This document shows, piece after piece, positions 1 through 64,000 of a DNA stretch of 64,000 nucleotides. Within the stretch, counting starts at the first letter, position 1. Each line of letters opens with the position of its first letter. The notes beneath the pieces were generated by a model. The model did not search any database, had not been told where the DNA came from, and saw nothing but the letters and a program-made list of their open reading frames with translations. Source of the DNA: Ancrocorticia sp. GTDB lineage: Bacteria > Actinomycetota > Actinomycetes > Actinomycetales > Actinomycetaceae. The stretch is from assembly GCA_022648165.1 (NCBI GenBank), contig JALCLX010000003.1:180467-244466 (forward strand), in the 5' to 3' direction. The position numbers and the translations under genes are program-made.

Positions 1-250
1 GCCCCGCCCGGCTCTCATTTTCATAGCTACTCATAAATAGTGAGTATGGACCACTGGAAGGCAGTTGGCAAGCGAGGCCCGTCACACTGCGGCACTGCTT
101 AACAGCACACTAGATACGGACTGTACTTAGATACATGAGGGACACAGTCGAGGCCCGATGGCCCGCCAGATGGATCCGCGCCGCCCTACGCACAGCCTTG
201 CAACCAGCCACTTCCCCTTCCTCACTCGCTCACTATCCGAAGGAATCACG

Positions 251-828
251 ATGGCATCACATCGCACACTTGCCCAGGTGATCAAAGAATTCAGCGCGAT
301 CAGCGGCTCCCAAGCAGATACGAACTGGGCGGGCCGAGCGGCGTTCCAGCTCCTGGATACCCACCACATCAAGGAATCGGCGGCGCGCGACGCCCTCGAA
401 GAAGCGCTCACCACTTTCACAGCCGCATCCACGGATACCTCCACGCCACTCGCAACAAACGACGAACAGCGGCTGCGCGAATTGGGTGAAACGTTGCGGG
501 CGCGCGGAGATATGAGCGATCGCAAGGTCAGGCGCATTGAGGCGGACGCGAGGACGTTCGTGGCAGATTCCGGCAACACGCGCATGAGGAATTTGGTACG
601 CCTACCGCATACGCACACCGCTTCGGGAGCTCGGCAACAAGGCATGCACGCACCGTGGCATACAACATTGGCATGGTGGCGTTGGTGGGCGTGCTCTCGC
701 TGCTCACCCACACACCGATCGGCACGAGCTCAACGTTTTCCACCGTTCTTATGGGTATGGCCATTATCGCCGTGATCCAGCTGGGCGTGTCCATCGTGCG
801 GTGGTGGAAAGCACGCCACCACTTATAA
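251..828 (+). pseudogene. hypothetical protein with C-terminal two-helix membrane anchor; apparent frameshift near 575-590
   Basis: ORF 158..775 is protein-like up to ...EADARTFVADSG, then turns into W/R-rich nonsense. Another frame open from ~555 reads ...HEEFGTPTAYAHRFGS...VAYNIGMVALVGVLSLL...VLMGMAIIAVIQLGVSIVRWWKARHHL and stops at 826-828. Start ATG 251 (MASHRTLAQV) is chosen arbitrarily. Confidence 0.3.
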
Positions 829-862
829 GATCGCTCCTCAGTTAGCTGAGCGCGAGCAGCGA

Positions 863-2395
863 TTAGTTATCAGAACGCGAGAAGTGGTTCTGCATCAAAT
901 TGGAGGAGATAAACAACACGCGGCCCAAGACTTGGTCGGTTTCCTCCTTGATCAACCCCGCGAGTTGTTCGTTCGCATTTGCCAGAGCCGCACGGATTTC
1001 CGCTGCCTCCTGTTCTTCCGTGATGCCAGCTTGCTGGGATACGCCAGCGGCCAGTTGAGCATCAGTGACTCGCAGGTTTTCGTGCCCGGCGGCGATCGTC
1101 TTTTCTTGGTAACGCTCCACGTCCGGGATGGTCTCGGAGAAGTGCGCATCGCTCAGCGCAGCCAGCAGACGGCTTGCCCAGTAGAAGTTCTCCGAGGTTA
1201 CGCGCGCTGTGGTGTTCGCGAAGTACGACGGCGTCGTCTCCACATTCGTATAAAGCGGAACCAACGTATTAAACGGGTTCGAGGCAAAAGCAATCCACTG
1301 CACGGAACGCCACTGTTCCGGAACATAGGGGCGCACCTGCAAAATAGAGAGCTGGCTGTGCCGATTGATACCAATGGGGCGCAGGAGGTGCTTTTGGGCA
1401 GGTGTGCCGAGTTCAGCGTAGGGATCGTACGGCGTGCCCTGATAGTGAGAGCTGAGCACGTATTTGACGTCTTCAATGGTGAGCTTGCGCTCCGGTTTGC
1501 GCGCCCAGGGTAAATCGTCAGAAAACGGCGTGTAACGGGGAGCCGGGCCATCCCATTCACCGCTGTGCGGATTGAGCGTACGCTGCATGTACCAGGCACG
1601 CGGCGTGTTGTACACATGGTCAGCATCAGAGTGCGAACCGAACGCATCGCGCGGGTTGAGCATGCCGTCAAAGGAAAGATCCAGGAAATTGTCTGCAATG
1701 AACTCCCGCAGATCGGAACTGGCCATATGGTTGCGCTGTTCCCCAAGGGCGTCGTCGACATCAAAAGAATCAATACCCAGTTGGTTCGGCATAGTGACAT
1801 AGCAGTCGTCCGGCACACGCTTGGCGATCCAATGGTGTCCGCCTACGGTTTCCAGCCACCAAATTTCATCCGAATCGGAAAACGCCACCCCGTTCATCTC
1901 ATACGTACCGTACTGCTCCAGCAGCGATCCGAGGCGCTGCACTCCCTCGCGGGCAGAACGGATATACGGCAGTACGATCGTCAGGAAATCTTCCTCCCCG
2001 ATACCACCAACCTGCTCCGGAACATAGCCTTCCTCCCCCGGGGTGCCTTTGGCGGGAGTAAATTCCACAAACGGGTCTGCGCCCAAAACGCGCTCGTTGG
2101 TGGTCAGCGTTTCCGTGGCGCTCATTGCAACATTTGCCGCGTTGATCCCAGCCTCACCCCAGATACCCTTATCAAGGATCGCATTCGGCGCCGCGGTGTA
2201 GCGCAACGGATTGTCCGGCAGATCGATACTGAGATGGGACAGCACAGATGTGTACGTGCGCGGCTGCTCTTCAGGCTGAACAACGATCACGCGCTTCGGA
2301 TTAAACTCGCCATTCGATGAATCCTCGTTACGCGCGATGATCGGTGAACCATCGTAGCTAGCGTTCTTCCCAACCAGAATTGTTGTACAGCTCAT
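863..2395 (-). CDS. C69-family dipeptidase (PepD-like, N-terminal Cys nucleophile)
   Basis: Long ORF. N-terminus MSCTTILVGKNASYDGSPIIARNEDS has Cys right after Met, the C69 hallmark. Start set to ATG 2395, preceded by AAGAAGGAG. Confidence 0.85.
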   Translation of the reverse strand: MSCTTILVGKNASYDGSPIIARNEDSSNGEFNPKRVIVVQPEEQPRTYTSVLSHLSIDLPDNPLRYTAAPNAILDKGIWGEAGINAANVAMSATETLTTNERVLGADPFVEFTPAKGTPGEEGYVPEQVGGIGEEDFLTIVLPYIRSAREGVQRLGSLLEQYGTYEMNGVAFSDSDEIWWLETVGGHHWIAKRVPDDCYVTMPNQLGIDSFDVDDALGEQRNHMASSDLREFIADNFLDLSFDGMLNPRDAFGSHSDADHVYNTPRAWYMQRTLNPHSGEWDGPAPRYTPFSDDLPWARKPERKLTIEDVKYVLSSHYQGTPYDPYAELGTPAQKHLLRPIGINRHSQLSILQVRPYVPEQWRSVQWIAFASNPFNTLVPLYTNVETTPSYFANTTARVTSENFYWASRLLAALSDAHFSETIPDVERYQEKTIAAGHENLRVTDAQLAAGVSQQAGITEEQEAAEIRAALANANEQLAGLIKEETDQVLGRVLFISSNLMQNHFSRSDN

Positions 2396-2404
2396 GGCTA
2401 CTCC

Positions 2405-2448
2405 TTCTTGCCGAACGCCCTTCACGTTCTTGCCGAACGCGCTTCATG
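2405..2448. repeat. 22-nt tandem duplication (20/22 identical): TTCTTGCCGAACGCCCTTCACG / TTCTTGCCGAACGCGCTTCATG
   Basis: Read directly. Lies in the divergent dipeptidase/gntR control region and includes the dipeptidase RBS-proximal sequence. Confidence 0.9.
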
Positions 2449-2521
2449 CCCTCTCATTGAAGCAAGCGTTTACCTTTTAAATGGTAGACCCGGCTCATAG
2501 CTCTACCAACCGCAGGCACAA

Positions 2522-2543
2522 ATTGTATAAACATGACTATAAT
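2522..2543 (+). promoter_or_regulatory. candidate gntR promoter/operator: ATTGTATAAACATGACTATAAT with a perfect TATAAT -10 (2538-2543)
   Basis: 18/22 identical to 5756-5777. TGACTATA core is shared with 5768-5775 and 9312-9319. Lies ~50 nt upstream of the ATG at 2593. Confidence 0.45.
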
Positions 2544-2592
2544 GCAGAAAGAATCACCCGTCCCGCTGCGCAGGGCTTACCAGGAGCACCAC

Positions 2593-3327
2593 ATGTCCGC
2601 GATCATCGATAAAAACTCTGCAATCCCGCTCTACGTTCAGATTGAGGACTTCATTCGCCACACCATCGCGATCGGTGAGTGGAAACCCGGAGAACGTATT
2701 CCATCGGAGGCTGCGCTCAATGAGCGCCTGGGAGTATCGCGTATGACGGTGCGCGGAGTACTCAATGGCCTTGTTGACGACGGTCTGCTCTATCGCGTAC
2801 CAGGCAAAGGCACGTTCGTCACCGAAGAGAAGATCTCCGCGCTCTCCCCTGCATACAAGGGCGTTCGCGAACAACTTGAGCAAATGGGATTTGCCACGGC
2901 CACCGAGCTCATCCGTTTCAAAAAGATTGTGCCGAATAAGCAGGTGCGCGCAAAACTCGGCCTCGATGCCACTGCACCTGTTTTTGAAATCCTGCGCCGC
3001 CGTCTGGTAGACGACGCCCCCGTTAGCTTGCACCGATCGTTCGTTCCAGTGGCGTTGGCTCCACATCTTGACGACGCCAATGTGGTTGACGAACAACTCT
3101 GCGTTATTCTTGAGCGCGATTATGAGCTGCATGCGGCGCACACTTTTGAGCAGCTTGAGGCAGTTGCCGCAACAGAATCAGAGGCAAACTCACTCGATTT
3201 GAAACCGGGTGCGCCGCTCTTGCTACTTGAAGATACCCTCTCTGACCGCTCAAAGAACGTGTTTGAGTATTCGCGGATCCTCTTCCGCGGTGATCGGATG
3301 AAGTTGCACTTCAACTACGAGTCATAG
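2593..3327 (+). CDS. GntR/HutC-family transcriptional regulator (winged HTH + UTRA-type effector domain)
   Basis: IPLYVQIEDFIRHTIAIGEWKPGERIPSEAALNERLGVSRMTVRGVLNGLVDDGLLYRVPGKGTFV is a classic GntR HTH. C-terminal ~150 aa are HutC/UTRA-like. Start moved to MSAII (ATG 2593). Confidence 0.85.
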   Translation: MSAIIDKNSAIPLYVQIEDFIRHTIAIGEWKPGERIPSEAALNERLGVSRMTVRGVLNGLVDDGLLYRVPGKGTFVTEEKISALSPAYKGVREQLEQMGFATATELIRFKKIVPNKQVRAKLGLDATAPVFEILRRRLVDDAPVSLHRSFVPVALAPHLDDANVVDEQLCVILERDYELHAAHTFEQLEAVAATESEANSLDLKPGAPLLLLEDTLSDRSKNVFEYSRILFRGDRMKLHFNYES

Positions 3328-3370
3328 GCAGTTTCACTGCTCACTTGGGGAGCGAGAAACTACAACAATA

Positions 3371-3402
3371 AGTGTGGGTGGCGCAAATGCGCCACCCACA
3401 CT
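3371..3402. terminator. bidirectional stem-loop between convergent gntR and kinase genes
   Basis: Perfect 14-bp stem AGTGTGGGTGGCGC / GCGCCACCCACACT with loop AAAT, T-rich flanks on both strands. Confidence 0.6.
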
Positions 3403-3478
3403 TTCCTGGAATCTCGCCAAAACCCAGGCGAGATGAAGGCGGCACCTGCCCCGCATGTGCAGGCGCCGCCCACACTGT

Positions 3479-4996
3479 TTAGAACATCGTGGTATCGAGC
3501 CCTTCGTACACCTCCACGAACCGTTCGTAAGCGGCATCGTATGCTGAGGCATTCGCTGGATTCGGTTCGTAGCGATTCACAACCGCCACGGCGCGTTCGG
3601 CTGCGTCTGCGCATGATTCGTAGAGGCCTGCGCCAACACCTGCGTACATTGCTGCACCGAGGCATCCGGCTTCTGAGGTACGCAACACGTCGATGGGCTT
3701 TTGGAAGATATCCGCCAGCATTTGCGACCACATTGGCGATTTAGCAGCTCCGCCAACAAGGCGAATGTTTTCTACCGTGATGCCAGCTGCAGATTGCGCT
3801 TCAAGAATGTCGCGCATCTCAAAGCTCACGCCTTCTAGAACTGCACGCGCCACATCGCTCTTCGAGGTTGCGAGCGTCATGCCGTTGAGGTTGGCCCGGG
3901 CATCGGGCTTTTGCCGTGCACCTGACGCGCCACCCAGGTAGGGCAAGAAGGTGACACCATTCGCGCCGATCTGCGATTTGGCCGCTTGGCTTGTGATGAT
4001 GTCGTACGGATCAACACCGGCCACTCGCCCTGCCACGCACTCGAAATCGCAGAATGTATCGCGATACCAGCGGAATGACGAGGCGGAGGTATTTGAAAAT
4101 GCCTCGATAGTCCAGTTGCCCATGCCGTGGTTTGGTTTGACTACCAGCTTGCGCGCTGGGTCGCGGCGGGGTTCGTCCATCACCACGTAGCACGATCCGA
4201 ACGTGCCCATCACCATCACGCAATCACCGCCATGGACGGCGCCGCCACCGAATGTTGAGCAGTTTTGGTCGTGTGCCCCCATGCACAAGAGCGTGCCTTC
4301 GGCCAGGCCTGTTTTGCTGGCGAGTTCCGGCCCAATTGCACCCACTACTTGGCCTGGCTTCACTGAGATCTTGGCTCGCGCCTCGATCGGAATACCAATC
4401 AGATCGTGCACAGGCTTCGACCATTCCATGGTGTCGACATTCAGCATGCCTTCGCGCGATGCCGAGGAAAGATCCGTCCAGTACTCGGCGGCTCCCCATT
4501 CTTTCAGGAGGAATTCTTGTTCGGAGAGGAACCACTTTGTTTTTGCCCAGTTCTCGGGCTCGTTATCTTTCAGCCACGCCCACTTGGGTGCAGCTGAATT
4601 GGTGCCCAGTGGGTCTCCTGTTTCCAAGTAGAACTTTTCTGCGCCGTACGCTTCTCGAAGTTGGGGGATGTAGGGCGCGCCACGCAGATCTTGCCAGGAT
4701 ACGAACGGGCGGATGAGCTTGCCGTCTTCGTCGATCATGGCTAGAAGTGGGGCTTGCGATGAAAACGCGACGGCGCGGATTTCTTGCGCAGGCACTCCAG
4801 ATTTCTCAACTGCAGCCCGGCACGAATCAATCAAGGGCGGAATGATGTCCTCATACGTTTGCTCCACCAATCCTGGCGCCGGGTAGACGCAAGGGTATTC
4901 CCGGTAATCTTGGCCTAGAACTGCGCCTTCAAGGTTGAAGACGATCGATTTACAGCCTGTAGTGCCGGCATCAATTCCAACCAGGTAGTCAGCCAT
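3479..4996 (-). CDS. FGGY-family carbohydrate kinase (xylulokinase/ketose kinase-like)
   Basis: 505 aa. MADYLVGIDAGTTGCKSIVF N-terminal ATPase motif and overall FGGY-type layout. Confidence 0.85.
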   Translation of the reverse strand: MADYLVGIDAGTTGCKSIVFNLEGAVLGQDYREYPCVYPAPGLVEQTYEDIIPPLIDSCRAAVEKSGVPAQEIRAVAFSSQAPLLAMIDEDGKLIRPFVSWQDLRGAPYIPQLREAYGAEKFYLETGDPLGTNSAAPKWAWLKDNEPENWAKTKWFLSEQEFLLKEWGAAEYWTDLSSASREGMLNVDTMEWSKPVHDLIGIPIEARAKISVKPGQVVGAIGPELASKTGLAEGTLLCMGAHDQNCSTFGGGAVHGGDCVMVMGTFGSCYVVMDEPRRDPARKLVVKPNHGMGNWTIEAFSNTSASSFRWYRDTFCDFECVAGRVAGVDPYDIITSQAAKSQIGANGVTFLPYLGGASGARQKPDARANLNGMTLATSKSDVARAVLEGVSFEMRDILEAQSAAGITVENIRLVGGAAKSPMWSQMLADIFQKPIDVLRTSEAGCLGAAMYAGVGAGLYESCADAAERAVAVVNRYEPNPANASAYDAAYERFVEVYEGLDTTMF

Positions 4997-5003
4997 GGTG
5001 CCC

Positions 5004-5702
5004 TCACTTTTCCGATTCGGCCAGGTAGTTTGCGTACTGCTTCACGAGCTTTGCAGCTGAGCGCGTGCCGATGAGTGAAACACCCATCTTCTCGATCATC
5101 CACAGTGTTGCCGGCATTGTGAATGTGCGCGGAACACCCGAAACCTTGAGTTTCGTCTTTGGATTCGTGATGTTCTCGTGCATGATTTTCACTTGAGATT
5201 CTGTTGGGAAACCTTGCGAACCCGTCGCCGTCTTCACGTAGTCGATCCCAGCGTCACAGCAAATGTGAGTCAGTGTGGCTATTTCTTCGTCGCTCAAATA
5301 GCACACTTCGAAAATGAGCTTGGATATCGCCTTGCCTTCAGTGCGCTCAACAAGGCCTTCAACCTCGTTGCGGACGAATGCGATATCGCCGTCGCGAAGC
5401 TTGCCGATGTTGAGAACCATATCAACGGCTGTTGCTCCTAAATCTAGCCCTTCTTCGATTTCCGCGAACTTCATTGCGGTGGAAGTGCAACCGTAGGGGA
5501 ACGAGATGGCCGTTCCAACCCGGACGTCACTCCCCTTCAATTCCTCTGCCACAACTGGGGTCCAAAACGAGTTTGTGTAGCACGCAGCTACACCGGCCTC
5601 ACGCGCCATGCGCGCGTGCTCCCTGATAGTTTCCTCCGTGGAGCTCTGCAGGTGCAAAGCCATATCGAAGTGCTTTGCATATTCTGCGACCGTCATTGCC
5701 AT
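5004..5702 (-). CDS. DeoC/LacD-type class I aldolase (deoxyribose-phosphate aldolase-like)
   Basis: 232 aa. ...DMVLNIGKLRDGD...IDYVKTATG... pattern typical of the DeoC family. Confidence 0.7.
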   Translation of the reverse strand: MAMTVAEYAKHFDMALHLQSSTEETIREHARMAREAGVAACYTNSFWTPVVAEELKGSDVRVGTAISFPYGCTSTAMKFAEIEEGLDLGATAVDMVLNIGKLRDGDIAFVRNEVEGLVERTEGKAISKLIFEVCYLSDEEIATLTHICCDAGIDYVKTATGSQGFPTESQVKIMHENITNPKTKLKVSGVPRTFTMPATLWMIEKMGVSLIGTRSAAKLVKQYANYLAESEK

Positions 5703-5769
5703 GTTATCCTCCTGGCGCCTTTGCCTAGCGGTGGTAGCAGCTCTGCCCCGCCACTATTGTGTAAACCTG

Positions 5770-5797
5770 ACTATACCAGTATGTCTATGAATGTAAA
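5770..5797 (-). promoter_or_regulatory. near-consensus sigma70-type promoter for the deoC-like/kinase unit
   Basis: On the minus strand: TTTACA (complement of 5792-5797), 16-nt spacer, TATAGT (complement of 5770-5775), ~65 nt upstream of the ATG at 5702. Flanked by inverted ATTGTGT (5756-5762) / ATACAAT (5799-5805). Confidence 0.5.
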
Positions 5798-5858
5798 CAT
5801 ACAATTTTCATCTCTTAATAATCTTCGCTACGCACGCGTCACCGCATCATATCGTAGC

Positions 5859-7184
5859 TTACGCTTGCCCATTCGCAGCATTCATGAAACGCCGCTGATA
5901 GCTCACTACTTGATTCGCTGAAGTGAAGCGCGCAAGATACTGCGGTTCGGCCGTCACAACGACCCTCCGTGCCATATCTGCAAACTCGTCTTCCAACAGC
6001 AAGCGGTCAAGATCTGGATAGTTGTACTCTCCTTCCATTGAACAAATGATGAGTCGTGTCTCTGGCAAGTTCGCTTGGCGCAATGCCCGCAGCGAATGCC
6101 GAACAGCATCAAGCCCATCGCCCAGATCCTCACCTGGAACGATTCCCCGCTGATGAAGCACTGCGCGCGCAAGGCTCTCTACAAGGAACAGATCCACACC
6201 TGTTTCGTTTTTCGAGAGGTAGTCCGTCGAGACCATGTATGTGCGAAGTTCCTTCAGGAAATCCTCGCTTCCACTTGCATCGTATGCAGCCAGCAGCCCA
6301 GCAATTCGTTCACTTTGCATCTTCCGATGGCGCACAAACGAATTGATGAAATATGGTTTGGCCTGCAGCGCCATCTGGGTTTGATACGGCTCAAACATCA
6401 GCGTGAAATTCACTCGATACCCGGCATCACTCAGCTTGAGAGCCAGGTTATGCCCCCGCAAGCGATCCTCCGTAGTTCCCGCAGAGTAGCGAGTATCCAG
6501 CCTCTTATCGCCCTCGAGCAGTTGCTCAACGTTGGCCGCGTTCACGGGCCCCGTATGCGGCACTTTGATGACTACGCGCCACGGCGAGAGAATGTCGCGG
6601 AAGCGCGCCGCCTCGTCCAATATCTTCGAAAAATCTGGCTCAAACGGATTATTCAGTTCCACCGAAATGTCGCATCCGGGCCCCAGCACGCGGCCCAGCT
6701 CGGTTATCACTTCATCGCGGTCTTTGAACTTTCCGCCAACGTTGGCCTGCGGATTGTTCAAGAAAAGGTCGTAAATAATCCCAGGATTGCACGTCAAATT
6801 CGAAAGAAATGGCGCAATCGGAGCCACCTCATACGGGTTCGCCGAATCGGCCGAGAACAGTACGTTCGTTGGGCGCTCGCGGCCGTCTTGATCGCAGCCG
6901 ATATCGCGCACCAGGTCAACCGTCACCACGCCCGCGCTAAAGCCGAGCTCTTTGCGGAAACCGGCCGGAGTGTGCCCGGCGGGCGTTGCGAAATAGTCCA
7001 CGACCTTTTTGAATTCGTCTGAGACGTCGATTGCGTTCGCGTGCCGGCTGAGAAACTCGTATGTCTCAGAGTCTATTGGCGTATTTTCTACGCGCTCAAT
7101 GAGCTCCTCTTCGCCCGTCTTCGGAGCGAGGTTGAGATCACCCAACGTCAATCGCACATGGGCGAATCGCGGTTCTGTCTGCAT
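5859..7184 (-). CDS. transaldolase-fold family protein (function unassigned)
   Basis: 441 aa. SADSANPYE...LTCNPGII, VVIKVPHTG, RVNFTLMFE and FINSFVRHR resemble the Asp/TTNP, catalytic-Lys KxP, N-TL-F and ISPFVGR motifs of transaldolases. Confidence 0.5.
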   Translation of the reverse strand: MQTEPRFAHVRLTLGDLNLAPKTGEEELIERVENTPIDSETYEFLSRHANAIDVSDEFKKVVDYFATPAGHTPAGFRKELGFSAGVVTVDLVRDIGCDQDGRERPTNVLFSADSANPYEVAPIAPFLSNLTCNPGIIYDLFLNNPQANVGGKFKDRDEVITELGRVLGPGCDISVELNNPFEPDFSKILDEAARFRDILSPWRVVIKVPHTGPVNAANVEQLLEGDKRLDTRYSAGTTEDRLRGHNLALKLSDAGYRVNFTLMFEPYQTQMALQAKPYFINSFVRHRKMQSERIAGLLAAYDASGSEDFLKELRTYMVSTDYLSKNETGVDLFLVESLARAVLHQRGIVPGEDLGDGLDAVRHSLRALRQANLPETRLIICSMEGEYNYPDLDRLLLEDEFADMARRVVVTAEPQYLARFTSANQVVSYQRRFMNAANGQA

Positions 7185-7213
7185 GATTTCCTCTCTATTT
7201 CACTGGTGTGCGC

Positions 7214-8155
7214 TCATCGATTGACGAAACGCAAAATCCGGGCAGCCAGGCTTGCTGCGTCGAGGCCCACCGATGCAAGAAGTTCTTTGTAGGGCCCGGT
7301 ATGCACAAAGTGGTGCGGCACACCGATCACGTCTACCGGTACCGGGAGTTTTTGCGCGAGGAGTTCACACACCGCTCCGCCCAGGCCGCCGGTTTCGTAA
7401 TGCTCTTCGATGGTCACCACGCGGCCCGTTCTCGCCACAGATTCCAGAATTAGGCCGTCATCGAGCGGAAACACGGTACCCAAGCACAACAGATCGACGG
7501 ATACACCGTGTTCGGCAAGCACTTCTGCGGCTGTGATGGCCTCCAGCGATTCGTACCCGGTTGTTATTACCGTGACGTCGTTGCCCACTCGGTGGTGGCG
7601 GCCCTTGCCAATCACAAAAGAATCCGGCTCGAACACTTTCGGAACAGGTGAGGCACCGATCCGCATATATACGGGGCCCTCGAATTCAAGCATGGCTCGA
7701 ACCGCCCCTTGGATTTCGCCCGCATCTTGCGGTGCGAGCACGGTAACCCCCGGAATCATGCGCGTGAGTGCATAATCCTCAAGCGAATGATGTGTTGGCC
7801 CAAGGTCCGAGTACGTCATTCCGCCGTTTCGGCCCACAATTTTGACGTTTTGTGCCATGTAACCAACATCGTTGCGGAACTGTTCGTAGTTCCTGCAGGT
7901 AACAAATGGTGCGATCGCGCAGAACACCGGTGTGAACCCCGCCGTCGCTAAACCCGCCGCCAAGCCGGTTGCGCCCTGTTCCTCAATTCCTGCTTCTACG
8001 TACCTATCCGGATGAACCTTCATAAATGGCCCAAATCCAGATGACTTGCCTGAATCTGCTGAAACGACGACGACGCGCGGATCCGTTTCCGCCACAGCGG
8101 CCACTTCGGCGCCAAAGAGAACGCGGGGATCGAAAAGCTCTGGTGCTTCGCTCAT
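7214..8155 (-). CDS. transketolase, C-terminal (pyrimidine-binding) subunit of a split enzyme
   Basis: 313 aa. ...VVVSADSGKSSGF...GIEEQGATGLAAGLA... typical of the split transketolase B subunit. Start overlaps the stop of the upstream gene (ATGA at 8152-8155). Confidence 0.85.
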   Translation of the reverse strand: MSEAPELFDPRVLFGAEVAAVAETDPRVVVVSADSGKSSGFGPFMKVHPDRYVEAGIEEQGATGLAAGLATAGFTPVFCAIAPFVTCRNYEQFRNDVGYMAQNVKIVGRNGGMTYSDLGPTHHSLEDYALTRMIPGVTVLAPQDAGEIQGAVRAMLEFEGPVYMRIGASPVPKVFEPDSFVIGKGRHHRVGNDVTVITTGYESLEAITAAEVLAEHGVSVDLLCLGTVFPLDDGLILESVARTGRVVTIEEHYETGGLGGAVCELLAQKLPVPVDVIGVPHHFVHTGPYKELLASVGLDAASLAARILRFVNR

Positions 8156-9000
8156 GAGATTGCCTCCATCGCGCGGATATCCTGATCGGCATCCTCGAGT
8201 GCGCTTTGCAGCTGTTCTTTCGTTGGTTTCCAGTAATGGGATGCCACAGTTCCCGCAATTTCTCTGATGCCGCAGCCCTTAGTTGTTCGAGCCACGATCG
8301 CAGTGGGTTTCCCGGGTTCCAGCGGGCAGGCATCGAGGGCGTGAACGATGTGATCCATGTTGTTGCCGTCAATGTGCATGGCACTCCATCCGAAAGCCCT
8401 GAACTTTTCGGCGATCGGGTGCATATTCATGACGTCAAAGGTGCTGCCTGAAATCTGCAGCCCGTTTTCGTCGACGAAAACTACGAGGTTATCCAGATGG
8501 CGATGTGCAGCCATCGCCGCACCTTCCCAGTTGGAGCCTTCGGGAAGTTCGCCGTCGCCCATAAGTACAAAGACTCTGGCATCCGATGCCGACATTTTCT
8601 GGGCGCTCGCCATTCCGCACGCCAGAGGCAGGCCGTGGCCTAGAGCGCCTGTATTGGCCTCGATCCCACGTAGTAGATGCATATCCGGATGGCCTGGGAT
8701 GTGAGAGTTCAGTTCCCCGTACGTATCGAGCACCTCCTCGGGAATCACTCCCGCCTCTGCCAGTACCGCATATTGTGCGAGAGCTTTATGGCCTGCCGAG
8801 AGGAGGAATCGATCACGTTGCGGAGCTTCAGGATTAATCGAGCGGAATCCGTAGAAGTAGATGGCGGTGACGATGTCGATTGCAGACATGGCGCCGCCCA
8901 CGTGCCCTGCTGGATGGGCTTCAAGCATCCGAAGTACGTTTCGGCGCGCCCGAGCAGCATGGAGCCGGAGCTCGGCGCTTTCTTGCGTATTCGCGGGCAT
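8152..9000 (-). CDS. transketolase, N-terminal (TPP-binding) subunit of a split enzyme
   Basis: GHVGGAMSAIDIV, LMGDGELPEGSNWE (GDG TPP motif). Start set to ATG 9000 (MPANTQ...). Confidence 0.85.
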   Translation of the reverse strand: MPANTQESAELRLHAARARRNVLRMLEAHPAGHVGGAMSAIDIVTAIYFYGFRSINPEAPQRDRFLLSAGHKALAQYAVLAEAGVIPEEVLDTYGELNSHIPGHPDMHLLRGIEANTGALGHGLPLACGMASAQKMSASDARVFVLMGDGELPEGSNWEGAAMAAHRHLDNLVVFVDENGLQISGSTFDVMNMHPIAEKFRAFGWSAMHIDGNNMDHIVHALDACPLEPGKPTAIVARTTKGCGIREIAGTVASHYWKPTKEQLQSALEDADQDIRAMEAIS

Positions 9001-9001
9001 C

Positions 9002-9235
9002 TCAGCAACTTCCGTTTTCGTAGTCGGAGATTGCGAGCACTTTCGGCGACGACCTGGCGCCATCGATGTACGTGTGCGAGAGGTATTCCGTGAGAAGCTT
9101 TTGCGCCAGCTGTATTCCCGTCACCTGCGCTCCGAATGCCACGATGTTGGCATCGTTGGAGAGCTGAGCACGTTCAGTCTGATAAGCGTCCGTCAGACCA
9201 ATGGCGTTCGGGTCGCACCCAAATGCAATCTTCAT
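9002..9235 (-). pseudogene. rpiB: ribose-5-phosphate isomerase B (RpiB/LacAB family) with in-frame internal deletion
   Basis: 77 aa. MKIAFGCDPNAIGL matches the RpiB N-terminus and NDANIVAFGAQVTGIQLAQKLLTEYL...GARSSPKV matches the RpiB C-terminus. The ~70 central residues carrying the active-site loop are absent. Confidence 0.6.
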
Positions 9236-9311
9236 GAGTTGGTTCCTCTCCGTTGGTGCACGTTCCTTCGTGCCCGATCCTCACCTTTGAGCATGTTCCG
9301 CAGCCTCGTCC

Positions 9312-9338
9312 TGACTATAGCACTCTATACCGGTCTAT
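9312..9338 (-). promoter_or_regulatory. candidate promoter/operator upstream of the rpiB-remnant/transketolase unit
   Basis: TGACTATA (9312-9319; TATAGT on the minus strand) plus CTATACCGGTCTAT (9325-9338), which is 14/14 identical to 11057-11070. Confidence 0.35.
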
Positions 9339-9375
9339 GGAAGCGTATGGGGCGTGTTAATACTTCAGGATTGCG

Positions 9376-10158
9376 TCAGTTTCGATTCGCCCTACCGAGG
9401 GTCTGAATAACGCCAACATCGACGGCGGTTACACCCGCCATCACGCCGTTCGGATCTGCCACAATCGCCAGCGGCTCGTTCGGTTCTCCTAGATCACTCA
9501 CCACCGCTGCGGCTCCGGCGAAGTCATCGCTACCTGTAAAACTCGAAACGGTCACAATGACAGGTATTTGTGCGCCAACTGCGGCCGCGCAGCCCTGGCC
9601 CGAATCTTCAACAGCTACTGCCAGATCCGCAGAAACACCTAACCCACGCAGCGCTTCAAGGTAAATATCCGGTGCCGGCTTCTTTTGTTTCACAATGTCG
9701 CCGGCGAAGATACGCACCCGCGCAGCAACGCCTTCGCCCACCGCCGATTCCAGCACCGCTCGCACTGATGCCTCGGCGGAGGTAGATGCCACTGCCACTT
9801 TCAATCCGGCTGCCAACGCCTCATTGATCAGCCTTGTAATACCAGGGCGTGCCGGAATCTTCCCAGCTTTCACTAGATTCTGAAAGTATCTCGACTTCAC
9901 CTGGTGCCAGCGAGCCACCATATCGTCAGCTGATTCACCTGGCTCCGCATAGCGGGCTACAACGGCATCCGTCACCACACTTCTCAGGCGCTCCTTGCCT
10001 CCACCGATTCGAACGAGGCGCGCATATTCGGCGTCGTCCCAATGGAACGGAAGCCCAAGCTCCTGAAACATCAGGTTGAACGCAACTAAGTGCCCATCGC
10101 GTTCTGTATCGGCCAACACGCCGTCGCAATCGAAAATCAGCGCCTGCACATCAGACAT
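9376..10158 (-). CDS. HAD-superfamily hydrolase (CbbY/beta-phosphoglucomutase-like sugar phosphatase)
   Basis: MSDVQALIFDCDGVLADTE carries the DxDxV nucleophile motif. Start set to ATG 10158. Confidence 0.8.
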   Translation of the reverse strand: MSDVQALIFDCDGVLADTERDGHLVAFNLMFQELGLPFHWDDAEYARLVRIGGGKERLRSVVTDAVVARYAEPGESADDMVARWHQVKSRYFQNLVKAGKIPARPGITRLINEALAAGLKVAVASTSAEASVRAVLESAVGEGVAARVRIFAGDIVKQKKPAPDIYLEALRGLGVSADLAVAVEDSGQGCAAAVGAQIPVIVTVSSFTGSDDFAGAAAVVSDLGEPNEPLAIVADPNGVMAGVTAVDVGVIQTLGRANRN

Positions 10159-10162
10159 CGCG

Positions 10163-11014
10163 TTACACCGCCTTTCCGGCGAAAACGCGCAGCAACGGTT
10201 CAACTGCGGCGCTCACGGCTTCGGCCACGGCGTCGAAAACCGGAAGTGGCTCCCATCGCTCTGCCTCGCGGGCTGATCCCAGATCAGCAAGTGCCGCGCT
10301 CATGTAGGAGCGCTTTATTTGGGTAGAGATGTTGATCTTGCTCACCCCTGCGCCGATAAATGCGCGAAACTCCGCGGCGCTCAGCCCAGTGCCGCCATGG
10401 AGAACAATAGGCATATCGGTGAGGGCGCGAATTTCGGTGACCCGTTCGGGGTGGAGTACCGGATCCGATGTGTACAAACCGTGAGCAGTCCCAAGCTGGG
10501 GCGCCAACAAGTCTGTGTGCGTGTAACGTGCCGTTTCCACCAATTGTTCAACGGAATAGGCATGGCGAGCTTCGTTACTCCCAACGCCATCTTCCACGCC
10601 CAAGATGTTTTCAATTTCAGATTCCACTGCCACGCCGCGCGGGTGGGCCTTCGCAACAACGGCGCGCGTCAATTGCCGTGCCTCATCAAAACCAAGATGC
10701 GAAGCGTCAAAGAGAACCGACTGCCAACCGGCATCGATCACATCGCTGATCAGCTGCACATCTGGGCAGTGGTCCAGATGCAGTGCCAGTGGAACATCCA
10801 CCCGCGCTGCTAAGTCTGAGAACATCTGCGCTATCAAGACCGGGCCGATCGCCTTGGCCGTGCGCGCCGAGATCTGGATGATTGCCGGGCTATGGAGGCG
10901 CGCCGCCGCGGAGATCACAGCCTTCATGCTCACGTAATCGAACACGTTGAACGCGCCCACGGCATAGTGCCCATCGCGGGCCGCCGTGGTGATGTCAAGA
11001 GTCGCCGCTTTCAT
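10163..11014 (-). CDS. class II ketose/fructose/tagatose-bisphosphate aldolase
   Basis: 283 aa. GHYAVGAFNVF..., LHLDHC, VLHGGTG motifs of class II (metal-dependent) aldolases. Confidence 0.85.
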   Translation of the reverse strand: MKAATLDITTAARDGHYAVGAFNVFDYVSMKAVISAAARLHSPAIIQISARTAKAIGPVLIAQMFSDLAARVDVPLALHLDHCPDVQLISDVIDAGWQSVLFDASHLGFDEARQLTRAVVAKAHPRGVAVESEIENILGVEDGVGSNEARHAYSVEQLVETARYTHTDLLAPQLGTAHGLYTSDPVLHPERVTEIRALTDMPIVLHGGTGLSAAEFRAFIGAGVSKINISTQIKRSYMSAALADLGSAREAERWEPLPVFDAVAEAVSAAVEPLLRVFAGKAV

Positions 11015-11055
11015 GCCAACCTCCGTGTTTTGCTTGCGCTACGTTTAATGAAGAG

Positions 11056-11083
11056 ACTATACCGGTCTATACTAGCCGTCAAG
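11056..11083 (-). promoter_or_regulatory. near-consensus promoter for the aldolase/HAD unit with overlapping GGTCTA-type site
   Basis: Minus strand: CTTGACG (complement of 11077-11083), ~15-16-nt spacer, TATAGT (complement of 11056-11061). CGGTCTATACTA within the spacer resembles HutC/DasR-type TGGTCTAGACCA sites (9/12). Confidence 0.45.
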
Positions 11084-11203
11084 GCTCAGCTCTCATTATT
11101 CCGAACGTCAACCAAATTTTGTATGTATTAAGTGCGTAATACTCACAGTGTGCAAAACTCGAAATCTGCCCACGAAGCTGCACAATCACCCTATGCTGCA
11201 TGT

Positions 11204-11902
11204 ATGACCAACGGCGCACTACCCCATCACGTACAGCAATACCAAGGCCGACTAGATACCGTGACTGCACTTTTGCAGCAGAATGCCGATCCTGCGAAGG
11301 CCGACGGCATGCGCGCGTACATGCGAAATCAGTTTCAGTTCCTCGGAGTTCCCACCCCTGCGCGCCGCAAACTGACCCGCCCAGCCATCAAAGAACTGCA
11401 AGCCACTGAATCGATCGATTGGGATTTTGTTGACGCGTGTTGGCAGAACCAATACCGCGAGTTTCAGTACGTTGCGGTGGATTATTTGGCCGCTGTACGT
11501 GAGCGCCTCAAGGCGGGTGATCTGCCGCGCATCAAGCGTTTCATCAAGTTGAAACCGTGGTAGGATACCGTCGACATGTTCGATAGCCTCGTTGGCGACG
11601 TCGCCTTGCGCCATCCTCAAGCTGATAAAACGATGCTCAAATGGAGTACCGACCGCAATATGTGGGTGCGCCGTGTAGCGATTGACCATCAGTTACTGCG
11701 CAAGAGCGCCACCAATACCGAGCTGCTTGCACAGGTGATCGAAAACAACCTGGGCCAAGACGAATTCTTTATCAACAAGGCCATTGGATGGGCTCTTCGC
11801 GATTACTCCAAAACGAATCCTGAGTGGGTACGCGATTTCATTGAACACCATCGCAGCGAACTTGCACCTCTCAGCATTCGGGAAGCCAGCAAGTATCTGT
11901 AG
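11204..11902 (+). pseudogene. DNA alkylation repair protein (AlkC/AlkD-like HEAT-repeat glycosylase family) with in-frame amber stop
   Basis: ORFs 11132..11563 and 11576..11902 are in the same frame. Read-through gives ...IKLKPW*DTVDMFD..., i.e. the family WWDTVD motif with TGG replaced by TAG at 11561-11563. Confidence 0.7.
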
Positions 11903-11959
11903 ATCGTAGCCGTCGCCTTGTAATGGAGGTACGGCTGGCTCTAGCCCAGGTGCGGCTGA

Positions 11960-12009
11960 GGCAGGCAGAACGTGCGGCACCGCGGGCAGGCAGAACGTGC
12001 CGCGGCGCG
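11960..12009. repeat. 25-nt tandem duplication (GGCAGGCAGAACGTGC core identical, tails diverged)
   Basis: Read directly, in the intergenic region upstream of the DUF4190 gene. Confidence 0.85.
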
Positions 12010-12044
12010 GGCGATTCAGCGCACACTATGCGCAACGGACTAGC

Positions 12045-12461
12045 ATGGGACTTATGAATTCGGTGGCCTTTGCGCTCATTGCACTTGTTCTGGTACTACT
12101 CATTTTTGCGGTTATACACGTTGCGGATTCCACGACGAAAGGCCAGATTGCTGCAAGAGAATCTCAAGGCAATATGGTGCCAGTCTATTTCCCGCCCACC
12201 ACGCCAGGCGGGCAGCCAACCGTTGGCTATACGCCACGGCGCCCCACCACGAATATCTTCGCAGTTCTTGGGCTCGCATTTGGGCTAGGCGGCGGGATAC
12301 TCGGTGTGATCTTCGGTTTCATTGCACTCTCGCAGATCCGCAGAACTGGCGACGAGGGAATTGGCATGGCGGTTGCCGGCATCATATGTGGCTCGCTGTG
12401 GATTGTCATTACCATTCTGGTGTTGTTCTTCTACGGGGCAGATTACTCGACGTCAATGTAG
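12045..12461 (+). CDS. DUF4190-type small membrane protein
   Basis: N-terminal TM helix. C-terminal FAVLGLAFGLGGGILGVIFGFIALSQIRRTGDEGIGMAVAGIICGSLWIVITILV is typical of DUF4190. Confidence 0.6.
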   Translation: MGLMNSVAFALIALVLVLLIFAVIHVADSTTKGQIAARESQGNMVPVYFPPTTPGGQPTVGYTPRRPTTNIFAVLGLAFGLGGGILGVIFGFIALSQIRRTGDEGIGMAVAGIICGSLWIVITILVLFFYGADYSTSM

Positions 12462-12483
12462 ATACCCGACCTCCATGTAGGCC

Positions 12484-14235
12484 TCATGCTGCCGCCGCTG
12501 CGCTGCCAATCTCTTCAACGCTCTCCAGAACAACCGCGCGATATTTCGCACGAGAAAGCGCCACATACAGCAGATCGTTCCACACCAAATCGTGCGATTC
12601 AGCCCAGGCGCGCGCGCCGTCACTCACGTCCGTCACTATCACCGCGTCAGCCTCGATTCCTTTGAGCCCGGCGATAGAGCCGTAAGTAGACTGGCCTTTC
12701 CCTTTGCCCACATTGGCTTTGATCCACCGTAGATCCGCGCTGGCGCCTGGCGAGTCTATCTCTCCAGCAACAATTCGAGAAACCAACGATCTACTCCCCC
12801 ACGGGCTCAACACGGCCACGCCGTCGCCACCATACTTCTCCATCAGCATACGGAGGCTTCCTGCCAATACCTCAACTTCCTGTTGTTCTGGTATGCGCAA
12901 CACCTGCGCGGATCCTGGAGTATTTCCGGGCAGACGGTATCCGGTGAAGCCACATCGCGTGCCCAGGATGTCTTGATTCATTCGGGCAAGCTTTGGCGAT
13001 TGTCTGCAGTTGCGGCGGATTCGTGCCAGCACGAGGTCCGGCATTCGCGATTTCATCACAGCGTATGGGTTTACGCGTTCGGCATTACGGCGCATCACTT
13101 GTTGCCGCGCATCCCCCGCAAAAACAAATGTGGCGTTCTGATCGGCTAACGCCTCGATGACATCCAGGATTCGAGCGCTGCCGGCCACGTCTTGAAACTC
13201 ATCTACAACGATCGCTCGGTAACCGCTATATGCCGGATGATCACGCAAGCCAGCCAGCGCTAAACGCGGCAATTCTTCTTGATACCAGGTGTTATCTTCC
13301 CTATGAGCCTCGCCATCAAGCCCGGCCACATGAACCATCAATGAACCGAGATCGCGCACCACAATTGGCCCATGCACAACTGAGGCCGCAGCACGTAACC
13401 GCGATGCCATCTCTACGTTCCAGCACGTCAGAAGTGTGCGTGTACCGCGTTTCGCCGATTCGATGGCAGCTTGCACGGCCAAATAACTCTTGCCGGTTCC
13501 TGCCGGTCCGTCAAAGTACACGGCCCGATTGCCTTCTACGATCTCGAGCGCAAATCGCTGCTCGGCAAGAATCGCAACCTCGCGTTCTTGAGCTTCCCTC
13601 TTCGCATCCTGTTCATCCGCAAAGAAGGAAAAATCGCGAGTGAGCGCTTTAGTGATTGCCTCCACCCGTTCTGGAGTGAGAGCACTTGGCTCCACTTCCA
13701 CTTCTGCGGCCCTGGAATACCACGCGCAAAACTCATCGAGTACGTGCAGGATCGTCTCCGTAGGACGCGCTATGTCGTCTGCCCATGCCAGTTCCCATTC
13801 GAAGAACGAAAGATCAGCTGGTGCGCGCCCATCAAAATGAAAACGCCCAAGCGATGTAAACCACACGAGCCTGGCGAACGGTTCCTTCCCAGTGATCGCA
13901 CCCTCCCGCATCAGATAGCTGCGAATCGATCCCACGGCGCCGTCTACCTGCTTGAACGGGTTCTTCTGAGGATCGGGCACCCGTTCGAGGTACCACTCGC
14001 CGTCACGATACGTCACGCTCTGGGGCGCTTTGGCTTCAATGACGACGACGCCGCGGCCCGGCACTGCCACCACAAAATCGGCTTCACCCATCAATTTGCT
14101 CACATGCCGGCGGATAGGTAGCGAATGATAAACAACCCAATCGTCATGCCCCACGATTCCTGCAAACGCATCAAACAACTTCCGTTCAGATCCGTTGGCG
14201 CCAGCACGGGCTGTGCTAGGAATCATCCGTGGCAT
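12484..14235 (-). CDS. NERD-domain protein fused to a UvrD/AAA-type SF1 helicase
   Basis: NERD-like ...GEADFVVAVPGRGVVVIEAK..., Walker A YFDGPAGTGKSY, VVDEFQDV, C-terminal LYVALSRAKYRAVVL. Start set to ATG 14235, preceded by GAGGAG. Confidence 0.75.
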   Translation of the reverse strand: MPRMIPSTARAGANGSERKLFDAFAGIVGHDDWVVYHSLPIRRHVSKLMGEADFVVAVPGRGVVVIEAKAPQSVTYRDGEWYLERVPDPQKNPFKQVDGAVGSIRSYLMREGAITGKEPFARLVWFTSLGRFHFDGRAPADLSFFEWELAWADDIARPTETILHVLDEFCAWYSRAAEVEVEPSALTPERVEAITKALTRDFSFFADEQDAKREAQEREVAILAEQRFALEIVEGNRAVYFDGPAGTGKSYLAVQAAIESAKRGTRTLLTCWNVEMASRLRAAASVVHGPIVVRDLGSLMVHVAGLDGEAHREDNTWYQEELPRLALAGLRDHPAYSGYRAIVVDEFQDVAGSARILDVIEALADQNATFVFAGDARQQVMRRNAERVNPYAVMKSRMPDLVLARIRRNCRQSPKLARMNQDILGTRCGFTGYRLPGNTPGSAQVLRIPEQQEVEVLAGSLRMLMEKYGGDGVAVLSPWGSRSLVSRIVAGEIDSPGASADLRWIKANVGKGKGQSTYGSIAGLKGIEADAVIVTDVSDGARAWAESHDLVWNDLLYVALSRAKYRAVVLESVEEIGSAAAAA

Positions 14236-14394
14236 CGAGAGCTCCTCACTGAGTGGTGATGGCTTCATCTTAGTGATCGTTATCGCGAATAGGATGACGC
14301 AACTGCGGAAGTACCACTGGAGAACGAGATAATGCTGGCTGTTAGCGCCATAACGAACTATTACGACGGCTATATAAGGCATAAGGAGGTCTTC

Positions 14395-14688
14395 GTGGAC
14401 GTCTCGCTTGAAGCGAAGCAACTAGGAAATTTGCTGCGCCAAAACCGCGTGATTCGCAACTACACGCAAGAAGATCTCGCGTTTTCCGTGGGGGTCTCAC
14501 GCGATACCATCGCACGGCTGGAAAACAACCCAAGCTCCGTAAAAGTAGAGAACCTACTTGCCGTGCTCAAGAAATTCGGATTAGAGAAAGAGACCCTCTG
14601 GGCGATCAATCCTCTGAGCCGCAACATCCCGTCTAACTTCAAGTCGCTCGATCGCAAGCGAATTCAGAGACGAGCTGACCTATGGTAG
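14395..14688 (+). CDS. hipB: XRE-family HTH protein, HipB-like antitoxin
   Basis: LGNLLRQNRVIRNYTQEDLAFSVGVSRDTIARLENNPSSVKVENLLAVLKKFGL. GTG 14395 is preceded by AAGGAGG. Confidence 0.7.
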   Translation: MDVSLEAKQLGNLLRQNRVIRNYTQEDLAFSVGVSRDTIARLENNPSSVKVENLLAVLKKFGLEKETLWAINPLSRNIPSNFKSLDRKRIQRRADLW

Positions 14689-14894
14689 AAGGCGAGTCTT
14701 TCGACGCGCTCTTGAGCATGCATACTGCATTTGGGGCGACTCTATACGAAGCCAAAGAGTCGTTTCGCGCTGTAGCCCACGCATTATCGCGTTGGCAGGA
14801 ATTTGCCGCCACGCTGGGAATTGAGAACACCGATGATACTGTTTTCGTCGAGCGATTTGAGCATGCGAAATCGGAGCTGATGAAGCTCGCGTGA
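14682..14894 (+). pseudogene. hipA: HipA-family kinase toxin reduced to a 70-codon stump (C-terminal region only)
   Basis: ATG overlaps the hipB stop (ATGGTAG), as in intact hipBA pairs. ...EAKESFRAVAHALSRWQEFAATLGI... resembles the extreme C-terminus of HipA proteins. The kinase core is absent. Confidence 0.4.
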
Positions 14895-14956
14895 TCGGCA
14901 CGACGACGGCGCCGCGCAGATCCAGCCGCTGCACCTCGGCTTCCCGCCCTTCCGCA

Positions 14957-15002
14957 ACATCCCGCCCAACGTCAACGAGACGTCCCGCCCAACGCCACCG
15001 AT
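14957..15002. repeat. 23-nt tandem duplication (19/23), TCCCGCCCAACG core, with a further partial copy upstream
   Basis: Read directly, between the hipA stump and the arfB stop. Confidence 0.8.
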
Positions 15003-15061
15003 CCCCAGACCATCTGCACCTCAGCCCGCTATGGCTATGCACAGCCAGCCCTCACCGATTA

Positions 15062-15502
15062 CTAACTGGCACTGGGCCGGCGGCGTTGTGCTTTGATAGT
15101 AGATCTGCGGATCTTTGCCTCGCGGCGGCGGCGGAGCGACGCGCGCGTGGGCCGGGTGGCTCGGCGCACCACCGGCGGCATCACGGCTTCGCGAATTATC
15201 GCGGAGAGTTTCTCTCGCGCTCTTTTCCGGTTACGGAATTGCGAACGGGTTTCCGCAGACGTGATGGTAAGCACGCCGTCGGACAAACGGGAAGAAAGCG
15301 CATGGAGGATCCGCGCACGCTGCACCTCGTCGAAAGCCTGCGAGCGCGTCACGTCGAAACTCAGTTGGACTCGCGAATCCGACGTATTCACGCCCTGCCC
15401 ACCTGGGCCGCTGGCGTGAGAAAAGCGCTCAACGATCTCGGACGCGGGAATGACGATTCCGCGAGGCGCGTCTGGGCCACCTTCGATAAATACGTCTCCC
15501 AT
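15062..15502 (-). CDS. arfB: alternative ribosome-rescue factor ArfB (class I release-factor-domain peptidyl-tRNA hydrolase)
   Basis: SGPGGQGVNTSDSRVQL GGQ motif plus a basic C-terminal tail RRREAKIRRSTIKAQRRR. Start set to ATG 15502. Confidence 0.8.
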   Translation of the reverse strand: MGDVFIEGGPDAPRGIVIPASEIVERFSHASGPGGQGVNTSDSRVQLSFDVTRSQAFDEVQRARILHALSSRLSDGVLTITSAETRSQFRNRKRAREKLSAIIREAVMPPVVRRATRPTRASLRRRREAKIRRSTIKAQRRRPSAS

Positions 15503-16277
15503 AAATCTTCTAGCTCTCTTCTGAATGCACACTGTACGGTTTGGAAGCAATCGGCCCGTCATACTGCGACTCTTGCGGACCAAGCCATCCAATAACGTCC
15601 CGTTGTAATTCCACCATTAATTCGGTGAGTACAGATGTCTAGGAACTGGCTCTATCTATATCAGAACCGCTGGACATCTCCATGAAGTTGTACTGCTCAA
15701 TTTGAATCTGCCGCGGTGGGTTCCGAAGGACACTTGATGGCGATGACGAGACCAACGCCCCCATCAAGCCACGGGAACACTTTGACGGCGACTTCTACTA
15801 TTCAATGAATCGTTCACTCCAGATTTCTCTGATGAAAACAAACTTCCCACGAGCAGGGCGTGTCGCCTTCAACCGTCAGGCCTTCGGCATTGGAAACGCT
15901 CTCTACGCAAAACCGACGAACAACCAAGGCTGCTGCCTATTCTTCAGCACCGCCGTTACCCTCGCTCCCCGCACTTTATGGAATGTCGCTCACCTCGCGT
16001 GCCAGACTTCATCTTGATCGACACGCCACTTAAGGGCTTTCATTGAAGCCTGGACTTCACCGACAAGACTTCAGCCATTGAGTTCCACGGCCAAGCTACA
16101 TGGCCGCTACGGCTACCTGAGTTATGCGTATAACATCGCAGAACACGGACAATCATGACTACTCTTCGACCTTCAGGGTGAACTACAAGCTACTATGGAA
16201 ACTGCTCATAGACAAAGAACTCCAGAAACAGAATCTGCGAAGTCGTCCCCACCGACCTGAAGGGAGAGACCAAGTAG

Positions 16278-18113
16278 ATGACCGCTCAACGCCTGCAGCT
16301 CACCTGGTACAACAAGGACAAGGCTCTCATCCCCACTGAGACCGGCAAGTACGGCTACACGTGGGTTGACCCATCGGATCCGCGTTACTGTGAAACCCAC
16401 ACCCTCGTGCTGGACGACTATGTGCAAGGCAGCCAGACACCGAAGTCTGACGAGTTCGCCTACTCCGAGCGCGCAGACCTGGAGCCCCAGGACGACAACC
16501 TGCTCATCCTCGGCGAATCCGGCGACGTCCTCGAAGCGCTTACCCGCGTTCCCGAACTGGCCGAGAAATACGTGGGTCAGGTGAAGCTGATCTACATTGA
16601 TCCGCCGTTTAACACCGCTCAAACATTCGCCAGTTACGAGGACAACCTAGAGCACTCCATCTGGCTGACGATGATGCGCGACCGGCTACTCCACATGAAG
16701 AAGCTGCTTGCCGATGACGGCTCCATCTGGGTACACCTTGACGACGTGGAGAGCCACAGAATGCGCCTTCTCCTAGACGAAGTATTCGGGCCGCAATGTT
16801 TTGTTGCTGATGTCTCGTGGCTTGCGTCAGATAGCTCCAGCAACAATGCGGGATCCTTTTCCAAGGACAAGAATCAAATTTGTGTCTACGGAAAAAGTCC
16901 GGGATGGAGGCCTCGCCACCTCCCTGATCCGGAGAAGCAGTCACATTATCGGAATCCAGACAAAGACCCTAGAGGCCCTTGGTATGACGGTCGCGACGTA
17001 CAGAACCCCAAAGACCGTCCTGCCCTAAAGTATCCAATCGCAAAGCCCTCTGGCGGTTTATTAGAACCGCCAACAAATGGCTGGCGCTGGGATCAAACCA
17101 CGATGGCCTCCAAAATGGCAACGGGAGAAGTCTATTTCAACGACGATGAGACGGCCTTGAAGAGGAAGACCTACCTGTGGGAGCAAGCAGGTCTTCCGCC
17201 GAGCGATTCGTGGCATTCTGTTGGAAAAACTGGAAGTACTCGAGGAGCTAAGAATCACCTCAAGGTTCTATTTCCCGGAATGCCAACCCCCGAGCTTTTC
17301 GATACGCCAAAGCCAGAAGAATTGCTGGGCTTCATCATGGCCTCATCTACTCACCCAGGTGACATTGTGCTGGATGTGTTTGCTGGGTCGGGGACGACTG
17401 CAGCGGTAGCCCAGAAGATGGGGCGGCGTTGGGTGACGTGTGAGTTGTTGGAGTCGACGTTCACGACGTTCACACGTCCGCGTCTGGAGAAGGTGCTCAA
17501 CGATCAAGACCCGGGCGGGATCACTCGGACGAAGGGCGAACGAGTCGACGCGACGGAAGACGGGCTGCCTGATGGTGTCTCGCCGGAGGACGCCGCGAAA
17601 TTCACGAGCGTGCTCAACAAGCTGATCAAGGACGACCCGGAATTAAAGAAGAGCGTCGAGGTGAAGACACTGAAGGCTGCCTCGAAGACCAGGCGCACGA
17701 AGGAAGTGCTGAACTGGCGTGGTGGCGGTGGCTTCCAGGTCGCCCATCTGTCGCCTGCGTGTTTCGACTACGACCCTGCCCTGGATCGGGTGATGCTGAC
17801 AGCGGCTGCGACCGGCGAGACTTTGATCGCGTCGGTGGCTGCCAACCTCGGGTTCACACTGTTGCACCCGGATGATGACTATATTTTTGATGCCCGCCGT
17901 GGCAATGCCTTGTTGAAGGTGGTGGAGGGTGTCGCCACGACCGAGATCGTTGACTGGCTTGCTTCCCAAATCCAGCCCGGCGAGACAATCGTGCTGGCCG
18001 CCACCACGGTGATGGACGGCGTCCGCCAGCATCTACGCAGACTGGTGAAGGGGTCGCGGGTGGTCGCATTACCCGATGATGTGTTTCGGTACAGCGAAGG
18101 TGGTGACCAGTGA
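16278..18113 (+). CDS. mod: Type III restriction-modification methyltransferase (Mod; N4/N6 beta-class)
   Basis: 611 aa. LTWYNKDKAL N-terminus, IYIDPPFNT (DPPF nt 16599-16610) upstream of LDVFAGSGTTAAVAQKMGRRW (FxGxG). Variable middle region acts as a TRD. Confidence 0.85.
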   Translation: MTAQRLQLTWYNKDKALIPTETGKYGYTWVDPSDPRYCETHTLVLDDYVQGSQTPKSDEFAYSERADLEPQDDNLLILGESGDVLEALTRVPELAEKYVGQVKLIYIDPPFNTAQTFASYEDNLEHSIWLTMMRDRLLHMKKLLADDGSIWVHLDDVESHRMRLLLDEVFGPQCFVADVSWLASDSSSNNAGSFSKDKNQICVYGKSPGWRPRHLPDPEKQSHYRNPDKDPRGPWYDGRDVQNPKDRPALKYPIAKPSGGLLEPPTNGWRWDQTTMASKMATGEVYFNDDETALKRKTYLWEQAGLPPSDSWHSVGKTGSTRGAKNHLKVLFPGMPTPELFDTPKPEELLGFIMASSTHPGDIVLDVFAGSGTTAAVAQKMGRRWVTCELLESTFTTFTRPRLEKVLNDQDPGGITRTKGERVDATEDGLPDGVSPEDAAKFTSVLNKLIKDDPELKKSVEVKTLKAASKTRRTKEVLNWRGGGGFQVAHLSPACFDYDPALDRVMLTAAATGETLIASVAANLGFTLLHPDDDYIFDARRGNALLKVVEGVATTEIVDWLASQIQPGETIVLAATTVMDGVRQHLRRLVKGSRVVALPDDVFRYSEGGDQ

Positions 18114-20701
18114 TGGCGAACAGGCTCAACATCAGTTTTGACTCCGACATGCTGGAGTCGATCAGTGCCGAGTTCGACCTGCGTGCTCCGAACAAGGAAG
18201 CACTGCGCCAGCTGGTCTTCACTCTCGACGGTGACTATGACCCGACCGTGATGCAGGTGCTGAATCTCGCCACGGGCGTGGGCAAGACCTATCTGATGGC
18301 CGCCTTCGTGGAGTATCTGCGTCGCCAAGGAGTTGGCAACGTCGTCATCGTCACCCCAGGCAAAACGGTGCAGGCCAAAACGGTGCAGAACTTCACGCCC
18401 GGCTCGCCCCGTTACATCACCGGCGCGGCGGTGCCGCCCGAGGTGGTGACCCCACAGGACTACTCGGCGTGGGTTGCCCGGCAGAACGGCCCGGCCCGAC
18501 TCGCGTTCGGCCGTGAAGTGCCAATGCTGGCGTTTATCTTCAACATCCAGCAGCTCATCGCGCCGAAGGACGCTGAGGGTGACACCCACGGGGCCACGCA
18601 GGATGCGATGCGCCGTAAGCCCCGCAGGTTCGATGAGAACGCCGGCGTGCTCTTCGACTACCTCAAGGGTCTCGATGATCTGGTTGTGATCGCCGACGAA
18701 TCCCACCTCTACGGGGCCAGCGCGGTGGCGTTCAACGCCGCGTTGAAGGAACTCGACCCAGTAGCGGCGATTGGTTTGACCGCGTCGGTGGACAAGGCTA
18801 CCGATCACGTCATTTTCGAGTACCCGCTCTACCGCGCCATCCAGGACAAGTATGTGAAGGCCCCCGTGTTGGCGTTCCGCAAGACTGGATATGGCACCGA
18901 TGAAGCCTCCGAAGAGCAGCAGTTGCGTGACGCGCTGCAATTGCGTGCGCTCAAGCAGGCCTACTACGACTCCTATGCCTCCTCACAGGGCCGTGATCAT
19001 GTGAACGCGGTCGCTTTCGTGGTCTGCTCCGATGTGGAGCACGCCACCCAGGTCGCCGAGCTGCTGCGCACCCCGGAGTACCTCGGCCGAGATGAGGCTG
19101 TGCTGCAGGTGGACTCCAAGCACGAGGATGAGTTGACCCAGCGTCGCCTCGACGAATTGGATCGGCCCGAATCGCCGGTGCTGGCGGTGGTGAGCGTGAA
19201 CAAGCTCAAGGAAGGCTGGGATGTCAAGAACATTGCAGTCGTCGTGACACTACGGGCGATGGCCTCCGAAGTGCTTACCCAGCAGACGATGGGGCGCGGG
19301 CTGCGGCTGCCGTTCGGCCGGTATACGGGTGTGTGGCAGATCGACCAGCTCGACATCATCGCCCACCAATCCTTCACCGAGCTGCTCAACGACGAGAACG
19401 TGCTGCAGCAGTTCGGCCTGGACGAAGCCGTCCCCGAACCCGACAAAGCCAAGGTAGAAGAGGCGATCCGCAAAGCCGCCGAAGAGTCCGGCACGGATAC
19501 AGGTACGCCCACGACCGGCGGTGACCAACCAACGACGACAACCGGTTCTGAACCGGGCACCGGTGTCAGTGGTGAGGTCGCCGGTGGTGTGGCTCCGCAG
19601 CCGGGCACCGTTCCCGTCGGCGGCAGTGATACCCCGGGTGCGGGTTTGCCCGGTGTCGGGGTTCGCACCATCACCGAGCAGGAGGATCAGCCCACCTGGG
19701 AGTTGGTGTCGATCGGACGGAACCCGAGCTTTGCTGACGTGTCCTACCGATTCCCGGTGACGACGATGACTGTGCAGCAGCCGCCCATTGACTTGTCAGA
19801 AATCAGTGACGCCGAGATTGAGCAAGCGGCGCGTCGGGTCACCTCTGCTGGGGACGTGCTGCTGCGCAAAGAGATCATCGCCGCCCTAGGCAAGAAACTC
19901 CGGGCAGAGGATCGAGAAAGCGCCGAAGTCGACTCCGTCCACGTCGACGACGCCGACGCCGAGGAGGCGCTAGTCAAACTAGTGATCAACATGTCGCTGG
20001 TGCCCAAAACCGAACAGACCGCCCGCTACGTCGCCACGTTCCTGGTGCCGAAGTTCATGCGCGCCGTGACGTTCACCGGCTGGACCGTCAAATCCCTCGA
20101 CTCCGCCCGCACCGAACTCCTAGCGCTGATCAAGAACTACACAACCGAGACACTGCGAGCCACCCGCGAGGTGCCGACCATACACCCCAAGTCGATGCCA
20201 GGCACCGGCTACACGCTCCCGTTGGGTGAGAAGGTGCATGACCAGATCGAGAGTCGTGACCAGTTCGTGCGAGGCCGGGTTTACGGCGGCTGGTTCAAGT
20301 CGCTATTCGCCGAGGAGTCCTTCGACTCCTTCACCGGCGAATACCAGCTTGCTCGCCTGCTCAACACGTCGCCGGGGATCGTGTGGTGGCATCGCCTGCA
20401 TCCGCAAGACCAGGCGTTCGTGTACTACAACGCGAAAGACCGCTACTTCCCCGACTTCGTAGCCTTGGACACCAACGGGGTGCATTGGATCATCGAGGGC
20501 AAGGACGAGCGCGGCCGCGATGACGCCAGGGTGCAGGCCAAGCGTAAGGCTGCCGAGGCGTTGGTGCGCCGGTTGGTGGCAGAGGATGCCTACGCCGGTC
20601 AGCACTGGGGATATCTGATCGCCTACGAGCAAGACACCGCCCGTGCCGACTCGTGGGAAGACCTGAAAGCCTTCGCCAGCCCGGTCAGCAACGCCCTGTA
20701 G
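18113..20701 (+). CDS. res: Type III restriction enzyme Res subunit (SF2 helicase + C-terminal PD-(D/E)xK nuclease)
   Basis: Walker A LATGVGKT (18269-18289), DESH (18695-18706), QQTMGRGLR, C-terminal YFPDFVALD...WIIEGKDERG. TGATG overlap with mod. Confidence 0.85.
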   Translation: MANRLNISFDSDMLESISAEFDLRAPNKEALRQLVFTLDGDYDPTVMQVLNLATGVGKTYLMAAFVEYLRRQGVGNVVIVTPGKTVQAKTVQNFTPGSPRYITGAAVPPEVVTPQDYSAWVARQNGPARLAFGREVPMLAFIFNIQQLIAPKDAEGDTHGATQDAMRRKPRRFDENAGVLFDYLKGLDDLVVIADESHLYGASAVAFNAALKELDPVAAIGLTASVDKATDHVIFEYPLYRAIQDKYVKAPVLAFRKTGYGTDEASEEQQLRDALQLRALKQAYYDSYASSQGRDHVNAVAFVVCSDVEHATQVAELLRTPEYLGRDEAVLQVDSKHEDELTQRRLDELDRPESPVLAVVSVNKLKEGWDVKNIAVVVTLRAMASEVLTQQTMGRGLRLPFGRYTGVWQIDQLDIIAHQSFTELLNDENVLQQFGLDEAVPEPDKAKVEEAIRKAAEESGTDTGTPTTGGDQPTTTTGSEPGTGVSGEVAGGVAPQPGTVPVGGSDTPGAGLPGVGVRTITEQEDQPTWELVSIGRNPSFADVSYRFPVTTMTVQQPPIDLSEISDAEIEQAARRVTSAGDVLLRKEIIAALGKKLRAEDRESAEVDSVHVDDADAEEALVKLVINMSLVPKTEQTARYVATFLVPKFMRAVTFTGWTVKSLDSARTELLALIKNYTTETLRATREVPTIHPKSMPGTGYTLPLGEKVHDQIESRDQFVRGRVYGGWFKSLFAEESFDSFTGEYQLARLLNTSPGIVWWHRLHPQDQAFVYYNAKDRYFPDFVALDTNGVHWIIEGKDERGRDDARVQAKRKAAEALVRRLVAEDAYAGQHWGYLIAYEQDTARADSWEDLKAFASPVSNAL

Positions 20702-21419
20702 CTGCGAGTTCGCCTGGGCGCATCACGGGGCTCCAGCGTTGCGGGAGGTCGAGGGTGACGGCCTCGCCGGTGATGAACACGAATCCGAGCCTGCCATCGG
20801 TGAGCATGCAGCCGCCCTCCAGCATGGCAAGGAAGTCCGGGATGTGGAGCGCAAGCTGGGTCGGCGATTCGGTCAGGAGCTTGTCGATCGCCGTGTGGAG
20901 TGTCGATGGGCGTCGCCGCGCACCCGTTGACTGCAGGCTGTCCACGGCCTGATCAACCGCCGTGCTGTTGCGCCCAGCGAGCACCTGCAACGCCTCGGCC
21001 ATCTTCACCAGCAACACCTCCTGGTAGAGGTGGCTGGTGGTGCAGGTGCCGCGCTTGACGTAGTTCGTCGGACACTCCCACACGTCGACCCGGTTCGGGG
21101 TGCCCGAGTGCCAGGTCTTGTGACCGAACGCCCGTCCGCAGTCGCCGCAGACGATCTTGCGGGACAGGCGCTTGCCGAAGGACTTGTAGCCGCGTGGGTC
21201 GACACGGGTGGCGAGCCACGGCAACTCGCGGTCTGCGATGCCGAGAGCCTCGGCGGCGTGGCGTTGGGCGTGGAATGCGTCCATCCACTCGACGGTGTAC
21301 CCGGCGGCGAGGTTTTCGAGGAGGAAGCTGGTCAGCCGGTAGGTCAGTCGGGCTTGTACTGTTGCGAGTTCGGGGTATTGCATGGTGGGGGCTCCTGTCT
21401 TTGCGTCACGTACATACAC
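20685..21419 (-). mobile_element. large serine recombinase fragment (zinc-ribbon and C-terminal region only; no catalytic resolvase domain)
   Basis: RKIVCGDCGRAFGHKTWHSGTPNRVDVWECPTNYVKRGTCTTSHLYQEVL matches the recombinase zinc beta-ribbon. No Ser-nucleophile N-terminal domain upstream. 17-nt convergent overlap with the res end. Confidence 0.6.
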
Positions 21420-21492
21420 GCTCTGATCAGGTCTAATAGCAAGTCGTAAACGGCGATACCTTTTAGCGCTTGCCGAACTATTTGGCGCTCCG

Positions 21493-24400
21493 TTGTCAGC
21501 CTCGACGCACGTGGTTCACGCCGCCCCACAACGCCTCTCGGACAAGCCAGCCACCGGAGCCGATCCGTCCGAATATGCGGCTCGACGGTCAACACTAAGG
21601 CGCGTTTTACCTAGTGGGGAGCGGGTTTCGCCCCATCTGCGTCATCCGCGCACCACAAACCCCTGTATCCACTTCGATACGGTGTGCGAACCTGCGCTCG
21701 GATCAGGTGCATTCGCGATTGAAGCCACGCGGCAACTTGCGGAACAGTATTTGCAGCGCCGGCAAAAAGAACTGGGCCAGACGATTGATCCAGATCAATA
21801 TCCGATCGAACTTCAGCGCGCAAAAACCTACATTGCACTGCACAACGTGTATGGCGTGGACCTGAATGCCACGGCTGTGGAGCTGGCGGAGATCACCCTG
21901 TGGCTGGATACGATGGCGCGCGGCCTTCATGCGCCCTGGTTTGGGCTTCATCTGCGGCGCGGTAACTCGCTGATTGGATGCCGCCGCGCGGTGTTCCGGC
22001 CCGATCAAGTCAAGGACGGATCGTGGCTTACTAATGTGCCCCGGGATGTTTCGCTCTATTCACCCGATGACGTGCTTCCTTCAATTGGGAACGGCATCCA
22101 CTATTTCCTTCTCCCCGCAAAAGGTTGGGGCGCCTCTGCCGATGCGAAAGCCGCAAAAGAACTGGCGCCCGATGCCCTCAAACGGCTCAAATCGTGGCGT
22201 AAGAGCGTCACCCGAAAGCCGAACCACACCCAGTGCCAAGAACTCGCAGTGCTTGCCGAACGCGTGGAGAAACTATGGGGCTTCGCCGTTCAACGCCTCA
22301 CCATTGCCGAAGCGCAAGTGCGCCGCACCGTCCCGGTGTGGGGCGCCGCGGGCCTCCCCGAAGGTGGCGCGGTGACGCGCGAGCAGATCGAAGCATCGCT
22401 TGCGGATCCGGCAGGTGCCTTCCAGCGTCTCAAAACCGTCATGGACGCGTGGAATGCGCTCTGGTTCTGGCCACTCACCGGTGCCGCGGCGAGCCGTACA
22501 CGTCTTGTGAATGGCCAGGAGGAAGCGGAACGTATCGATCCTCCCAGCTTTGCCGAATGGATCGAAACCCTCAAGGATCTGCTAGGCCACAAACCGGAGG
22601 CTACCAGCACCGGGGGAAAACGGTGGAAAGGTGGAGATGCCACACTAGCTAGTGCCGCAGTGTGGAATGAGCTGGGTGCGGCGGAGAAACTGGATCTGGC
22701 AGGCGCAGGAGCCGCGAGCCCACAGCAAATTGCCGAACGCCACCCGTGGCTGGGCGTATGCCGCAGTATCGCTGAGCAGCAGGGCTTCTTCCACTGGGAG
22801 CTCATGTATGGCCACGTATTTCACGCCCATGGCGGCTTCGATATGCAGGTGGGAAATCCTCCGTGGGTTCGGCCACGCGACGACGATGCCGCCTTGCTTG
22901 CAGAATTTGATCCGTGGTGGCAGCTCACCACTAAGCCGCCAGTGCTAGAGGTCAGGCGCCGCCGCGAGCAACTCCTGGCACACGCTGCTACCCGGAGCTA
23001 CTTCTTGAGTGCTTCCTGTGATTTAGCAGCCCAACGAGCGTCCGTCAGTTCGCCACAGGATTATTCCGTGCTTTTGGGGCTCCAGCCCGATTTGTATCGC
23101 TGTTTTATGGCCCAGACATGGCGGCATTCCTCCGCCCGTGGAACCATCGGATTGATCCATCCGGAGACGCATTTTACTGATGAGGCGGCCGGGTTGCTGC
23201 GCCAACATACGTACCGGCGCTTACGCCGCCATTGGCAGTTTGATAACGAACTCATGCTTTTCGACATTGACCATCACGTCTCTTACGGCGTCCACGTCTA
23301 CGGATCTGCGCGCACGCCCGATTTTATTCAGGCGACCTCGCTTTATCATCCGGATACTGCCGTCCGCTCTCTGGATCATGATGGTTCTGGCCCCGAACCT
23401 GGGTTAAAAGACCTCAGTGGGAACTGGGACCTGCGGCCACACAAGAGCAGGATCATCCACGTCACACCGGCGGCGCTGACAGTTTGGCGAGGTGTTCTCG
23501 AAACGCCAGATGTTCCTCCCCAACGTACTCGAATGGTGTACACAGTGAACTCATCTGTGCTGGACGTGCTGGTCAAGGCATCGCAAGCCCAGCGTATCGG
23601 CGATTTGGACCCGCTATTCTCAGCAGGATGGCACGAAACAGCTGACTTCAACCGTGGCCGTTTTGTCAAAGAGTGGGGCCCGGTGAGCGCCTGGGATGAC
23701 GCCATTCTTCAAGGCCCACATCTGCATGTCTCGTTGCCATTCTTCAAGTGGCCCAATAGAACAATGAAACATAATCAGGATTGGAACGGCATCGATCTAG
23801 AGGCCCTTGCCCCAGATGAATTGCCGATTACTTCCTATAAGCCAGCAGGCAGCCGCGAGGCATACGAATCGCAGTACACGCACTGGCAGGTGGGCGGCCG
23901 CGTGCTGGCGGCGCGGGACTTTTACCGTATCGCCTGGCGAAGGATGGCTGCCAATACCGGCGAGCGAACACTTATCTCAGCGATAATCCCACCCGGGTCG
24001 TCTCACATTCACCTGATGTGGGACATGGCACTGCCAACCTTGGGAAGCTCAAAGCTTCTCACTATCGCAGCTTCTATGAGTTCGCTCTTACTCGATCTTC
24101 TCATTCGAGTAGTACCGAAGAACGACATCGTATTTCCAACGATCCGAAGGCTGCCTTTAGTCAACAACAAGAGAATCTCAGCTCTTCTCATTATCCGAGC
24201 TCTTGAGCTCAACTGCCTCACCGAGGCCTACGCACCCTTGTGGCATGATGCGCTGGAAGAAATTGCGGCTGAGGATTCTCTCACCTCCACCATTACTGAC
24301 GAGAGCTTCTATGGGTGGACGGGCGGAATCGACTATCCAGGCAGGCGCCCACTGTGCGCGATCGAGAACGAGTGGACACCCGAATCGCGCCTCACCCGCG

Positions 24401-24747
24401 CCTCGGATCGCCGGCAGGCTCTGGTGGAAATCGATGCATTGGCGGCATTGGGCCTGGGGATCTCCGCCGATGAGCTCTGTTCTGTGTATCGCACCCAGTT
24501 TGGAGTGCTCTATGGTTACGATCATGAGCGCGATTATTTTGATGCGAATGGCCGCCTGGTGCCAAAATCGGTGATCGACGTGTGGAAGAAAAAAGGCAAC
24601 GCGATCTCAACGGAGGAACGTACGGCCGTCCACCCGCAAAGCGAGGCAGACTACGTTTATGAGCTCCCGTTCCGTTTGTTAGATAGAGAGGCGGATATGC
24701 GCCGCGCGTATAAGACCTTTGAGCAAAGGCTTGGGAGCGCACAATGA
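21493..24747 (+). CDS. large gamma-class amino (N6-adenine-type) DNA methyltransferase, Eco57I/type IIG-like, 5' end unresolved
   Basis: Motif I EPALGSGAF (21688-21714). Motif IV in FDMQVGNPPWVRP (NPPW 22855-22866). ~600-aa C-terminal region. ORF opens with TTG, has no RBS, and its first ~60 codons are not protein-like. Confidence 0.75.
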   Translation: MSASTHVVHAAPQRLSDKPATGADPSEYAARRSTLRRVLPSGERVSPHLRHPRTTNPCIHFDTVCEPALGSGAFAIEATRQLAEQYLQRRQKELGQTIDPDQYPIELQRAKTYIALHNVYGVDLNATAVELAEITLWLDTMARGLHAPWFGLHLRRGNSLIGCRRAVFRPDQVKDGSWLTNVPRDVSLYSPDDVLPSIGNGIHYFLLPAKGWGASADAKAAKELAPDALKRLKSWRKSVTRKPNHTQCQELAVLAERVEKLWGFAVQRLTIAEAQVRRTVPVWGAAGLPEGGAVTREQIEASLADPAGAFQRLKTVMDAWNALWFWPLTGAAASRTRLVNGQEEAERIDPPSFAEWIETLKDLLGHKPEATSTGGKRWKGGDATLASAAVWNELGAAEKLDLAGAGAASPQQIAERHPWLGVCRSIAEQQGFFHWELMYGHVFHAHGGFDMQVGNPPWVRPRDDDAALLAEFDPWWQLTTKPPVLEVRRRREQLLAHAATRSYFLSASCDLAAQRASVSSPQDYSVLLGLQPDLYRCFMAQTWRHSSARGTIGLIHPETHFTDEAAGLLRQHTYRRLRRHWQFDNELMLFDIDHHVSYGVHVYGSARTPDFIQATSLYHPDTAVRSLDHDGSGPEPGLKDLSGNWDLRPHKSRIIHVTPAALTVWRGVLETPDVPPQRTRMVYTVNSSVLDVLVKASQAQRIGDLDPLFSAGWHETADFNRGRFVKEWGPVSAWDDAILQGPHLHVSLPFFKWPNRTMKHNQDWNGIDLEALAPDELPITSYKPAGSREAYESQYTHWQVGGRVLAARDFYRIAWRRMAANTGERTLISAIIPPGSSHIHLMWDMALPTLGSSKLLTIAASMSSLLLDLLIRVVPKNDIVFPTIRRLPLVNNKRISALLIIRALELNCLTEAYAPLWHDALEEIAAEDSLTSTITDESFYGWTGGIDYPGRRPLCAIENEWTPESRLTRASDRRQALVEIDALAALGLGISADELCSVYRTQFGVLYGYDHERDYFDANGRLVPKSVIDVWKKKGNAISTEERTAVHPQSEADYVYELPFRLLDREADMRRAYKTFEQRLGSAQ

Positions 24748-27700
24748 CCGAGCTGCTCCCGGTTGATCAAGCGCACGCACTCACCGGCACTTTGCTGGAG
24801 TTCTTGGGAACCACATTCAGCTTGGACGCCCCAACGCGCGGCGCACTCAACGAGTTCCTCACTGATGAAGTCACCGGTATTTTTCGCGGACCATACGTGC
24901 GCGTGCGCTTGCCTTTTGCCCCGGCGCAGAACAACTGGACAGAGCTGCTTCCCGCGCATAAAGAAGGTTTCACTCCGTACAGCCACCAAGTTCGTGCTTT
25001 CCAGCGATTGAGTTCTGCCCATGGGCATGCGCCCGAACCCACCATGATCACTACCGGAACGGGCTCTGGAAAAACGGAGTCATTCCTTTTCCCGATCCTG
25101 GATCATGTAGTTCGCGCCAAACAGCGCGGAATACGTGGGATGAAGGCCCTGATCCTCTACCCCATGAATGCGCTGGCACAAGATCAGGCGAGGCGCTTAG
25201 CCGGGCTGATCACCCAGGTGCCCGCCTTCGCAGGAATCACTGCTGCACTGTACACGGGCGAGAACCCACAGAACGGCCGCATCACCGTCTCTTCTAGTGG
25301 GTTGATAACGGATCGTGGCACAATCCGGCGGGAAGCTCCCGATATCCTGCTCACCAATTACAAGATGCTGGATCAGCTGCTACTTCGCCACGCAGATGCG
25401 GCGCTGTGGGAGCAGTCGGCCCAGAGCCTCACCTACCTGGTGATCGACGAGTTCCATAGTTACGACGGCGCGCAAGGTACGGACGTTGCGATGCTGTTGC
25501 GCCGCCTCACACTGGCAATCGAGGCTTACAGGGGCGATACCGAACACCTTCCACTCGCGGGAATCACTCCGGTGGCCACCTCCGCAACACTCGGGGACAG
25601 GCGAGATCCCGCGGCGATGCTGGGCTTCTTCGAAACTGTCACGGGGTACCACGTGAGCGGCGACGCCGTCGTGACTGAAACCCGGTTGAGCTATGCCGAT
25701 TGGGCCCAGAGTGCACGCGAACACACCGCCGAAAGAAAACTGCATCCCTTGGAGCTTGACGATCTGGTAGCACAAGATGTCCGGGCAGTACTGGAATCCA
25801 TCCAATCGCAAGCGCAAAGTGACGTGGGCACGGGGATCGCCACTGATCCTGGGCGAGCCGCGCGCCTGGTGCTGAGCCGGCTGTACCACACAGATGCCGA
25901 GGAGCATCCCGTCCTCACGAATTACAGCGATGAGGAACTGCTGGAGTTGGCCGCCGCACACCCGCTCACCGAGACGATTGCTGGCGCCACCCAGAAGGCT
26001 ATACCGATCGCTGAACTCACGAAGATGATCTTTGGCTCCCATCTGCGCCGCGCTACTGACGCTGGCGTGGCAGACCTGTTTACTGGCATCTATCTTTCAG
26101 TTCTCTCTCACCTCCGCGCGGTCTGCGGCAGGAATGCGTTGACGATCGACGTAAACCTGTGGATCCGGGAGCTCACACGCATCGACCGGATCGTCTCCCC
26201 CGATACACCAGCGTTCCACTGGGCGGACGATGGGGCGATCGAACAGGCCGTGCTTCCCGCGATTTACTGCAGAAACTGTGGGCGCTCAGGCTGGGGAGTG
26301 TTGCTGGAGCCCACGGGGCTGGGGCTAGCGCGCAACGATCGTGCTATCCGGGGTGAACACGCACGCGGGTCCGAGCGCTTCCGGCCGCTGATCTTCGCCC
26401 CCGGAGAGGCGGAAATGCCCGGCGATGACGCACCGGCACCACTCTGGTTGGATATGGCAAGCCGGATGCTGCGCGCTGATACCGATACTGTGGAATCCAG
26501 CCTGCTGGTACCCGTACTCACGCACACGGGCGACGACGCAGGAAAGGACTCGAAGAATGACGTGTGCCCCGCCTGCGGCGCGCGAGATTCCATCCGTTTC
26601 CTGGGATCTGCGATTGCCACCCAGTTGAGCGTGGCACTGTCCTCACTACTTTCGACGCCTGGTATGAACGGCCGCGAGCGCAAGGCCTTGGTGTTCACTG
26701 ATTCTGTGCAGGACGCAGCGCATCGCGCCGGATTCGTGCAGGCACGCTCCTATAGTTTGACGTTGCGTGCGCTTATGCGCCAGGCGCTCGATGAAGGCCC
26801 CGCCACACTCACCGAACTCACACAGCGGATGCTCACCGCTGCCGGTTCAGATTCTCACCGGCGTTACGCATTACTGCCGCCCGAACTTGCCGAGATTCCG
26901 AATTTCCGGCGGTTTTGGGAGCAACCAGGCCGGCATGACCGGCGGACTCTTGCGCGCGTCACTACACGGCTCAGCTTCGATGTACAGCTCGAATTCGGGC
27001 TGCGATCATCCACCGGGCGCACACTTGAGGCGTCCACCAGTGCAGTGGTGGGTTACGATATCGCCGATGCCATACTGATCGCTGCCGCGCGGGACGTATT
27101 GCAGCAGGCCAATCAGAGCACCCTGGACGGCAGGGCATTCTTTGGCGGAGCGGAACCCACGGAGTCCGAGCTGCTGCGCTGGGCCATTGGCTTTCTGCAC
27201 CGCATGCGCATCCGCGGAGCAATTTCCCACAACTGGTGGAAGAAATTCCGTACCAAAGATGGAAACCGCTGGTGGATTACTGGTGGCAGAAAGCGCAACG
27301 ACGGAATGCCGGGGTTTGGCCACGGGAATTCCGCGCCCGGATTTCCGGTGATCGGCGCACGTGAAAGGATCGGGGAAGATCTTGAGCCCGTGGGCTCACC
27401 GGCTGGTTGGTATGCAATGTGGACGGCGAAGGCACTCCACGTTTCGCGCCCGGAGGGGGCAAGCCTTGCCAACGCTTTGATGCGGCGGCTGGAGGCGCGC
27501 GAGGTAGTTGAGGTTCTACCATCAGAATCCCGGCATACAACATATGCACTGCCTCCCGATCTGCTTCTTGCCGAGCCCGTCACCGACGCGATGCTCACCG
27601 GCGAACCGATTGCTCTGCGTTGTACGGTGTGCGACGCCGTCGTCCACGGTTCCCCACGAACTATTCGGGCACTTTCTGGTGGTCCTTGCCTGATGGGGCG

Positions 27701-30700
27701 CTGTGCTGGAACCTTGGAACGCACGGTACCCGGCGACAATTTCTACCGGCGAATGTATGCCAGCCACGGAGCGCGCCGCGTGGTTGCCCGCGAACACACC
27801 AGCCTGTTGGAACCACAGCTGCGGCTGCAGTACGAACAGGCTTTTAAGGCATCTGATCCGCCAGCAGATGCTCCGAACGTGCTTGTTGCCACTCCAACCC
27901 TAGAAATGGGCATCGACATCGGCGATCTTTCCGCTGCCATGCTGGCATCACTCCCGAAATCCGTCGCCTCATATCTGCAGCGCGTGGGGCGCGCGGGGCG
28001 GCTGACTGGCAACTCCTTGGTGCTCTCATTTGTCACCGCCCGCGGCGATCAGCTCCGCCGTTTCGCGCACCCTGAAGAAACTATCAATGGCGCGGTGCGG
28101 CCACCGGCAACATATCTCAATGCCTTAGAGATTCTGAAGCGCCAGTATCTTGCGGCCGCTGCTGACGCCTTGAGCCGTGAATCATCCGCTTTTGATCCGC
28201 GGAAAGCTGGTGCAATCCTTGATCCTTCCTCTCATGCGCATCTCCTGGAGCAACTGATCGCAAAAACTGAAGAGCCTGCTACGCTCGCCTCTTTCCTCGA
28301 AGTGTTTTCTCGGGGCGCCACCGCCGCGCATCTGCGCCCCGATACTATCCACAGCCTCCAGGATTGGGCGATGCCACATAACTCAACAAGCGGCGTGGCG
28401 CAACGGTGTTACCAGGCCGCCGCGAAGTGGAAGGCACGGCTTCAATCGCTTACTCACGCAGAAGGAGAAATAACGAAGGCAATCCCCGAACTAGAGGTGC
28501 GGGCGAAATCCCCATCTGCGAGCAGCGAGGATAAGCAGGCGTCCCGATCTGCGGCCGCGAATCGGCGCCATGTGGTAAGCCAAATCGCCACACAACGAGA
28601 CCAACACTGGATCTCCGCCATGGAAGAATACGGGTTGTTCCCCAATTACACGCTGATGGACGATTCCGTAACGCTTGATGCCCAGCTCTCATTCATGAAT
28701 CCGGAAACGCAGGATTATGAAACAGAGGAATTGGAAGTCGGGCGCTCTTCTGCCATAGCACTCCAGGATTTCGCACCGGGGAACACGTTCTATACGCACG
28801 GCTACGGGATCGCGATCGATGCCGTTGATCTGGGCAGAGACAACGAGAATATCCATCAATGGGCCTGCTGCGCCCAGTGCGGTTATGTTGCGGATCTTGG
28901 CGTCCAGGGATCGGAACTACGGCCACCTGCCGTGTGCCCGCGCTGCGGTGCGGACGGACTTGACGGCGCAGCTCAACGAGTGGCTGTTGTGGAACTGGAC
29001 CGCGTATCTGCGGTTTCGCGGCGCGACGACGCCCTTATTGACGATCGTGCAGAAGAACGCCAACACCGTGCCTTCACAACAGTCACACTGGCAGATATTG
29101 ATCCCGCAACAAGTAACTCCTGGTTCGTTGACGGCACCGAATTTGGAGTGCGGTATTCACGCGAAGTCGTAATGCGATGGATCAACACCGGACCGTCCGC
29201 GAGCAGGGGCCCCTCCCTCAACGTGGCCAACCAATTGGTACCTGTGCCAGCCTTTCGGCTGTGCGCGCATTGCGGAAAACTTGATACGGATTCCGGGCAG
29301 AACACTCCACGGGAGCATCGCCCATGGTGCCCGCAGCGCACTGCGCTGAAGGAAGACAACGTTGCGATTACATTAGGCCGGCACCTCGCTACTGAAGGTC
29401 TGCTACTGCGCATCCCGCGTTCCATTACCGTGGGTGAAGATTTTGCCTTGCCATCCCTCACAGCCGCATTGTTTCTAGCCCTCCGTGAACACTTGGGCGG
29501 AGATCCAGACCACCTACGCGTTGTCGCTGCTCCGGATCCTTCACCAACATCCCCAAGCAATCCACCCGGCCTGCTGATTTACGACACGGTTCCAGGGGGA
29601 ACAGGCTATCTTGCAGAACTCGCAGAGCCCGAAACTCTGTGGGACATCCTCAAGAAAGCCTATGACGTGCTGAGTGCCTGCAGCTGTCAAGATACCGGTG
29701 CCCTCGCATGCGAAAAGTGTTTACTTCCCTTCGCACCACCCAGCGACGTGAACCACGTCTCGCGCGCTGTTGCAGCCCGATCTCTGGCCAGAATTCTCAC
29801 CATAGAACAGGACCACGATTCGCTTGGCACAAACGATCTTCCGTGGAGCCATATCACCAATGACGATCCTGGCGAAATGGGCATCGAATCATACCTCGAA
29901 CAACAGTTTCGGGCGGTGTTGAAGGATCGCTTTACGCATGAAGGCGGAACCGTCCAAGAAAGGCCCGGGCCAGACGGCACGATCATCAACTTGACCACAC
30001 CGCAGCACGAACCCATGCGCGTTGATCCGCAGGTCAACCTTGCCGGCTCTCGGCCCGATTTCGTTGTGACTTTCGCAGACGCCGCACGCGCGCCTGTTGC
30101 CATATTCACGGATGGACGCGCGTTCCACTTCTCCCCCGCCTGCAATCGGGTCAAAGACGATGCGGAAAAACGTGAAGCACTGCGTGCCAGGGGTTACGCT
30201 GTGATCTCACTAACTGCGGCCGATCTGGTGCCGCATCAAGAACGCTTTTCGCCACCCTGGTACAACCCCGCAGTCACGGATGCGATTATGGCGGACGCGA
30301 CATCTGGGCTCTCCCGGACCACCTATGAATTATGCGAAGATTCGGAGCTGGACTTACTCCTTGAGTTCATCCGCAACCGCAACACTACCAGCGCCATCGA
30401 GAAACTTGGGCAGTGGCTTCCGCTTTATTTCTTCTCCGCGCAAAGCGAGCGCATCTCTGTTGGAGCGAATGTCGATTTGGCAGAAATCGCACGCGCGGCA
30501 ATTGATGGTAAAGATCTTTCAAGTTACGCCGGGCCCATGCCAGCGGCTGTGTGGCTTCATGGCACGGTTGCGGTGGTGACACGCCAACACGAAGATGGCG
30601 TGCGGTTCGATTTTGCCGCTATGCTGGACGACCGCGATGAGGCCGTTTCTGAACAGAACGTCGATTCATGGCGCATATGGTTGCACCTCATGAATCTGCT

Positions 30701-31109
30701 TACCCTGCGAACTGACCCCACTGCCGTCACCACCTACACGTCCAGCGCTGGTCCCATCGATATCCCTGTTACTACACGTGAAACTCCACTCGCGGACCTC
30801 ACATGGCAACCAGAAGGCGGATTGTCCATCGCATGGAAGGAAACGTTGGCGGAGGCACAGCCGGAAGAACGCCACATTCTTGAAGAGTTACTTCGGCAAC
30901 GCGGCAGTGCCATCCCACTGCCAACACTCGGATGGGAAGTGGGCGACGGTATCCCGCTGAGCATCGCCTGGCCCGATTTCAAAATCTCCGTAGCCTGGCC
31001 CGGAATCACGTCCCAAGATGAAGAGGAGATCGCGGCCGCAGGGTGGACAACCATTCCCGCCGATACGGACGCCATCGTGCACGCACTTAAAGACGCAGGA
31101 GGAATCTGA
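24744..31109 (+). CDS. 2121-aa SF2 (DEAD/DEAH-like) helicase fused to a DUF1998/MrfA-type zinc module and a Vsr/DUF559-like PD-(D/E)xK domain (DrmAB/DruE-like)
   Basis: Helicase: Walker A TGTGSGKT (25053-25076), DEFH (25446-25457), VLVATPTLEMGIDIGDL, QRVGRAGR (~27978). DUF1998-type: CCAQCG...CPRCG (28866-), LLIYDTVPGGTGY (29571-), ACSCQ...CEKC. Nuclease-like: RPDFVV...FTDGRAFH...DDAEKREALRARGYAV (30051-30200). ATGA overlap with the methylase gene. Confidence 0.8.
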   Translation: MTELLPVDQAHALTGTLLEFLGTTFSLDAPTRGALNEFLTDEVTGIFRGPYVRVRLPFAPAQNNWTELLPAHKEGFTPYSHQVRAFQRLSSAHGHAPEPTMITTGTGSGKTESFLFPILDHVVRAKQRGIRGMKALILYPMNALAQDQARRLAGLITQVPAFAGITAALYTGENPQNGRITVSSSGLITDRGTIRREAPDILLTNYKMLDQLLLRHADAALWEQSAQSLTYLVIDEFHSYDGAQGTDVAMLLRRLTLAIEAYRGDTEHLPLAGITPVATSATLGDRRDPAAMLGFFETVTGYHVSGDAVVTETRLSYADWAQSAREHTAERKLHPLELDDLVAQDVRAVLESIQSQAQSDVGTGIATDPGRAARLVLSRLYHTDAEEHPVLTNYSDEELLELAAAHPLTETIAGATQKAIPIAELTKMIFGSHLRRATDAGVADLFTGIYLSVLSHLRAVCGRNALTIDVNLWIRELTRIDRIVSPDTPAFHWADDGAIEQAVLPAIYCRNCGRSGWGVLLEPTGLGLARNDRAIRGEHARGSERFRPLIFAPGEAEMPGDDAPAPLWLDMASRMLRADTDTVESSLLVPVLTHTGDDAGKDSKNDVCPACGARDSIRFLGSAIATQLSVALSSLLSTPGMNGRERKALVFTDSVQDAAHRAGFVQARSYSLTLRALMRQALDEGPATLTELTQRMLTAAGSDSHRRYALLPPELAEIPNFRRFWEQPGRHDRRTLARVTTRLSFDVQLEFGLRSSTGRTLEASTSAVVGYDIADAILIAAARDVLQQANQSTLDGRAFFGGAEPTESELLRWAIGFLHRMRIRGAISHNWWKKFRTKDGNRWWITGGRKRNDGMPGFGHGNSAPGFPVIGARERIGEDLEPVGSPAGWYAMWTAKALHVSRPEGASLANALMRRLEAREVVEVLPSESRHTTYALPPDLLLAEPVTDAMLTGEPIALRCTVCDAVVHGSPRTIRALSGGPCLMGRCAGTLERTVPGDNFYRRMYASHGARRVVAREHTSLLEPQLRLQYEQAFKASDPPADAPNVLVATPTLEMGIDIGDLSAAMLASLPKSVASYLQRVGRAGRLTGNSLVLSFVTARGDQLRRFAHPEETINGAVRPPATYLNALEILKRQYLAAAADALSRESSAFDPRKAGAILDPSSHAHLLEQLIAKTEEPATLASFLEVFSRGATAAHLRPDTIHSLQDWAMPHNSTSGVAQRCYQAAAKWKARLQSLTHAEGEITKAIPELEVRAKSPSASSEDKQASRSAAANRRHVVSQIATQRDQHWISAMEEYGLFPNYTLMDDSVTLDAQLSFMNPETQDYETEELEVGRSSAIALQDFAPGNTFYTHGYGIAIDAVDLGRDNENIHQWACCAQCGYVADLGVQGSELRPPAVCPRCGADGLDGAAQRVAVVELDRVSAVSRRDDALIDDRAEERQHRAFTTVTLADIDPATSNSWFVDGTEFGVRYSREVVMRWINTGPSASRGPSLNVANQLVPVPAFRLCAHCGKLDTDSGQNTPREHRPWCPQRTALKEDNVAITLGRHLATEGLLLRIPRSITVGEDFALPSLTAALFLALREHLGGDPDHLRVVAAPDPSPTSPSNPPGLLIYDTVPGGTGYLAELAEPETLWDILKKAYDVLSACSCQDTGALACEKCLLPFAPPSDVNHVSRAVAARSLARILTIEQDHDSLGTNDLPWSHITNDDPGEMGIESYLEQQFRAVLKDRFTHEGGTVQERPGPDGTIINLTTPQHEPMRVDPQVNLAGSRPDFVVTFADAARAPVAIFTDGRAFHFSPACNRVKDDAEKREALRARGYAVISLTAADLVPHQERFSPPWYNPAVTDAIMADATSGLSRTTYELCEDSELDLLLEFIRNRNTTSAIEKLGQWLPLYFFSAQSERISVGANVDLAEIARAAIDGKDLSSYAGPMPAAVWLHGTVAVVTRQHEDGVRFDFAAMLDDRDEAVSEQNVDSWRIWLHLMNLLTLRTDPTAVTTYTSSAGPIDIPVTTRETPLADLTWQPEGGLSIAWKETLAEAQPEERHILEELLRQRGSAIPLPTLGWEVGDGIPLSIAWPDFKISVAWPGITSQDEEEIAAAGWTTIPADTDAIVHALKDAGGI

Positions 31110-33490
31110 TGCCAACAGTCATACTGCAACGTGAGTTCTCCAAACAAAACGATCGGCTGGATGGCTCTGTAAGCGCAGCAGTTTTCCGATTCCTTGCGAA
31201 ACTCCAAAAATCCGACACATCGACTGGACTGCATATCGAGCACATCGTTGGAGCTGCCGATCCACGAGTACGTACCGGCCGTATTACCGATTTCTACCGT
31301 GCTGTGCTGTATAAGGTGGATAATCCCGGCACTGAGCCTCTTTACATTTTCCTGGGAGCCCTTCCACACGATGACGCGATCGCGTACGCAAAAACCGTGT
31401 CCGTCAGCGTCAACCCCATCTCCGGCGTTGCCGAACTCAAAAGGATTAAAGCACCAGATAGCATCCCGCTCTCCAGGCACGAAACCCCACCCTATACCGG
31501 AGAAACGGATGCAGATTCGGCAACGCATTCAACTGCGCCGTCGCCGGCAAATCCACCCGAAGAGCACACAACCACACCGGTACGCCAAACAGGACCTGTT
31601 TACCCCATACTTGCGGCAACCGGATACACGATCCAGGACCTCGTTGGCCTTGGTATCGATCCCGAGTTCGCGCACAAGGCATTCGATGCGCGCGGGGAAG
31701 ACGAGCTGCTCGATATAGCGGATCAGGCACCCGCAAAATGGCAAGGACTCGCCATCATCAGCATCGGTACCGGCGCCACCCTGGAAGAGGTGCGAGAAGA
31801 ACTGCTCTCCGCCGACGACGGCACAGACCAATCGACTGCGGACGAACCGGAGCTTGTCAAGGCGTTGCACCACCCCGCATCACAATTGGACTTCGCATTC
31901 ATTGAGGCAGACGAAGATCTACGTGCTGCGATTGAGGATTTGGATTTCGCGCAATGGCGAGTCTTCTTACACCCAGAACAACGCCGTTATGTTATGCGTG
32001 ATCGCAATGGCGCATTCCGACTCTCCGGCGGCGCTGGAACAGGGAAAACCGTCGTATTGCTCCACCGCGCGCGGCATTTGCAACACAAAAACCCTGATGC
32101 CCGAATCGTGCTCACAACATTCAACCGAACACTGGCGCAATCGTTGGATGAGGGACTTGAAACACTCGATCCCGAGCTCACGCGCGCACGCGGCATCGCA
32201 AATCCAGGGATTCTCGTCGCTGGCGTTGATCAGCTTGTTATGCAGGTTCTTCGGGCTAACGCCAGCGACTTCGTAGGCGAATCAAGCATGGGCGCGCAGG
32301 CCGCGCAAAGAATACTGGGCGATGATCTCCCTACACGCGAGTTCATGGACGTGCTCAGCAGTTCTCAAGAAAGGGCCGTCTGGGAGGCTGCAATGGCCCA
32401 GGCGCCACACTTACCTGAGGCGCTTCACAACATTGCGTTTCTCGCTTCTGAATACTCCTTGGTAGTTTTGCCGAATCGGATCACACGTCAGGCAGAGTAT
32501 CTGCGGGCACGCAGGCCCGGGCGCGGCAAACGCCTCGGCCGCGGCGAGCGCATTGGCGTGTGGGAAGCAATCTCTCAGTTCCGTATTCGCTGCGCAATCG
32601 AAGGGTTCTCAACCTGGGATGAGAAAGCACAGATTGCTGCGCAGTACCTTGACGAATGCGTGGGCGTGGGGCGTGGCCGCCCGGCCGATTCAGTACTTGT
32701 TGACGAAGCACAAGATTTGAGCCCGTCTCATCTTGTATTCTTGCGAGCGCTCGCCCGCAAAGGGAAAAATGATTTATTCCTTGCCGAAGATTCACAACAG
32801 CGCATCTATGGGCACAAAGTTGTGCTATCGCGCTACGGTATTGAAATTCGCGGGCGTTCGCGCCGGCTTTCATTGAATTACCGCACCACGGCAGAGAATC
32901 TGGCGTATTCACTGAGCCTTCTTGAGGGAGTCGCATATGAGGACATGGACGGTGAGGCAGTTGACAACCGTGGCTATCATTCCATCCGATCCGGGCCCGA
33001 ACCGCGCATCGTTCACTGCCAGAGCGCAAGCGAGGAACTAGAAAAGCTCACAGCCACACTGCAATCGTGGATGGACCAGCACGTAGAGCCCGGTAGCATC
33101 GGCGTGCTATGTTACGCCAACAGGACCGCTGAAGGCCTGGCAAGGCATTTGACGGAGCTCGGCATTGCGGCAAAGGCCGTCTCCGGGGAAAGGCCGGCAA
33201 CGCCGGCACGCAAAGGTACGCATACTGGCCACACGAAGCAGGGCGCAAACGAAGGCAGCTACCAACCGGATGCCGCGATCCAAGTGATGACGATGCACCG
33301 TGCAAAGGGCATGGAGTTTTCGCGCGTGGTGCTCTTCAACGCCCTGGACGATGTTGATCATGCTGCGAACAGCTACTACACCGGCGTACCGGATGAAGAG
33401 CGCGATGATTATATGCAGCAGCTGCGATCTTTGATCTATGTGGCAGCGTCTCGCGCGCGCGACGAGCTGGTGGTGGTGACGCAGAAGTGA
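31109..33490 (+). CDS. UvrD/Rep-type SF1 helicase with N-terminal RelE/ParE-like domain
   Basis: Walker A LSGGAGTGKT (32027-32050), LVDEAQDLSP, VMTMHRAKGMEFSRVVLF, IYVAASRARDELVVV. N-terminal ...RTGRITDFYRAVLYKVDNPGTEPLYIFLGALPHDDAIAYAK. TGATG overlap with the upstream gene. Confidence 0.8.
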   Translation: MPTVILQREFSKQNDRLDGSVSAAVFRFLAKLQKSDTSTGLHIEHIVGAADPRVRTGRITDFYRAVLYKVDNPGTEPLYIFLGALPHDDAIAYAKTVSVSVNPISGVAELKRIKAPDSIPLSRHETPPYTGETDADSATHSTAPSPANPPEEHTTTPVRQTGPVYPILAATGYTIQDLVGLGIDPEFAHKAFDARGEDELLDIADQAPAKWQGLAIISIGTGATLEEVREELLSADDGTDQSTADEPELVKALHHPASQLDFAFIEADEDLRAAIEDLDFAQWRVFLHPEQRRYVMRDRNGAFRLSGGAGTGKTVVLLHRARHLQHKNPDARIVLTTFNRTLAQSLDEGLETLDPELTRARGIANPGILVAGVDQLVMQVLRANASDFVGESSMGAQAAQRILGDDLPTREFMDVLSSSQERAVWEAAMAQAPHLPEALHNIAFLASEYSLVVLPNRITRQAEYLRARRPGRGKRLGRGERIGVWEAISQFRIRCAIEGFSTWDEKAQIAAQYLDECVGVGRGRPADSVLVDEAQDLSPSHLVFLRALARKGKNDLFLAEDSQQRIYGHKVVLSRYGIEIRGRSRRLSLNYRTTAENLAYSLSLLEGVAYEDMDGEAVDNRGYHSIRSGPEPRIVHCQSASEELEKLTATLQSWMDQHVEPGSIGVLCYANRTAEGLARHLTELGIAAKAVSGERPATPARKGTHTGHTKQGANEGSYQPDAAIQVMTMHRAKGMEFSRVVLFNALDDVDHAANSYYTGVPDEERDDYMQQLRSLIYVAASRARDELVVVTQK

Positions 33491-34497
33491 GCACGGTTGG
33501 GTTCTTCACTCTCGCGATAGCTGCTGGACTGCTCACGGAAACAGTCTTCCGGTTGCTACGCCTTCGCCGTATCGAGGAGATTATCGGTGCAACGCCACTC
33601 TCCGTTTACCGAAACTCTCCGATGATGTACATGTCCGTTCAGGAGGCCTGTTATATGGGGCCGCGCATGATTCCCCGCTACGTTGTGTTTCGGTTCGTTC
33701 CACCGCTCATCGCTTTTCTTCTCGTTGCGGCCATATCAGATCGCAATGAGATCGATTCTCGTACCACTCTGCTCGGCTTGCTGGCTACAGCGATAGTTGC
33801 GGCGATTGCACGCGTCATCCCCAGTGGAGAGCCCACACCATTATCACTCAAAGTTCACCTGTTTCAAGGCATCGTATTATTGCTCGTCTTCGCTGAAGGA
33901 ACTCTCGTCTGGGTAGCCTCTAATCTCTTAGATCTATCAGCACTCGCCCCGACCTCCCAGGGACTCGTAGACAGCTTGTGGTCTGCGATGCTCGTTGCAG
34001 CCGTCATATTCCTTTATCTTTCGTTGCTTCGAGTAAAACCACCAATAGATCCCCTCGAGCAATCCCTTACCAACGCCAAAACTGATGCAGTATTGGCACG
34101 GTTCGCGTCACTCCAGAGCCAGTTTCGGCACATCGTCGAAAGCGCATGCAGCACAAACCATTGCTCGAAGAACCTGCTGTGGGCGGTCTTGATCTACGAG
34201 GATATGAATAGGCCGGCGTTCGTTCGAATCATTGAAAACTGGCTGGTCCGCCTTCCGGGCGTCAGCATGACCGTCGGAATCGGGCAAGTCGCCTCGCTCA
34301 CGCCGCTAACTGATGAACAGAGTATTGAACGGGCGGCTTCGTTACTTGCTAACTCGGAAGCCGTCATGACCCGTTACGATCTTGAACAAAACACAGACGC
34401 TAACCAGAAACTGGCAAAATACAACGATGATCCCAGATACACGGATGAAATCTGCCAGATACTTGACATCGTAAACATTGGTAGTCCGGGTGCATGA
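33487..34497 (+). CDS. polytopic membrane protein (about 5 TM) with C-terminal lysozyme/SLT-like motif
   Basis: GTG start overlaps the helicase TGA (GTGA). Hydrophobic segments across aa 5-200. LLWAVLIYEDMNRPAF...SMTVGIGQV (34174-34290) resembles the E-x-x-x-x-P ... G-x-x-Q pattern of lytic transglycosylases. Confidence 0.6.
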   Translation: MSTVGFFTLAIAAGLLTETVFRLLRLRRIEEIIGATPLSVYRNSPMMYMSVQEACYMGPRMIPRYVVFRFVPPLIAFLLVAAISDRNEIDSRTTLLGLLATAIVAAIARVIPSGEPTPLSLKVHLFQGIVLLLVFAEGTLVWVASNLLDLSALAPTSQGLVDSLWSAMLVAAVIFLYLSLLRVKPPIDPLEQSLTNAKTDAVLARFASLQSQFRHIVESACSTNHCSKNLLWAVLIYEDMNRPAFVRIIENWLVRLPGVSMTVGIGQVASLTPLTDEQSIERAASLLANSEAVMTRYDLEQNTDANQKLAKYNDDPRYTDEICQILDIVNIGSPGA

Positions 34498-34519
34498 TCT
34501 CCGCGCGAATACAGCAAGC

Positions 34520-35185
34520 TCAGTTGACCACTGCCTGCCAACTCCTTTTCTGTTTCTTGTGAGCCTCCTTTAGGAGGCGTTGTTTCTCAGCATCGAGATC
34601 ATTAACGATAATTGATATGAGTTGTCCGAAGTCGTCATCTTTGACTTTATGCCCGAGATCCTTTCGCATCTCGATCAGAATCGACTCGAATGCCGCCATT
34701 TGGAGAAAAACCGCAGCATCTGATCCCGTACCCCCTTGTGGAGACGATGCCGCCGCACCAGCACTTCTAAAGGCAGACATTCCCTGATTCCACACTTTGA
34801 TGAACTGGGGAGACGCATAGGTCAACATCTCCGCATAGACTTCGTGAAACATCTGTTTTTGGTCCTCCAATTGTGGACTCTGTGGCTCCTTCACATTCGC
34901 CATCATCCTTATAAAGAGCTGAACTACCTTGTTATAGAAGGCTGTTCGTTTATCTCTTATTGCTTCTTCCCTCGATTGTTTCTTCGCAACGTAAAGCTGC
35001 GTACCAAATGTAATAAGCGGCACTGATACCACCCCGAACAGTGTCAATATGCCAGTACGCGTGGCCGTATCGAGTTGACCGAACCATTGGATAGCTCCAC
35101 GTGCGAAATACCAAGCACCAATTACGAATATTCCGAGTAGCGACAACGCCGCAATGACCTGTAAAGACTGCACGATCTTGCGCAT
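34520..35185 (-). CDS. hypothetical 2-TM protein with helical cytoplasmic domain
   Basis: 221 aa. TM helices VIAALSLLGIFVIGAWYF and ILTLFGVVSVPLITFGTQLYV. No recognisable family. More AT-rich than its surroundings. Confidence 0.55.
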   Translation of the reverse strand: MRKIVQSLQVIAALSLLGIFVIGAWYFARGAIQWFGQLDTATRTGILTLFGVVSVPLITFGTQLYVAKKQSREEAIRDKRTAFYNKVVQLFIRMMANVKEPQSPQLEDQKQMFHEVYAEMLTYASPQFIKVWNQGMSAFRSAGAAASSPQGGTGSDAAVFLQMAAFESILIEMRKDLGHKVKDDDFGQLISIIVNDLDAEKQRLLKEAHKKQKRSWQAVVN

Positions 35186-35392
35186 GGTTTCCCTCTCATC
35201 TACTTCCCGGCCGCGACGAGGTCAGCATTCATTCTCCTAGTTGGTGGCACCGACGTGAGCTCTACACAGGCGAATGAGACACACCGAATCCATCTTGCCC
35301 AAGATAACGATCATTTACTATGTCTTGCCCCGAATCAGGGATCCCATGACGCCTAGTGTTATTACCATTAGACGTCATGAGATCACGCAGTG

Positions 35393-35671
35393 ATGCAGGT
35401 ATTCGGCAACAACGACACAGAACGCTTGTGACATCGCGAACGTTCACGGTTGTTGGACCCGAGGATTCAGCGAACCGCGTTACGAAAGCTACGCCACATT
35501 GACGCGGCCATGTCACTCAATGACCTGCGTATCCCGCCTGGCAACCGGTTAGAAACAGTCAAGGGTTCCAGGACCGTGTAGTACAGCATCAGAATCAATG
35601 ATCAATGGCTAATCTGTTGTAGTTAGACAAATCGCGCAGCAGAGGAGGTAGAGATCGTTGACTACCACTGA
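35393..35671 (+). pseudogene. higB: HigB (plasmid-maintenance killer/RelE-fold) toxin with three in-frame stop codons
   Basis: A single frame reads MQVFGNNDTERL*HRERSRLLGPRIQRTALRKLRHIDAAMSLNDLRIPPGNRLETVKGSRTV*YSIRINDQWLICCS*TNRAAEEVEIVDYH*. Stops are at 35429 (TGA), 35579 (TAG) and 35624 (TAG). Confidence 0.7.
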
Positions 35672-35957
35672 GAAACTCACACCTATCCACCCTGGCGAAG
35701 CCCTCATGGAGGACTTCATTGAAGGCTTCGGCATCACCCAGCACAAACTTGCAGTCTCCATCGGGATCCCACCACGCACAATCAACGAGATCGTCCACGC
35801 CAATCGGGCCATCACAGCAGATACGGCACTGCGGCTCGCATGCAACTTCGGAACATCCACCCAATTCTGGCTCAACCTGCAAACTCAGTACGACCTAGAC
35901 AACGCAGAAGACCAACTAGACGGAACCCTAGCCAAAATCACCCCACTCAACGCGTAA
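35658..35957 (+). CDS. higA: HigA-family antitoxin (XRE HTH)
   Basis: PIHPGEALMEDFIEGFGITQHKLAVSIGIPPRTINEIVHANRAITADTALRLACNFGTSTQFWLNLQTQYDL is a textbook HigA/VapI sequence. TTG 35658 is preceded by GAGGAGG. Confidence 0.85.
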   Translation: MTTTEKLTPIHPGEALMEDFIEGFGITQHKLAVSIGIPPRTINEIVHANRAITADTALRLACNFGTSTQFWLNLQTQYDLDNAEDQLDGTLAKITPLNA

Positions 35958-36073
35958 ACCCAGGCCGACGGCACCAGTTTCCAACAGATTCACGCTCAAA
36001 ACCTCATCCAGATTTCCCATTGACCGGTATCCTTTTACTGACTCGGATCTCAACAGCACAGGTAATTCCGGAG

Positions 36074-36658
36074 GTGTGGGAGTTGCGGCAATTCGATGGG
36101 CGCGAGCAGCGAGAATACGGCAGATACTGGTGTGTCAATAAAGCGACGAGTACTCGCGCTTGCGTCACACGACAAGACCGTGACTGGCTGTGGTCGCATA
36201 CAGTAGACAAAGATGGCACGCCATTTCTACTCAAAGAATTAGAGCAATGCCGACAGTATCTTCCCGAAACTCAGTGGTACCTCCTAGCAGCAACTGTCAA
36301 CAAATGCCTCGACGTTGCCGCCAAGGGCGAGTTCAAATTCAATCCAGGAAACGCCAGCGATGAAAAGTTGCGCGGCCCAACTGTGTCCGGCACAGGCCCG
36401 CGTGTCGGGCCTGTGAAGCGCATGCTGGGGACCAAAGCAGTATTCGAAATATCCCAAGATGTGCGAGATTGGGAAGGCAGAGGAGATAGTTACCGTTACT
36501 TCCGAATCTATTTTTCTGAACCGCCCCTTGATTCCGGCGCAGAACTTCTTTCTCTGCGAATCTCTAGCAAACCCATTGATGGCCATGATCTGCAGAACGA
36601 TGACGCGCATATTTCACAAGATAGGTACGACGATTGGAGCGAGCGTCAGGCAGGATAG
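36074..36658 (+). CDS. hypothetical protein with C-terminal Gp49/HigB-like (RelE-fold) toxin region
   Basis: ...VKRMLGTKAVFEISQDV...DSYRYFRIYFSEPPLDSGAELLSLRISSKP... fits the ELR...YRIxYF...K pattern of Gp49-type toxins. Start is uncertain (GTG 36074 or TTG 36083, after GGAGG). Confidence 0.45.
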   Translation: MWELRQFDGREQREYGRYWCVNKATSTRACVTRQDRDWLWSHTVDKDGTPFLLKELEQCRQYLPETQWYLLAATVNKCLDVAAKGEFKFNPGNASDEKLRGPTVSGTGPRVGPVKRMLGTKAVFEISQDVRDWEGRGDSYRYFRIYFSEPPLDSGAELLSLRISSKPIDGHDLQNDDAHISQDRYDDWSERQAG

Positions 36659-36749
36659 ATCAGATTTCCACATTAGTTTGCGTCATACACCCCGGTTATA
36701 CTAATCTCAAATATTGTCGTCAGCGACAAGTATCTCCAAGGAGTCTCTC

Positions 36750-37205
36750 ATGGATTACCTCGACGAACTCGGCTTTGATACCGATGCAGCGCCGTATCGG
36801 TTGGCGAAAGAACTGGTTGATTCTGATTACGAGTTGATTGATGCCCTCGTAAGAATCCGGAAAGAATCCGGCATGACATTGAGCGACGTCGCGAAGAAGA
36901 CCGGAAGCGATGCGGCTTCACTCTCTCGCTTCGAGCGGCACATGCGCGACCCTCATCTCTCGACAATCCGTGCCTATGCCCATGCCATTGGCGCTCAGAT
37001 CACCCACACTGTGGCTCCATTTCATCTCAAAGAGGTTGAGGCAGACGCCGTCCAAATCGCACTCGAAAACCAGATTGCGGAACATGCGGTTTCGACCGTT
37101 CAAAGTCAAGCGGTATGGGATAGCGTGCTTCGCGGCTTATCAGAATCGGGCATCGGTACGTCCGATGCTGATATGGCGGCTCAGTGGGAGCCTGTCGATG
37201 CCTAA
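36750..37205 (+). CDS. XRE-family HTH protein (putative antitoxin)
   Basis: LVRIRKESGMTLSDVAKKTGSDAASLSRFERHMRDPHLSTIRAYAHAIGAQI. ATG 36750 is preceded by AAGGAG. Confidence 0.65.
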   Translation: MDYLDELGFDTDAAPYRLAKELVDSDYELIDALVRIRKESGMTLSDVAKKTGSDAASLSRFERHMRDPHLSTIRAYAHAIGAQITHTVAPFHLKEVEADAVQIALENQIAEHAVSTVQSQAVWDSVLRGLSESGIGTSDADMAAQWEPVDA

Positions 37206-37758
37206 GAAAGATGACACTGAACACCCAGCGCATGTACTGGAAGTGATGAACGGCGAAGCGCGCCCAACATTAGAGGCACCGGAAAATTATCCGGGCGCCT
37301 GGCCAACGGCGCAGATCGAAGGTATCTACATTTCCCGGATCTCTTGCACGCGAAAACCCGCCTCTCTTTCACAAAAATTTCAATCGCTTACCTTTGATAT
37401 ATCGTGTATTCCACTGCCTCCCGATAGGCTACATTTTGTTGCGGATATCCTTGTACCTGGTGACAAGTTCATCGGTGCTGTAACCGTACATTGCACAGCA
37501 CGTTTCAGGAGTTTATCCGGTGATCTAGATAGCGAAAAGACTGTGAACCGGTATGGGAGACGCTATGTCGAATGGGTAGCCCACTCCCTCTGGGATACAG
37601 GAGCGGCAGCGCTCAGGTCCACGATTGCTCTTCTGCCGATGGCCGACGTGACAGTCCCCATCAAGACGCCAGAACCAACTTTCAGATCAATTAGACGAAT
37701 TCGCCACAATGGCACCGATAAGTCCACAAGCTCGAAGGCAAACGATCCCAACTCGTAA
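37198..37758 (+). CDS. hypothetical protein (186 aa)
   Basis: ATG 37198 overlaps the end of the XRE gene. No recognisable motifs. Confidence 0.4.
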   Translation: MPKKDDTEHPAHVLEVMNGEARPTLEAPENYPGAWPTAQIEGIYISRISCTRKPASLSQKFQSLTFDISCIPLPPDRLHFVADILVPGDKFIGAVTVHCTARFRSLSGDLDSEKTVNRYGRRYVEWVAHSLWDTGAAALRSTIALLPMADVTVPIKTPEPTFRSIRRIRHNGTDKSTSSKANDPNS

Positions 37759-37920
37759 GGGAATTGCCGTATACCCCGCTACACCAACGCATTCTTTCCT
37801 GTAAGTCGTAGCACGTACGTGGTCCACATCTCGCACATCTTTTTTTGCCTCCAGATTCGCGGGCCGACGCTATACGGAAACAATTGAGAACTCTGATGCT
37901 GACAGCACGTCGGATCGTCG

Positions 37921-39024
37921 TTAGCCAATCATTCTCTGTACCGCGTGCCGAATGTCATCACTCAAGCTATAAATCGCCTGCAAAGAGTCAATGTCATGGC
38001 GAACGAGATCCTTGTTGTCATCGAAGATACCAACCCATTTCTTCTCTCTACTATTGAAGAAGAGCCGTGCGATGGGCTTGCGATTGTTGTTATCAAGCAG
38101 GATTGCACAATACGACTTGGCGTCGCGGTATGTAATTCGAGATGGATCAATATCTGCACATGCAATAGCCTTAATAATGCTATATGCGAACAGCTCTTCC
38201 TCGGTAGTCTCTATTCCCTTCTCTTTTTCGTCACCAGGTTCTTCAATGTCGGATTGCGCAGATTCAGGTTCTTCCACCGTGGCCTCAATAGTTGGCGCAG
38301 AGATATCGGACACCCCCAGCGCTGACTTCAACCGATCGTTGACCTTCTCCGTCAAGAACTGAGATAGAGCCTTTGCGACAAGCGGAGTGAATTTTTCTTG
38401 TGTACTTTGCGAAAAACGGCCTTCGTAGACGCGCGATGTCAACAGTTTGATGAAGTCATATGACGGTTCTCTGAATTCAGCAGAAACCTCACGCTTCATG
38501 GCACCCACGTATTTAAGTTCTTCAGCAGAAGAAACAACTGAGTCAACGTCAAAGTTATCTTTTGCTAGCTTCCGTAATTCCGGAAGCACCGTCTCGTCAA
38601 CGTCTAGCAGATCGAGTACCAGAAACGGCTTGGAATCCATTCTGTTGGGTGAATCCAGATCTGTATAGAAGTTGTAGATCCGACCATTTGTCAGAATCGC
38701 GATTCTTGCCGCAGTAACAGAAAAGTATCGATAAAGCTGCGACGCATTCTCTAGCGACAACGGGACTGATGCTTTCTTACATTCGATGAGGATCTGGATG
38801 TCTCCACCCGTCCTAATCGCATAGTCGACCTTCTCGCCCTTCTTCACACCCACATCTGCAGTGAACTCAGGAATCACTTCCTGCGGATTAAAGACGTCGT
38901 AACCCAAGACAGTAGCGATGAATGGCATGATAAAAGCATTCTTGGTAGCTTCCTCAGTCTCTACTTGATTCCACTGTTTTGATACTTTTTCCGCAAGCAG
39001 TGTCAGAGCATCCCCGAATTCCAT
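37921..39024 (-). CDS. Type I restriction enzyme HsdR N-terminal (PD-(D/E)xK) domain protein, stand-alone
   Basis: ETEEATKNAFIMPFIATVLGYDVFNPQEVIPEFTADVGVKKGEKVDYAIRTGGDIQILIECKK is the HSDR_N nuclease-fold signature. Visibly AT-rich gene. Confidence 0.7.
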   Translation of the reverse strand: MEFGDALTLLAEKVSKQWNQVETEEATKNAFIMPFIATVLGYDVFNPQEVIPEFTADVGVKKGEKVDYAIRTGGDIQILIECKKASVPLSLENASQLYRYFSVTAARIAILTNGRIYNFYTDLDSPNRMDSKPFLVLDLLDVDETVLPELRKLAKDNFDVDSVVSSAEELKYVGAMKREVSAEFREPSYDFIKLLTSRVYEGRFSQSTQEKFTPLVAKALSQFLTEKVNDRLKSALGVSDISAPTIEATVEEPESAQSDIEEPGDEKEKGIETTEEELFAYSIIKAIACADIDPSRITYRDAKSYCAILLDNNNRKPIARLFFNSREKKWVGIFDDNKDLVRHDIDSLQAIYSLSDDIRHAVQRMIG

Positions 39025-39227
39025 GGCATTCTCCTACCGAAGAAAACAACAATCGTCAAAGTGAATCGTCACAGTTTGTTCAGCAACGCCTTAGAGTCAT
39101 GCTGAAATGTGAGTGCGATTACGCCAGAGTCTACGCTCACAAGCCAAATTGCTGCACATACTTCCAGCCTCGCTCGATCCACCACCACACCCCCACAATA
39201 CCCCCACCCGTATTTTCAAAAAACCGC

Positions 39228-39255
39228 TTGATTTGAGCTATTCCAGTGCTAGCAT
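39228..39255 (+). promoter_or_regulatory. candidate promoter for the symporter gene
   Basis: TTGATT (39228-39233), 16-nt spacer, TAGCAT (39250-39255). Implies a ~170-nt leader. Confidence 0.3.
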
Positions 39256-39431
39256 GAATTCACTTCCAGATGGGACTTAATACCCACAAGCCTCATCTGG
39301 TGCACGCAAGGCAACGGCGCCTCTGCCGTACCGCACGTGGCATTCTGGTGACGCCCCTCGTACTTCGCATGGCACGCCACCCCTATAAGCAAATTCCTCG
39401 TTTGAGCCAGAACGAACCGATCGGAATTGAC

Positions 39432-40880
39432 ATGAAGCAAGTACCTCAGAATCAACCTGTTCAAGATCCAGTTAAGAAACTGCGAGTCCCCGAACCGAAG
39501 AAACCCCGCAAAGATCGCACCCATTGGCTGTACATCGCTGTGATCGTCGCCGTTATTGGCGGCATCACCGTGGGCGGCGTTGGCGGCAAGTCCGTAGCAG
39601 GGCTAGCCATACTTGGAACGCTTTTCGTATCCCTCATCAAGATGCTGATAGTGCCGGTGATCTTCTGCACCATCGTGCTGGGCATCGGATCCGTGCGCGC
39701 TGCAGCCACCGTTGGAAAAGCCGGCGGCATCGCCTTGGTGTACTTCATCACGATGTCCACCTTTGCCCTGTTTATCGGCCTCATCGTAGGCAACATGGTC
39801 CACGCCGGTGAAGGCCTGAACGTCGGAGACGTTACCTACACGCCCAGCTCCAGCAGCACCGAGGAAGCAAGCGGAGTGCTCGGATTCGTACAGAGCCTCA
39901 TCCCTGATAGCCTCTTTGCACCTCTGGTTGGCGAGTCCGTGCTGCCCGCACTCGTTGTCGCGCTGCTCGTAGGCTTTGCAATCCAGTCACTCGGCAAACA
40001 AGGCGAACCGATCCTGAAGGCCGTGGGTTACATCCAGAAGCTTGTCTTCAAGATCTTGTCCTGGATCCTGTGGCTCGCCCCAATCGGCGCTTTCGGCGCG
40101 ATGGCGGGCGTGGTTGGCAACACCGGATGGTCTGCAGTGCTGGAGCTCGCAAAGCTGATGCTCGCGTTCTATGCCACCTGCATCATCTTCATCTTCGGAG
40201 TACTTGCCTTCACGCTCTGGTCCTTCACCCGGTTCAACCCATACCAGCTCTTCAAGTACTTGGGCCGCGAATTCCTGCTGATTGTGGCCACGTCGTCGTC
40301 CGAATCCGCACTCCCCAACCTTATGCGGAAGATGGAGCACCTGGGTGTGGACGAAGCTACTGTGGGCATCGTGGTACCCACCGGCTACTCGTTCAATCTG
40401 GACGGCACCGCGATCTACCTGACCATGGCGTCTATCTTCATCTCCGATGCCATGGACATCCCCATGAGCATCGGCGAACAGCTGGGGCTGCTGGTATTCA
40501 TGATCATCGCATCTAAGGGTGCAGCGGGCGTTTCCGGTGCCGGCATTGCCACTTTGGCCGCCGGCTTGCAGACGTACCGCCCAGACCTCCTCAATGGAGT
40601 AGGAATCATTGTGGGAATTGACCGCTTCATGTCTGAGGCGCGCGCTCTGACCAACTTCGCCGGCAACTCTGTGGCCACCCTGCTAGTTGGCCACTGGACC
40701 CACACCGTTGACGAACAACGCGTACGCGACGTCTTGAACGGCAAGATTCCGTTCGTCTACACCTCGGAAGATTCAGATGTGGACATGCGGATGCCCGACG
40801 TGGTCAATCCCGCCCAGGAGGAACTGCTGCCCACACCGCAGCTTGACCTCGACGAATACGAAAAGGCTGCCACAAAGTAA
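39432..40880 (+). CDS. dicarboxylate/amino acid:cation symporter (DctA/GltP-like)
   Basis: Polytopic. ...SSSESALPNLMRKME..., GYSFNLDGTAIYLTMA, ASKGAAGVSGAGIATLAAGL motifs of the DAACS family. Start set to ATG 39432. Confidence 0.85.
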   Translation: MKQVPQNQPVQDPVKKLRVPEPKKPRKDRTHWLYIAVIVAVIGGITVGGVGGKSVAGLAILGTLFVSLIKMLIVPVIFCTIVLGIGSVRAAATVGKAGGIALVYFITMSTFALFIGLIVGNMVHAGEGLNVGDVTYTPSSSSTEEASGVLGFVQSLIPDSLFAPLVGESVLPALVVALLVGFAIQSLGKQGEPILKAVGYIQKLVFKILSWILWLAPIGAFGAMAGVVGNTGWSAVLELAKLMLAFYATCIIFIFGVLAFTLWSFTRFNPYQLFKYLGREFLLIVATSSSESALPNLMRKMEHLGVDEATVGIVVPTGYSFNLDGTAIYLTMASIFISDAMDIPMSIGEQLGLLVFMIIASKGAAGVSGAGIATLAAGLQTYRPDLLNGVGIIVGIDRFMSEARALTNFAGNSVATLLVGHWTHTVDEQRVRDVLNGKIPFVYTSEDSDVDMRMPDVVNPAQEELLPTPQLDLDEYEKAATK

Positions 40881-40901
40881 CGCGATATAACACAGCGGTA
40901 T

Positions 40902-40953
40902 GTACTACGACGGCGCCCCCCAGGTTGCGGGGACGCCGTCGTACTACTTCTTT
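40902..40953. terminator. rho-independent terminator after the symporter gene
   Basis: ~18-bp GC-rich stem GTACTACGACGGCGCCCC / GGGGACGCCGTCGTACTAC (one bulge, one mismatch) followed by TTCTTT. Confidence 0.65.
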
Positions 40954-41075
40954 GCGTCGATTACGTTTTCTGTGTTGCTCGGAACTCGCGTTTAGGCACG
41001 CAGGAGGAAACTGACATCGCCAGAAACCTCCCGGGGCTGCGCCCCTGGCTCAAACAGATGCGCCGGGATTCCCAC

Positions 41076-41798
41076 TCACGCCGCACGCGGCGGGAGCAAT
41101 TCGATCGGCGGATGCTCGGCCCGAAACTCGTTGACGCGCGCATCGGTAGCATACCCAAGCGCCAGTCCCGTGATGAGCTTGTAGCCTTGCGGGATCTGGA
41201 ACTCTTTCTCAACCGGATTTCGCCATACAGCCAGCGTGCCCAGCGGGCAGGAGTCTACGCCGCGGGCCTTTGCCGCCAGCATGATGTTCTGCAACAGAAT
41301 TCCGCCGTCTTGCGCAGAAAACGGCAGCATGCGTTTGTGAACAAACAACCACATCACTGCAGGCGCACCGAAGAACTGCACGTTGCGCCGCGCGGCTGCC
41401 TCCCGCGCTACGCGGTCTCCACGCGGCACGCCCATTGCGGTATAAAGCCCCTTTCCCACTTTCTGGCTGCGGGGCTTTAACTCCTTTGGATACTCACGCC
41501 ATACCTTGAAATCGCCGTCAGGTAGCTTTCCTTGGAGCAGTGCTTTGAGAATCGCGCCGCGTTCTTTTCGTTGCAAGCCCAGCGATTCGTCAAATGCGGC
41601 CGTATAGGCATGGCGCAAACGCTCCAGCTGTTCTCCCTGTGCTAGCGCCACACAGTACGCGCGGGTATTGCTCCAGCTTGCGCAATATCGCGCGTCGTCC
41701 AAAATCCCATCCATAACTTCGGGCGGGATCGGATCGGAAGTGAAATCCCGGGCAGAATAGCGGGATCGGACCAACTTGGAGAAGTCTTCTACGTGCAC
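41076..41798 (-). CDS. nitroreductase-family protein
   Basis: VRSRYSARDFTSDPIPPEVMDGILDDARYCASWSNTRAY is a typical nitroreductase N-terminus. Confidence 0.8.
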   Translation of the reverse strand: MHVEDFSKLVRSRYSARDFTSDPIPPEVMDGILDDARYCASWSNTRAYCVALAQGEQLERLRHAYTAAFDESLGLQRKERGAILKALLQGKLPDGDFKVWREYPKELKPRSQKVGKGLYTAMGVPRGDRVAREAAARRNVQFFGAPAVMWLFVHKRMLPFSAQDGGILLQNIMLAAKARGVDSCPLGTLAVWRNPVEKEFQIPQGYKLITGLALGYATDARVNEFRAEHPPIELLPPRAA

Positions 41799-41941
41799 AA
41801 ACCCATACTACTGGCTACTGGTCTGTCCTGCGCGATCACGGCCTGGGCTTCGCCGCCTGGGCCCTCGATGCTTGCACTCGTGCCACTTGCGCGCGCTAGC
41901 TTCCTGCCGTATTTTCAAGATATAACGACAAAGGAGTCCCT

Positions 41942-44127
41942 ATGCCAACCAAAACATCTCTGAACGCATCATGGGAGTTTCGCCGCGCTGCAGATACTGC
42001 CTGGACAGAAGTATCCCTGCCCCACGACGCAATGATCGAAGAGACACGGAGCGCTCAGGCAGACGCCGGGCCGAACACCGGATTCTATCCAGGAGGCTCA
42101 TACATCTACCGCAAGAAGCTCCCTGCGGCCCGGGGCGCTCACAATTGGCTTGAGTTTGAAGGTTGTTACGGGCGCACGCGCGTTCTTCTGAACGGAAACC
42201 TTTTGGCCACACACGCTCATGGATACACTTCCTTCGTTATTCCACTCCCCTCAGAGTTCACGGCGCAAGAGAGCGCCCTGGAATCGGCACCGCGCGCGAG
42301 GCGCGCACCATATCGGTGGCACCCCACGCCGTCGCCGAAACCACAATAAGCTGCACTATCACACAACCCCGTCCGTGGAGTGCTACAGACCCGTACCTAT
42401 ACGACGTCGTCGTCACCGTTATGTGCGGCACCATGGACCCAGATGTCACCGCCCTGCGCTACGGCATCCGAACAGTGGCAACAAGTCCACGCGAAGGGCT
42501 GCTCATCAATGGAACGCCCGTTCTGCTGCGCGGTGCATGCATCCACCACGATAACGGCGTTCTGGGAGCTCGCGAATATCGCGAAGCCGCCGCCCGGCGC
42601 ATTCGAATCCTGAAGGAAAACGGGTACAACGCGATCCGATCCTCACACAATCCCGCATCGTCAGCGATACTTGACGAGTGCGATAGGCAGGGCATGTACG
42701 TCATCAATGAGTTCACGGACATGTGGACACGGCACAAGCTGGCAGGCGACTACGCGTCAGATTTCGTTCACAACTGGAAACACGATCTGAAAGATATGGT
42801 GATGCACTCGTGCAACCATCCATCGATCGTCGCATGGTCAGTGGGCAACGAAATTGCCGAAACATCGCGGCCTGATGGGATCGCACTCAACCGCACGCTG
42901 GTCGAACACTGCCACCGGCTCGATCCATCGCGCCCAGTCACTAACGCGATCAATTTCCTCTTTAACGTTGTTGGCCCAGAAAGGGTATCTGCCGCAACGG
43001 GAGATGCCGCAGATCCCCAATCGAACACACAGGATCGAAAAACAAAGGAGCCATCGGGCGCCGGTGTAGCCGCACTCAACCACTTGATGAACGCAATGGA
43101 AAAACTCGTCCGTATCGCCACAAATGGGTTTCTTGGCGATCGTTCCACCCGCGACGTCTTCGCCGATCTTGACATCGCCGGTTATAACTATGGATCTGGC
43201 AGGTATCGCAAAGATGCCCGGCGCTACCCACGCAGGATCATCCTTGGGTCAGAAACCTACCCGGACGACATCGTCACCAACTGGAACATTGCCAAATCAA
43301 TTCCCCAGGTCATTGGCGATTTTCAGTGGGCCGGATGGGATTACATCGGCGAGGCGGGCCTTGCGGTGACCGATCGCTCCAGCGAACATGGTGGCTTGCT
43401 CAGCTTCCCTGCCCGATTCGCTGGTTGCCCGTTGATCGATATCATTGGTTTCAGCCAGCCGTTAACCCATCTGAACGCCATCGCGTGGGGCTTCGAGCAC
43501 GGCCCCTACCTGGCCGTCGTTCCACCCGCGAACCCACAGGGCACCACCAGATGGCGCAATCAAGAGCTCGTGCGCAGCTGGACGTGGCCCGTCCCCGAAG
43601 GAACACCTCTCACAGTCACGGCGTTTTCCCGCGGTAGTCGCATCGTGTTCCGTGCGAACGGAAAGATTGTCTGCGAGCGTGCGATCCGCCGCTCAGACCA
43701 CCATCGCATCCAGGTTTCCATCCCCTACTCATTCGGCGAGCTAGTTGCAACGTCATATGGCGCAAATGGCAGAGAAATCGGCAGGGATACCCTTGTGCGC
43801 TGCGGTTCCCAAACCAAGCTCGTACTCAGGCAAGAAGATCGCCTCACGGAAGACAGCATCACCTTCGTCGCAATTCGCTTCGAGGACGAAAACGGGCGCG
43901 TGCGCACGGATGGTGATCAGCGCGTCACGCTCACGATTGACGGCCCAGGAAGGATTCTCGGTGCGGGCAGCGCCCAGCCAATCTCGCCTGAAGGATTCAC
44001 CTCGAATGCCTTCACCACGTACCGCGGCCGCGGCATCGCCGTCGTCGAAATCCAAGAATCGCAGGAACCAACAACGTTGATCGCCGCTGCCGCAAACGGC
44101 GCATCTTTCTCGCTTGTTCTCCGGTAA
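41942..44127 (+). pseudogene. glycoside hydrolase family 2 (beta-galactosidase/glucuronidase-like), frameshifted with probable internal deletion
   Basis: ORF 41942..42349 (SLNASWEFR...WLEFEGCYGRTRVLLNGNLLATHAHGYTSF) and ORF 42163..44127 (...RPWSATDPYLYDV...LLRGACIHHDNG...NAIRSSHNP...) are in different frames. The join is near 42270-42330. Confidence 0.7.
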
Positions 44128-44134
44128 CTGCCTG

Positions 44135-44500
44135 CTACACGCCCTGCTGCGGCCAAACCCATTCCGGCCCATCTTCGTGCGCGCTGGGCCGATGCAGCAT
44201 TCCGCTCTCCAGCGTGACGATCAGCCGGTCGCCGCGCACCTGCCCTGTACCATCCACGATCAAGGTCCATCCATGCCGAACCAGCGGCTGCCATACAAGC
44301 GTCACATGGGGATCGCGTGCCACATTCTCTCTGGTCGAGTTGTGGATACCTTCTACGACGACGGCGCCGCCTTCCACCCGCGGATCTACCGTCAGCAGCT
44401 TCACGTAGGGATCGGCCTTGGTGATCAAGGTGGCAGAAGCAAAGCGCGGCAACGCCTGAGGCAGTTGTTCGATTGAAACTGGAATCGTCATAACAGCCAT
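44135..44500 (-). CDS. pyridoxamine 5'-phosphate oxidase-fold (split-barrel) family protein
   Basis: 121 aa. ...HVTLVWQP...WTLIVDGTGQV... pattern. Weak, family-level call only. Confidence 0.45.
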   Translation of the reverse strand: MAVMTIPVSIEQLPQALPRFASATLITKADPYVKLLTVDPRVEGGAVVVEGIHNSTRENVARDPHVTLVWQPLVRHGWTLIVDGTGQVRGDRLIVTLESGMLHRPSAHEDGPEWVWPQQGV

Positions 44501-44569
44501 CCTATGTCCGTACGGGATCGGGGTGCCTAACGGCTCGAATCGCTCGCCCAAGCGCCGGCGCACACTTCA

Positions 44570-45406
44570 CTAAACCAGGCGCGCGGTGTAGCGCGTCAAC
44601 GCAGGCTGCATCGCGTGGGTTCCTCGGCCTTCGCATCCCAGCTTCCAAGCCAGCTCGCTGTCTGTGACATAGCTGCCGGCAAGAAACCGAGCACTGCCAC
44701 GAAACACTTCCGGCGCGAACGGTACCGAAGGCCCTACCAGGTACACGTCCGCTCCGCGCGCCAACTCGAGCAGGCGGGGAAGCGTTTTGTTCGCCAACGT
44801 CATACCCGTGATGAAAACGGCGTCTACACCTGGCAGCACGTATTCGCATGCGGAATCGGGAAGATCGCCGGGCTGCTGCTGCCTTTCGATAACGGTCACA
44901 TGCGCCGCGTGCGCCAGCTCCTGCGCAGCGTGCGGGAAATGCCCAATCATCGCAGCTGAACGTCCCTGAAGCGTGGCGTCTGCTGCGGCAAAAACGCTTG
45001 CGCTCCCGTTATCCATTGTTATTGCGCCGCTCGTGCGCGCCTCCTTGATACGCGAGGCCGTGGTATACCAACTGTTCAAAGCTGCCGCACCTAAGCTCGC
45101 CTCCCGGAAGTCCCAGGACTTCACGAGCGCCGCAACGTCGCGCAACCCAACACCAACAACGTGCAGCCCAGCGCCACCAACACCGCGGAACCCAGCGCTA
45201 CCAACACCGCGGAGCGCATCATTCGCATCACCGGGTCTGCGCGCTGCCCTGTCTTCGCCGTCCGTTGACGTATCCGTGGTGGCGATGCCGCAGCCGCCCT
45301 GCGAATTCCACACTACAGAAACCGCTCCGCTGAGGGCGCGCTCTACCGTCACACTGGCTGGGATACCATCAACCAGTGCGTTGTAGATTTCCCACGGATC
45401 TTCCAT
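44570..45406 (-). CDS. DUF364/DUF4213-type Rossmann-like protein
   Basis: DPWEIYNALVDGIP..., ...AAMIGHFPH..., VDAVFITGMTLANKTLPRLLEL... Contains an in-frame Gly/Val-rich repeat insert. Confidence 0.6.
   Translation of the reverse strand: MEDPWEIYNALVDGIPASVTVERALSGAVSVVWNSQGGCGIATTDTSTDGEDRAARRPGDANDALRGVGSAGFRGVGGAGLHVVGVGLRDVAALVKSWDFREASLGAAALNSWYTTASRIKEARTSGAITMDNGSASVFAAADATLQGRSAAMIGHFPHAAQELAHAAHVTVIERQQQPGDLPDSACEYVLPGVDAVFITGMTLANKTLPRLLELARGADVYLVGPSVPFAPEVFRGSARFLAGSYVTDSELAWKLGCEGRGTHAMQPALTRYTARLV
45143..45214. repeat. three in-frame 24-nt tandem units inside the DUF364 gene (units 2 and 3 are 22/24 identical)
   Basis: CCCAGCGCCACCAACACCGCGGAA (45167-45190) / CCCAGCGCTACCAACACCGCGGAG (45191-45214), with a degenerate copy at 45143-45166. 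Encodes LRGVGSAG FRGVGGAG LHVVGVGL. Confidence 0.85.
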
Positions 45407-45466
45407 TATGAAAAATCTTTCGTTGTGAAGGCGCACCCCCGTGCAGACGCACGCTGCCTCATAACG

Positions 45467-46213
45467 CTATGCATAGTAGCGCAGGAATTCTTCGCCCAGC
45501 GGATGCCGCGCGGATTCTCCTTCCGCACCAGGCACGCCAGATTCGCGTCCCTCTGTTCTCAGTTTTTCACCAGCTGCATTGGCACGTTCGCACACAAATC
45601 CGAGCACCTTTTCCACGTCCTCGAACTGACTGAAATGGCAGGCTACGGCCTTCGTCTTGCGCTCCACATCGCATTGTGCAACGGGATTCACGAAATTTGG
45701 ATGCTGATGGCCTTGCAGCCATACCTCCCCAACGCGCCACGGTTCCAATCCCTGTTCCATCAGCTCAGGATAAGCAAAGGGATTGCGCGCGGCGGGATAG
45801 ATGGCCCGCACGGTAGCCTCACCGATCGCACGATGGTCCGGGTGGCTTGCCGCAACACTGTCCCAATTGTGTTCCGGATTCATTGTGAGAACCAGGTCCG
45901 GGCGATACGTGCGAATCTGCGCGACGACGTCGCGCACCAGATCCGCCGTCGGTTCCAAGAATCCATCACGGTATCCGTTCAAAAAGACGACGTGTGAGAT
46001 TCCTAGAGCGGCGGCGGCATCCAGCTGTTCTTGCCTGCGGATTTCGGTGATGCGCTCGTGGTCTCTGGCGGAATAGCCGCCAGCGTCTCCTAGCGTGGCC
46101 ACCACAATTGTTACCTCGGCACCCTGCGCTGCGAAACGGGCCAGGCTGGCGCCGGCGCCTACGTCAGCGTCGTCGGGATGTGCGTACACGCCAAGCACTC
46201 GTTGAAAAACCAT
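45467..46213 (-). CDS. PIG-L family deacetylase (MshB/LmbE-like)
   Basis: VLGVYAHPDDADVGAGASLARF...TLGDAGG and HPDH motifs. Confidence 0.8.
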   Translation of the reverse strand: MVFQRVLGVYAHPDDADVGAGASLARFAAQGAEVTIVVATLGDAGGYSARDHERITEIRRQEQLDAAAALGISHVVFLNGYRDGFLEPTADLVRDVVAQIRTYRPDLVLTMNPEHNWDSVAASHPDHRAIGEATVRAIYPAARNPFAYPELMEQGLEPWRVGEVWLQGHQHPNFVNPVAQCDVERKTKAVACHFSQFEDVEKVLGFVCERANAAGEKLRTEGRESGVPGAEGESARHPLGEEFLRYYA

Positions 46214-46252
46214 ATGGTTATTACTCCTTGCCCGCGGCGGCTCCGCCGAAAT

Positions 46253-47596
46253 CTATTCGTCCTTGATAACTGCGTTGCCGGCCTTTTGAGCTGCGGCCAC
46301 GCCTTCCTCCACGTCAGTGCGGCCCAAGAAGACTTCCTTCAGAACATCGTCCTGCGCCTCCATAGCTCCCTGGATCTTTGCGCCAAACGGAGCGCCGATC
46401 GTACCTTCGGAGAGCACGTCGACCAGCGGGCTTACATCAACTCCCTGGCCGGACCAGTACGTTGTCCATGTTTCCTGCACCTTCGTATTCGCGGGCAAGC
46501 CCACTCCGGTTTTCCCTAGCGCAGATGCACCTTCCGTGCCACCAATCCACTCCAGGAACTTCTTCTGCGCCGCAGCGTTCTGCGAATCCGCCGAACCAGC
46601 GGCCACCACAGAATTCGTTACGGAGATGCGCCCAGCCGGGCCTTTTGGCAGTTCCACGATTCCCCATTCGAAATCCGCACCGTCTTTGATGATCGCCAGG
46701 TTATAGGATCCCGTCTGGAACAAGGCCAGCTTGCCTTGGAGGAATTGGTCGCGGCTGAAATCGCCGTTATCGTTCGTATCAGCCGCGGACGGCGCCACGT
46801 GGTACTTGTTGATCAAGTCAACGATGTACTGGAAGGCCTGCACACCCTCGGTGGTATCAAAGTTGAGAAGCCCATCCTTATCCTGGTATTCCGCACCATT
46901 CGAACCCAGGAAGTTCAGGTAGATTGCCTGCGTATCCAGCGCGGCATTGTAGCCGTATTGCACCGTTTTATCCGCTTCGAATCCAGAATCTGCCGCGGTC
47001 TTTCCGTTGGAATCCACCGTCAGCTTCTCCGTGATCTCCCGTAGCGTGTCCGTATCGGCGTTGGGATCCCACGCGAGGTCCTTGAGCTCATCTACTGTCA
47101 CGCCCGCCTTATCGAGCAGCTCCTTGTTGTAGAACACGCCGATTCCCGAATCTGTGAGAGCAGGCACGCCGTACAGCGTACCGTCAACCGTGAACTGGTC
47201 GATGGCTGCCTGGAGCCAGCCGTCACGCTGATCGGAGGGTATCGCCTCATCAATATTGAGCAGCTTGCCGGCCTTCGCATAATCGTCATAGTTGGAGCTG
47301 TTGGTCCAAAACACGTCGGGCGCACTCCCTGCGGCAATGTCATTGCGCAACGTAGTCCAGTAATCGGCCCACGGCACCGTCTCAATATTCACAGTGATGC
47401 CAGTTTCCTTTTCAAAGGCTGGGAGGGCTTCTTTGTAGGCTTTCGCTGCCTGCTCATCCCAGAGGCGGAACGTAATCGAACCCCCTGTTTCAGATCCGCT
47501 GGAACTGCTGGTTCCCGTGGCGGAACCACCTGACGAGCATGCGGACAACGCGAGCATCGCCACGGCGATGCCCGCAGCAGCAATTTTACGGGACAT
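46253..47596 (-). CDS. sugar ABC transporter substrate-binding lipoprotein
   Basis: MSRKIAAAGIAVAMLALSACSSGG lipobox. Family 1 SBP body. ATG 47596 is preceded by AAGGAGAG. Confidence 0.85.
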   Translation of the reverse strand: MSRKIAAAGIAVAMLALSACSSGGSATGTSSSSGSETGGSITFRLWDEQAAKAYKEALPAFEKETGITVNIETVPWADYWTTLRNDIAAGSAPDVFWTNSSNYDDYAKAGKLLNIDEAIPSDQRDGWLQAAIDQFTVDGTLYGVPALTDSGIGVFYNKELLDKAGVTVDELKDLAWDPNADTDTLREITEKLTVDSNGKTAADSGFEADKTVQYGYNAALDTQAIYLNFLGSNGAEYQDKDGLLNFDTTEGVQAFQYIVDLINKYHVAPSAADTNDNGDFSRDQFLQGKLALFQTGSYNLAIIKDGADFEWGIVELPKGPAGRISVTNSVVAAGSADSQNAAAQKKFLEWIGGTEGASALGKTGVGLPANTKVQETWTTYWSGQGVDVSPLVDVLSEGTIGAPFGAKIQGAMEAQDDVLKEVFLGRTDVEEGVAAAQKAGNAVIKDE

Positions 47597-47615
47597 TGTC
47601 TCTCCTTTACCATGT

Positions 47616-47667
47616 GCTGTGATTGTGTGGAAAAGCTCTGCTGTGATTGTGTGGAAAAGCTCTGCTG
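47616..47667. repeat. perfect 24-nt tandem duplication (2.2 copies) GCTGTGATTGTGTGGAAAAGCTCT
   Basis: Read directly. Lies in the 74-nt spacer between the permease stop (47671) and the SBP start (47596). Confidence 0.95.
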
Positions 47668-47670
47668 AGG

Positions 47671-48531
47671 TTACTTCATTCCCGTGAGCGCGATTGAACC
47701 GACGATCTGTTTTTGGAACAGTAGGAACACGATGATTAACGGAACCAATGCCAGTGTGGTTGCCGCCATCACCAGTGTCCAGTTCGCGTTGTACTGGGTC
47801 TGCAACGTTGCTGTGGCCACCGTGATCATCTGCGGATGCTGGTTTGCAATGATGCGTGGCCACATGAAGGAATTCCACTGGCTCACCACCGTGATCAGAG
47901 TCAGTGTAGCAAGGATTGGCGTAGACATGGGTGCCACAATGCGCGTCAGAATCTTCACTGGCCCTGCGCCGTCAAGGCGCGCCGCGTCAATAATGTCCTG
48001 CGGGATGCCCCGGAAACTTTCCCGCAGCAGGAACACCGCATAAGGCGAAGCGAACATGAAAGGAATAACGATCCCCCAAAAAGTATTGTTCATACCCATT
48101 TTCGCCATCATCAAGTAAAGCGGAATCACCAATACGGTGGCTGGAATCATCATGGTGGAAAGGAACAACCAAAAGATGAGGTCACGCCCAGGAAACTGGA
48201 GGCGCGCAAATGCATATGCAGCAAATACTGACGAAGTGACCTGCCCTATCACCATCACGATCACCACAAGCAGCGTAGTGATGATTGCGGCGCCAAAGTT
48301 GTGCTCGCCTCCCAGAATCGTAGAGAAGTTTTCCAACGTCCAGGCCTCAGGCAGCGCAAATGGAGAATGTGTGGCGAAGTCTTTCGGAGTTTTGAAAGCC
48401 GTCATAAAACTGAACAGGAAGGGGAAAGCCATAATCGCGGCCGCCACGGTGAGCCCGGCATAGATCCCGATGCGCCCGATTATGCTAATGTGGCCCACGG
48501 CCGCCGATTCGCTAGTATCAGACGAACTCAT
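47671..48531 (-). CDS. carbohydrate ABC transporter permease (MalG-like)
   Basis: 6-TM layout with the EAA loop ...DIIDAARLDGAGPVKILTRIVAP... Confidence 0.85.
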   Translation of the reverse strand: MSSSDTSESAAVGHISIIGRIGIYAGLTVAAAIMAFPFLFSFMTAFKTPKDFATHSPFALPEAWTLENFSTILGGEHNFGAAIITTLLVVIVMVIGQVTSSVFAAYAFARLQFPGRDLIFWLFLSTMMIPATVLVIPLYLMMAKMGMNNTFWGIVIPFMFASPYAVFLLRESFRGIPQDIIDAARLDGAGPVKILTRIVAPMSTPILATLTLITVVSQWNSFMWPRIIANQHPQMITVATATLQTQYNANWTLVMAATTLALVPLIIVFLLFQKQIVGSIALTGMK

Positions 48532-49423
48532 ACGTTGTCCGCCTCCTAAAATACAGATTCTGCGCAAACGTGAAAATCAGCAAGATCACCATCATTGCCA
48601 GTGCCATCACGGACGCCCGGCCAATGTTCCAATTGGTAAACGCCTCAGTGTAGATCCGATACGCTAAAACGTCGGTTGCGCCAGCCGGCCCACCCTTAGT
48701 GAGCGCATACACCTGATCGAAGATGTTGAACACGGCGATTACAGACGTCACAGACACGAAGAAGAACGTGGGCCGCAGCAGCGGCACCTTGATGTACCAG
48801 AATGCCTGCCGGCTACTCGCCCCGTCGATATAAGCCGCCTCCAACAGCTCCCGCGGAATGGAGAGCAAGCCCGCGATGAAGAACAGAGACGTATAACCCA
48901 CGTTATTCCAGATGATCACGAAGGCAACGGCCACCAACGCCCAGTGCGGATCCACAAGTATTTCCAGGCGTCTGCCCGCGATTGCAGAGAGCAGGCCGCC
49001 GGTTGGCGCGAAGATCCACGACCACACCACGCCAAGCGCTAGCGGTGCCGAAATCCATGGAATCACGATGAGCGCGCGAAACACCGTGGTGCCTCGGAGC
49101 CCCTTCGTGAGCAGATTGGCAAGCAACAAGCCAAGCGCAATTTCGATGGGCACCACTAGTAGTACGAGTAGCAGCGTTACTTTCAACGAATTCAGGAACA
49201 CCGGATCGCCCAACACGTCCGTAATTTGCTCGAAGCCCACGTACTTGGCCGGACTGATCATGTCCCATTTGTGCACAGTGAGCCACAGGATTATCAGTAC
49301 GGGGATCAGCATGTAAAGTATCACGCCCAGGAAGCTGGGCGTCAAAAATGCGTACCCTGTCACCGCCTCCTGCACGCGTAAGCGTGAAAGCCTGCGCTCC
49401 GGCTTCGTTTTCACCGACGTCAT
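48518..49423 (-). CDS. carbohydrate ABC transporter permease (MalF-like)
   Basis: EAA loop ...ELLEAAYIDGASSRQAFWYIKVPLL... Confidence 0.85.
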   Translation of the reverse strand: MTSVKTKPERRLSRLRVQEAVTGYAFLTPSFLGVILYMLIPVLIILWLTVHKWDMISPAKYVGFEQITDVLGDPVFLNSLKVTLLLVLLVVPIEIALGLLLANLLTKGLRGTTVFRALIVIPWISAPLALGVVWSWIFAPTGGLLSAIAGRRLEILVDPHWALVAVAFVIIWNNVGYTSLFFIAGLLSIPRELLEAAYIDGASSRQAFWYIKVPLLRPTFFFVSVTSVIAVFNIFDQVYALTKGGPAGATDVLAYRIYTEAFTNWNIGRASVMALAMMVILLIFTFAQNLYFRRRTTYEFV

Positions 49424-49433
49424 CGCACGCACC

Positions 49434-50786
49434 TCACCTCTCAAAAACTGCCGCCACTTCCGGGATACGCTCGCAGTACTCATCCAGGATCTGCCGCGCC
49501 TGCACCACCGAATCAACCAACGGATGAAGAGCGATTGCCTGCCACGCCGCGGCGCGATCCTTCGCTATCACCGCCTGGATTACCGCGGATTCGCACGCTT
49601 TCACCTGCGCTATCAAACCTAGCTGCGCTCCTTCCACCGGTGCGATTGCACATGGCACGGGGCCACTGCTATCCACAGTGCACGGAATTTCGACGACGGC
49701 GTCGTCGGCCAGCGCCGGTATCACCCGGGCGCCGGCATGCGCGTTCGCCACATTCAGGATCATGCGCCGTGAAGGCCCACCGGAAAGCGCACTCATCACA
49801 TTGAGTGCCACCTCCTGGTATCCGCCAGTTGTGTCCGCGGCACGCCGCGCACCGTCATGGGCCACATCACGAGCCTCCGCCATGTACGTCTCCTCACGCT
49901 GGGCATGCGCGGCCTGCCACAGTTCCCACGCGTGCGGCAGATCGGCTGCGGCCCGCGCATAGAAGGCCTCCTGCTGGCGCGCCAGAAACTGGCCGCGCGT
50001 GTTTTTCTGCGCTCTGATCTGTGCCACGGCCTCACGATTGCGGTAGTAATAGAACAGGTATTCATTCGGGATAACGCCAAGGGCGCGCACCCATTCGCGT
50101 CCGATTAGGCGCGTCTCTTCGATCTGATCCAGCAACGCATCGCTTTCCAACAGTGTAGGCAGAAGCTCCTTGCCTCCGTGCGATACACTGCGCAACCAGC
50201 CCAGATGGTTGAGCCCCACATAGTCGTAATCCAATTCCTCTTCAGGGATCTGAAGGGCCCGGGCCACGCGGGTCACTAACCCGATCGGCGTGTCACAGAT
50301 CCCAATCACGCGCTGTCCAAACACCGTGCGCATCGCCTGCGTAATGATGCCTGCTGGGTTCGTGAAATTGACTACCCACGCGCCAGGGGCCTCACGTGCA
50401 ACGGTACGTGCCAGTTCTAGCGCCACTGGAATCGTGCGCAACGCATACGAATAACCACCCGGGCCAACCGTCTCCTGGCCCAGAATGCCATGGCTCAACG
50501 GCACCAATTCGTCCGTCACACGCTCGCCGGTGCCACCCACGCGGATAGCGGAGAAAACGAAATCCGCTCCCCGCACGGCTTCGGCGATGCTCCCCGCCGC
50601 CGTGATCTGCGGTTCACGCGCCACCCGCATCTGCTTCAGCACAGCCATCATGACGCGCAAACGCTGCTCTGAGACGTCATATAGGCACAGTTCGGTCACG
50701 TCAATCTGCCCAGCAGGCCGCTGTGCGATCGCCTCCAAAAGCTGCGGGACTCGAAAACCGCCACCGCCAACCAGCGTCAATTTCAT
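49434..50786 (-). CDS. glycoside hydrolase family 4 (NAD/Mn-dependent 6-phospho-glycosidase-like)
   Basis: MKLTLVGGGGFRVPQL Rossmann N-terminus, NFTNPAG, VIGICDTPIG typical of GH4. Confidence 0.8.
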   Translation of the reverse strand: MKLTLVGGGGFRVPQLLEAIAQRPAGQIDVTELCLYDVSEQRLRVMMAVLKQMRVAREPQITAAGSIAEAVRGADFVFSAIRVGGTGERVTDELVPLSHGILGQETVGPGGYSYALRTIPVALELARTVAREAPGAWVVNFTNPAGIITQAMRTVFGQRVIGICDTPIGLVTRVARALQIPEEELDYDYVGLNHLGWLRSVSHGGKELLPTLLESDALLDQIEETRLIGREWVRALGVIPNEYLFYYYRNREAVAQIRAQKNTRGQFLARQQEAFYARAAADLPHAWELWQAAHAQREETYMAEARDVAHDGARRAADTTGGYQEVALNVMSALSGGPSRRMILNVANAHAGARVIPALADDAVVEIPCTVDSSGPVPCAIAPVEGAQLGLIAQVKACESAVIQAVIAKDRAAAWQAIALHPLVDSVVQARQILDEYCERIPEVAAVFER

Positions 50787-50843
50787 CTGGACAACCTTCC
50801 CTGCCCCATGATCCTCCCAGTGTAATGCCGGCCAGTTTCCATC

Positions 50844-50891
50844 TACTTAAATGGTGCCATCCGCATGTACTTAAATGGTGCCATCCGCATG
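50844..50891. repeat. perfect 24-nt tandem duplication TACTTAAATGGTGCCATCCGCATG x2
   Basis: Read directly. Lies in the 195-nt divergent GH4/PfkB control region. Each unit carries the small inverted repeat ATGG-TG-CCAT. Confidence 0.95.
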
Positions 50892-50981
50892 CCTCTAAGC
50901 TGGCATTTTGCAACATTTCCCACTGTGATGTCCTCTCCGATACGTGATATATGCTGGCATTATCGATTCTGAGGAGGACAC

Positions 50982-51878
50982 GTGGACAATCCCGCCACCG
51001 CCGTAGTGGTTGGCCCACTATTCCTAGACGTCACGTTCGGACCACTTCCGCATGTACCAGCTCCCGGTGAAGAGCTCTGGTGCTCAGGATGCACCGTCAC
51101 GGCAGGCGGCGCCGCCAATCAGGCCCGGGCACTGGCGCGCCTAGGTGTGAATGTCAGGTTGCGTTCTTTTGTGGGCCAGGATCCTCCCGGCCACCTGGCG
51201 CGTGCATTATTGCGCCAGGACGGCGTTGGGCTGTCCGATTTAGAACCCACGGCATATCAAGCCATCACGGCTACACTCAGTACTCCGGAAGACCGTGCCA
51301 TGGTTTCCTCCGGTCTCAATAGTGCGCCTGCACTGGTGGCACCGCGGCCGGACCTGCTTGTGGCAGATCTTCGCGCGATCGCCAAGAACCTGGCACTGGT
51401 ACAACAATGGCGCGCGGCCGGCACGCGCGTGATTGGCGACGTGGGATGGGACGATTCAGGCAGGTGGGACAGCACGGATCTCGATCCGCTTAGTGCCGTT
51501 GACATATTCACTCCGAACGCGGCAGAAGCCTGCCACTACACGCGCACTGATTCCCCGCCTGAGGCAGCGAACATCCTTGCGCGCCGCGTTCCCACAGCGA
51601 TCGTGACGTGTGGTGCAGCCGGTCTGGTTGCCGCTGGAGTTGGCGGCGGCTTTACCTTTCCTGCCTTCCCCGTGCATACACTGGACAGCACAGGGGCCGG
51701 AGATGCCTTCTCCGCAACATTGGGCGCAGCGCTGCTCCAGGGTGAGCCGCTGCGGCGCGCTGTCTACTATGCGAACGCGGCTGCTGCGATAAGTACAGAA
51801 TCGCTTGGAGCGGCAGGCAGCCCCACGTGGCCAGAGATCATGGCACGCATCGGCGCCTCCCAGCGAAATGAGGAATGA
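50982..51878 (+). CDS. PfkB-family carbohydrate kinase
   Basis: C-terminal DSTGAGDAFSATLGAAL signature. GTG 50982 is preceded by GAGGAGGA. Confidence 0.8.
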   Translation: MDNPATAVVVGPLFLDVTFGPLPHVPAPGEELWCSGCTVTAGGAANQARALARLGVNVRLRSFVGQDPPGHLARALLRQDGVGLSDLEPTAYQAITATLSTPEDRAMVSSGLNSAPALVAPRPDLLVADLRAIAKNLALVQQWRAAGTRVIGDVGWDDSGRWDSTDLDPLSAVDIFTPNAAEACHYTRTDSPPEAANILARRVPTAIVTCGAAGLVAAGVGGGFTFPAFPVHTLDSTGAGDAFSATLGAALLQGEPLRRAVYYANAAAAISTESLGAAGSPTWPEIMARIGASQRNEE

Positions 51879-51879
51879 C

Positions 51880-52830
51880 ATGAGCACAACTCAAGCAGGA
51901 ACAGATCGCCAGCCAGCGCACGCACAGCGGATCGTGATAGCGGGAGCTTCCGGGACTATCGGCCGTGCGCTCGTTCGCTCCTTGCAAGCCGACGGCGTCA
52001 CTGCCATACGCCTGGTTCGCCGTCCGGTAGCAGCCCCAGACGAGGCGGAGTGGCATCCAGAAAACGGAGAACTGGACCCTGGGGTACTTGCGGGCGCTAA
52101 CGCCGTCGTCAATCTCTCCGGTGCCACAATCGGGCGGCTGCCGTGGACCAGTGCGTACCGCAATCAGCTCTTCAATTCCAGGCTGCTTCCTACGCGCACG
52201 ATCGCGCAGGCCCTCGCCGCTCTCGGCTCCGCAGCCCCAGCGCTAGTTTCCGCCTCCGCGGTGGGCATCTACGGGAGCCAGCCGGGTGTCCCACTCACCG
52301 AATCAGGCGCTGTAGGCGAAACATTTCTTGCCCGGCTGGCCGATTCATGGGAACAAGAGGCACGTCCGGCTGCAGAAGTGACACGTGTGGCATTCTTGCG
52401 CACCGCACCTCTCATGGACTTTGGGGGCTTGCTGAAGCCACTACACATGCTCACCGCGTGCGGCATCTCCGGGCCACTAGGAACCGGAAACCAAGTTTGG
52501 CCTTGGATTTCCCTGATTGACGAGGTGCGCGCGATTCGTCACATCATTGATACGGGCATGTCCGGGCCGGTGAATCTGGCAGCTCCCGAACGCGTCACGG
52601 CCCGCCAGATCGGCCAGGAACTGGCCCACCAATTACACCGCCCCTATCTGCTCCCCGCTCCAGCACCTGCGCTTCGCGCAATTTTGGGAACGGATCCGGC
52701 GGAGTCTCTTCTGCTTTCGGACGCCTACGTTGTTCCAGACGCCCTGGTGAGCTCCGGCTTCAGCTACATTTACCCCACAATGCCGAACGCACTAAAAGCT
52801 GCACTGGCTCACCGGATGAATTACGCCTAA
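51880..52830 (+). CDS. TIGR01777/YfcH-type NAD-dependent epimerase-like protein (SDR with DUF1731 tail)
   Basis: IVIAGASGTIGRALV Rossmann motif and overall length/layout. Confidence 0.7.
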   Translation: MSTTQAGTDRQPAHAQRIVIAGASGTIGRALVRSLQADGVTAIRLVRRPVAAPDEAEWHPENGELDPGVLAGANAVVNLSGATIGRLPWTSAYRNQLFNSRLLPTRTIAQALAALGSAAPALVSASAVGIYGSQPGVPLTESGAVGETFLARLADSWEQEARPAAEVTRVAFLRTAPLMDFGGLLKPLHMLTACGISGPLGTGNQVWPWISLIDEVRAIRHIIDTGMSGPVNLAAPERVTARQIGQELAHQLHRPYLLPAPAPALRAILGTDPAESLLLSDAYVVPDALVSSGFSYIYPTMPNALKAALAHRMNYA

Positions 52831-52834
52831 ACCT

Positions 52835-52872
52835 GGGCCAAGCTCCAACAATCGGGCCCAGCTCCAACAAGA
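52835..52872. repeat. 19-nt tandem duplication (16/19) GGGCCAAGCTCCAACAATC / GGGCCCAGCTCCAACAAGA
   Basis: Read directly, in a convergent intergenic spacer. Confidence 0.85.
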
Positions 52873-52896
52873 GAGACAGAATTCACCACACACGCA

Positions 52897-53757
52897 TCAT
52901 GGGTGCGCCAGGATTTCCGTGTGCGGAATCAGGAAGAATGCATCCTGGCTCTTTGCCCATTCGCGCCATCCTCTCGCAAGCCTCGCGACGTCGTCCTTAT
53001 CCAAGCCGACGTCGCGTGCCTCACGCCGAAATGTTTCGCTTTCCACGCGCTGCGCCTGGCTCTCCCCCCACCAGGCGCACGATTCTGCATCCGCATAGCA
53101 CCAGGTAGTTACAGTGATGCGTGCGTTGCGCAGCCCAGCTGCATTTGCCCACGCGCGCATGTGCCGGCCCGCATCAGGCTCTCCGCCGTTACCCATAGCG
53201 ATAACCCGATACACGTCGCGCCACTCTGCAACCGCTGGAATATCCGGATACCAACTCATAGCACCATAATCAGCATCCCGCGCAGCAACCCACCCGCCAG
53301 GCCGGCACACCCGCGCCATCTCGCGCAATGCGCGCACCGGATCTGATACGTGTTGTAGCACTTGGTGGGCATGCACCACATCAAATGAGTCCTCAGGATA
53401 AGGGAGATCTAGAACGTCCGCAAATTCAAAGCGCGTTGTGACGTTTCCACGTTTTGCCGCATTCGCACGCGCGGTGGCAAATGGCGCCTGTGAATTTTCA
53501 ATACCAACAACGGTGCCCGGCGCAACTTTCTCCGCCAAATCCAACGTCAGCGTGCCTGGGCCGAATCCCACATCAAGGAGGTTCATGCCTGGGTAGAGAT
53601 GATCAAGAAGGTAGGCAGCCGAATTCGTTGCCGTCCGGCGCGAGTGCGCAGCCAACACTGGCGCTTCATGGCCGTGGGTGTAGTGTCCCCGGCCGTGTCC
53701 CGGCTCGTTCTGGCCGAATGTGAGCCGCCCGTGGGCGACGTCGTCGTCGAAAGTCAT
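52897..53757 (-). CDS. class I SAM-dependent methyltransferase (small-molecule type)
   Basis: NLLDVGFGPGTLTLDLAE motif I, ...FDVVHAHQVLQHV... Confidence 0.75.
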   Translation of the reverse strand: MTFDDDVAHGRLTFGQNEPGHGRGHYTHGHEAPVLAAHSRRTATNSAAYLLDHLYPGMNLLDVGFGPGTLTLDLAEKVAPGTVVGIENSQAPFATARANAAKRGNVTTRFEFADVLDLPYPEDSFDVVHAHQVLQHVSDPVRALREMARVCRPGGWVAARDADYGAMSWYPDIPAVAEWRDVYRVIAMGNGGEPDAGRHMRAWANAAGLRNARITVTTWCYADAESCAWWGESQAQRVESETFRREARDVGLDKDDVARLARGWREWAKSQDAFFLIPHTEILAHP

Positions 53758-53859
53758 GTCGCAATCATAGAACGACCATTGTTTCTAGTGGATAACAGAA
53801 ACAGAATTACATGCGTGAATGTTAGTGTAGAGAGCCTGAAAGGAAGAAAAGGAGTACCA

Positions 53860-54981
53860 ATGGAGGATTTTGACCCGATCGCACTGCGTCACCAGCTTCA
53901 CCGGTTCCCAGAACTTTCTCATCAGGAGCATCGAACCACTCGCGTCATCACTGAAACGTTAGAGGCATTCGGTGCGCGCATCGTCGAATGCGGACTCACA
54001 ACAGGGGTGGTTGCGGATATTGGGCATGGTGAGCCGATCGTAGCTTTGCGAGCAGACATCGATGGACTTCCCGTAGAAGAAAACGCGTCCCACGCGCTGC
54101 GATCAGAAAATGCGGGCGTCATGCACGCCTGTGGCCACGACCTCCACATGGCGGCCCTCCTCAGCGCCGCGTGGCGCTTCGCCCAGGATGCCACGCTTCC
54201 CGGCACAATACGCCTCCTCTTCCAGCCGGCAGAGGAGACCGGCAATGGCTCCGCCGAGCTCATCGATGCGGGCGTGCTCGATGGAGTCTCCGCGGTTATT
54301 GGTTTCCACAACAATCCAAATTACGCCCCCGGCCACATAGCCTTGGGACGCGCTATGATGGCCGGCTGCGTTCGCTTCGCTGTGGAACTGCACGCCACCG
54401 GGAGCCACGGCGCATATCCTCACAAGGGCACAAGCCCTATCGAACCGCTCGCCGCAATGGTCACACAGTTGCAAACAGTTGTCAGCCGCTCCGTCGGTGC
54501 CACCGACCCTGCAGTTCTGAGCGTCACCGAAATCCATGGCGGAGACGTCTGGAATGTCATACCCACCCATGCGGGTTTCTCCGGAACAGTCCGAACCTTC
54601 TCCGAGCAGGTGGAATCAACTATCGAGCAGCGTTTCCGCACTATTGTTACCTCGATTGCCCGCGCCTTTGGCATCACAGCTCACATCGAGTGGGAACGCC
54701 TAGCGCGGCCGCTGCGCAATGATCCGGCACTCCTGGCCATCGCGGAGAAGAGCGTACCCCAGTATGCCACACTCGATCCGCTCTATCCCTCCATGGCCGG
54801 CGAAGACTTTGCAGAATACGGAGCGAAGGCACCGCTGCTTTTCGCATTTGTCGGCTCCAATGGCACGCCCGGTGCGGCCGATTGGCACAGCCCGGATTTC
54901 ATCGGCGACGATGCCACGGTAGCCACAGCAGCTGATTTCTATACAGTCACCGCCACTGCACTCATCACGCAGATGGTGTGA
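53860..54981 (+). CDS. M20-family amidohydrolase (N-acyl-amino acid amidohydrolase/hippuricase-like)
   Basis: LRHQLHRFPELSHQEHRT..., MHACGHDLH, FQPAEE motifs. Start set to ATG 53860. Confidence 0.8.
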   Translation: MEDFDPIALRHQLHRFPELSHQEHRTTRVITETLEAFGARIVECGLTTGVVADIGHGEPIVALRADIDGLPVEENASHALRSENAGVMHACGHDLHMAALLSAAWRFAQDATLPGTIRLLFQPAEETGNGSAELIDAGVLDGVSAVIGFHNNPNYAPGHIALGRAMMAGCVRFAVELHATGSHGAYPHKGTSPIEPLAAMVTQLQTVVSRSVGATDPAVLSVTEIHGGDVWNVIPTHAGFSGTVRTFSEQVESTIEQRFRTIVTSIARAFGITAHIEWERLARPLRNDPALLAIAEKSVPQYATLDPLYPSMAGEDFAEYGAKAPLLFAFVGSNGTPGAADWHSPDFIGDDATVATAADFYTVTATALITQMV

Positions 54982-55672
54982 ACTCCTCGGGTGAACGGGC
55001 GTCGATGGCCGCATGCGCGGCCGCCAGCTCGGCCGCCGTGGGCGTGAAATCGTAGCTTGTGAAAAACTGCTCCACGGCTTCAACCATGTCTGTTCCCGCA
55101 GGGCTCGCTCCTTCGCCAAGAATCCACTGCAGCTGCATGCCGTCCATCAAGGCGATCAGGCGTTCCCCGGCGATACGTGCCTGAGATACTGGCCGCCCGA
55201 CGTGCTCAAACCACACCGCGAAAGCCTGCCCAAACACGTCACGCAGCTTGATGTAGCGGCGCCGAAAGTAGGTGTGCGCCGGATGCTCAACATCTGACGC
55301 CTCCGCGGATATCTTCACGTACATGGAGACGAGTGCACGTTCCGCCAGATTCCGTTCCACCGTGACGATCACATCGGCAAACAGCCGGCGCACCGCGGCC
55401 ACGCTTCTCACGCCTTCTCCATCCGAAAGCTGCGTGCCTTGAATTTGGTCGCGGCGTTCAAGGGCTGTTAGCAGCAATTCGTCTTTACTGGAAAAATGAT
55501 GGAGCAGCCCAGCGTGGGTCATGTGCGCTCTAGCCGCAATATCCCGCAAGGAAACGGAGCTGAAGCCAGATTCGGAGAACAACTCCATGGCACACGCAAG
55601 GATTCGCTCCCGGGTGCGTTCGCCCTTGGTCATTCGCCGTGCTGGCGCTCCGGTATCAACTGGCTCGGTCAT
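54965..55672 (-). CDS. TetR-family transcriptional regulator
   Basis: RERILACAMELFSESGFSSVSLRDIAARAHMTHAGLLHHFSSKDELL. ATGA overlap with the GH1 stop. Confidence 0.8.
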   Translation of the reverse strand: MTEPVDTGAPARRMTKGERTRERILACAMELFSESGFSSVSLRDIAARAHMTHAGLLHHFSSKDELLLTALERRDQIQGTQLSDGEGVRSVAAVRRLFADVIVTVERNLAERALVSMYVKISAEASDVEHPAHTYFRRRYIKLRDVFGQAFAVWFEHVGRPVSQARIAGERLIALMDGMQLQWILGEGASPAGTDMVEAVEQFFTSYDFTPTAAELAAAHAAIDARSPEEFTPSA

Positions 55673-56886
55673 CGGGCACTCCACTGCGCATCCGGTATTA
55701 CCCGCGTACGCGCAATGGATCCCAACCATGCGAGGCTGGGTTTCGCAGTGCGCTCAAAGGTCTGGTGATCCCACGCAATCAGCCCAAATGTGGGATCGAA
55801 TGAACCGAACTCCCAATTGTCTATCAATGACCAGTGCAGGTAGCCGCGGATATTGATGCCCTCGCGCATTGCCGCACCCATCCCAGCCAAAGCGCCGCTT
55901 GTGTATTCCACGCGTTCCGCGTCGTCGTCCGTTGCGATGCCGTTCTCCGTCACCAAGATAGGCACATCCGGTGCCTCTATGTGTGCATCGTGGATGGCTT
56001 CACCCAAGGCGGGCGGATAGAATTCCCAACCATTCTTCGTTCTGCGCACCTCGTCACCCCCTGGCACGTACCCGTCCTTCGAAAATAGCGCCCGCGAATA
56101 TGATTGCACTCCAAGGAAATCATCGCCGTTAGCGGCGCGTAGAAATGGTGCCTCGATACTCTCGTAATACGCTAAGGCAGCCGCTTCACCGCCCGGCAAG
56201 GCGCGAACTACTTGTGAGGCCACAGTCCACCCCACTTTGAGCTGTGGGTATCGTGCACGCAGATGGTCCCGGGCGACATCGTGGATCCGCAGCAGCGCGG
56301 CGGACATTGCTGGATCCGCGGGCGGGAGGCCATAGTGCGGCGCTACCTCGCTGTGGGCTTCCGCGGCGCGCGATTCCATGTTCTTGCGAATCGTGGCGAA
56401 GGACGCCATCATGTTTGGTTCGTTCATGATCACTGCCCAGGTCACGCCAGCATTTATCACAGGTTCAACCGCATCGACGTAACGGCAGAAGGATTCTCCG
56501 GCACCCTCCGCCGTCCACCCTCCCTTAGCTGCAAACCATGCCGGTGAGGAGAAATGATGCAGCGTGACTACAGGTTCCATGCCACGTTCGCGGCAGTACC
56601 GCACCATCTGCGCGTAATGGAGCACCATGGCACGCGAGACATAGCCTTCTGCGGGTTCTATGCGCGCCCACTCCACCCCGAAACGGTAAGCGGTGAGCCC
56701 CGCATTCGCAGCGAGTTCCATGTCTGTGCGCCACAGTTCGAAACTGTTGCAGGCGTCCCCACTGGGCACACCGATCGGCGAACCTGGCAGATGCTCCCCA
56801 ACCCACATATCACTTGCGACGTTATTACCTTCTGTTTGGTGCGCCGACGTCGCCGCGCCCACAAGAAAACCTTCCGGCAGTTTCAT
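55669..56886 (-). CDS. glycoside hydrolase family 1 (beta-glucosidase-like)
   Basis: LPEGFLVGAATSAHQTEGNN, ...IMNEPN..., VTENG... catalytic Glu motifs. Confidence 0.85.
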   Translation of the reverse strand: MKLPEGFLVGAATSAHQTEGNNVASDMWVGEHLPGSPIGVPSGDACNSFELWRTDMELAANAGLTAYRFGVEWARIEPAEGYVSRAMVLHYAQMVRYCRERGMEPVVTLHHFSSPAWFAAKGGWTAEGAGESFCRYVDAVEPVINAGVTWAVIMNEPNMMASFATIRKNMESRAAEAHSEVAPHYGLPPADPAMSAALLRIHDVARDHLRARYPQLKVGWTVASQVVRALPGGEAAALAYYESIEAPFLRAANGDDFLGVQSYSRALFSKDGYVPGGDEVRRTKNGWEFYPPALGEAIHDAHIEAPDVPILVTENGIATDDDAERVEYTSGALAGMGAAMREGINIRGYLHWSLIDNWEFGSFDPTFGLIAWDHQTFERTAKPSLAWLGSIARTRVIPDAQWSAR

Positions 56887-56912
56887 CTGTGTCCTTCTTT
56901 CGAAAGCCTGCA

Positions 56913-57806
56913 TCACTTCAATCCAGCTGTTGCCATCCCCTGTACAAAGTACTTCTGCAGGAAAGCGAACAAGACAAGCACAGGCGCGATGATCAACACT
57001 GCCCCGGCCATGACAGTACCGTATTCGGGTCCCAGCTTACCCACCGAGAAGAGCGAAAGTGCCACCGGAAGTGTGTACATGTGCGAATCTTGTGCCACCA
57101 CCAACGGCCACAAAAAGCTGTTCCAGGAGCCCAAGAATGTGAAGACTCCAAGTGTGGCAAGCGGAGGGCCGCTCATCGGCATCACAATCTGTGCAAAAAT
57201 CCGCAGTTCAGAGGCGCCGTCCACACGCGCTGCCTCGATAAGCGATTCGGGAATCGACTGCATGAACTGCCTCATCAAAAATACGCCGAAGGGAGTTGCA
57301 AGCGACGGCAATATCAAGCCCCAGTATGTGTTCACCATTCCCATGTTCGCAACGAGTACGAACAAAGGGATCATTGTGACTACCGCTGGGACCATCAGCA
57401 TCACCATGACGATCCCGAAAATCAACTTCTTTCCGGGAAACTCCATCTTGGCCAAGGCATATCCCATCATGGAGCAAAACACCAGGTTGCCGAGTACTAC
57501 CACAACGGACACCACTACAGAGTTCGTCAGGTAGCGCGGGAAATCGAGTTCTGTAAACCATTCGACGAAGTTCTGAAGCGTAGGATGCTGCGGCCACCAC
57601 GTGATCGGCCGCTGCATTAACTCCGCCTGGGTTTTCACTGATCCCAAAACCATCCAAACGAATGGAAGCAAAGTGAGTATCAACGAAATCGTCAGGACCA
57701 CGTACAGAACCGTGTGTTGCACTATCCGGCGGCGCCGTTTTGTTTTCCACCGTGCCGCGCGCCCCGGGGAAACTTCGGGTGCAGTAGATATCATCACAGC
57801 ACTCAT
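56913..57806 (-). CDS. carbohydrate ABC transporter permease (MalG-like)
   Basis: EAA loop SLIEAARVDGASELRIFAQIVMP. Start ATG 57806 is adjacent to the upstream stop. Confidence 0.8.
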   Translation of the reverse strand: MSAVMISTAPEVSPGRAARWKTKRRRRIVQHTVLYVVLTISLILTLLPFVWMVLGSVKTQAELMQRPITWWPQHPTLQNFVEWFTELDFPRYLTNSVVVSVVVVLGNLVFCSMMGYALAKMEFPGKKLIFGIVMVMLMVPAVVTMIPLFVLVANMGMVNTYWGLILPSLATPFGVFLMRQFMQSIPESLIEAARVDGASELRIFAQIVMPMSGPPLATLGVFTFLGSWNSFLWPLVVAQDSHMYTLPVALSLFSVGKLGPEYGTVMAGAVLIIAPVLVLFAFLQKYFVQGMATAGLK

Positions 57807-57807
57807 C

Positions 57808-58431
57808 TCACGCATCCTTCTCACGGAACATGCGGAACTGAAAAACAGACAGTGCCGCGATGATGACGAATAGGACATAGGCGGCCGCCGTCCCATATGC
57901 GTACTTGCCATAACCGAATTGGTTGTACACAAACATGCTTACGGACGTCGTGCTACCTAACGGGCCGCCGCGGGTCATGTTGAACGGCTCCTCGAAGAAC
58001 TGGAGGAAACTGATTGTCAGTATCACTGTTGCCAGCAACACTGTGGCACGCAGCTGGGGGAAAGTGACGCTCCAGAATGTTCGCCAGGCACCCGCACCAT
58101 CCACGTGGGCCGCCTCCTGTGTCTCTACAGGCACAGATTGCAATCCCGCCAAAATAATCACCATCATGTTGCCGGCATTACGCCACACGCCCATGGCAAT
58201 CAGGGATGGCAACGCCCACGTGGTGGAGTTCAGCCAGTCCGGCCCTTGAATACCGAACCAGGAAAGAACCTCGTTGAGCAGGCCGCCATCCGGTTGCAGG
58301 ATGAAGCGCCACACAACGGCCACCGCCACTATAGAGGTGACAACAGGTGTATAGAAACCTACCCGGAACACTGACCGAAACTTGTCAATACCCTTGTCCA
58401 GTGCCACTGCCAGCGCCAAACCCAAGGACAA
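57808..58431 (-). pseudogene. carbohydrate ABC permease (MalF-like) lacking its N-terminal ~90 residues
   Basis: Only 207 aa, with the EAA loop (ETQEAAHVDGAGAWRTFWSVTFP) retained. Only 87 nt separate it from the upstream SBP stop, too little for the missing first two TM helices. Confidence 0.55.
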
Positions 58432-58518
58432 GGTCAGCGGAACTCCGACCCGCCTTCCCCATCGATGACATCGCTGTGTCGCGTATGCGACGCTTGAATA
58501 GTCACTATCGCTCGCTTT

Positions 58519-59835
58519 TTACCAGCCGAGGCCGATCGATTCTGCCTGGCTCTGGATAGCCTCCGCCGTTTCCTCTGGCGTCTGGCTGCCGCTGAGCATC
58601 TTCTCTGATTCAGAATCAATCACGGCGTAAACCTGCGTCCACGTGGGCACGGCGGGGTCCGTAACAGTGTGCTCCAGCTGCTCTTTGGCCACCTTAACCC
58701 ATTGGTCATCCGCTATAACCGAATCGTCCCACGCCTTCAAGTTTGACGGAAGATTGTAAGTGGCCTTGTAAATCGAAACTTCCTGCTCAGGCTGGGTGAG
58801 CCACCGCGCCAACTTCCACGCACCTTCGGAATTTTCCGCGTCCGTTGGCACCACCCACGTGGCACCACCCAGATACGAGGAGTTGTCCACAGCGCCAGAC
58901 GGCACAACCGCCACATCCAGGTTGTTGGCAGACCAGTTTTCCACGCCATTCTGGGCCAGGTAGTTGTCCAGTGTAGGAACCAGATAGGTGCCTTGCAGTG
59001 TGGCCGCTACCGTTCCCTAAACAAAGTTAGTGACGGCGTCGTCGCCAATACCCGCCGGATCAGACAGCCCCTCATCGAAGAACTTCTTGTAGTACGTCAA
59101 CGCGGAAACCATTTCGTCCGTATCGAAGTTCCAGGCCGAACCGTCCTCGGTGAGCGCCGATCCACCCGCTTGCGCCAGGAACGGCAGAATGTACTGGTAT
59201 GCCTTCGATTCGTCACCCACGCCCATGCCGATCGCATACTTGACGCCGTCAACAGACTTGAGCTTTGCGTAGAAATCAAGCGCATCATCCCACGTCGTAG
59301 GTGCGGATGTCACGCCGGCCTTCGCAGCCACGTTCTTGTTGTAGAACAGCACACGCGTCTCGATGTAAGCAGGAATGCCATATTGGTTCCCGTTGTTATC
59401 CTTTGAACGGTCAAGTGCTGTCTGGACCATGTCATCTGACGTCATCACGCCGTTCGGTACCTGCTGCAGGCCACCGGTGGTAATCAGAGGTGCTACGTCA
59501 CCAATCATCACCAAGTCCGGCACCGAATTCCCGGCAATAGCATTCTTCATTTTGGAATCCAGCTCGCTCCACGGAACGTCTGTCACATTGACCGTGGCGT
59601 CAGGATTGTCCTTGCGGAACTGATCAAAAATATCCTTCATCTGGCTGCCTACGTCACCAGCTGTCCACACATTGATAGTTCCCGTTGCCGCTGAATCGTC
59701 AATCGTAACGGCACTTACACTTGCGCTTGCGGACGCTGATCCGCCGCTATCGCGCCCGCAGGCAGCTAAACCGCCCACCATCATGAGTGCTGCGGCACTC
59801 AACGCAACCGTGCGCTGAGCTTTCCTGTGTCCCAT
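58519..59835 (-). pseudogene. sugar ABC substrate-binding lipoprotein interrupted by an in-frame amber codon
   Basis: ORFs 59017..59889 and 58519..58944 share one frame. Read-through gives ...DAVTNFV*GTVAATLQGTY... with TAG (minus strand) at 59017-59019. Lipobox MMVGGLAACG at the N-terminus. Confidence 0.7.
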
Positions 59836-59948
59836 CACTTCTTTGTCCTTTCCACATTCCGCCTTCGTTGGCGGTATCACTGGGATCATCCAGCAGGGAC
59901 ATTAGCCTCCCGGCACCTTTAGAGATCGTGGGAGACGGTCAACTGCCT

Positions 59949-60164
59949 ATGCTGACCAAGAACTCCACGATCGCAGAATGGCTGAGCCATCCAGCCGGTA
60001 AGAAATTGCTCACCGATGCGCTACCTTTCTTGAGGAAGGTGGAGGAACTCCCCCAGGAACTTGCGCCAATGCTCTACCAAACGCCGTTGGTCAAAATGAC
60101 CGCCTGGCAGCAGGGTATCTCCGAAGAGACAATCAAACAGTGGGTGAGGGCCGTCAATTCTTGA
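59949..60164 (+). pseudogene. orphan C-terminal fragment of an unidentified protein
   Basis: 71 codons (MLTKNSTIAEWLSHPAGKKLL...) look like the tail of a larger protein. The upstream in-frame sequence is non-protein-like and overlaps the SBP promoter region. Confidence 0.2.
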
Positions 60165-60191
60165 TCGTGCCGGATCGCAGTTTACCAGCCC

Positions 60192-60270
60192 GGAAACGTT
60201 GCTAGCGCAAAGGGACATTGATCACACAAGGGAACGTTGCTAGCGCAAAGGAACGTTGTTCGCTCAAAAA
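60192..60270. repeat. three copies of an AACGTT-cored 19-mer (AACGTTGCTAGCGCAAAGG x2 perfect, one degenerate)
   Basis: Copies at 60195-60213, 60233-60251 and 60252-60270 (AACGTTGTTCGCTCAAAAA). Confidence 0.85.
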
Positions 60271-60297
60271 TTGGCCGCCGGCGGCGTTGGGCTATGC

Positions 60298-60570
60298 TCA
60301 GCGCCGCCCCACTTTAATATCCACGATGTCAGTAGCGTCCGGCACACCCAACGCATTCTTCTGCGCTTTCCGGGGCGAACTTGCGAAGTACTGATTCGGG
60401 CACTTTCCCGTAATCGCCGCTATGGCCATCACAAGTGCGAACAGACCAATTGGGATAGCCATCCAGTTGGTCGGCGCAGATATGACCACCGCGATCAGGA
60501 CTAGAGCAATTACGCCGCGAATGATGCGTTCTGCGGGGCTTGTGGCGCATGCCGCCGAGCTTTTCGCCAT
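60298..60570 (-). CDS. DUF2892 (YgaP-like) small membrane protein
   Basis: RIIRGVIALVLIAVVI...GLFALVMAIAAITGKCPNQY: two TM helices followed by the G-x-CP motif. Confidence 0.65.
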   Translation of the reverse strand: MAKSSAACATSPAERIIRGVIALVLIAVVISAPTNWMAIPIGLFALVMAIAAITGKCPNQYFASSPRKAQKNALGVPDATDIVDIKVGRR

Positions 60571-60573
60571 GTC

Positions 60574-60801
60574 CTATGCTTCTGCCGCTGCCGCGCGGAA
60601 CTTCTTGCCGGATACCGGCTTGCCCCACAGCGCTGAGAGCGGGCATGCGTCAAATATCGCCGTAACTAGCAATACCGCACCAACGCCCGTGAGCACCCAA
60701 CCCCAGCTGCCTAACGCTGCACCGCCGGCTACGCCAGCCGCTCCGACAACACCTTTTGTGATCCTGCCTGCTGGTGAGTTCATAAAGTTCAAAAGTTGCA
60801 T
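60574..60801 (-). CDS. DUF2892 (YgaP-like) small membrane protein, tandem paralogue
   Basis: GRITKGVVGAAGVAGGAAL...VLLVTAIFDACPLSALWG. Confidence 0.6.
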   Translation of the reverse strand: MQLLNFMNSPAGRITKGVVGAAGVAGGAALGSWGWVLTGVGAVLLVTAIFDACPLSALWGKPVSGKKFRAAAAEA

Positions 60802-60831
60802 GGTCTTCTCCTTGTCGAACTACACCTAGCT

Positions 60832-60863
60832 TATACTCCCCCCTGTATATTGGGAAGGGGTGC
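60832..60863 (-). promoter_or_regulatory. C-tract/G-tract inverted repeat overlapping a TATAAG -10-like box upstream of the DUF2892 pair
   Basis: Minus strand: CACCCCTTCCCAATATACAGGGGGGAGTATAAG, ~35 nt upstream of the ATG at 60801. Confidence 0.3.
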
Positions 60864-60927
60864 AGCACACCCGGGATAGATTCCTCCGCAGGCTGAAACC
60901 GCGGGGCTGCTCGATTCTTCGCTCCGA

Positions 60928-61779
60928 TTATCCCTTGACGGAACCGGACATCAGGCCTTTGACGAAGTACTTTCCGAGGAAGATGTAAACCAACAGAGTT
61001 GGGATCGACGCAATGAGGGCTCCAGCCATGGACATGCCGTAATCTGTGAGGATTGCGCCATTTGCCAAATTGTTTAGCGCCAACGTAACGGGGCCGCGCT
61101 GCGCTCCACCGCCAAAGAACAATGCAAACAAGAAATCGTTCCACGCGGATGTGAATTGCCAAATTAGCACAACCACGAACGAAGGAATGGAAATCGGAAG
61201 CACTACCTGGAAGTATGTACGCAACATTCCTGCGCCATCCACCTTAGATGCCTCAATCAATTCCTCTGGAACGGATTCGTAATAATTCCTGAAGATCAAC
61301 GTGGTAATAGGAATGCCATACACCACGTGCAAGAAGATCAGCGTTGGAATGCCCTGCGGCAAATTCATCGCCAGAACAACCTTCATCAGCGGGATCATCA
61401 CCGCTTGATATGGTAAGAACATTCCAAACAGTATTAACGTGAACACCACGTTCGATCCCGGAAAACGCCACCGTGAGAGCACGAATCCGTTCGCGGAACC
61501 CAGTAGCGCCGAGATGATTGACGAAGGAATGACCAGAGCAAACGTTCGGAGGATGGCGGGCCACAAGGCAGTCCATGCGCCCGACCAGTTCCGCATGGAC
61601 CATTCCTCCGGCAACGCCCACGTCCGCGCAGGATCCGCGTCGCCAATCCCTTTGAAAGATGTCACTATCAGCACGTATACGGGGATCAACACGATGGCAA
61701 GCGAAAGAATCAGCAGCACATAGCGGATACCCTTCGCAGGAATTGATTCGGTTTTCACTGCACTGTTTGTGGCCTTCAT
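60928..61779 (-). CDS. carbohydrate ABC transporter permease (MalG-like)
   Basis: EAA loop ELIEASKVDGAGMLRTYFQVVLP. Confidence 0.85.
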   Translation of the reverse strand: MKATNSAVKTESIPAKGIRYVLLILSLAIVLIPVYVLIVTSFKGIGDADPARTWALPEEWSMRNWSGAWTALWPAILRTFALVIPSSIISALLGSANGFVLSRWRFPGSNVVFTLILFGMFLPYQAVMIPLMKVVLAMNLPQGIPTLIFLHVVYGIPITTLIFRNYYESVPEELIEASKVDGAGMLRTYFQVVLPISIPSFVVVLIWQFTSAWNDFLFALFFGGGAQRGPVTLALNNLANGAILTDYGMSMAGALIASIPTLLVYIFLGKYFVKGLMSGSVKG

Positions 61780-62714
61780 CGTCCGCGCTCCTTCGTGTCG
61801 TGGATCAGATACGGCACAACCAGAATCGCCACCAGGACCAGCAAAATTGTGCCGACCGCCGCAGAGTTGGCATAGTCACCGTCCGTCATGAAGTTGAACA
61901 TATCGATTGCTGGGACCTTCGTGGAATACGTGCGCTGGTCCGTAATACTCATAATCAGATCGAAAGACTTGAGTGACATATGCCCAATGATCACCACTGC
62001 AGAAAGTGCAACCGCAGTCAGCTGCGGGAAAATAATGTCCTTATAGATGCGCCATTCAGATGCGCCGTCCACGCGCGCCGCTTCGCGTAGATCGTCCGAA
62101 ACACCACGGAAACCCGCTAAGAATAGGGCCATCACATAGCCGGACAATTGCCAAATAGCGGGCAACGCGATAGCCAGAATCCCAAACGTGATGTTTTGCG
62201 TCCACGAGTTCTGTAGAAATCCCAAGCCGATCATTTGGAATAGGCGATTCAATCCCGTTGCTTGGTCGTCCTTCGCAGAGTTCAACAGCCAGCGCCACAC
62301 AACACCGGATGCCACGAACGATATCGCCATCGGAAACAAAAATACCGATCGGAAGATTCCTTCGCCCTTCGTGGGCTTATCCAATAGCCACGCCCAGATG
62401 AAGCCAATCACTAATGTTCCCACCAGGAACAACACCGAATACAAAATCAAGTTGATCAACGAGTGCTGGAAGTCCGGATCCTTCAAGAGCTCCACATAGT
62501 TATCGAGCCCGACGAACTGCGTGGGTGCGGCGCCCGTGGACTGTGCGAAAGAATGCGAGTCCGTCATGGATTCGCGAATATTCGCGCCGATCAGGCCATA
62601 AACGAACACGCCAATTAGAACGAGCGATGGTGATATGAGCAGGAGTGGCGGGCCGAATTTCTTAACTCGTGCCCATAGAGGGCGTTTTCTACGTGGCGTT
62701 GTGTGTGAGGACAT
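61776..62714 (-). CDS. carbohydrate ABC transporter permease (MalF-like)
   Basis: EAA loop DLREAARVDGASEWRIYKDIIFP. ATGA overlap with the downstream permease. Confidence 0.85.
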   Translation of the reverse strand: MSSHTTPRRKRPLWARVKKFGPPLLLISPSLVLIGVFVYGLIGANIRESMTDSHSFAQSTGAAPTQFVGLDNYVELLKDPDFQHSLINLILYSVLFLVGTLVIGFIWAWLLDKPTKGEGIFRSVFLFPMAISFVASGVVWRWLLNSAKDDQATGLNRLFQMIGLGFLQNSWTQNITFGILAIALPAIWQLSGYVMALFLAGFRGVSDDLREAARVDGASEWRIYKDIIFPQLTAVALSAVVIIGHMSLKSFDLIMSITDQRTYSTKVPAIDMFNFMTDGDYANSAAVGTILLVLVAILVVPYLIHDTKERGR

Positions 62715-62730
62715 CGTTGTGCTCTTTTCT

Positions 62731-62834
62731 CGTGGTGGTGGCCGCTACGCGCCACCACCACGCTTGCCGCGGCCGCACAAATGCTGCGGCGCTGGCATGA
62801 TTATGTGCGGCCGTCACTCGTGGTGACGGCCGCA
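62731..62834 (-). other. two perfect 12-bp stem-loops in the SBP-permease intercistronic spacer
   Basis: CGTGGTGGTGGC/GCCACCACCACG (62731-62762, 8-nt loop) and TGCGGCCGTCAC/GTGACGGCCGCA (62806-62834, 5-nt loop). Confidence 0.7.
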
Positions 62835-62838
62835 GTTA

Positions 62839-64000
62839 CTAATTGGAACCCAGATCCGCTGTGGCTTTGACCAGGGCATCTTGCAAGCCCGCTTTGTCGC
62901 TCGCGCCTTGCGCGAACTTCATCACGGCATCGTTGATGGCATTCGAAACTTCAGCAGGTACTGCTGCGCCGTGAGCGATCGAGGAGACGATCGTATTCTC
63001 CTTGAACGCCGTCATTTGGTCTTTCTGGTAATCGGAGAACTTCGCCAAATCGGACTCCGAAAGGTCAGATCGCGCCGGAATTGACCCCTTGATTGAGTTG
63101 AACGCAACCTGCCCTTCCTTCGAAGAGATCGTCTCCAGCCACGCCTTCGCGCCTCCAGGATGTTTTGCCCCAACTGGCAGCGTGAAGGAATCAGCCAAGA
63201 AATCGTACACGTCTTCATTGCCAGGAACTGGGAAAACCACGTAGTCCTTGTCGATCTCCTTGTTTTGGCTGGTCAAGCCCAGATAGGCCCAGTCGCCCAT
63301 CACGTTGTATGCGGCTTTACCGTCCACAACCGGCTGCATGGCAGGCTCCCAATCTTCCGAATACAAGGAAGAATCCGTGTAGGCCATGATTTGAGCGAAA
63401 TGGTCAATGGCCTGTGTCACTCCGTCAGAATCCCACGCCGTTGTCCCATCGAACAGCCCGTTGTAGCCATCGGCACCAAGATCCGCAATAAGGATCGTCT
63501 CTAGCAACTCGGTCTGCGTCCACGCCATGCCTACCGTGATGGGAGTATACCCAGCATCTTTGATCTTCGCCATGTCGGAGATCCATTCATCAATGGATGT
63601 GGGTGGTGTATTCGGATCTAGGCCAGCGGCTTCTAGCACCGTAGGATTGGCCCACACCATGTTGGCGCGGTGAATATTGGATGGGATTGAATAGATCTTG
63701 CCATCCATGGTGAGCCGGTCGATTAAAGAATCCGGGAACGCATCACGCAGTCCCAGTTCGTCATAGAGCCCTGAAATATCCTCAATCTGCCCCGCTTCTA
63801 TGTAATCGGTCAGCTCGGCACCTGCATGCGCCTGGAATGTGTCCGGCGGATTATTCGTAGCCAAATCAGCAGCTAGCTTTTGCTTCGCCTGCGACCCGCC
63901 ACCACCGGCAATAGCCGCATTGACGAATTTTGTATGTGGGTGCTGCTCTTCGAAGACCTTCTCAAGCGCCTGGAGGCCCTCCTTTTCGGAGCCTGCCTCC
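62839..64000 (-). CDS. sugar ABC transporter substrate-binding protein (5' end beyond the window)
   Basis: The frame stays open to the window edge: ...EAGSEKEGLQALEKVFEEQHPHTKFVNAAIAGGGGSQAKQKLAADLATNNPPDTFQ... is a typical family 1 SBP. Confidence 0.8.
   Translation of the reverse strand, partial: EAGSEKEGLQALEKVFEEQHPHTKFVNAAIAGGGGSQAKQKLAADLATNNPPDTFQAHAGAELTDYIEAGQIEDISGLYDELGLRDAFPDSLIDRLTMDGKIYSIPSNIHRANMVWANPTVLEAAGLDPNTPPTSIDEWISDMAKIKDAGYTPITVGMAWTQTELLETILIADLGADGYNGLFDGTTAWDSDGVTQAIDHFAQIMAYTDSSLYSEDWEPAMQPVVDGKAAYNVMGDWAYLGLTSQNKEIDKDYVVFPVPGNEDVYDFLADSFTLPVGAKHPGGAKAWLETISSKEGQVAFNSIKGSIPARSDLSESDLAKFSDYQKDQMTAFKENTIVSSIAHGAAVPAEVSNAINDAVMKFAQGASDKAGLQDALVKATADLGSN

Follow-up and report, generated by a model that had tools for sequence, protein, structure and literature searches.

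A partly deleted copy of the ARMADA type II anti-phage locus in Ancrocorticia sp., probably inactive as ARMADA

ARMADA type II is an anti-phage system that was described by Bell et al. in September 2025 (PMC12458937) and confirmed in Escherichia coli EDL933 in 2026 (PMC13463889). The intact locus has the strict order armA, armB, armC, armD; ArmA is an SNF2 helicase resembling BrxHII/RapA, ArmB an adenine methyltransferase resembling PglX, ArmC a helicase of the YprA type joined to DUF1998 and a Vsr-type nuclease, and ArmD a RelE-like head followed by a GajB-like UvrD helicase (PMC12458937). In E. coli the protection is direct and non-abortive and requires all four genes as well as the ATPase and NPPW motifs (PMC12458937, PMC13463889). 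Deletion of armA, armB, armC or armD each abolished defence in E. coli (PMC13463889), and for armA and armB the same result was obtained in two independent E. coli studies (PMC12458937, PMC13463889).

The locus compared here with this system lies in Ancrocorticia sp. (Actinomycetaceae), within a 64-kb stretch of DNA that was analysed as a whole and is called the window below; its features are collected in Table 1. The four + strand ORFs, the motifs quoted for them in the first-pass annotation and the stop/start overlaps between them (ATGA 24744-24747, TGATG 31107-31111, GTGA 33487-33490) are all present in the sequence. BLASTP against the E. coli EDL933 reference proteins (L160) aligned gene 1 with ArmB residues 579-1540 (32% identity, E = 1e-140), gene 2 with ArmC (WP_000937974.1; 29% identity, residues 1-1828, 605 bits) and gene 3 with ArmD over its full length (29% identity, E = 3e-83). 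With respect to ARMADA type II of E. coli NCTC 12900, ATCC 8739 and EDL933 (z5899-z5902), ArmB, ArmC and ArmD are thus orthologous near full length at 29-32% identity, and the likeness extends to gene order, overlapping genes, the Walker A lysine K110 (at the same position in gene 2 and EDL933 ArmC), DExH at 234/235, NPPW, DUF1998, the Vsr-type nuclease and the RelE-like ArmD head. The window differs in lacking armA and armB codons 1-550, whose place is taken by a Type III R-M and the remnant of a recombinase, and in having an unrelated membrane protein gene that overlaps the armD stop. Judged by direct alignment to the validated E. coli proteins, genes 1-3 are armB, armC and armD of ARMADA type II. 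The first-pass annotation had held that this gene content fits no described subtype, and that claim falls; a literature match to a defined system, which it had itself listed as evidence against its proposal, was found for genes 1-3. The block does not represent a novel type of defence system, ARMADA type II being already published, and PADLOC 2023 is without a model for the whole system. We conclude that the locus is, with a probability of roughly 0.9, a partly deleted ARMADA type II copy that no longer works as ARMADA.

Table 1. Features of the locus and of its left flank, in positions of the window
Feature	Coordinates	Strand	Basis
234-aa ORF, part of segment in place of armA region	14891-15595
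Type III R-M (Mod 16278-18113, Res 18110-20701)	16278..20701	+	PADLOC MTase_III 1e-162, REase_III 2e-64
Large serine recombinase remnant, head-to-head with armB' at deletion junction	20685..21419	-	Pfam Zn_ribbon_recom, residues 85-136 of 244-aa ORF
Gene 1 (1084 aa, TTG start)	21493-24747	+	ORF in sequence
62-codon non-homologous leader of gene 1 ORF, junction sequence	21493..21678	+	Homology to ArmB absent
armB', codons 551-1571, 3' two-thirds of ARMADA II PglX-like N6-adenine methyltransferase	21679..24747	+	tblastn, blastn, PADLOC, BLASTP
Gene 2 (2121 aa)	24744-31109	+	ORF in sequence
armC, YprA-family DExH helicase + DUF1998/MZB + Vsr-type PD-(D/E)xK	24744..31109	+	Pfam, alignment, BLASTP
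Gene 3 (793 aa)	31109-33490	+	ORF in sequence
armD, RelE-fold head + GajB-like UvrD/SF1 helicase	31109..33490	+	Pfam, PADLOC, AF2/Foldseek, BLASTP
Gene 4 (336 aa, GTG start)	33487-34497	+	ORF in sequence
Gene 4, lineage-specific neighbour of armD	33487..34497	+	Synteny, HMMER, AF2/Foldseek

The kinship to DISARM and Druantia that had been proposed at first pass is real. Druantia type III (DruH-DruE) shares the giant YprA-family helicase, DUF1998 and a C-terminal nuclease, and the best PADLOC 2023 label for gene 2 was DruE3 (1.8e-87); however, no DruH-like gene lies next to gene 2, and the nuclease of gene 2 is of the Vsr/PD-(D/E)xK type whereas that of DruE is a PLD. Gene 2 was rejected as a DruE on these grounds, given also that E. 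coli DruE scored 117 bits by BLASTP, through local helicase-motif matches only, against the 605 bits to ArmC, and that Pfam detected no PLD domain in gene 2. DISARM class 1 (DrmD, DrmMI, DrmA, DrmB, DrmC) shares an SNF2 helicase, an adenine methyltransferase and a YprA helicase/DUF1998 core, and in PADLOC the ArmA of relatives matches DrmD at 2e-96 and ArmB matches DrmMI. In the window, unlike DISARM with its separate DrmA and DrmB, a single 2121-aa protein contains both helicase and DUF1998; the PLD protein DrmC is missing and a RelE-UvrD helicase is added. The helicase domain of ArmD resembles the UvrD/SF1 helicase GajB of Gabija, but GajA is absent here and ArmD has a RelE-fold head and is always paired with ArmC. 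Gene 1 shares with BREX PglX and 'Type IIG' enzymes the gamma-class N6-adenine methyltransferase, the Eco57I/MmeI-type fold and a C-terminal specificity region, and PADLOC labelled it REase_MTase_IIG. A single-protein Type IIG enzyme was rejected, since Pfam assigned no nuclease domain to gene 1 or to the full-length ArmB of two relatives (L001, L002), and full ArmB lies between armA and armC in 43/64 related loci.

The first-pass annotation read gene 1 as a gamma-class methyltransferase gene; the motifs EPALGSGAF (motif I; residues 66-74, nt 21688-21714) and NPPW (residues 455-458, nt 22855-22866) bear this out, but the gene is not complete. By tblastn, the match to full-length ArmB (1551-1650 aa in relatives) begins only at codon 63 of gene 1 (nt 21679), and only residues 560-1545 of L001 ArmB and 591-1644 of L002 ArmB align to the window. 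The blastn match to an intact locus of another Ancrocorticia genome (L084) begins at exactly the same nucleotide, at codon 551 of its 1571-aa armB. The PADLOC profile PDLC03611 is covered only from 551 to 1404 by armB', whereas full-length ArmB covers 3-1285 of its 1532 positions, so that PDLC03611 behaves as an ArmB-family model. Codons 1-62 of gene 1 showed no homology to any ArmB in the tblastn searches or in the blastn comparison with L084. Relative to the matching region of a 98%-identical relative that also carries a truncated haplotype (L003), these codons have a dN/dS of 0.79 with 28/60 residues different, that is, neutral evolution; in L003 the region contains an in-frame stop, the frame is closed 5' of motif I, and the earliest usable start codon is located 3' of the GSG motif. 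No Shine-Dalgarno sequence is present upstream of the TTG start of gene 1. On the evidence of these alignments, gene 1 is an armB that starts at codon 551 of 1571, with 62 unrelated codons in front of it. ArmB' retains the C-terminal specificity region and is without the ∼550-aa N-terminal domain; a full-length ArmB upstream of ArmC was not found here, the orthologue being present only from codon 551 of 1571.

The obligatory first gene, encoding the BrxHII/RapA-like SNF2 protein, is also missing: neither tblastn nor blastn gave a match to ArmA of L001, L002 or L084 in the whole window, and the ArmB N-terminus was likewise found nowhere within it. Both this absence and the truncation of gene 1 had been overlooked in the first-pass annotation. 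Between flanks that it shares with the window, L084 contains armA (1068 aa, with 36% BLASTP identity to the E. coli protein), armB, armC, armD and gene 4. Compared with L084, the Type III R-M, the 234-aa ORF and the recombinase remnant fill the place of a hydrolase gene, armA and the armB 5' end; the defence-island setting with adjoining Type III Mod and Res had been described correctly. The Zn-ribbon is the sole Pfam domain detected in the recombinase remnant, and its position in the ORF suggests that the catalytic N-terminus has been lost. L003 carries the same recombinase fragment, and the two truncated haplotypes diverge by ∼11% to the left of their shared junction and by <1% to its right. 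armA and armB could lie elsewhere in the same genome, beyond the reach of the window.

The two genes downstream keep the co-directional order B'-C-D and each have a Shine-Dalgarno sequence of their own. Pfam assigned DEAD, Helicase_C and MZB/DUF1998 domains to armC, the last at residues 1573-1660, and in the alignment of relatives the lysine of Walker A GTGSGK110T and D235EFH are invariant. The C-terminal Vsr-type PD-(D/E)xK module occupies about residues 1758-1833 with invariant P1771-D1772-F1773, D1790 and K1809; PF18741 (REase_MTES_1575) was found in 12/14 armC relatives with a best E = 5e-6, below Pfam's cut-off, and the best PDB profile match was 3r3p (E = 0.084), the structure also given for ArmC by Bell et al. 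(PMC12458937). The domain composition first proposed for gene 2 is thereby borne out, as are its Walker A K110 and nuclease D1772. The UvrD helicase with a RelE-like head proposed for gene 3 was likewise recovered. Its head (residues 1 to ∼112) gave an AF2 model with pLDDT 83.5, for which the top ∼30 Foldseek PDB matches, including 3bpq_D, are RelE/YoeB/YafQ/ParE toxins at TM-scores of 0.6-0.74; the helicase domain (residues 288-791, Walker A GAGTGK313T) was assigned to UvrD by Pfam and matched PADLOC GajB models at around 1e-17.

Among related loci at species level for which 9 kb or more of upstream sequence was available, ArmA, full ArmB and ArmC occur in that order in 43/64, and in L002 the protein encoded 5' of armB is SNF2/DrmD/BrxHII-like. 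An ArmD-like gene follows 3' of ArmC in 72/72 loci with enough downstream sequence. Synteny of the four-gene block in other genomes holds for the arm genes but not for gene 4, which lies next to ArmC/ArmD in 0/80 related loci.

Gene 4 belongs to a real and conserved family (486 HMMER matches) and has no Pfam match. Its AF2 model (pLDDT 88.6) contains five long N-terminal helices, and the family alignment shows invariant E238, N241, R242, G264, Q267 and N313 and a nearly invariant Y312 in the C-terminal domain. For this tail the best PDB profile match was g-type lysozyme, weak at E = 0.32 but with the Glu and YN motifs aligned, and Foldseek returned 3gxk (g-type lysozyme), MltE and SltB with prob <=0.97, yet E ∼0.7 and TM ∼0.5. 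The membrane protein with an SLT-like tail that was first proposed thus keeps its helices, and its tail is only weakly like these enzymes; these models suggest that gene 4 probably encodes a membrane-anchored, lysozyme/lytic-transglycosylase-like protein.

How gene 4 relates to the arm genes bears on two alternatives. The first proposal, a complete and unclassified system of four genes (1-4) akin to DISARM or Druantia and including a membrane component, might be argued from the overlaps joining all four ORFs, from L084, where gene 4 follows armD with the same 4-nt GTGA overlap, and from the lack of a whole-system PADLOC model; this is very improbable, given that genes 1-3 are orthologues of published ARMADA II genes, that gene 1 is incomplete at its 5' end, that gene 4 is missing from all 80 related loci and from L003, and that its homologues elsewhere have unrelated neighbours and a different partner of ∼200 aa. 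Somewhat better placed, though still improbable, is a role for gene 4 as a genus-specific ARMADA accessory, for example a membrane lysozyme-like effector or sensor translationally coupled to ArmD. The shared overlap, the retention of gene 4 in the intact and in one truncated haplotype, and the conservation of its catalytic-type Glu, GxxQ and YN motifs are in keeping with such a role. Against it, homology between L003 and the window ends exactly at 33487, with the break at the armD stop, where an Abi_2 gene replaces gene 4 while armD is unchanged; gene 4 is unlinked to ArmC or ArmD in 80 other species and in 74 metagenomic gene 4 loci; and the lysozyme-like assignment is itself weak. Gene 4 is best regarded as variable cargo 3' of armD in this genus, outside ARMADA.

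A stronger contender, although an unlikely one, is that armC and armD, with or without ArmB', are still active in a methylation-independent helicase-nuclease defence that dispenses with ArmA. Both ORFs are intact with separate ribosome-binding sites, and armC shows a signal of purifying selection between the two truncated haplotypes (dN/dS ∼0.1-0.14, window versus L003). Given the ∼11% by which the two haplotypes differ to the left of their junction, the truncation may be old, with the genes nonetheless remaining intact. Loci with armCD only recur in Actinomycetota: 12/64 species have ArmD and an intact ArmC but lack ArmA and ArmB within 10 kb, and these loci form clades, among them one monophyletic group of Nocardia and Rhodococcus and a Micromonospora group into which two armB loci also fall. 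However, no conserved substitute partner was found at the armCD-only loci, and recurrent gene conversion by intact alleles could account for the low dN/dS and intact frames, a reading suggested by the three-way mosaic and by the abrupt change of identity at the junction. Loss of armA or armB ended defence in both E. coli studies. Since defence requires each of the four arm genes in E. coli, the only organism from which essentiality data come, the window copy, being without armA and the ArmB N-terminal domain, is by analogy probably inactive as ARMADA.

Under this reading of a partly deleted and inactive copy, armA and armB codons 1-550 were replaced by a cassette that carried a serine recombinase, now itself a fragment, along with the Type III R-M. 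What remains is armB' codons 551-1571, an intact armC and an intact armD, and the Type III R-M may have become the working R-M-type defence of the site.

The four plus-strand ORFs described in the first-pass annotation are present, are joined by overlaps of ATGA (genes 1-2), TGATG (genes 2-3) and GTGA (genes 3-4), and contain the motifs and domains ascribed to them, including EPALGSGAF at residues 66-74 and NPPW at residues 455-458 of gene 1. The sequence comes from the MAG of an Ancrocorticia sp. (Actinomycetaceae), in which genes 2-4 correspond to MCI1675360.1 to MCI1675362.1 on a contig of 269 kb. The ORFs had been interpreted as a candidate DISARM- or Druantia-like system fitting no described subtype. 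That description is largely correct except that gene 1 is truncated, and the claim of novelty fails because genes 1-3 align with components of ARMADA type II, a system already named and validated.

Coordinates of features in and around the defence island (window positions)
Feature	Position	Strand	Description
FBP aldolase gene	ends 11014		core metabolic left flank
NERD-helicase ORF	12484-14421	-	645 aa; NERD nuclease domain fused to SF1 helicase-like ATPase
Type III Mod	16278-18113		upstream of genes 1-4
Type III Res	18110-20701		upstream of genes 1-4
Serine-recombinase fragment	20685-21419	-	244 aa
Gene 1 (includes armB')	21493-24747	+	1084 aa, TTG start; Pfam Eco57I/MmeI_Mtase
Gene 2 (armC)	24744-31109	+	2121 aa; Pfam DEAD + Helicase_C + MZB (DUF1998)
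Gene 3 (armD)	31109-33490	+	793 aa; Pfam UvrD
Gene 4	33487-34497	+	336 aa, GTG start; no Pfam match
Cargo slot	33488-39178		between armD and SDF transporter gene; holds gene 4, a 221-aa ORF (-), two ~280-aa ORFs without family match and the HSDR_N protein
HSDR_N protein	37921-39024	-	367 aa; stand-alone, Type I R N-terminal, PD-(D/E)xK-like
SDF transporter gene	starts 39270		core metabolic right flank

ARMADA type II was reported as a strictly ordered operon in which armA encodes a BrxHII/RapA-like SNF2 helicase, armB a PglX-like methyltransferase, armC a YprA-like helicase that also contains DUF1998 and ends in a Vsr-type nuclease, and armD a GajB-like UvrD helicase with a RelE-like head; defence in E. 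coli was lost upon deletion of any one arm gene or mutation of ArmC K110 or ArmB N971 (Bell et al., bioRxiv, Sept 2025; PMC12458937). All four arm genes were also found to be essential in a study of EHEC EDL933, where DefenseFinder predicted ARMADA II (mBio 2026; PMC13463889). The EDL933 operon (locus L160, 22665-38912), whose protein accessions match those given by Bell et al., was used for comparison. Gene 1 residues 43-1023 align with E. coli ArmB residues 579-1540 (32% identity, E = 1e-140), gene 2 aligns directly with E. coli ArmC over residues 1-1828 (29% identity, 605 bits), and gene 3 aligns end to end with E. coli ArmD (29% identity, E = 3e-83). Gene 2 and E. coli ArmC also share the position of the Walker A lysine, K110. 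We conclude that the block is an incomplete copy of ARMADA type II, armB'CD, where armB' denotes the 3' part of armB (codons 551-1571).

The main domain assignments of genes 1-3 agree with Pfam. The system labels returned by PADLOC-DB 2023 were misleading: REase_MTase_IIG for gene 1 (6e-289), DruE3 for gene 2 (1.8e-87), and GajB and NERD+UvrD models for gene 3. Druantia III, the best PADLOC match of gene 2, was rejected, since DruH and a PLD domain are both lacking and E. coli DruE resembles gene 2 only locally, in three short helicase-motif matches (best 117 bits). A Type IIG restriction-modification (R-M) assignment for gene 1 was likewise rejected, because one full-length ArmB covers nearly the entire profile and a nuclease domain is lacking. 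Because full-length ArmB fits PDLC03611 ('Type IIG REase-MTase' in PADLOC-DB 2.0.0; positions 3-1285 of 1532, 1412.7 bits) and the best match of ArmC is DruE3, the 2023 models miscall ARMADA II as Type IIG R-M plus partial Druantia. The profiles concerned in PADLOC-DB 2.0.0 are PDLC03611 and PDLC00037.

Two predicted accessory domains were borne out. The PD-(D/E)xK-like module fused to the C-terminus of ArmC matches PF18741 (PD-(D/E)xK family) in 12 of 14 relatives, with residues P1771-D1772-F1773, D1790 and K1809 invariant; its best PDB profile match, 3r3p, was also named by Bell et al. (PMC12458937). The RelE-like head of ArmD (residues 1-120) yielded an AF2 model with a pLDDT of 83.5 (41 homologues). 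The ~30 top-ranking PDB matches of this model consist entirely of RelE/YoeB/YafQ/ParE toxins (target-normalised TM-scores 0.6-0.74), among them 3bpq_D, which Bell et al. (PMC12458937) also report.

Gene 1 had been described as a 1084-aa methyltransferase. Full-length ArmB proteins contain 1551-1650 residues, and only those from ~560-590 onward align to the window, beginning at nt 21679; on the PADLOC ArmB-type profile, gene 1 covers positions 551-1404 and full-length ArmB 3-1285. Another Ancrocorticia MAG with the same flanks (L084) contains intact armA (1068 aa), armB (1571 aa), armC (2121 aa) and armD (793 aa) followed by gene 4. Its segment 6939-26366 aligns with window 21679-41108 at 96.8% identity, and the alignment start therefore places the breakpoint at armB codon 551. 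A second truncated haplotype (L003; ArmC 98% identical) has exactly the same breakpoint together with the same Type III R-M genes and recombinase fragment. The ORF begins with 62 codons, ahead of the breakpoint, that bear no relation to ArmB. Comparison of the window with L003 shows differences at 28 of 60 of these positions (dN/dS 0.79); in L003 these codons contain an in-frame stop, and the first usable start codon follows the GSG motif. ArmA and the ArmB N-terminus are absent throughout the 64-kb window. The Type III R-M has displaced the first one and a half arm genes (armA and part of armB), and the 1084-aa methyltransferase ORF should be flagged in annotation as a truncated gene. Since the recombinase fragment and armB' lie head to head at the junction and both appear to lack their 5' ends, we infer that one deletion/replacement event brought in the Type III cassette.

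The neighbouring Type III R-M and the defence-island setting were correctly recognized, with core metabolic genes on both sides delimiting an island of ~11-39 kb. At its left edge, the NERD-helicase ORF matches PADLOC RTasNERD-Hel (2e-15) and the NERD+UvrD candidate C3a187 and is a probable further defence gene. The central segment of mod (16794-17354) lacks nucleotide homology to the L003 copy (L003 1889-2620), which is 90-95% identical elsewhere; this segment is probably a swapped target-recognition domain. A tRNA scan of the window was negative, so there is no such gene to mark an integration site. A sigma-70 consensus scan, which carries little weight for an actinobacterium, found no plus-strand promoter upstream of gene 1.

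Full-length relatives of gene 2 (~2100 aa) number in the thousands and are almost all actinobacterial. Neighbourhoods were surveyed in 80 species-level loci, 64 with at least 9 kb of upstream and 72 with at least 2.5 kb of downstream sequence. ArmA and full ArmB lie directly upstream of ArmC in 43 of the 64 loci, neither occurs within 10 kb in 12, and a partial ArmB reaches the edge of the fetched locus in nine. An ArmD-like gene follows ArmC in all 72 loci, and a gene 4 homologue is present in none of the 80.

The inclusion of gene 4 in the system was rejected on this zero count and on a sharp break in homology. Homology between the window and L003 ends exactly at the armD stop codon (33487) and resumes at 39179, the intervening cargo slot giving way in L003 to 1.2 kb that hold a single Abi_2 gene; small HTH genes are annotated in the same slot of L084. 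A word-indexed search returned gene 4 alone, and a full HMMER scan was needed to recover its family of ~330-aa proteins (486 matches), in which E238, N241, R242, G264, Q267 and N313 are invariant. The AF2 model (pLDDT 88.6) consists of five long N-terminal helices and a helical C-terminal domain whose best matches, goose-type lysozyme, MltE and SltB, are not significant (Foldseek E ~0.7, prob 0.97; profile E = 0.32). None of the homologues in 74 metagenomic loci (L085-L158) adjoins ArmC or ArmD. Because of this and the L003 break, we conclude that gene 4 is variable cargo, despite overlapping the stop codon of armD in two Ancrocorticia haplotypes, one intact and one truncated. Members of the family are often preceded at 45-72 nt by a conserved gene for a ~200-aa protein of unknown function (26 of 74 loci) and may form with it a two-gene module of their own; this partner was not detected in the window by tblastn or HMM search. 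They also occur near Type III Res-like genes (12 of 74 loci) and near RadC-like and polysaccharide-deacetylase genes.

The three haplotypes are strongly mosaic. Between 22500 and 26000, the armB 3' half and armC 5' end are 67-87% identical between haplotypes that are 99-100% identical elsewhere, with all frames kept. Among the window, L003 and L084, the window is the divergent haplotype at 22.5-23.5 and 24.5-26 kb and L003 the divergent one at 23.5-24.5 kb, and identity between the window and L003 changes from ~89% to 99.4% exactly at the junction. This three-way pattern is consistent with ARMADA alleles recombining around the presumed specificity region. In this genus, a single chromosomal site with three haplotypes shows ongoing turnover of a defence island: armA and half of armB have been overwritten by a Type III R-M cassette, and recombination between ARMADA alleles continues in the armB 3' half and the armC 5' end.

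A different arrangement was observed in Actinomycetaceae bacterium L2_0104 (L001/L004, 5897-9900). An 888-bp inverted repeat (89% identity) pairs armB 5897-6775 with 9000-8122 and flanks both the 3' end of armB and an alternative version of it in inverted orientation; the latter is a minus-strand ORF of 479 aa with 48% identity to window 23290-24735. Between armB and armC lies a tyrosine integrase gene (8971-9876). The arrangement looks like a switch that works by inverting the ArmB specificity domain; the text of the ARMADA preprint (PMC12458937) does not mention inversion, shufflon or phase variation. Locus L029 also has a partial armB copy on the minus strand.

By analogy with the E. coli genetics, a locus lacking armA and the ArmB N-terminal domain should not defend. 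Arguing against a plain pseudogene, the armB', armC and armD ORFs are intact in both truncated haplotypes, where every indel is a multiple of three; armC and armD each have their own Shine-Dalgarno sequence, and armC dN/dS is ~0.1. Clades of loci with armC and armD only, with intact ArmC ORFs, occur on the ArmC tree and lend independent support to a stand-alone armCD module. For residual function of the remnant we allow roughly one chance in four. Since the haplotypes are so mosaic and identity steps at the junction, gene conversion from intact alleles is an alternative explanation: it could preserve open frames with no selection at all. The same features make dN/dS uninterpretable as a test of selection after truncation.

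The armCD-only loci (L015, L027, L035, L045, L048, L056, L058, L062, L066, L078, L079 and L082; also L012, L021 and L024), with no ArmA or ArmB inside 10 kb, group by genus on the ArmC tree. They include a single clade of seven Nocardia/Rhodococcus species, five Micromonospora species in a group that also holds two loci with armB, and two Streptomyces species. A search for a conserved substitute partner in these loci found none. Three of the Nocardia loci each contain two tandem ArmD paralogues. An unlikely reading, to which we assign a probability of about one in five, is that armC-armD (YprA helicase-nuclease plus RelE-UvrD helicase) is a self-sufficient defence module that has repeatedly outlived loss of armA and armB, with the window catching the transition. 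This recurring architecture is the only lead with some novelty, and its spread across Actinomycetota raises the question of whether ArmA and ArmB are dispensable outside E. coli. If the reading is true, the Nocardia/Rhodococcus, Micromonospora and Streptomyces loci would constitute an undescribed methyltransferase-free ARMADA subtype, some members with duplicated ArmD.

Follow-up and report, generated by a model that had tools for sequence, protein, structure and literature searches.

A 64-kb stretch of an uncultured Actinomycetaceae chromosome (hereafter the window) contains an open reading frame (ORF) whose predicted product combines an SF2 helicase, several cysteine clusters and a nuclease-like region in one chain of 2121 aa. 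We asked to which protein family this polypeptide belongs, and whether the genes around it could still form a defence system. The best explanation, which we hold to be very probable, is that it is the ArmC of an ARMADA type II anti-phage system, as described by Bell et al. in 2025 (PMC12458937; bioRxiv 10.1101/2025.09.22.677730), and that the locus is a reduced armB'CD module or is partly disabled.

The 2121-aa reading frame is intact and full-length in relatives

The ORF (24744..31109; all features described here are on the + strand) starts with ATG and is intact, with no frameshifts or stops across 6.4 kb. Such a long chain might be an assembly or annotation artefact in which separate helicase, DUF1998 and nuclease genes have been joined. 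However, at least 120 listed homologues in Actinomycetota are likewise full-length (97 to 100% query coverage, 44 to 98% identity, 2062 to 2185 aa), and among these listed matches many come from isolate genomes. An independent assembly has a 98%-identical ORF of 2121 aa, and the ArmC of Escherichia coli ATCC 8739 has 2113 aa. With close and distant homologues full-length and no evidence in favour of a fusion artefact, we rejected it as having a negligible probability, and the single polypeptide of the original prediction stands. The dN/dS of armC, compared to a 97.6%-identical allele, was 0.098. The gene overlaps both of its neighbors, by 4 nt at its ATG (the armB' stop) and by 1 nt at its stop (the start of armD). 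The catalytic motifs, which were located by a script motif search, are all intact, and every motif quoted in the original prediction was recovered within 3 nt of the position given for it.

A YprA-family helicase core carries five conserved cysteine clusters

The N-terminal region and the RecA1 lobe (24744..25733; ~aa 1-330) include a Pfam DEAD match at aa 84-284 (E 2.9e-18, 66.6 bits, above the gathering score), the Walker A motif TGTGSGKT (25053-25076; K110) and motif II, DEFH (25446-25457; D235). These two residues correspond to K110 and D234 of E. coli ArmC, whose mutation abolished defence (PMC12458937). Between the helicase lobes lies a putative Zn-binding module built from CxxC pairs (26241..26663; C509, C512, C608, and C611; YCRNCG at 26265-26282 and CPACG at 26565-26579), and LVFTDSVQDAAHRAGF is found at 26688-26735. 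A second putative Zn-binding module (27606..27713; C960, C963, C982, and C987; CTVCD at 27621-27635 and GPCLMGRC at 27681-27704) sits in an insertion that splits RecA2. The C-terminal part of RecA2 (27795..28004; Pfam Helicase_C at aa 1018-1087, E 5.2e-10, 40 bits, above the gathering score) holds motifs V and VI, with VLVATPTLEMGIDIGDL at 27879-27929 and QRVGRAGR at 27978-28001.

Two further Zn modules (28851..29336) precede DUF1998. One consists of C1376, C1379, C1398, and C1401 (CCAQCG at 28866, CPRCG at 28935) and was weakly matched by the NCBIfam zinc ribbon CxxC_CxxC_SSSS (aa 1376-1404), and the other consists of C1507, C1510, and C1529 plus H1525 (CAHCG at 29262, WCPQ at 29325-29336). 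The DUF1998/MrfA Zn-binding domain (29460..29723; C1646, C1648, C1656, and C1659; LLIYDTVPGGTGY at 29571, ACSCQ at 29676 and CEKC at 29709-29720) matched Pfam PF09369 (MZB/DUF1998) at aa 1573-1660 (E 6e-14, 52.9 bits against a cutoff of 24.2 bits). The chain thus has five conserved Cys clusters, DUF1998 among them, and all are invariant across 17 full-length homologues. The Pfam matches and the invariant cysteines bear out the original claim of an SF2 helicase with several Cys4 modules in one chain, and the DUF1998 that it had named was found by its Pfam profile above the gathering score. However, of the clusters that it had ascribed to DUF1998, the last (C1646-C1659) falls inside the MZB match, whereas CCAQCG/CPRCG and CAHCG/WCPQ belong to the separate upstream modules.

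By Pfam, a YprA-family SF2 (DExH) core and DUF1998/MZB occur together in this polypeptide, and the NCBIfam family TIGR03817 matched it at 1.1e-35. For ARMADA ArmC, Bell et al. described a Zn module of beta-barrel type inserted where RecA2 begins, another Zn module that closes a MarR-like insert of this lobe, and an OB-CON region with two inserts that bear Zn; a BrxA-like helical insert after RecA1 is a criterion for the ArmC of ARMADA II (PMC12458937). The conserved CxxC pairs of the window protein appear to lie at the positions expected for the ARMADA II Zn modules.

Sequence comparison favors ArmC over DruE and DISARM proteins

The protein had originally been proposed to be DrmA plus DrmB, or DruE, with a nuclease fused on, to be settled by alignment. 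In BLASTP, E. coli ATCC 8739 ArmC (WP_000937965.1) aligned nearly end to end, scoring 603 bits with 29% of residues identical in 1929 columns, compared to stretches of 118, 55, and 35 bits, confined to helicase and DUF1998 motifs, for DruE of the same strain; the call between the two families is a pairwise comparison against the proteins of one strain and covers ARMADA type II. We therefore assign the product, on sequence grounds, as a predicted ArmC, the YprA-family helicase-nuclease of ARMADA type II (PMC12458937). The one-chain layout of helicase and nuclease was correctly foreseen, while the family was not (603 against 118 bits).

An identity as DruE of Druantia, or as a DISARM DrmA+DrmB fusion, is very improbable in our estimate, although database searches seem at first to favor the former: the best PADLOC models were DruE3 (E 1.8e-87), DruE1, and DruE2, and the best PDB sequence matches, 9tu7 and 9wae, are large helicases of ~2000 aa that look DruE-like. 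PADLOC-DB 2.0 (2023) is without an ARMADA model, so a PADLOC-based pipeline would name this protein DruE. Against this, the DruE matches were broken into 2 to 6 stretches covering helicase and DUF1998 motifs only, while E. coli ArmC aligned over its length with five times the score. Furthermore, the PLD domains of type III DruE were not found by Pfam, and the neighboring genes are ArmB-like and ArmD-like, with no Pfam or PADLOC match among them to the Druantia partners, i.e., DruH (type III), DruA-D (type I), or DruM/F/G (type II). As for DISARM, the PADLOC DrmA models covered ~70 residues of RecA2 (aa ~1024-1095, 56 to 57 bits), NCBIfam DISARM_DrmA reached 23.7 bits where its cutoff is 999, and a single gene here encodes both the helicase and DUF1998. 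Both identities are disfavored. Within the YprA family, the ArmC of ARMADA II and DruE are sister clades, and members of the ArmC clade normally carry a Vsr-type nuclease at the C-terminus (PMC12458937), contrary to the original idea of a freshly fused nuclease. Since the architecture was published in 2025, its novelty is lower than had been supposed.

The predicted ArmC resembles its E. coli counterpart in length (2121 versus 2113 aa), in its end-to-end alignment, in the Walker A lysine at K110, in the Zn modules, DUF1998 and nuclease motif (RPD(F/Y)V...AIF.DG.AFH...D..KR), and in a further C-terminal region that closes with a degenerate second copy, but it shares 29% identity with it and comes from an actinobacterial rather than an enterobacterial host. 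With DruE of E. coli Druantia type III (PDB 9tu7) it shares a YprA-family DExH core, a length of ~2100 aa, DUF1998 and a C-terminal nuclease; the nuclease of DruE, however, is a tandem PLD (one inactive, one active) and not PD-(D/E)xK, its partner is DruH and not ArmA, ArmB, or ArmD, and the similarity is motif-limited (118 bits). DISARM class 1 has Snf2-like and PglX-like partners in common with ARMADA (PMC12458937), but DISARM encodes its helicase (DrmA) and DUF1998 (DrmB) in separate genes, has its nuclease DrmC as a separate PLD protein, and also includes DrmMI/DrmD or DrmMII. MrfA/YprA (PDB 6znp; sequence match E 3.7e-21) provided the founding structure of the family, showing RecA1 and RecA2 together with an OB-CON-DUF1998 canopy on ssDNA. 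Unlike the window protein, MrfA has ~750 aa, without large inserts, extra Zn modules or a fused nuclease, and it acts with the exonuclease MrfB in repair, not defence.

The C-terminal region contains a predicted active nuclease followed by two further domains

The region 29871..30233 (aa 1710-1830) contains RPDFVV (30051), IFTDGRAFH (30102-30128) and DDAEKREALRARGYAVISL (30156-30212), and we confidently predict from its modelled structure and invariant residues that it is a PD-(D/E)xK nuclease, assign it to the Vsr/DUF559-like group and take it to be probably active. The AlphaFold2 (AF2) model of this domain had a pLDDT of 88 to 89.5. E1719, D1772, D1790, H1795, D1806, and K1809 are invariant, and the motif PDF...DG...H...D..KR is invariant in 40 actinobacterial homologues and E. 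coli ArmC, so that the proposed check of catalytic residues found all six conserved. D1790 presumably occupies the position of His64 in E. coli Vsr. Foldseek against the PDB retrieved VRR-NUC, TnsA, BstEII, Hjc, a RAP domain and NucS, with a probability of 0.98 to 0.99 for the top two matches, and against BFVD it retrieved homing endonucleases, a DUF559 protein and a VSR homing endonuclease; all matches of the domain had E above 1e-3, and the top 50 PDB matches did not include Vsr itself (1vsr).

At the profile level, 20 of the 23 homologues had a match to Pfam MTES_1575 that fell short of the gathering score, with further weak matches to Vsr, RAP, and DUF2726 and a profile match to 3r3p at E 0.46. 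The signals for the Vsr subtype are weak but agree with each other, and the subtype therefore rests on them together with Bell et al. The domain has the motif order of Vsr/DUF559/MTES_1575/I-Bth0305I-type enzymes (a helix Glu, a strand with PD, DG..H, and an Asp/Lys/Arg helix), but it is fused to a helicase instead of free-standing, and all its sequence matches are under the curated threshold. The nuclease of the original prediction was thus supported in its fold by AF2, by Foldseek against both databases and by the MTES_1575 profile, and in its Vsr subtype through sub-threshold matches.

Two domains follow. The middle one (30261..30743; ~aa 1840-2000) is modelled as a helical bundle with a beta-sheet, with pLDDT >90 across it in the AF2 model of aa 1681-2121. 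The last one (30825..31106; pLDDT 87 to 97) is modelled as an alpha/beta domain and contains a degenerate second WPDF motif, with LPTLGW...KISV at 30918-30992 and AAAGWTTIP at 31032-31058. Foldseek with the whole aa 1681-2121 model gave nothing at E <0.03 and no fold for either domain. In ARMADA II, Bell et al. place an inactivated EEP-like domain at the middle position, and the succession of an inactivated EEP-like and then an inactivated Vsr-like domain after the active nuclease is frequent, not universal (PMC12458937); the region after the active nuclease was missing in 21 of 149 relatives. In the last domain, only P2060, E2065, G2069, W2076, and W2101 are invariant among 40 homologues. The Asp of WPDF is not conserved among them, as would be expected of the degenerate copy recognized in the original prediction, and the motif appears consistent with the Vsr domain that Bell et al. 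describe as inactivated (PMC12458937).

The neighboring genes point to an incomplete ARMADA II operon

Directly downstream, armD (31109..33490) encodes a 793-aa UvrD/GajB-like SF1 helicase with an extra N-terminal domain (Pfam UvrD-helicase and UvrD_C; PADLOC GajB), probably a partner co-translated with ArmC. Its product aligned with E. coli ArmD over the full length, N-terminus included (271 bits), and this N-terminus, where a RelE-like fold is expected, gave no significant Pfam match. Directly upstream, armB' (21493..24747; 1084 aa from a TTG start; PADLOC PDLC03611) encodes an N-terminally truncated PglX-like N6-adenine methyltransferase with a dN/dS of 0.22. Its ArmB homology begins at ~nt 21619 and covers positions 551-1404 of 1532 in PDLC03611, residues 579-1538 of E. 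coli ArmB (460 bits), and residues 560/591 through the end of actinobacterial ArmB. The first ~580 residues of ArmB thus appear to be missing, with the start equivalent to residue ~579-591. Motif I (CEPALGSGAF) and NPPW are retained. In E. coli ArmB, motif I follows a YYTP stretch, which we take to be motif X of gamma-class methyltransferases and which has no counterpart in armB'. Two actinobacterial ArmA queries gave no tblastn match in the 64-kb window. The original prediction, which was confined to the ORF, had mentioned neither the absent ArmA nor the truncated ArmB.

In canonical ARMADA II, ArmC needs ArmA (a BrxHII/RapA-like Snf2 helicase encoded upstream), ArmB (an m6A methyltransferase), and ArmD (PMC12458937). 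Related loci have the order armA-armB-armC-armD, as in Actinomycetaceae and Isoptericola relatives (Snf2, ~990 aa; MTase, 1551-1650; YprA, 2160-2177; UvrD, 759-811), which matches the ARMADA II definition and gene-deletion data (PMC12458937). ArmD was downstream of ArmC in 132 of 132 related loci. Among the 91 loci whose upstream sequence extended for 8 kb or more, ArmA and ArmB were complete in 69, while 10, from several Nocardia species and elsewhere, had ArmC-ArmD without ArmA or ArmB within 8 to 10 kb. The window locus is like E. coli ARMADA II in having ArmD, with the same N-terminal extension, and a PglX-like ArmB on either side of ArmC. It differs in that armA and the first ~580 codons of armB are missing, and in that it abuts a type III R-M system instead of lying on a tRNA-integrated satellite-like element; no tRNA genes were found in the window, and the closest named homologue of the flank is Schaalia naturae (76% identity).

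ArmC would act as a helicase-driven nuclease

From the biochemistry of MrfA, DrmAB, and DruE and from ARMADA genetics, we infer how ArmC may work. DruE, shown by biochemistry to be a helicase-coupled nuclease at duplex-ssDNA junctions (10.64898/2026.05.12.722862, 10.64898/2026.05.13.724313, PMC13192584), offers the best mechanistic model at present. The RecA lobes would engage a single strand where phage DNA has a junction or an end and translocate with ATP, the OB-CON-DUF1998 canopy and Zn modules would grip the strand, and the C-terminal Vsr-like nuclease would cleave the DNA delivered by the motor. A helicase-driven nuclease in one chain, as originally inferred, is still the best mechanistic reading, and the resulting defence would be direct instead of abortive; direct, non-abortive protection from phage has been shown for the E. 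coli systems only (PMC12458937).

An incomplete locus beside a type III restriction-modification block

Given the absent ArmA and an ArmB short of ~580 residues, we read the locus either as an armB'CD module that has been reduced or as a system that is disabled in part, and since all four genes are essential in E. coli (PMC12458937), defence by the window locus is doubtful. One explanation, to which we give a substantial chance but somewhat less than even, is that the protein is an ArmC by descent in a dead remnant. The system would have been disabled when armA and the 5' third of armB were lost, and armC and armD would still be intact only because this loss, or the latest recombination, was recent. 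[quoted passage not shown] What speaks against decay is the integrity of the reading frame across its 6.4 kb and of all its catalytic motifs, the dN/dS values of armC and armB', and the ArmC-ArmD pairs that recur with neither ArmA nor ArmB nearby. The dN/dS signal, however, is mosaic, and the adjacent Zn-ribbon ORF gives a similar value, so the low dN/dS, which could reflect recombination with functional donors, is no clean sign of current selection.

The surroundings of armB'CD bear on both sides. The module adjoins a conserved block of type III mod-res and a 232-aa Zn-ribbon gene, and the same junction (92 to 95% nt identity over window positions 17353-21994) occurs in three metagenome contigs with a 41%-identical armB'CD allele, whose armC is intact in two loci (L120 and L129; 2116 to 2117 aa). 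Two divergent alleles, both intact (2116 to 2121 aa) at one junction, speak against a dead remnant. In three further genera of actinobacteria, Cutibacterium, Corynebacterium, and Propionimicrobium, the same Zn-ribbon gene lies beside short solitary methyltransferase genes that belong to other families; these look like cassette debris, in line with a remnant.

Both the intact divergent alleles and the Zn-ribbon gene beside methyltransferases of other families led us to another reading, which we regard as possible though rather unlikely: the layout would reflect not decay but a mod-res and Zn-ribbon anchor with swapped methyltransferase-led cassettes, arising by repeated recombination inside the methyltransferase gene beside that anchor. 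Based on the ArmC-ArmD pairs of Nocardia, armB'CD, or the ArmC-ArmD pair, would then be a functional minimal defence. If this were true, helicase-nuclease defence would operate in these bacteria without ArmA and without a full-length ArmB.

A single intact ORF encodes the ArmC helicase of ARMADA type II

The ORF at 24744..31109 (+) was found to be one unbroken reading frame of 2121 codons with an ATG start, and a script located all peptide motifs of the original prediction, at the predicted nucleotide positions or at most 3 nt away. Pfam domains scoring above the gathering threshold were DEAD (aa 84-284), Helicase_C (aa 1018-1087) and MrfA Zn-binding/DUF1998 (aa 1573-1660). The script also counted 24 cysteines, 19 of them in five clusters (C509, C512, C608, and C611; C960, C963, C982, and C987; C1376, C1379, C1398, and C1401; C1507, C1510, and C1529; C1646, C1648, C1656, and C1659), and every clustered cysteine was conserved without exception when 17 full-length homologues were aligned. 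A DUF1998-type region had been proposed to take in several of these clusters; the last one (C1646-C1659) is indeed DUF1998 proper, but the upstream clusters lie outside it. An assembly-derived fusion of separate genes could be dismissed, since at least 120 full-length homologues (2062-2185 aa, 44-98% identity), many of them from isolate genomes, span 97-100% of the query. The ORF overlaps the upstream gene (21493..24747, +) by 4 nt and the downstream gene (31109..33490, +) by 1 nt, and is translationally coupled with both. Its motor is intact, and the Zn modules and the nuclease active-site pattern are conserved.

The best PADLOC-DB (2023) models for this protein were those of DruE, matched in fragments only, and the top PDB sequence matches were 9tu7 and 9wae (helicases of ~2000 aa) and also MrfA/YprA (6znp). 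The YprA family has been divided into clades, and ARMADA type II defined, by Bell et al. 2025 (PMC12458937). The system is an operon with strict gene order, abundant in Actinomycetota, in which armA encodes a BrxHII/Snf2-like helicase, armB a PglX-like methyltransferase, and armC a YprA-like helicase with a C-terminal Vsr-type nuclease predicted to be active, with inactivated EEP-like and Vsr-like domains frequently coming after it (PMC12458937). We compared the window proteins with those of the experimentally studied island of E. coli ATCC 8739 (NC_010468). The 2121-aa protein aligned with E. coli ArmC (WP_000937965.1) at 603 bits, with 29% identity over 1929 columns, while the DruE of the same island gave 118, 55, and 35 bits, through the motifs only. 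The 793-aa product of the downstream gene matched E. coli ArmD over its full length (271 bits), and the 1084-aa product of the upstream ORF matched residues 579-1538 of E. coli ArmB (460 bits). In Actinomycetaceae bacterium L2_0104 and in Isoptericola variabilis, the homologue is part of a Snf2-MTase-YprA-UvrD operon. We also surveyed related loci in metagenomes and GTDB genomes, 160 in all. ArmD lay downstream of ArmC in all 132 loci with enough downstream sequence, and complete ArmA and ArmB preceded ArmC in 69 of the 91 loci with at least 8 kb of upstream sequence; in several of the others, an insertion of 3-6 kb parts ArmB from ArmC, so that ArmA falls beyond the fetched flank.

Given the E. 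coli island alignments, the operon context of the relatives, and the survey, the ORF is, as judged from sequence, ArmC. The defining features of the ArmC family that were tested at the protein level were present; at the system level, ArmA and a full-length ArmB were absent from the window. The protein had originally been read as DrmA plus DrmB, or as DruE, and it is neither: it is not of the DISARM (DrmA/DrmB) kind and, although it would work in the manner of DruE, it is not DruE. The stack of domains had been correctly observed, but it is the published norm for ARMADA II and not a striking novelty. Among the matches listed, the nearest ArmC was that of Actinomycetaceae bacterium L2_0104 (53% identity). 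A GTDB scan for relatives of the window allele likewise gave 53% at best, and a metagenome scan for close relatives gave none above 48%. For a flanking transporter of this uncultured Actinomycetaceae, the closest homologue from a named species was that of Schaalia naturae (76% identity).

The C-terminal third contains a predicted nuclease and a degenerate copy

With the C-terminal 441 aa as query, phmmer found no match among PDB sequences even at E 10, NCBIfam gave nothing, and Pfam gave only a sub-threshold match to MTES_1575. An AlphaFold2 model of aa 1681-2121, built on a 40-sequence alignment, had a mean pLDDT of 88.1 and three folded units, with a disordered linker at aa ~2009-2024. For the whole three-domain model, Foldseek returned nothing below E 0.03 from the PDB, and its top matches, the THO complex and YcaO, were rejected as spurious long alignments. 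Modelled alone (pLDDT 89.5), aa 1710-1830 gave PDB matches led by PD-(D/E)xK proteins, namely, VRR-NUC (4qbn, probability 0.99) and TnsA (0.98), with BstEII, SfsA, Hjc, NucS, EcoRV, and the FASTKD4 RAP domain (best TM, 0.52) also present; none reached E ≤ 1e-3, and Vsr itself was outside the top 50. Against predicted viral structures, the same segment reached probabilities of up to 1.00 (TM 0.5-0.56), with matches including homing endonucleases, a DUF559 protein, and a "group I intron-associated VSR homing endonuclease." MTES_1575 matched 20 of 23 homologous nuclease domains (best E 6e-6, below the gathering score), and a few matched Vsr, RAP, or DUF2726. A profile of the domain found only 3r3p among PDB sequences, at a suggestive but non-significant E of 0.46.

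E1719, P1771-D1772, D1790-G1791, H1795, D1806, and K1809-R1810 did not vary among 40 homologues from actinobacteria or in E. coli ArmC. The ArmC stretch RPDFVV...AIFTDGRAFH presumably lines up with RPDFVV...VIFTHGCFWH of E. coli Vsr, and we take D1772, T1789, and H1795 to correspond to Vsr D51, T63, and H69. The PD-(D/E)xK fold is supported by the structural matches and the invariant residues, and the Vsr/DUF559 pattern of the original prediction agrees with the sub-threshold Pfam matches and the viral-structure matches. We predict that aa 1710-1830 form a Vsr/DUF559-like PD-(D/E)xK nuclease that is probably active.

The last domain (aa ~2028-2121) retains only P2060, E2065, G2069, W2076, and W2101, and conservation of the Asp in "WPDF" is lost. 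This is consistent with an inactivated nuclease copy, in agreement with the degenerate second copy noticed at the outset. The middle domain (aa ~1840-2000) is folded in the AlphaFold2 model. In 21 of 149 relatives (~1 in 7), ArmC ends at the equivalent of aa ~1800-1900, with the first nuclease domain kept. Related loci with such short proteins, lacking the two further C-terminal domains, include L047, L063, L067, L069-L071, L075, L080, L082, L084, and L085.

The locus lacks ArmA and has a short ArmB

A tblastn search with ArmA of two relatives found no ArmA within the 64-kb window. Homology to ArmB starts at nt ~21619-21679, i.e., at residue 560-591 of full-length ArmB. The product of this short gene, armB', keeps motif I (CEPALGSGAF) and NPPW. 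E. coli ArmB has a YYTP stretch, which we take to be motif X of gamma-class methyltransferases, ahead of its motif I; nothing in ArmB' corresponds to this stretch. That all four arm genes are essential in E. coli (PMC12458937) speaks against a working system at this locus. However, armB'CD may still work here, as two divergent armB'CD alleles are both intact, the dN/dS of armC is low (0.098, calculated against the sister assembly L003), and ArmC-ArmD pairs without ArmA or ArmB are recurrent in Nocardia.

At 10 of 91 surveyed loci (L022, L037, L039, L049, and L065 from Nocardia spp., and L060, L047, L070, L144, and L162), ArmC and ArmD occur as a pair and the 8-10 kb upstream contains neither ArmA nor ArmB. 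Upstream of the Nocardia africana pair were an unrelated SF1 helicase and a WXG100-like protein, and some pair-only loci seemingly have two tandem ArmD-like genes.

Several relatives (L001, L014, L041, L061, L079, L087, L089, L116, and L131) carry an inverted partial copy of the armB 3' half and a tyrosine recombinase between armB and armC. In L001 (the L2_0104 locus, also L008; 5930-9913), perfectly identical inverted repeats of 354 nt and 313 nt lie next to a gene for a 302-aa Phage_integrase protein. The arrangement resembles an invertible shufflon that would vary the specificity of the ARMADA methyltransferase; the window has none, and the words "shufflon" and "invert" are absent from PMC12458937.

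A proposed conserved anchor beside exchangeable cassettes

armB' is preceded by a type III mod gene (16278..18113) and a res gene (18110..20701), and by a minus-strand Zn-ribbon ORF (20685..21383/21419) that matches Pfam Zn_ribbon_recom only. The mod-res-Zn-armB'-armC-armD layout is shared with three metagenome contigs (L120, L129, and L132), which are 92-95% identical to the window at the nucleotide level over 17353-21994, a span that runs from the 3' part of mod through res, the Zn ORF, and the intergenic region and takes in the first ~500 nt of armB'. Beyond 21994, similarity is at the protein level only (ArmB' ~50-56%, ArmC 41.5%, ArmD 41%), with intact armC ORFs of 2117 aa in L120 and 2116 aa in L129. 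We had considered that the junction might be a deletion scar private to this locus, with a truncated serine recombinase on one side and armB on the other; this idea was rejected, as the junction recurs in these contigs and the Zn-ribbon family is found elsewhere.

The Zn ORF is a member of a distinct family of 232-aa proteins (81 database clusters, 45-99% identity) from host-associated Actinobacteria, including Cutibacterium, Actinomyces, Corynebacterium, and Propionimicrobium. In the three contexts that we looked at, the ORF converges with a type III res, or with what remains of one, and diverges from a short gamma-class methyltransferase gene whose family differs between contexts (Type ISP-like, MmeI-like); depending on the context, nucleotide similarity to the window stops at 21489, 21692 (motif I), or 21994. 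The most economical interpretation is that a conserved anchor borders a stretch in which, through recombination inside methyltransferase genes, one methyltransferase-led cassette is exchanged for another. Type III restriction-modification as a functional substitute for ArmA is unsupported, as the mod-res-Zn unit also adjoins unrelated short methyltransferases without ArmC/ArmD. In a search for island boundaries, positions 11000-41000 yielded neither direct nor inverted repeats that were convincing, and no tRNA gene turned up in the window.

The sister assembly L003 (Logan SRR30200687) has the same layout as the window, with an ArmC 97.6% identical. Across 14906-33487, dS between the two was strongly mosaic (mod 0.94, res 0.19, armB' 0.46, RecA1 part of armC 0.69, middle of armC ~0.01, armD 0.003, against 0.005 for a core transporter gene), which indicates repeated recombination within the island. 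The Zn-ribbon ORF failed as a neutral dN/dS control (0.19), being a conserved gene family and no pseudogene.

Between armD and the core flank, the variable segment 33487-39243 holds a 336-aa membrane protein without a family match (33487..34497; its GTG start overlaps the armD stop), a 221-aa ORF (minus), and an HSDR_N-domain protein (37921..39024, minus); its L003 counterpart holds an Abi_2 gene only, and from 39243 onward the flanks are 99.4% identical. At the left island edge, a 645-aa fusion of a NERD nuclease domain and a UvrD/AAA_30-type helicase (12484-14421, minus; PADLOC RTasNERD-Hel, C3a187 "NERD+UvrD") is probably another defence gene.

Proposed mechanism and implications

MrfA and DrmAB translocate on ssDNA, with an OB-CON-DUF1998 canopy closing over the strand (PMC12458937), and the sister helicase DruE is a helicase-coupled nuclease acting on duplex-ssDNA junctions of replication-type intermediates (10.64898/2026.05.12.722862, 10.64898/2026.05.13.724313, PMC13192584). 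Protection by ARMADA II in E. coli is direct rather than by abortive infection and requires the ArmC Walker A/B residues K110 and D234 (PMC12458937), which are K110 and D235 in the window protein. By analogy with these systems, ArmC would be expected to load onto phage DNA where it is single-stranded, use ATP to move along the DNA or unwind it, and cut it with its Vsr-like domain. ArmD is its obligate partner.

There is little new in the ORF itself: it is an actinobacterial orthologue of ArmC, a protein whose arrangement of domains, with the Vsr-type nuclease fused on and a degenerate extra copy of it, has been in print since 2025. The 2023 PADLOC-DB has no ARMADA model and would call this protein DruE, and RefSeq names its homologues only "DEAD/DEAH box helicase." For mutagenesis, the invariant residues to target are K110, D235, E1719, D1772, D1790, H1795, D1806, and K1809. 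The remaining interest lies in the reduced locus and in the anchor-and-cassette pattern: with armC and armD intact, no armA, and a short armB, the locus is a natural experiment on ArmC-ArmD acting alone, and the anchor joined to divergent cassettes is a small, concrete case of module exchange in defence islands.
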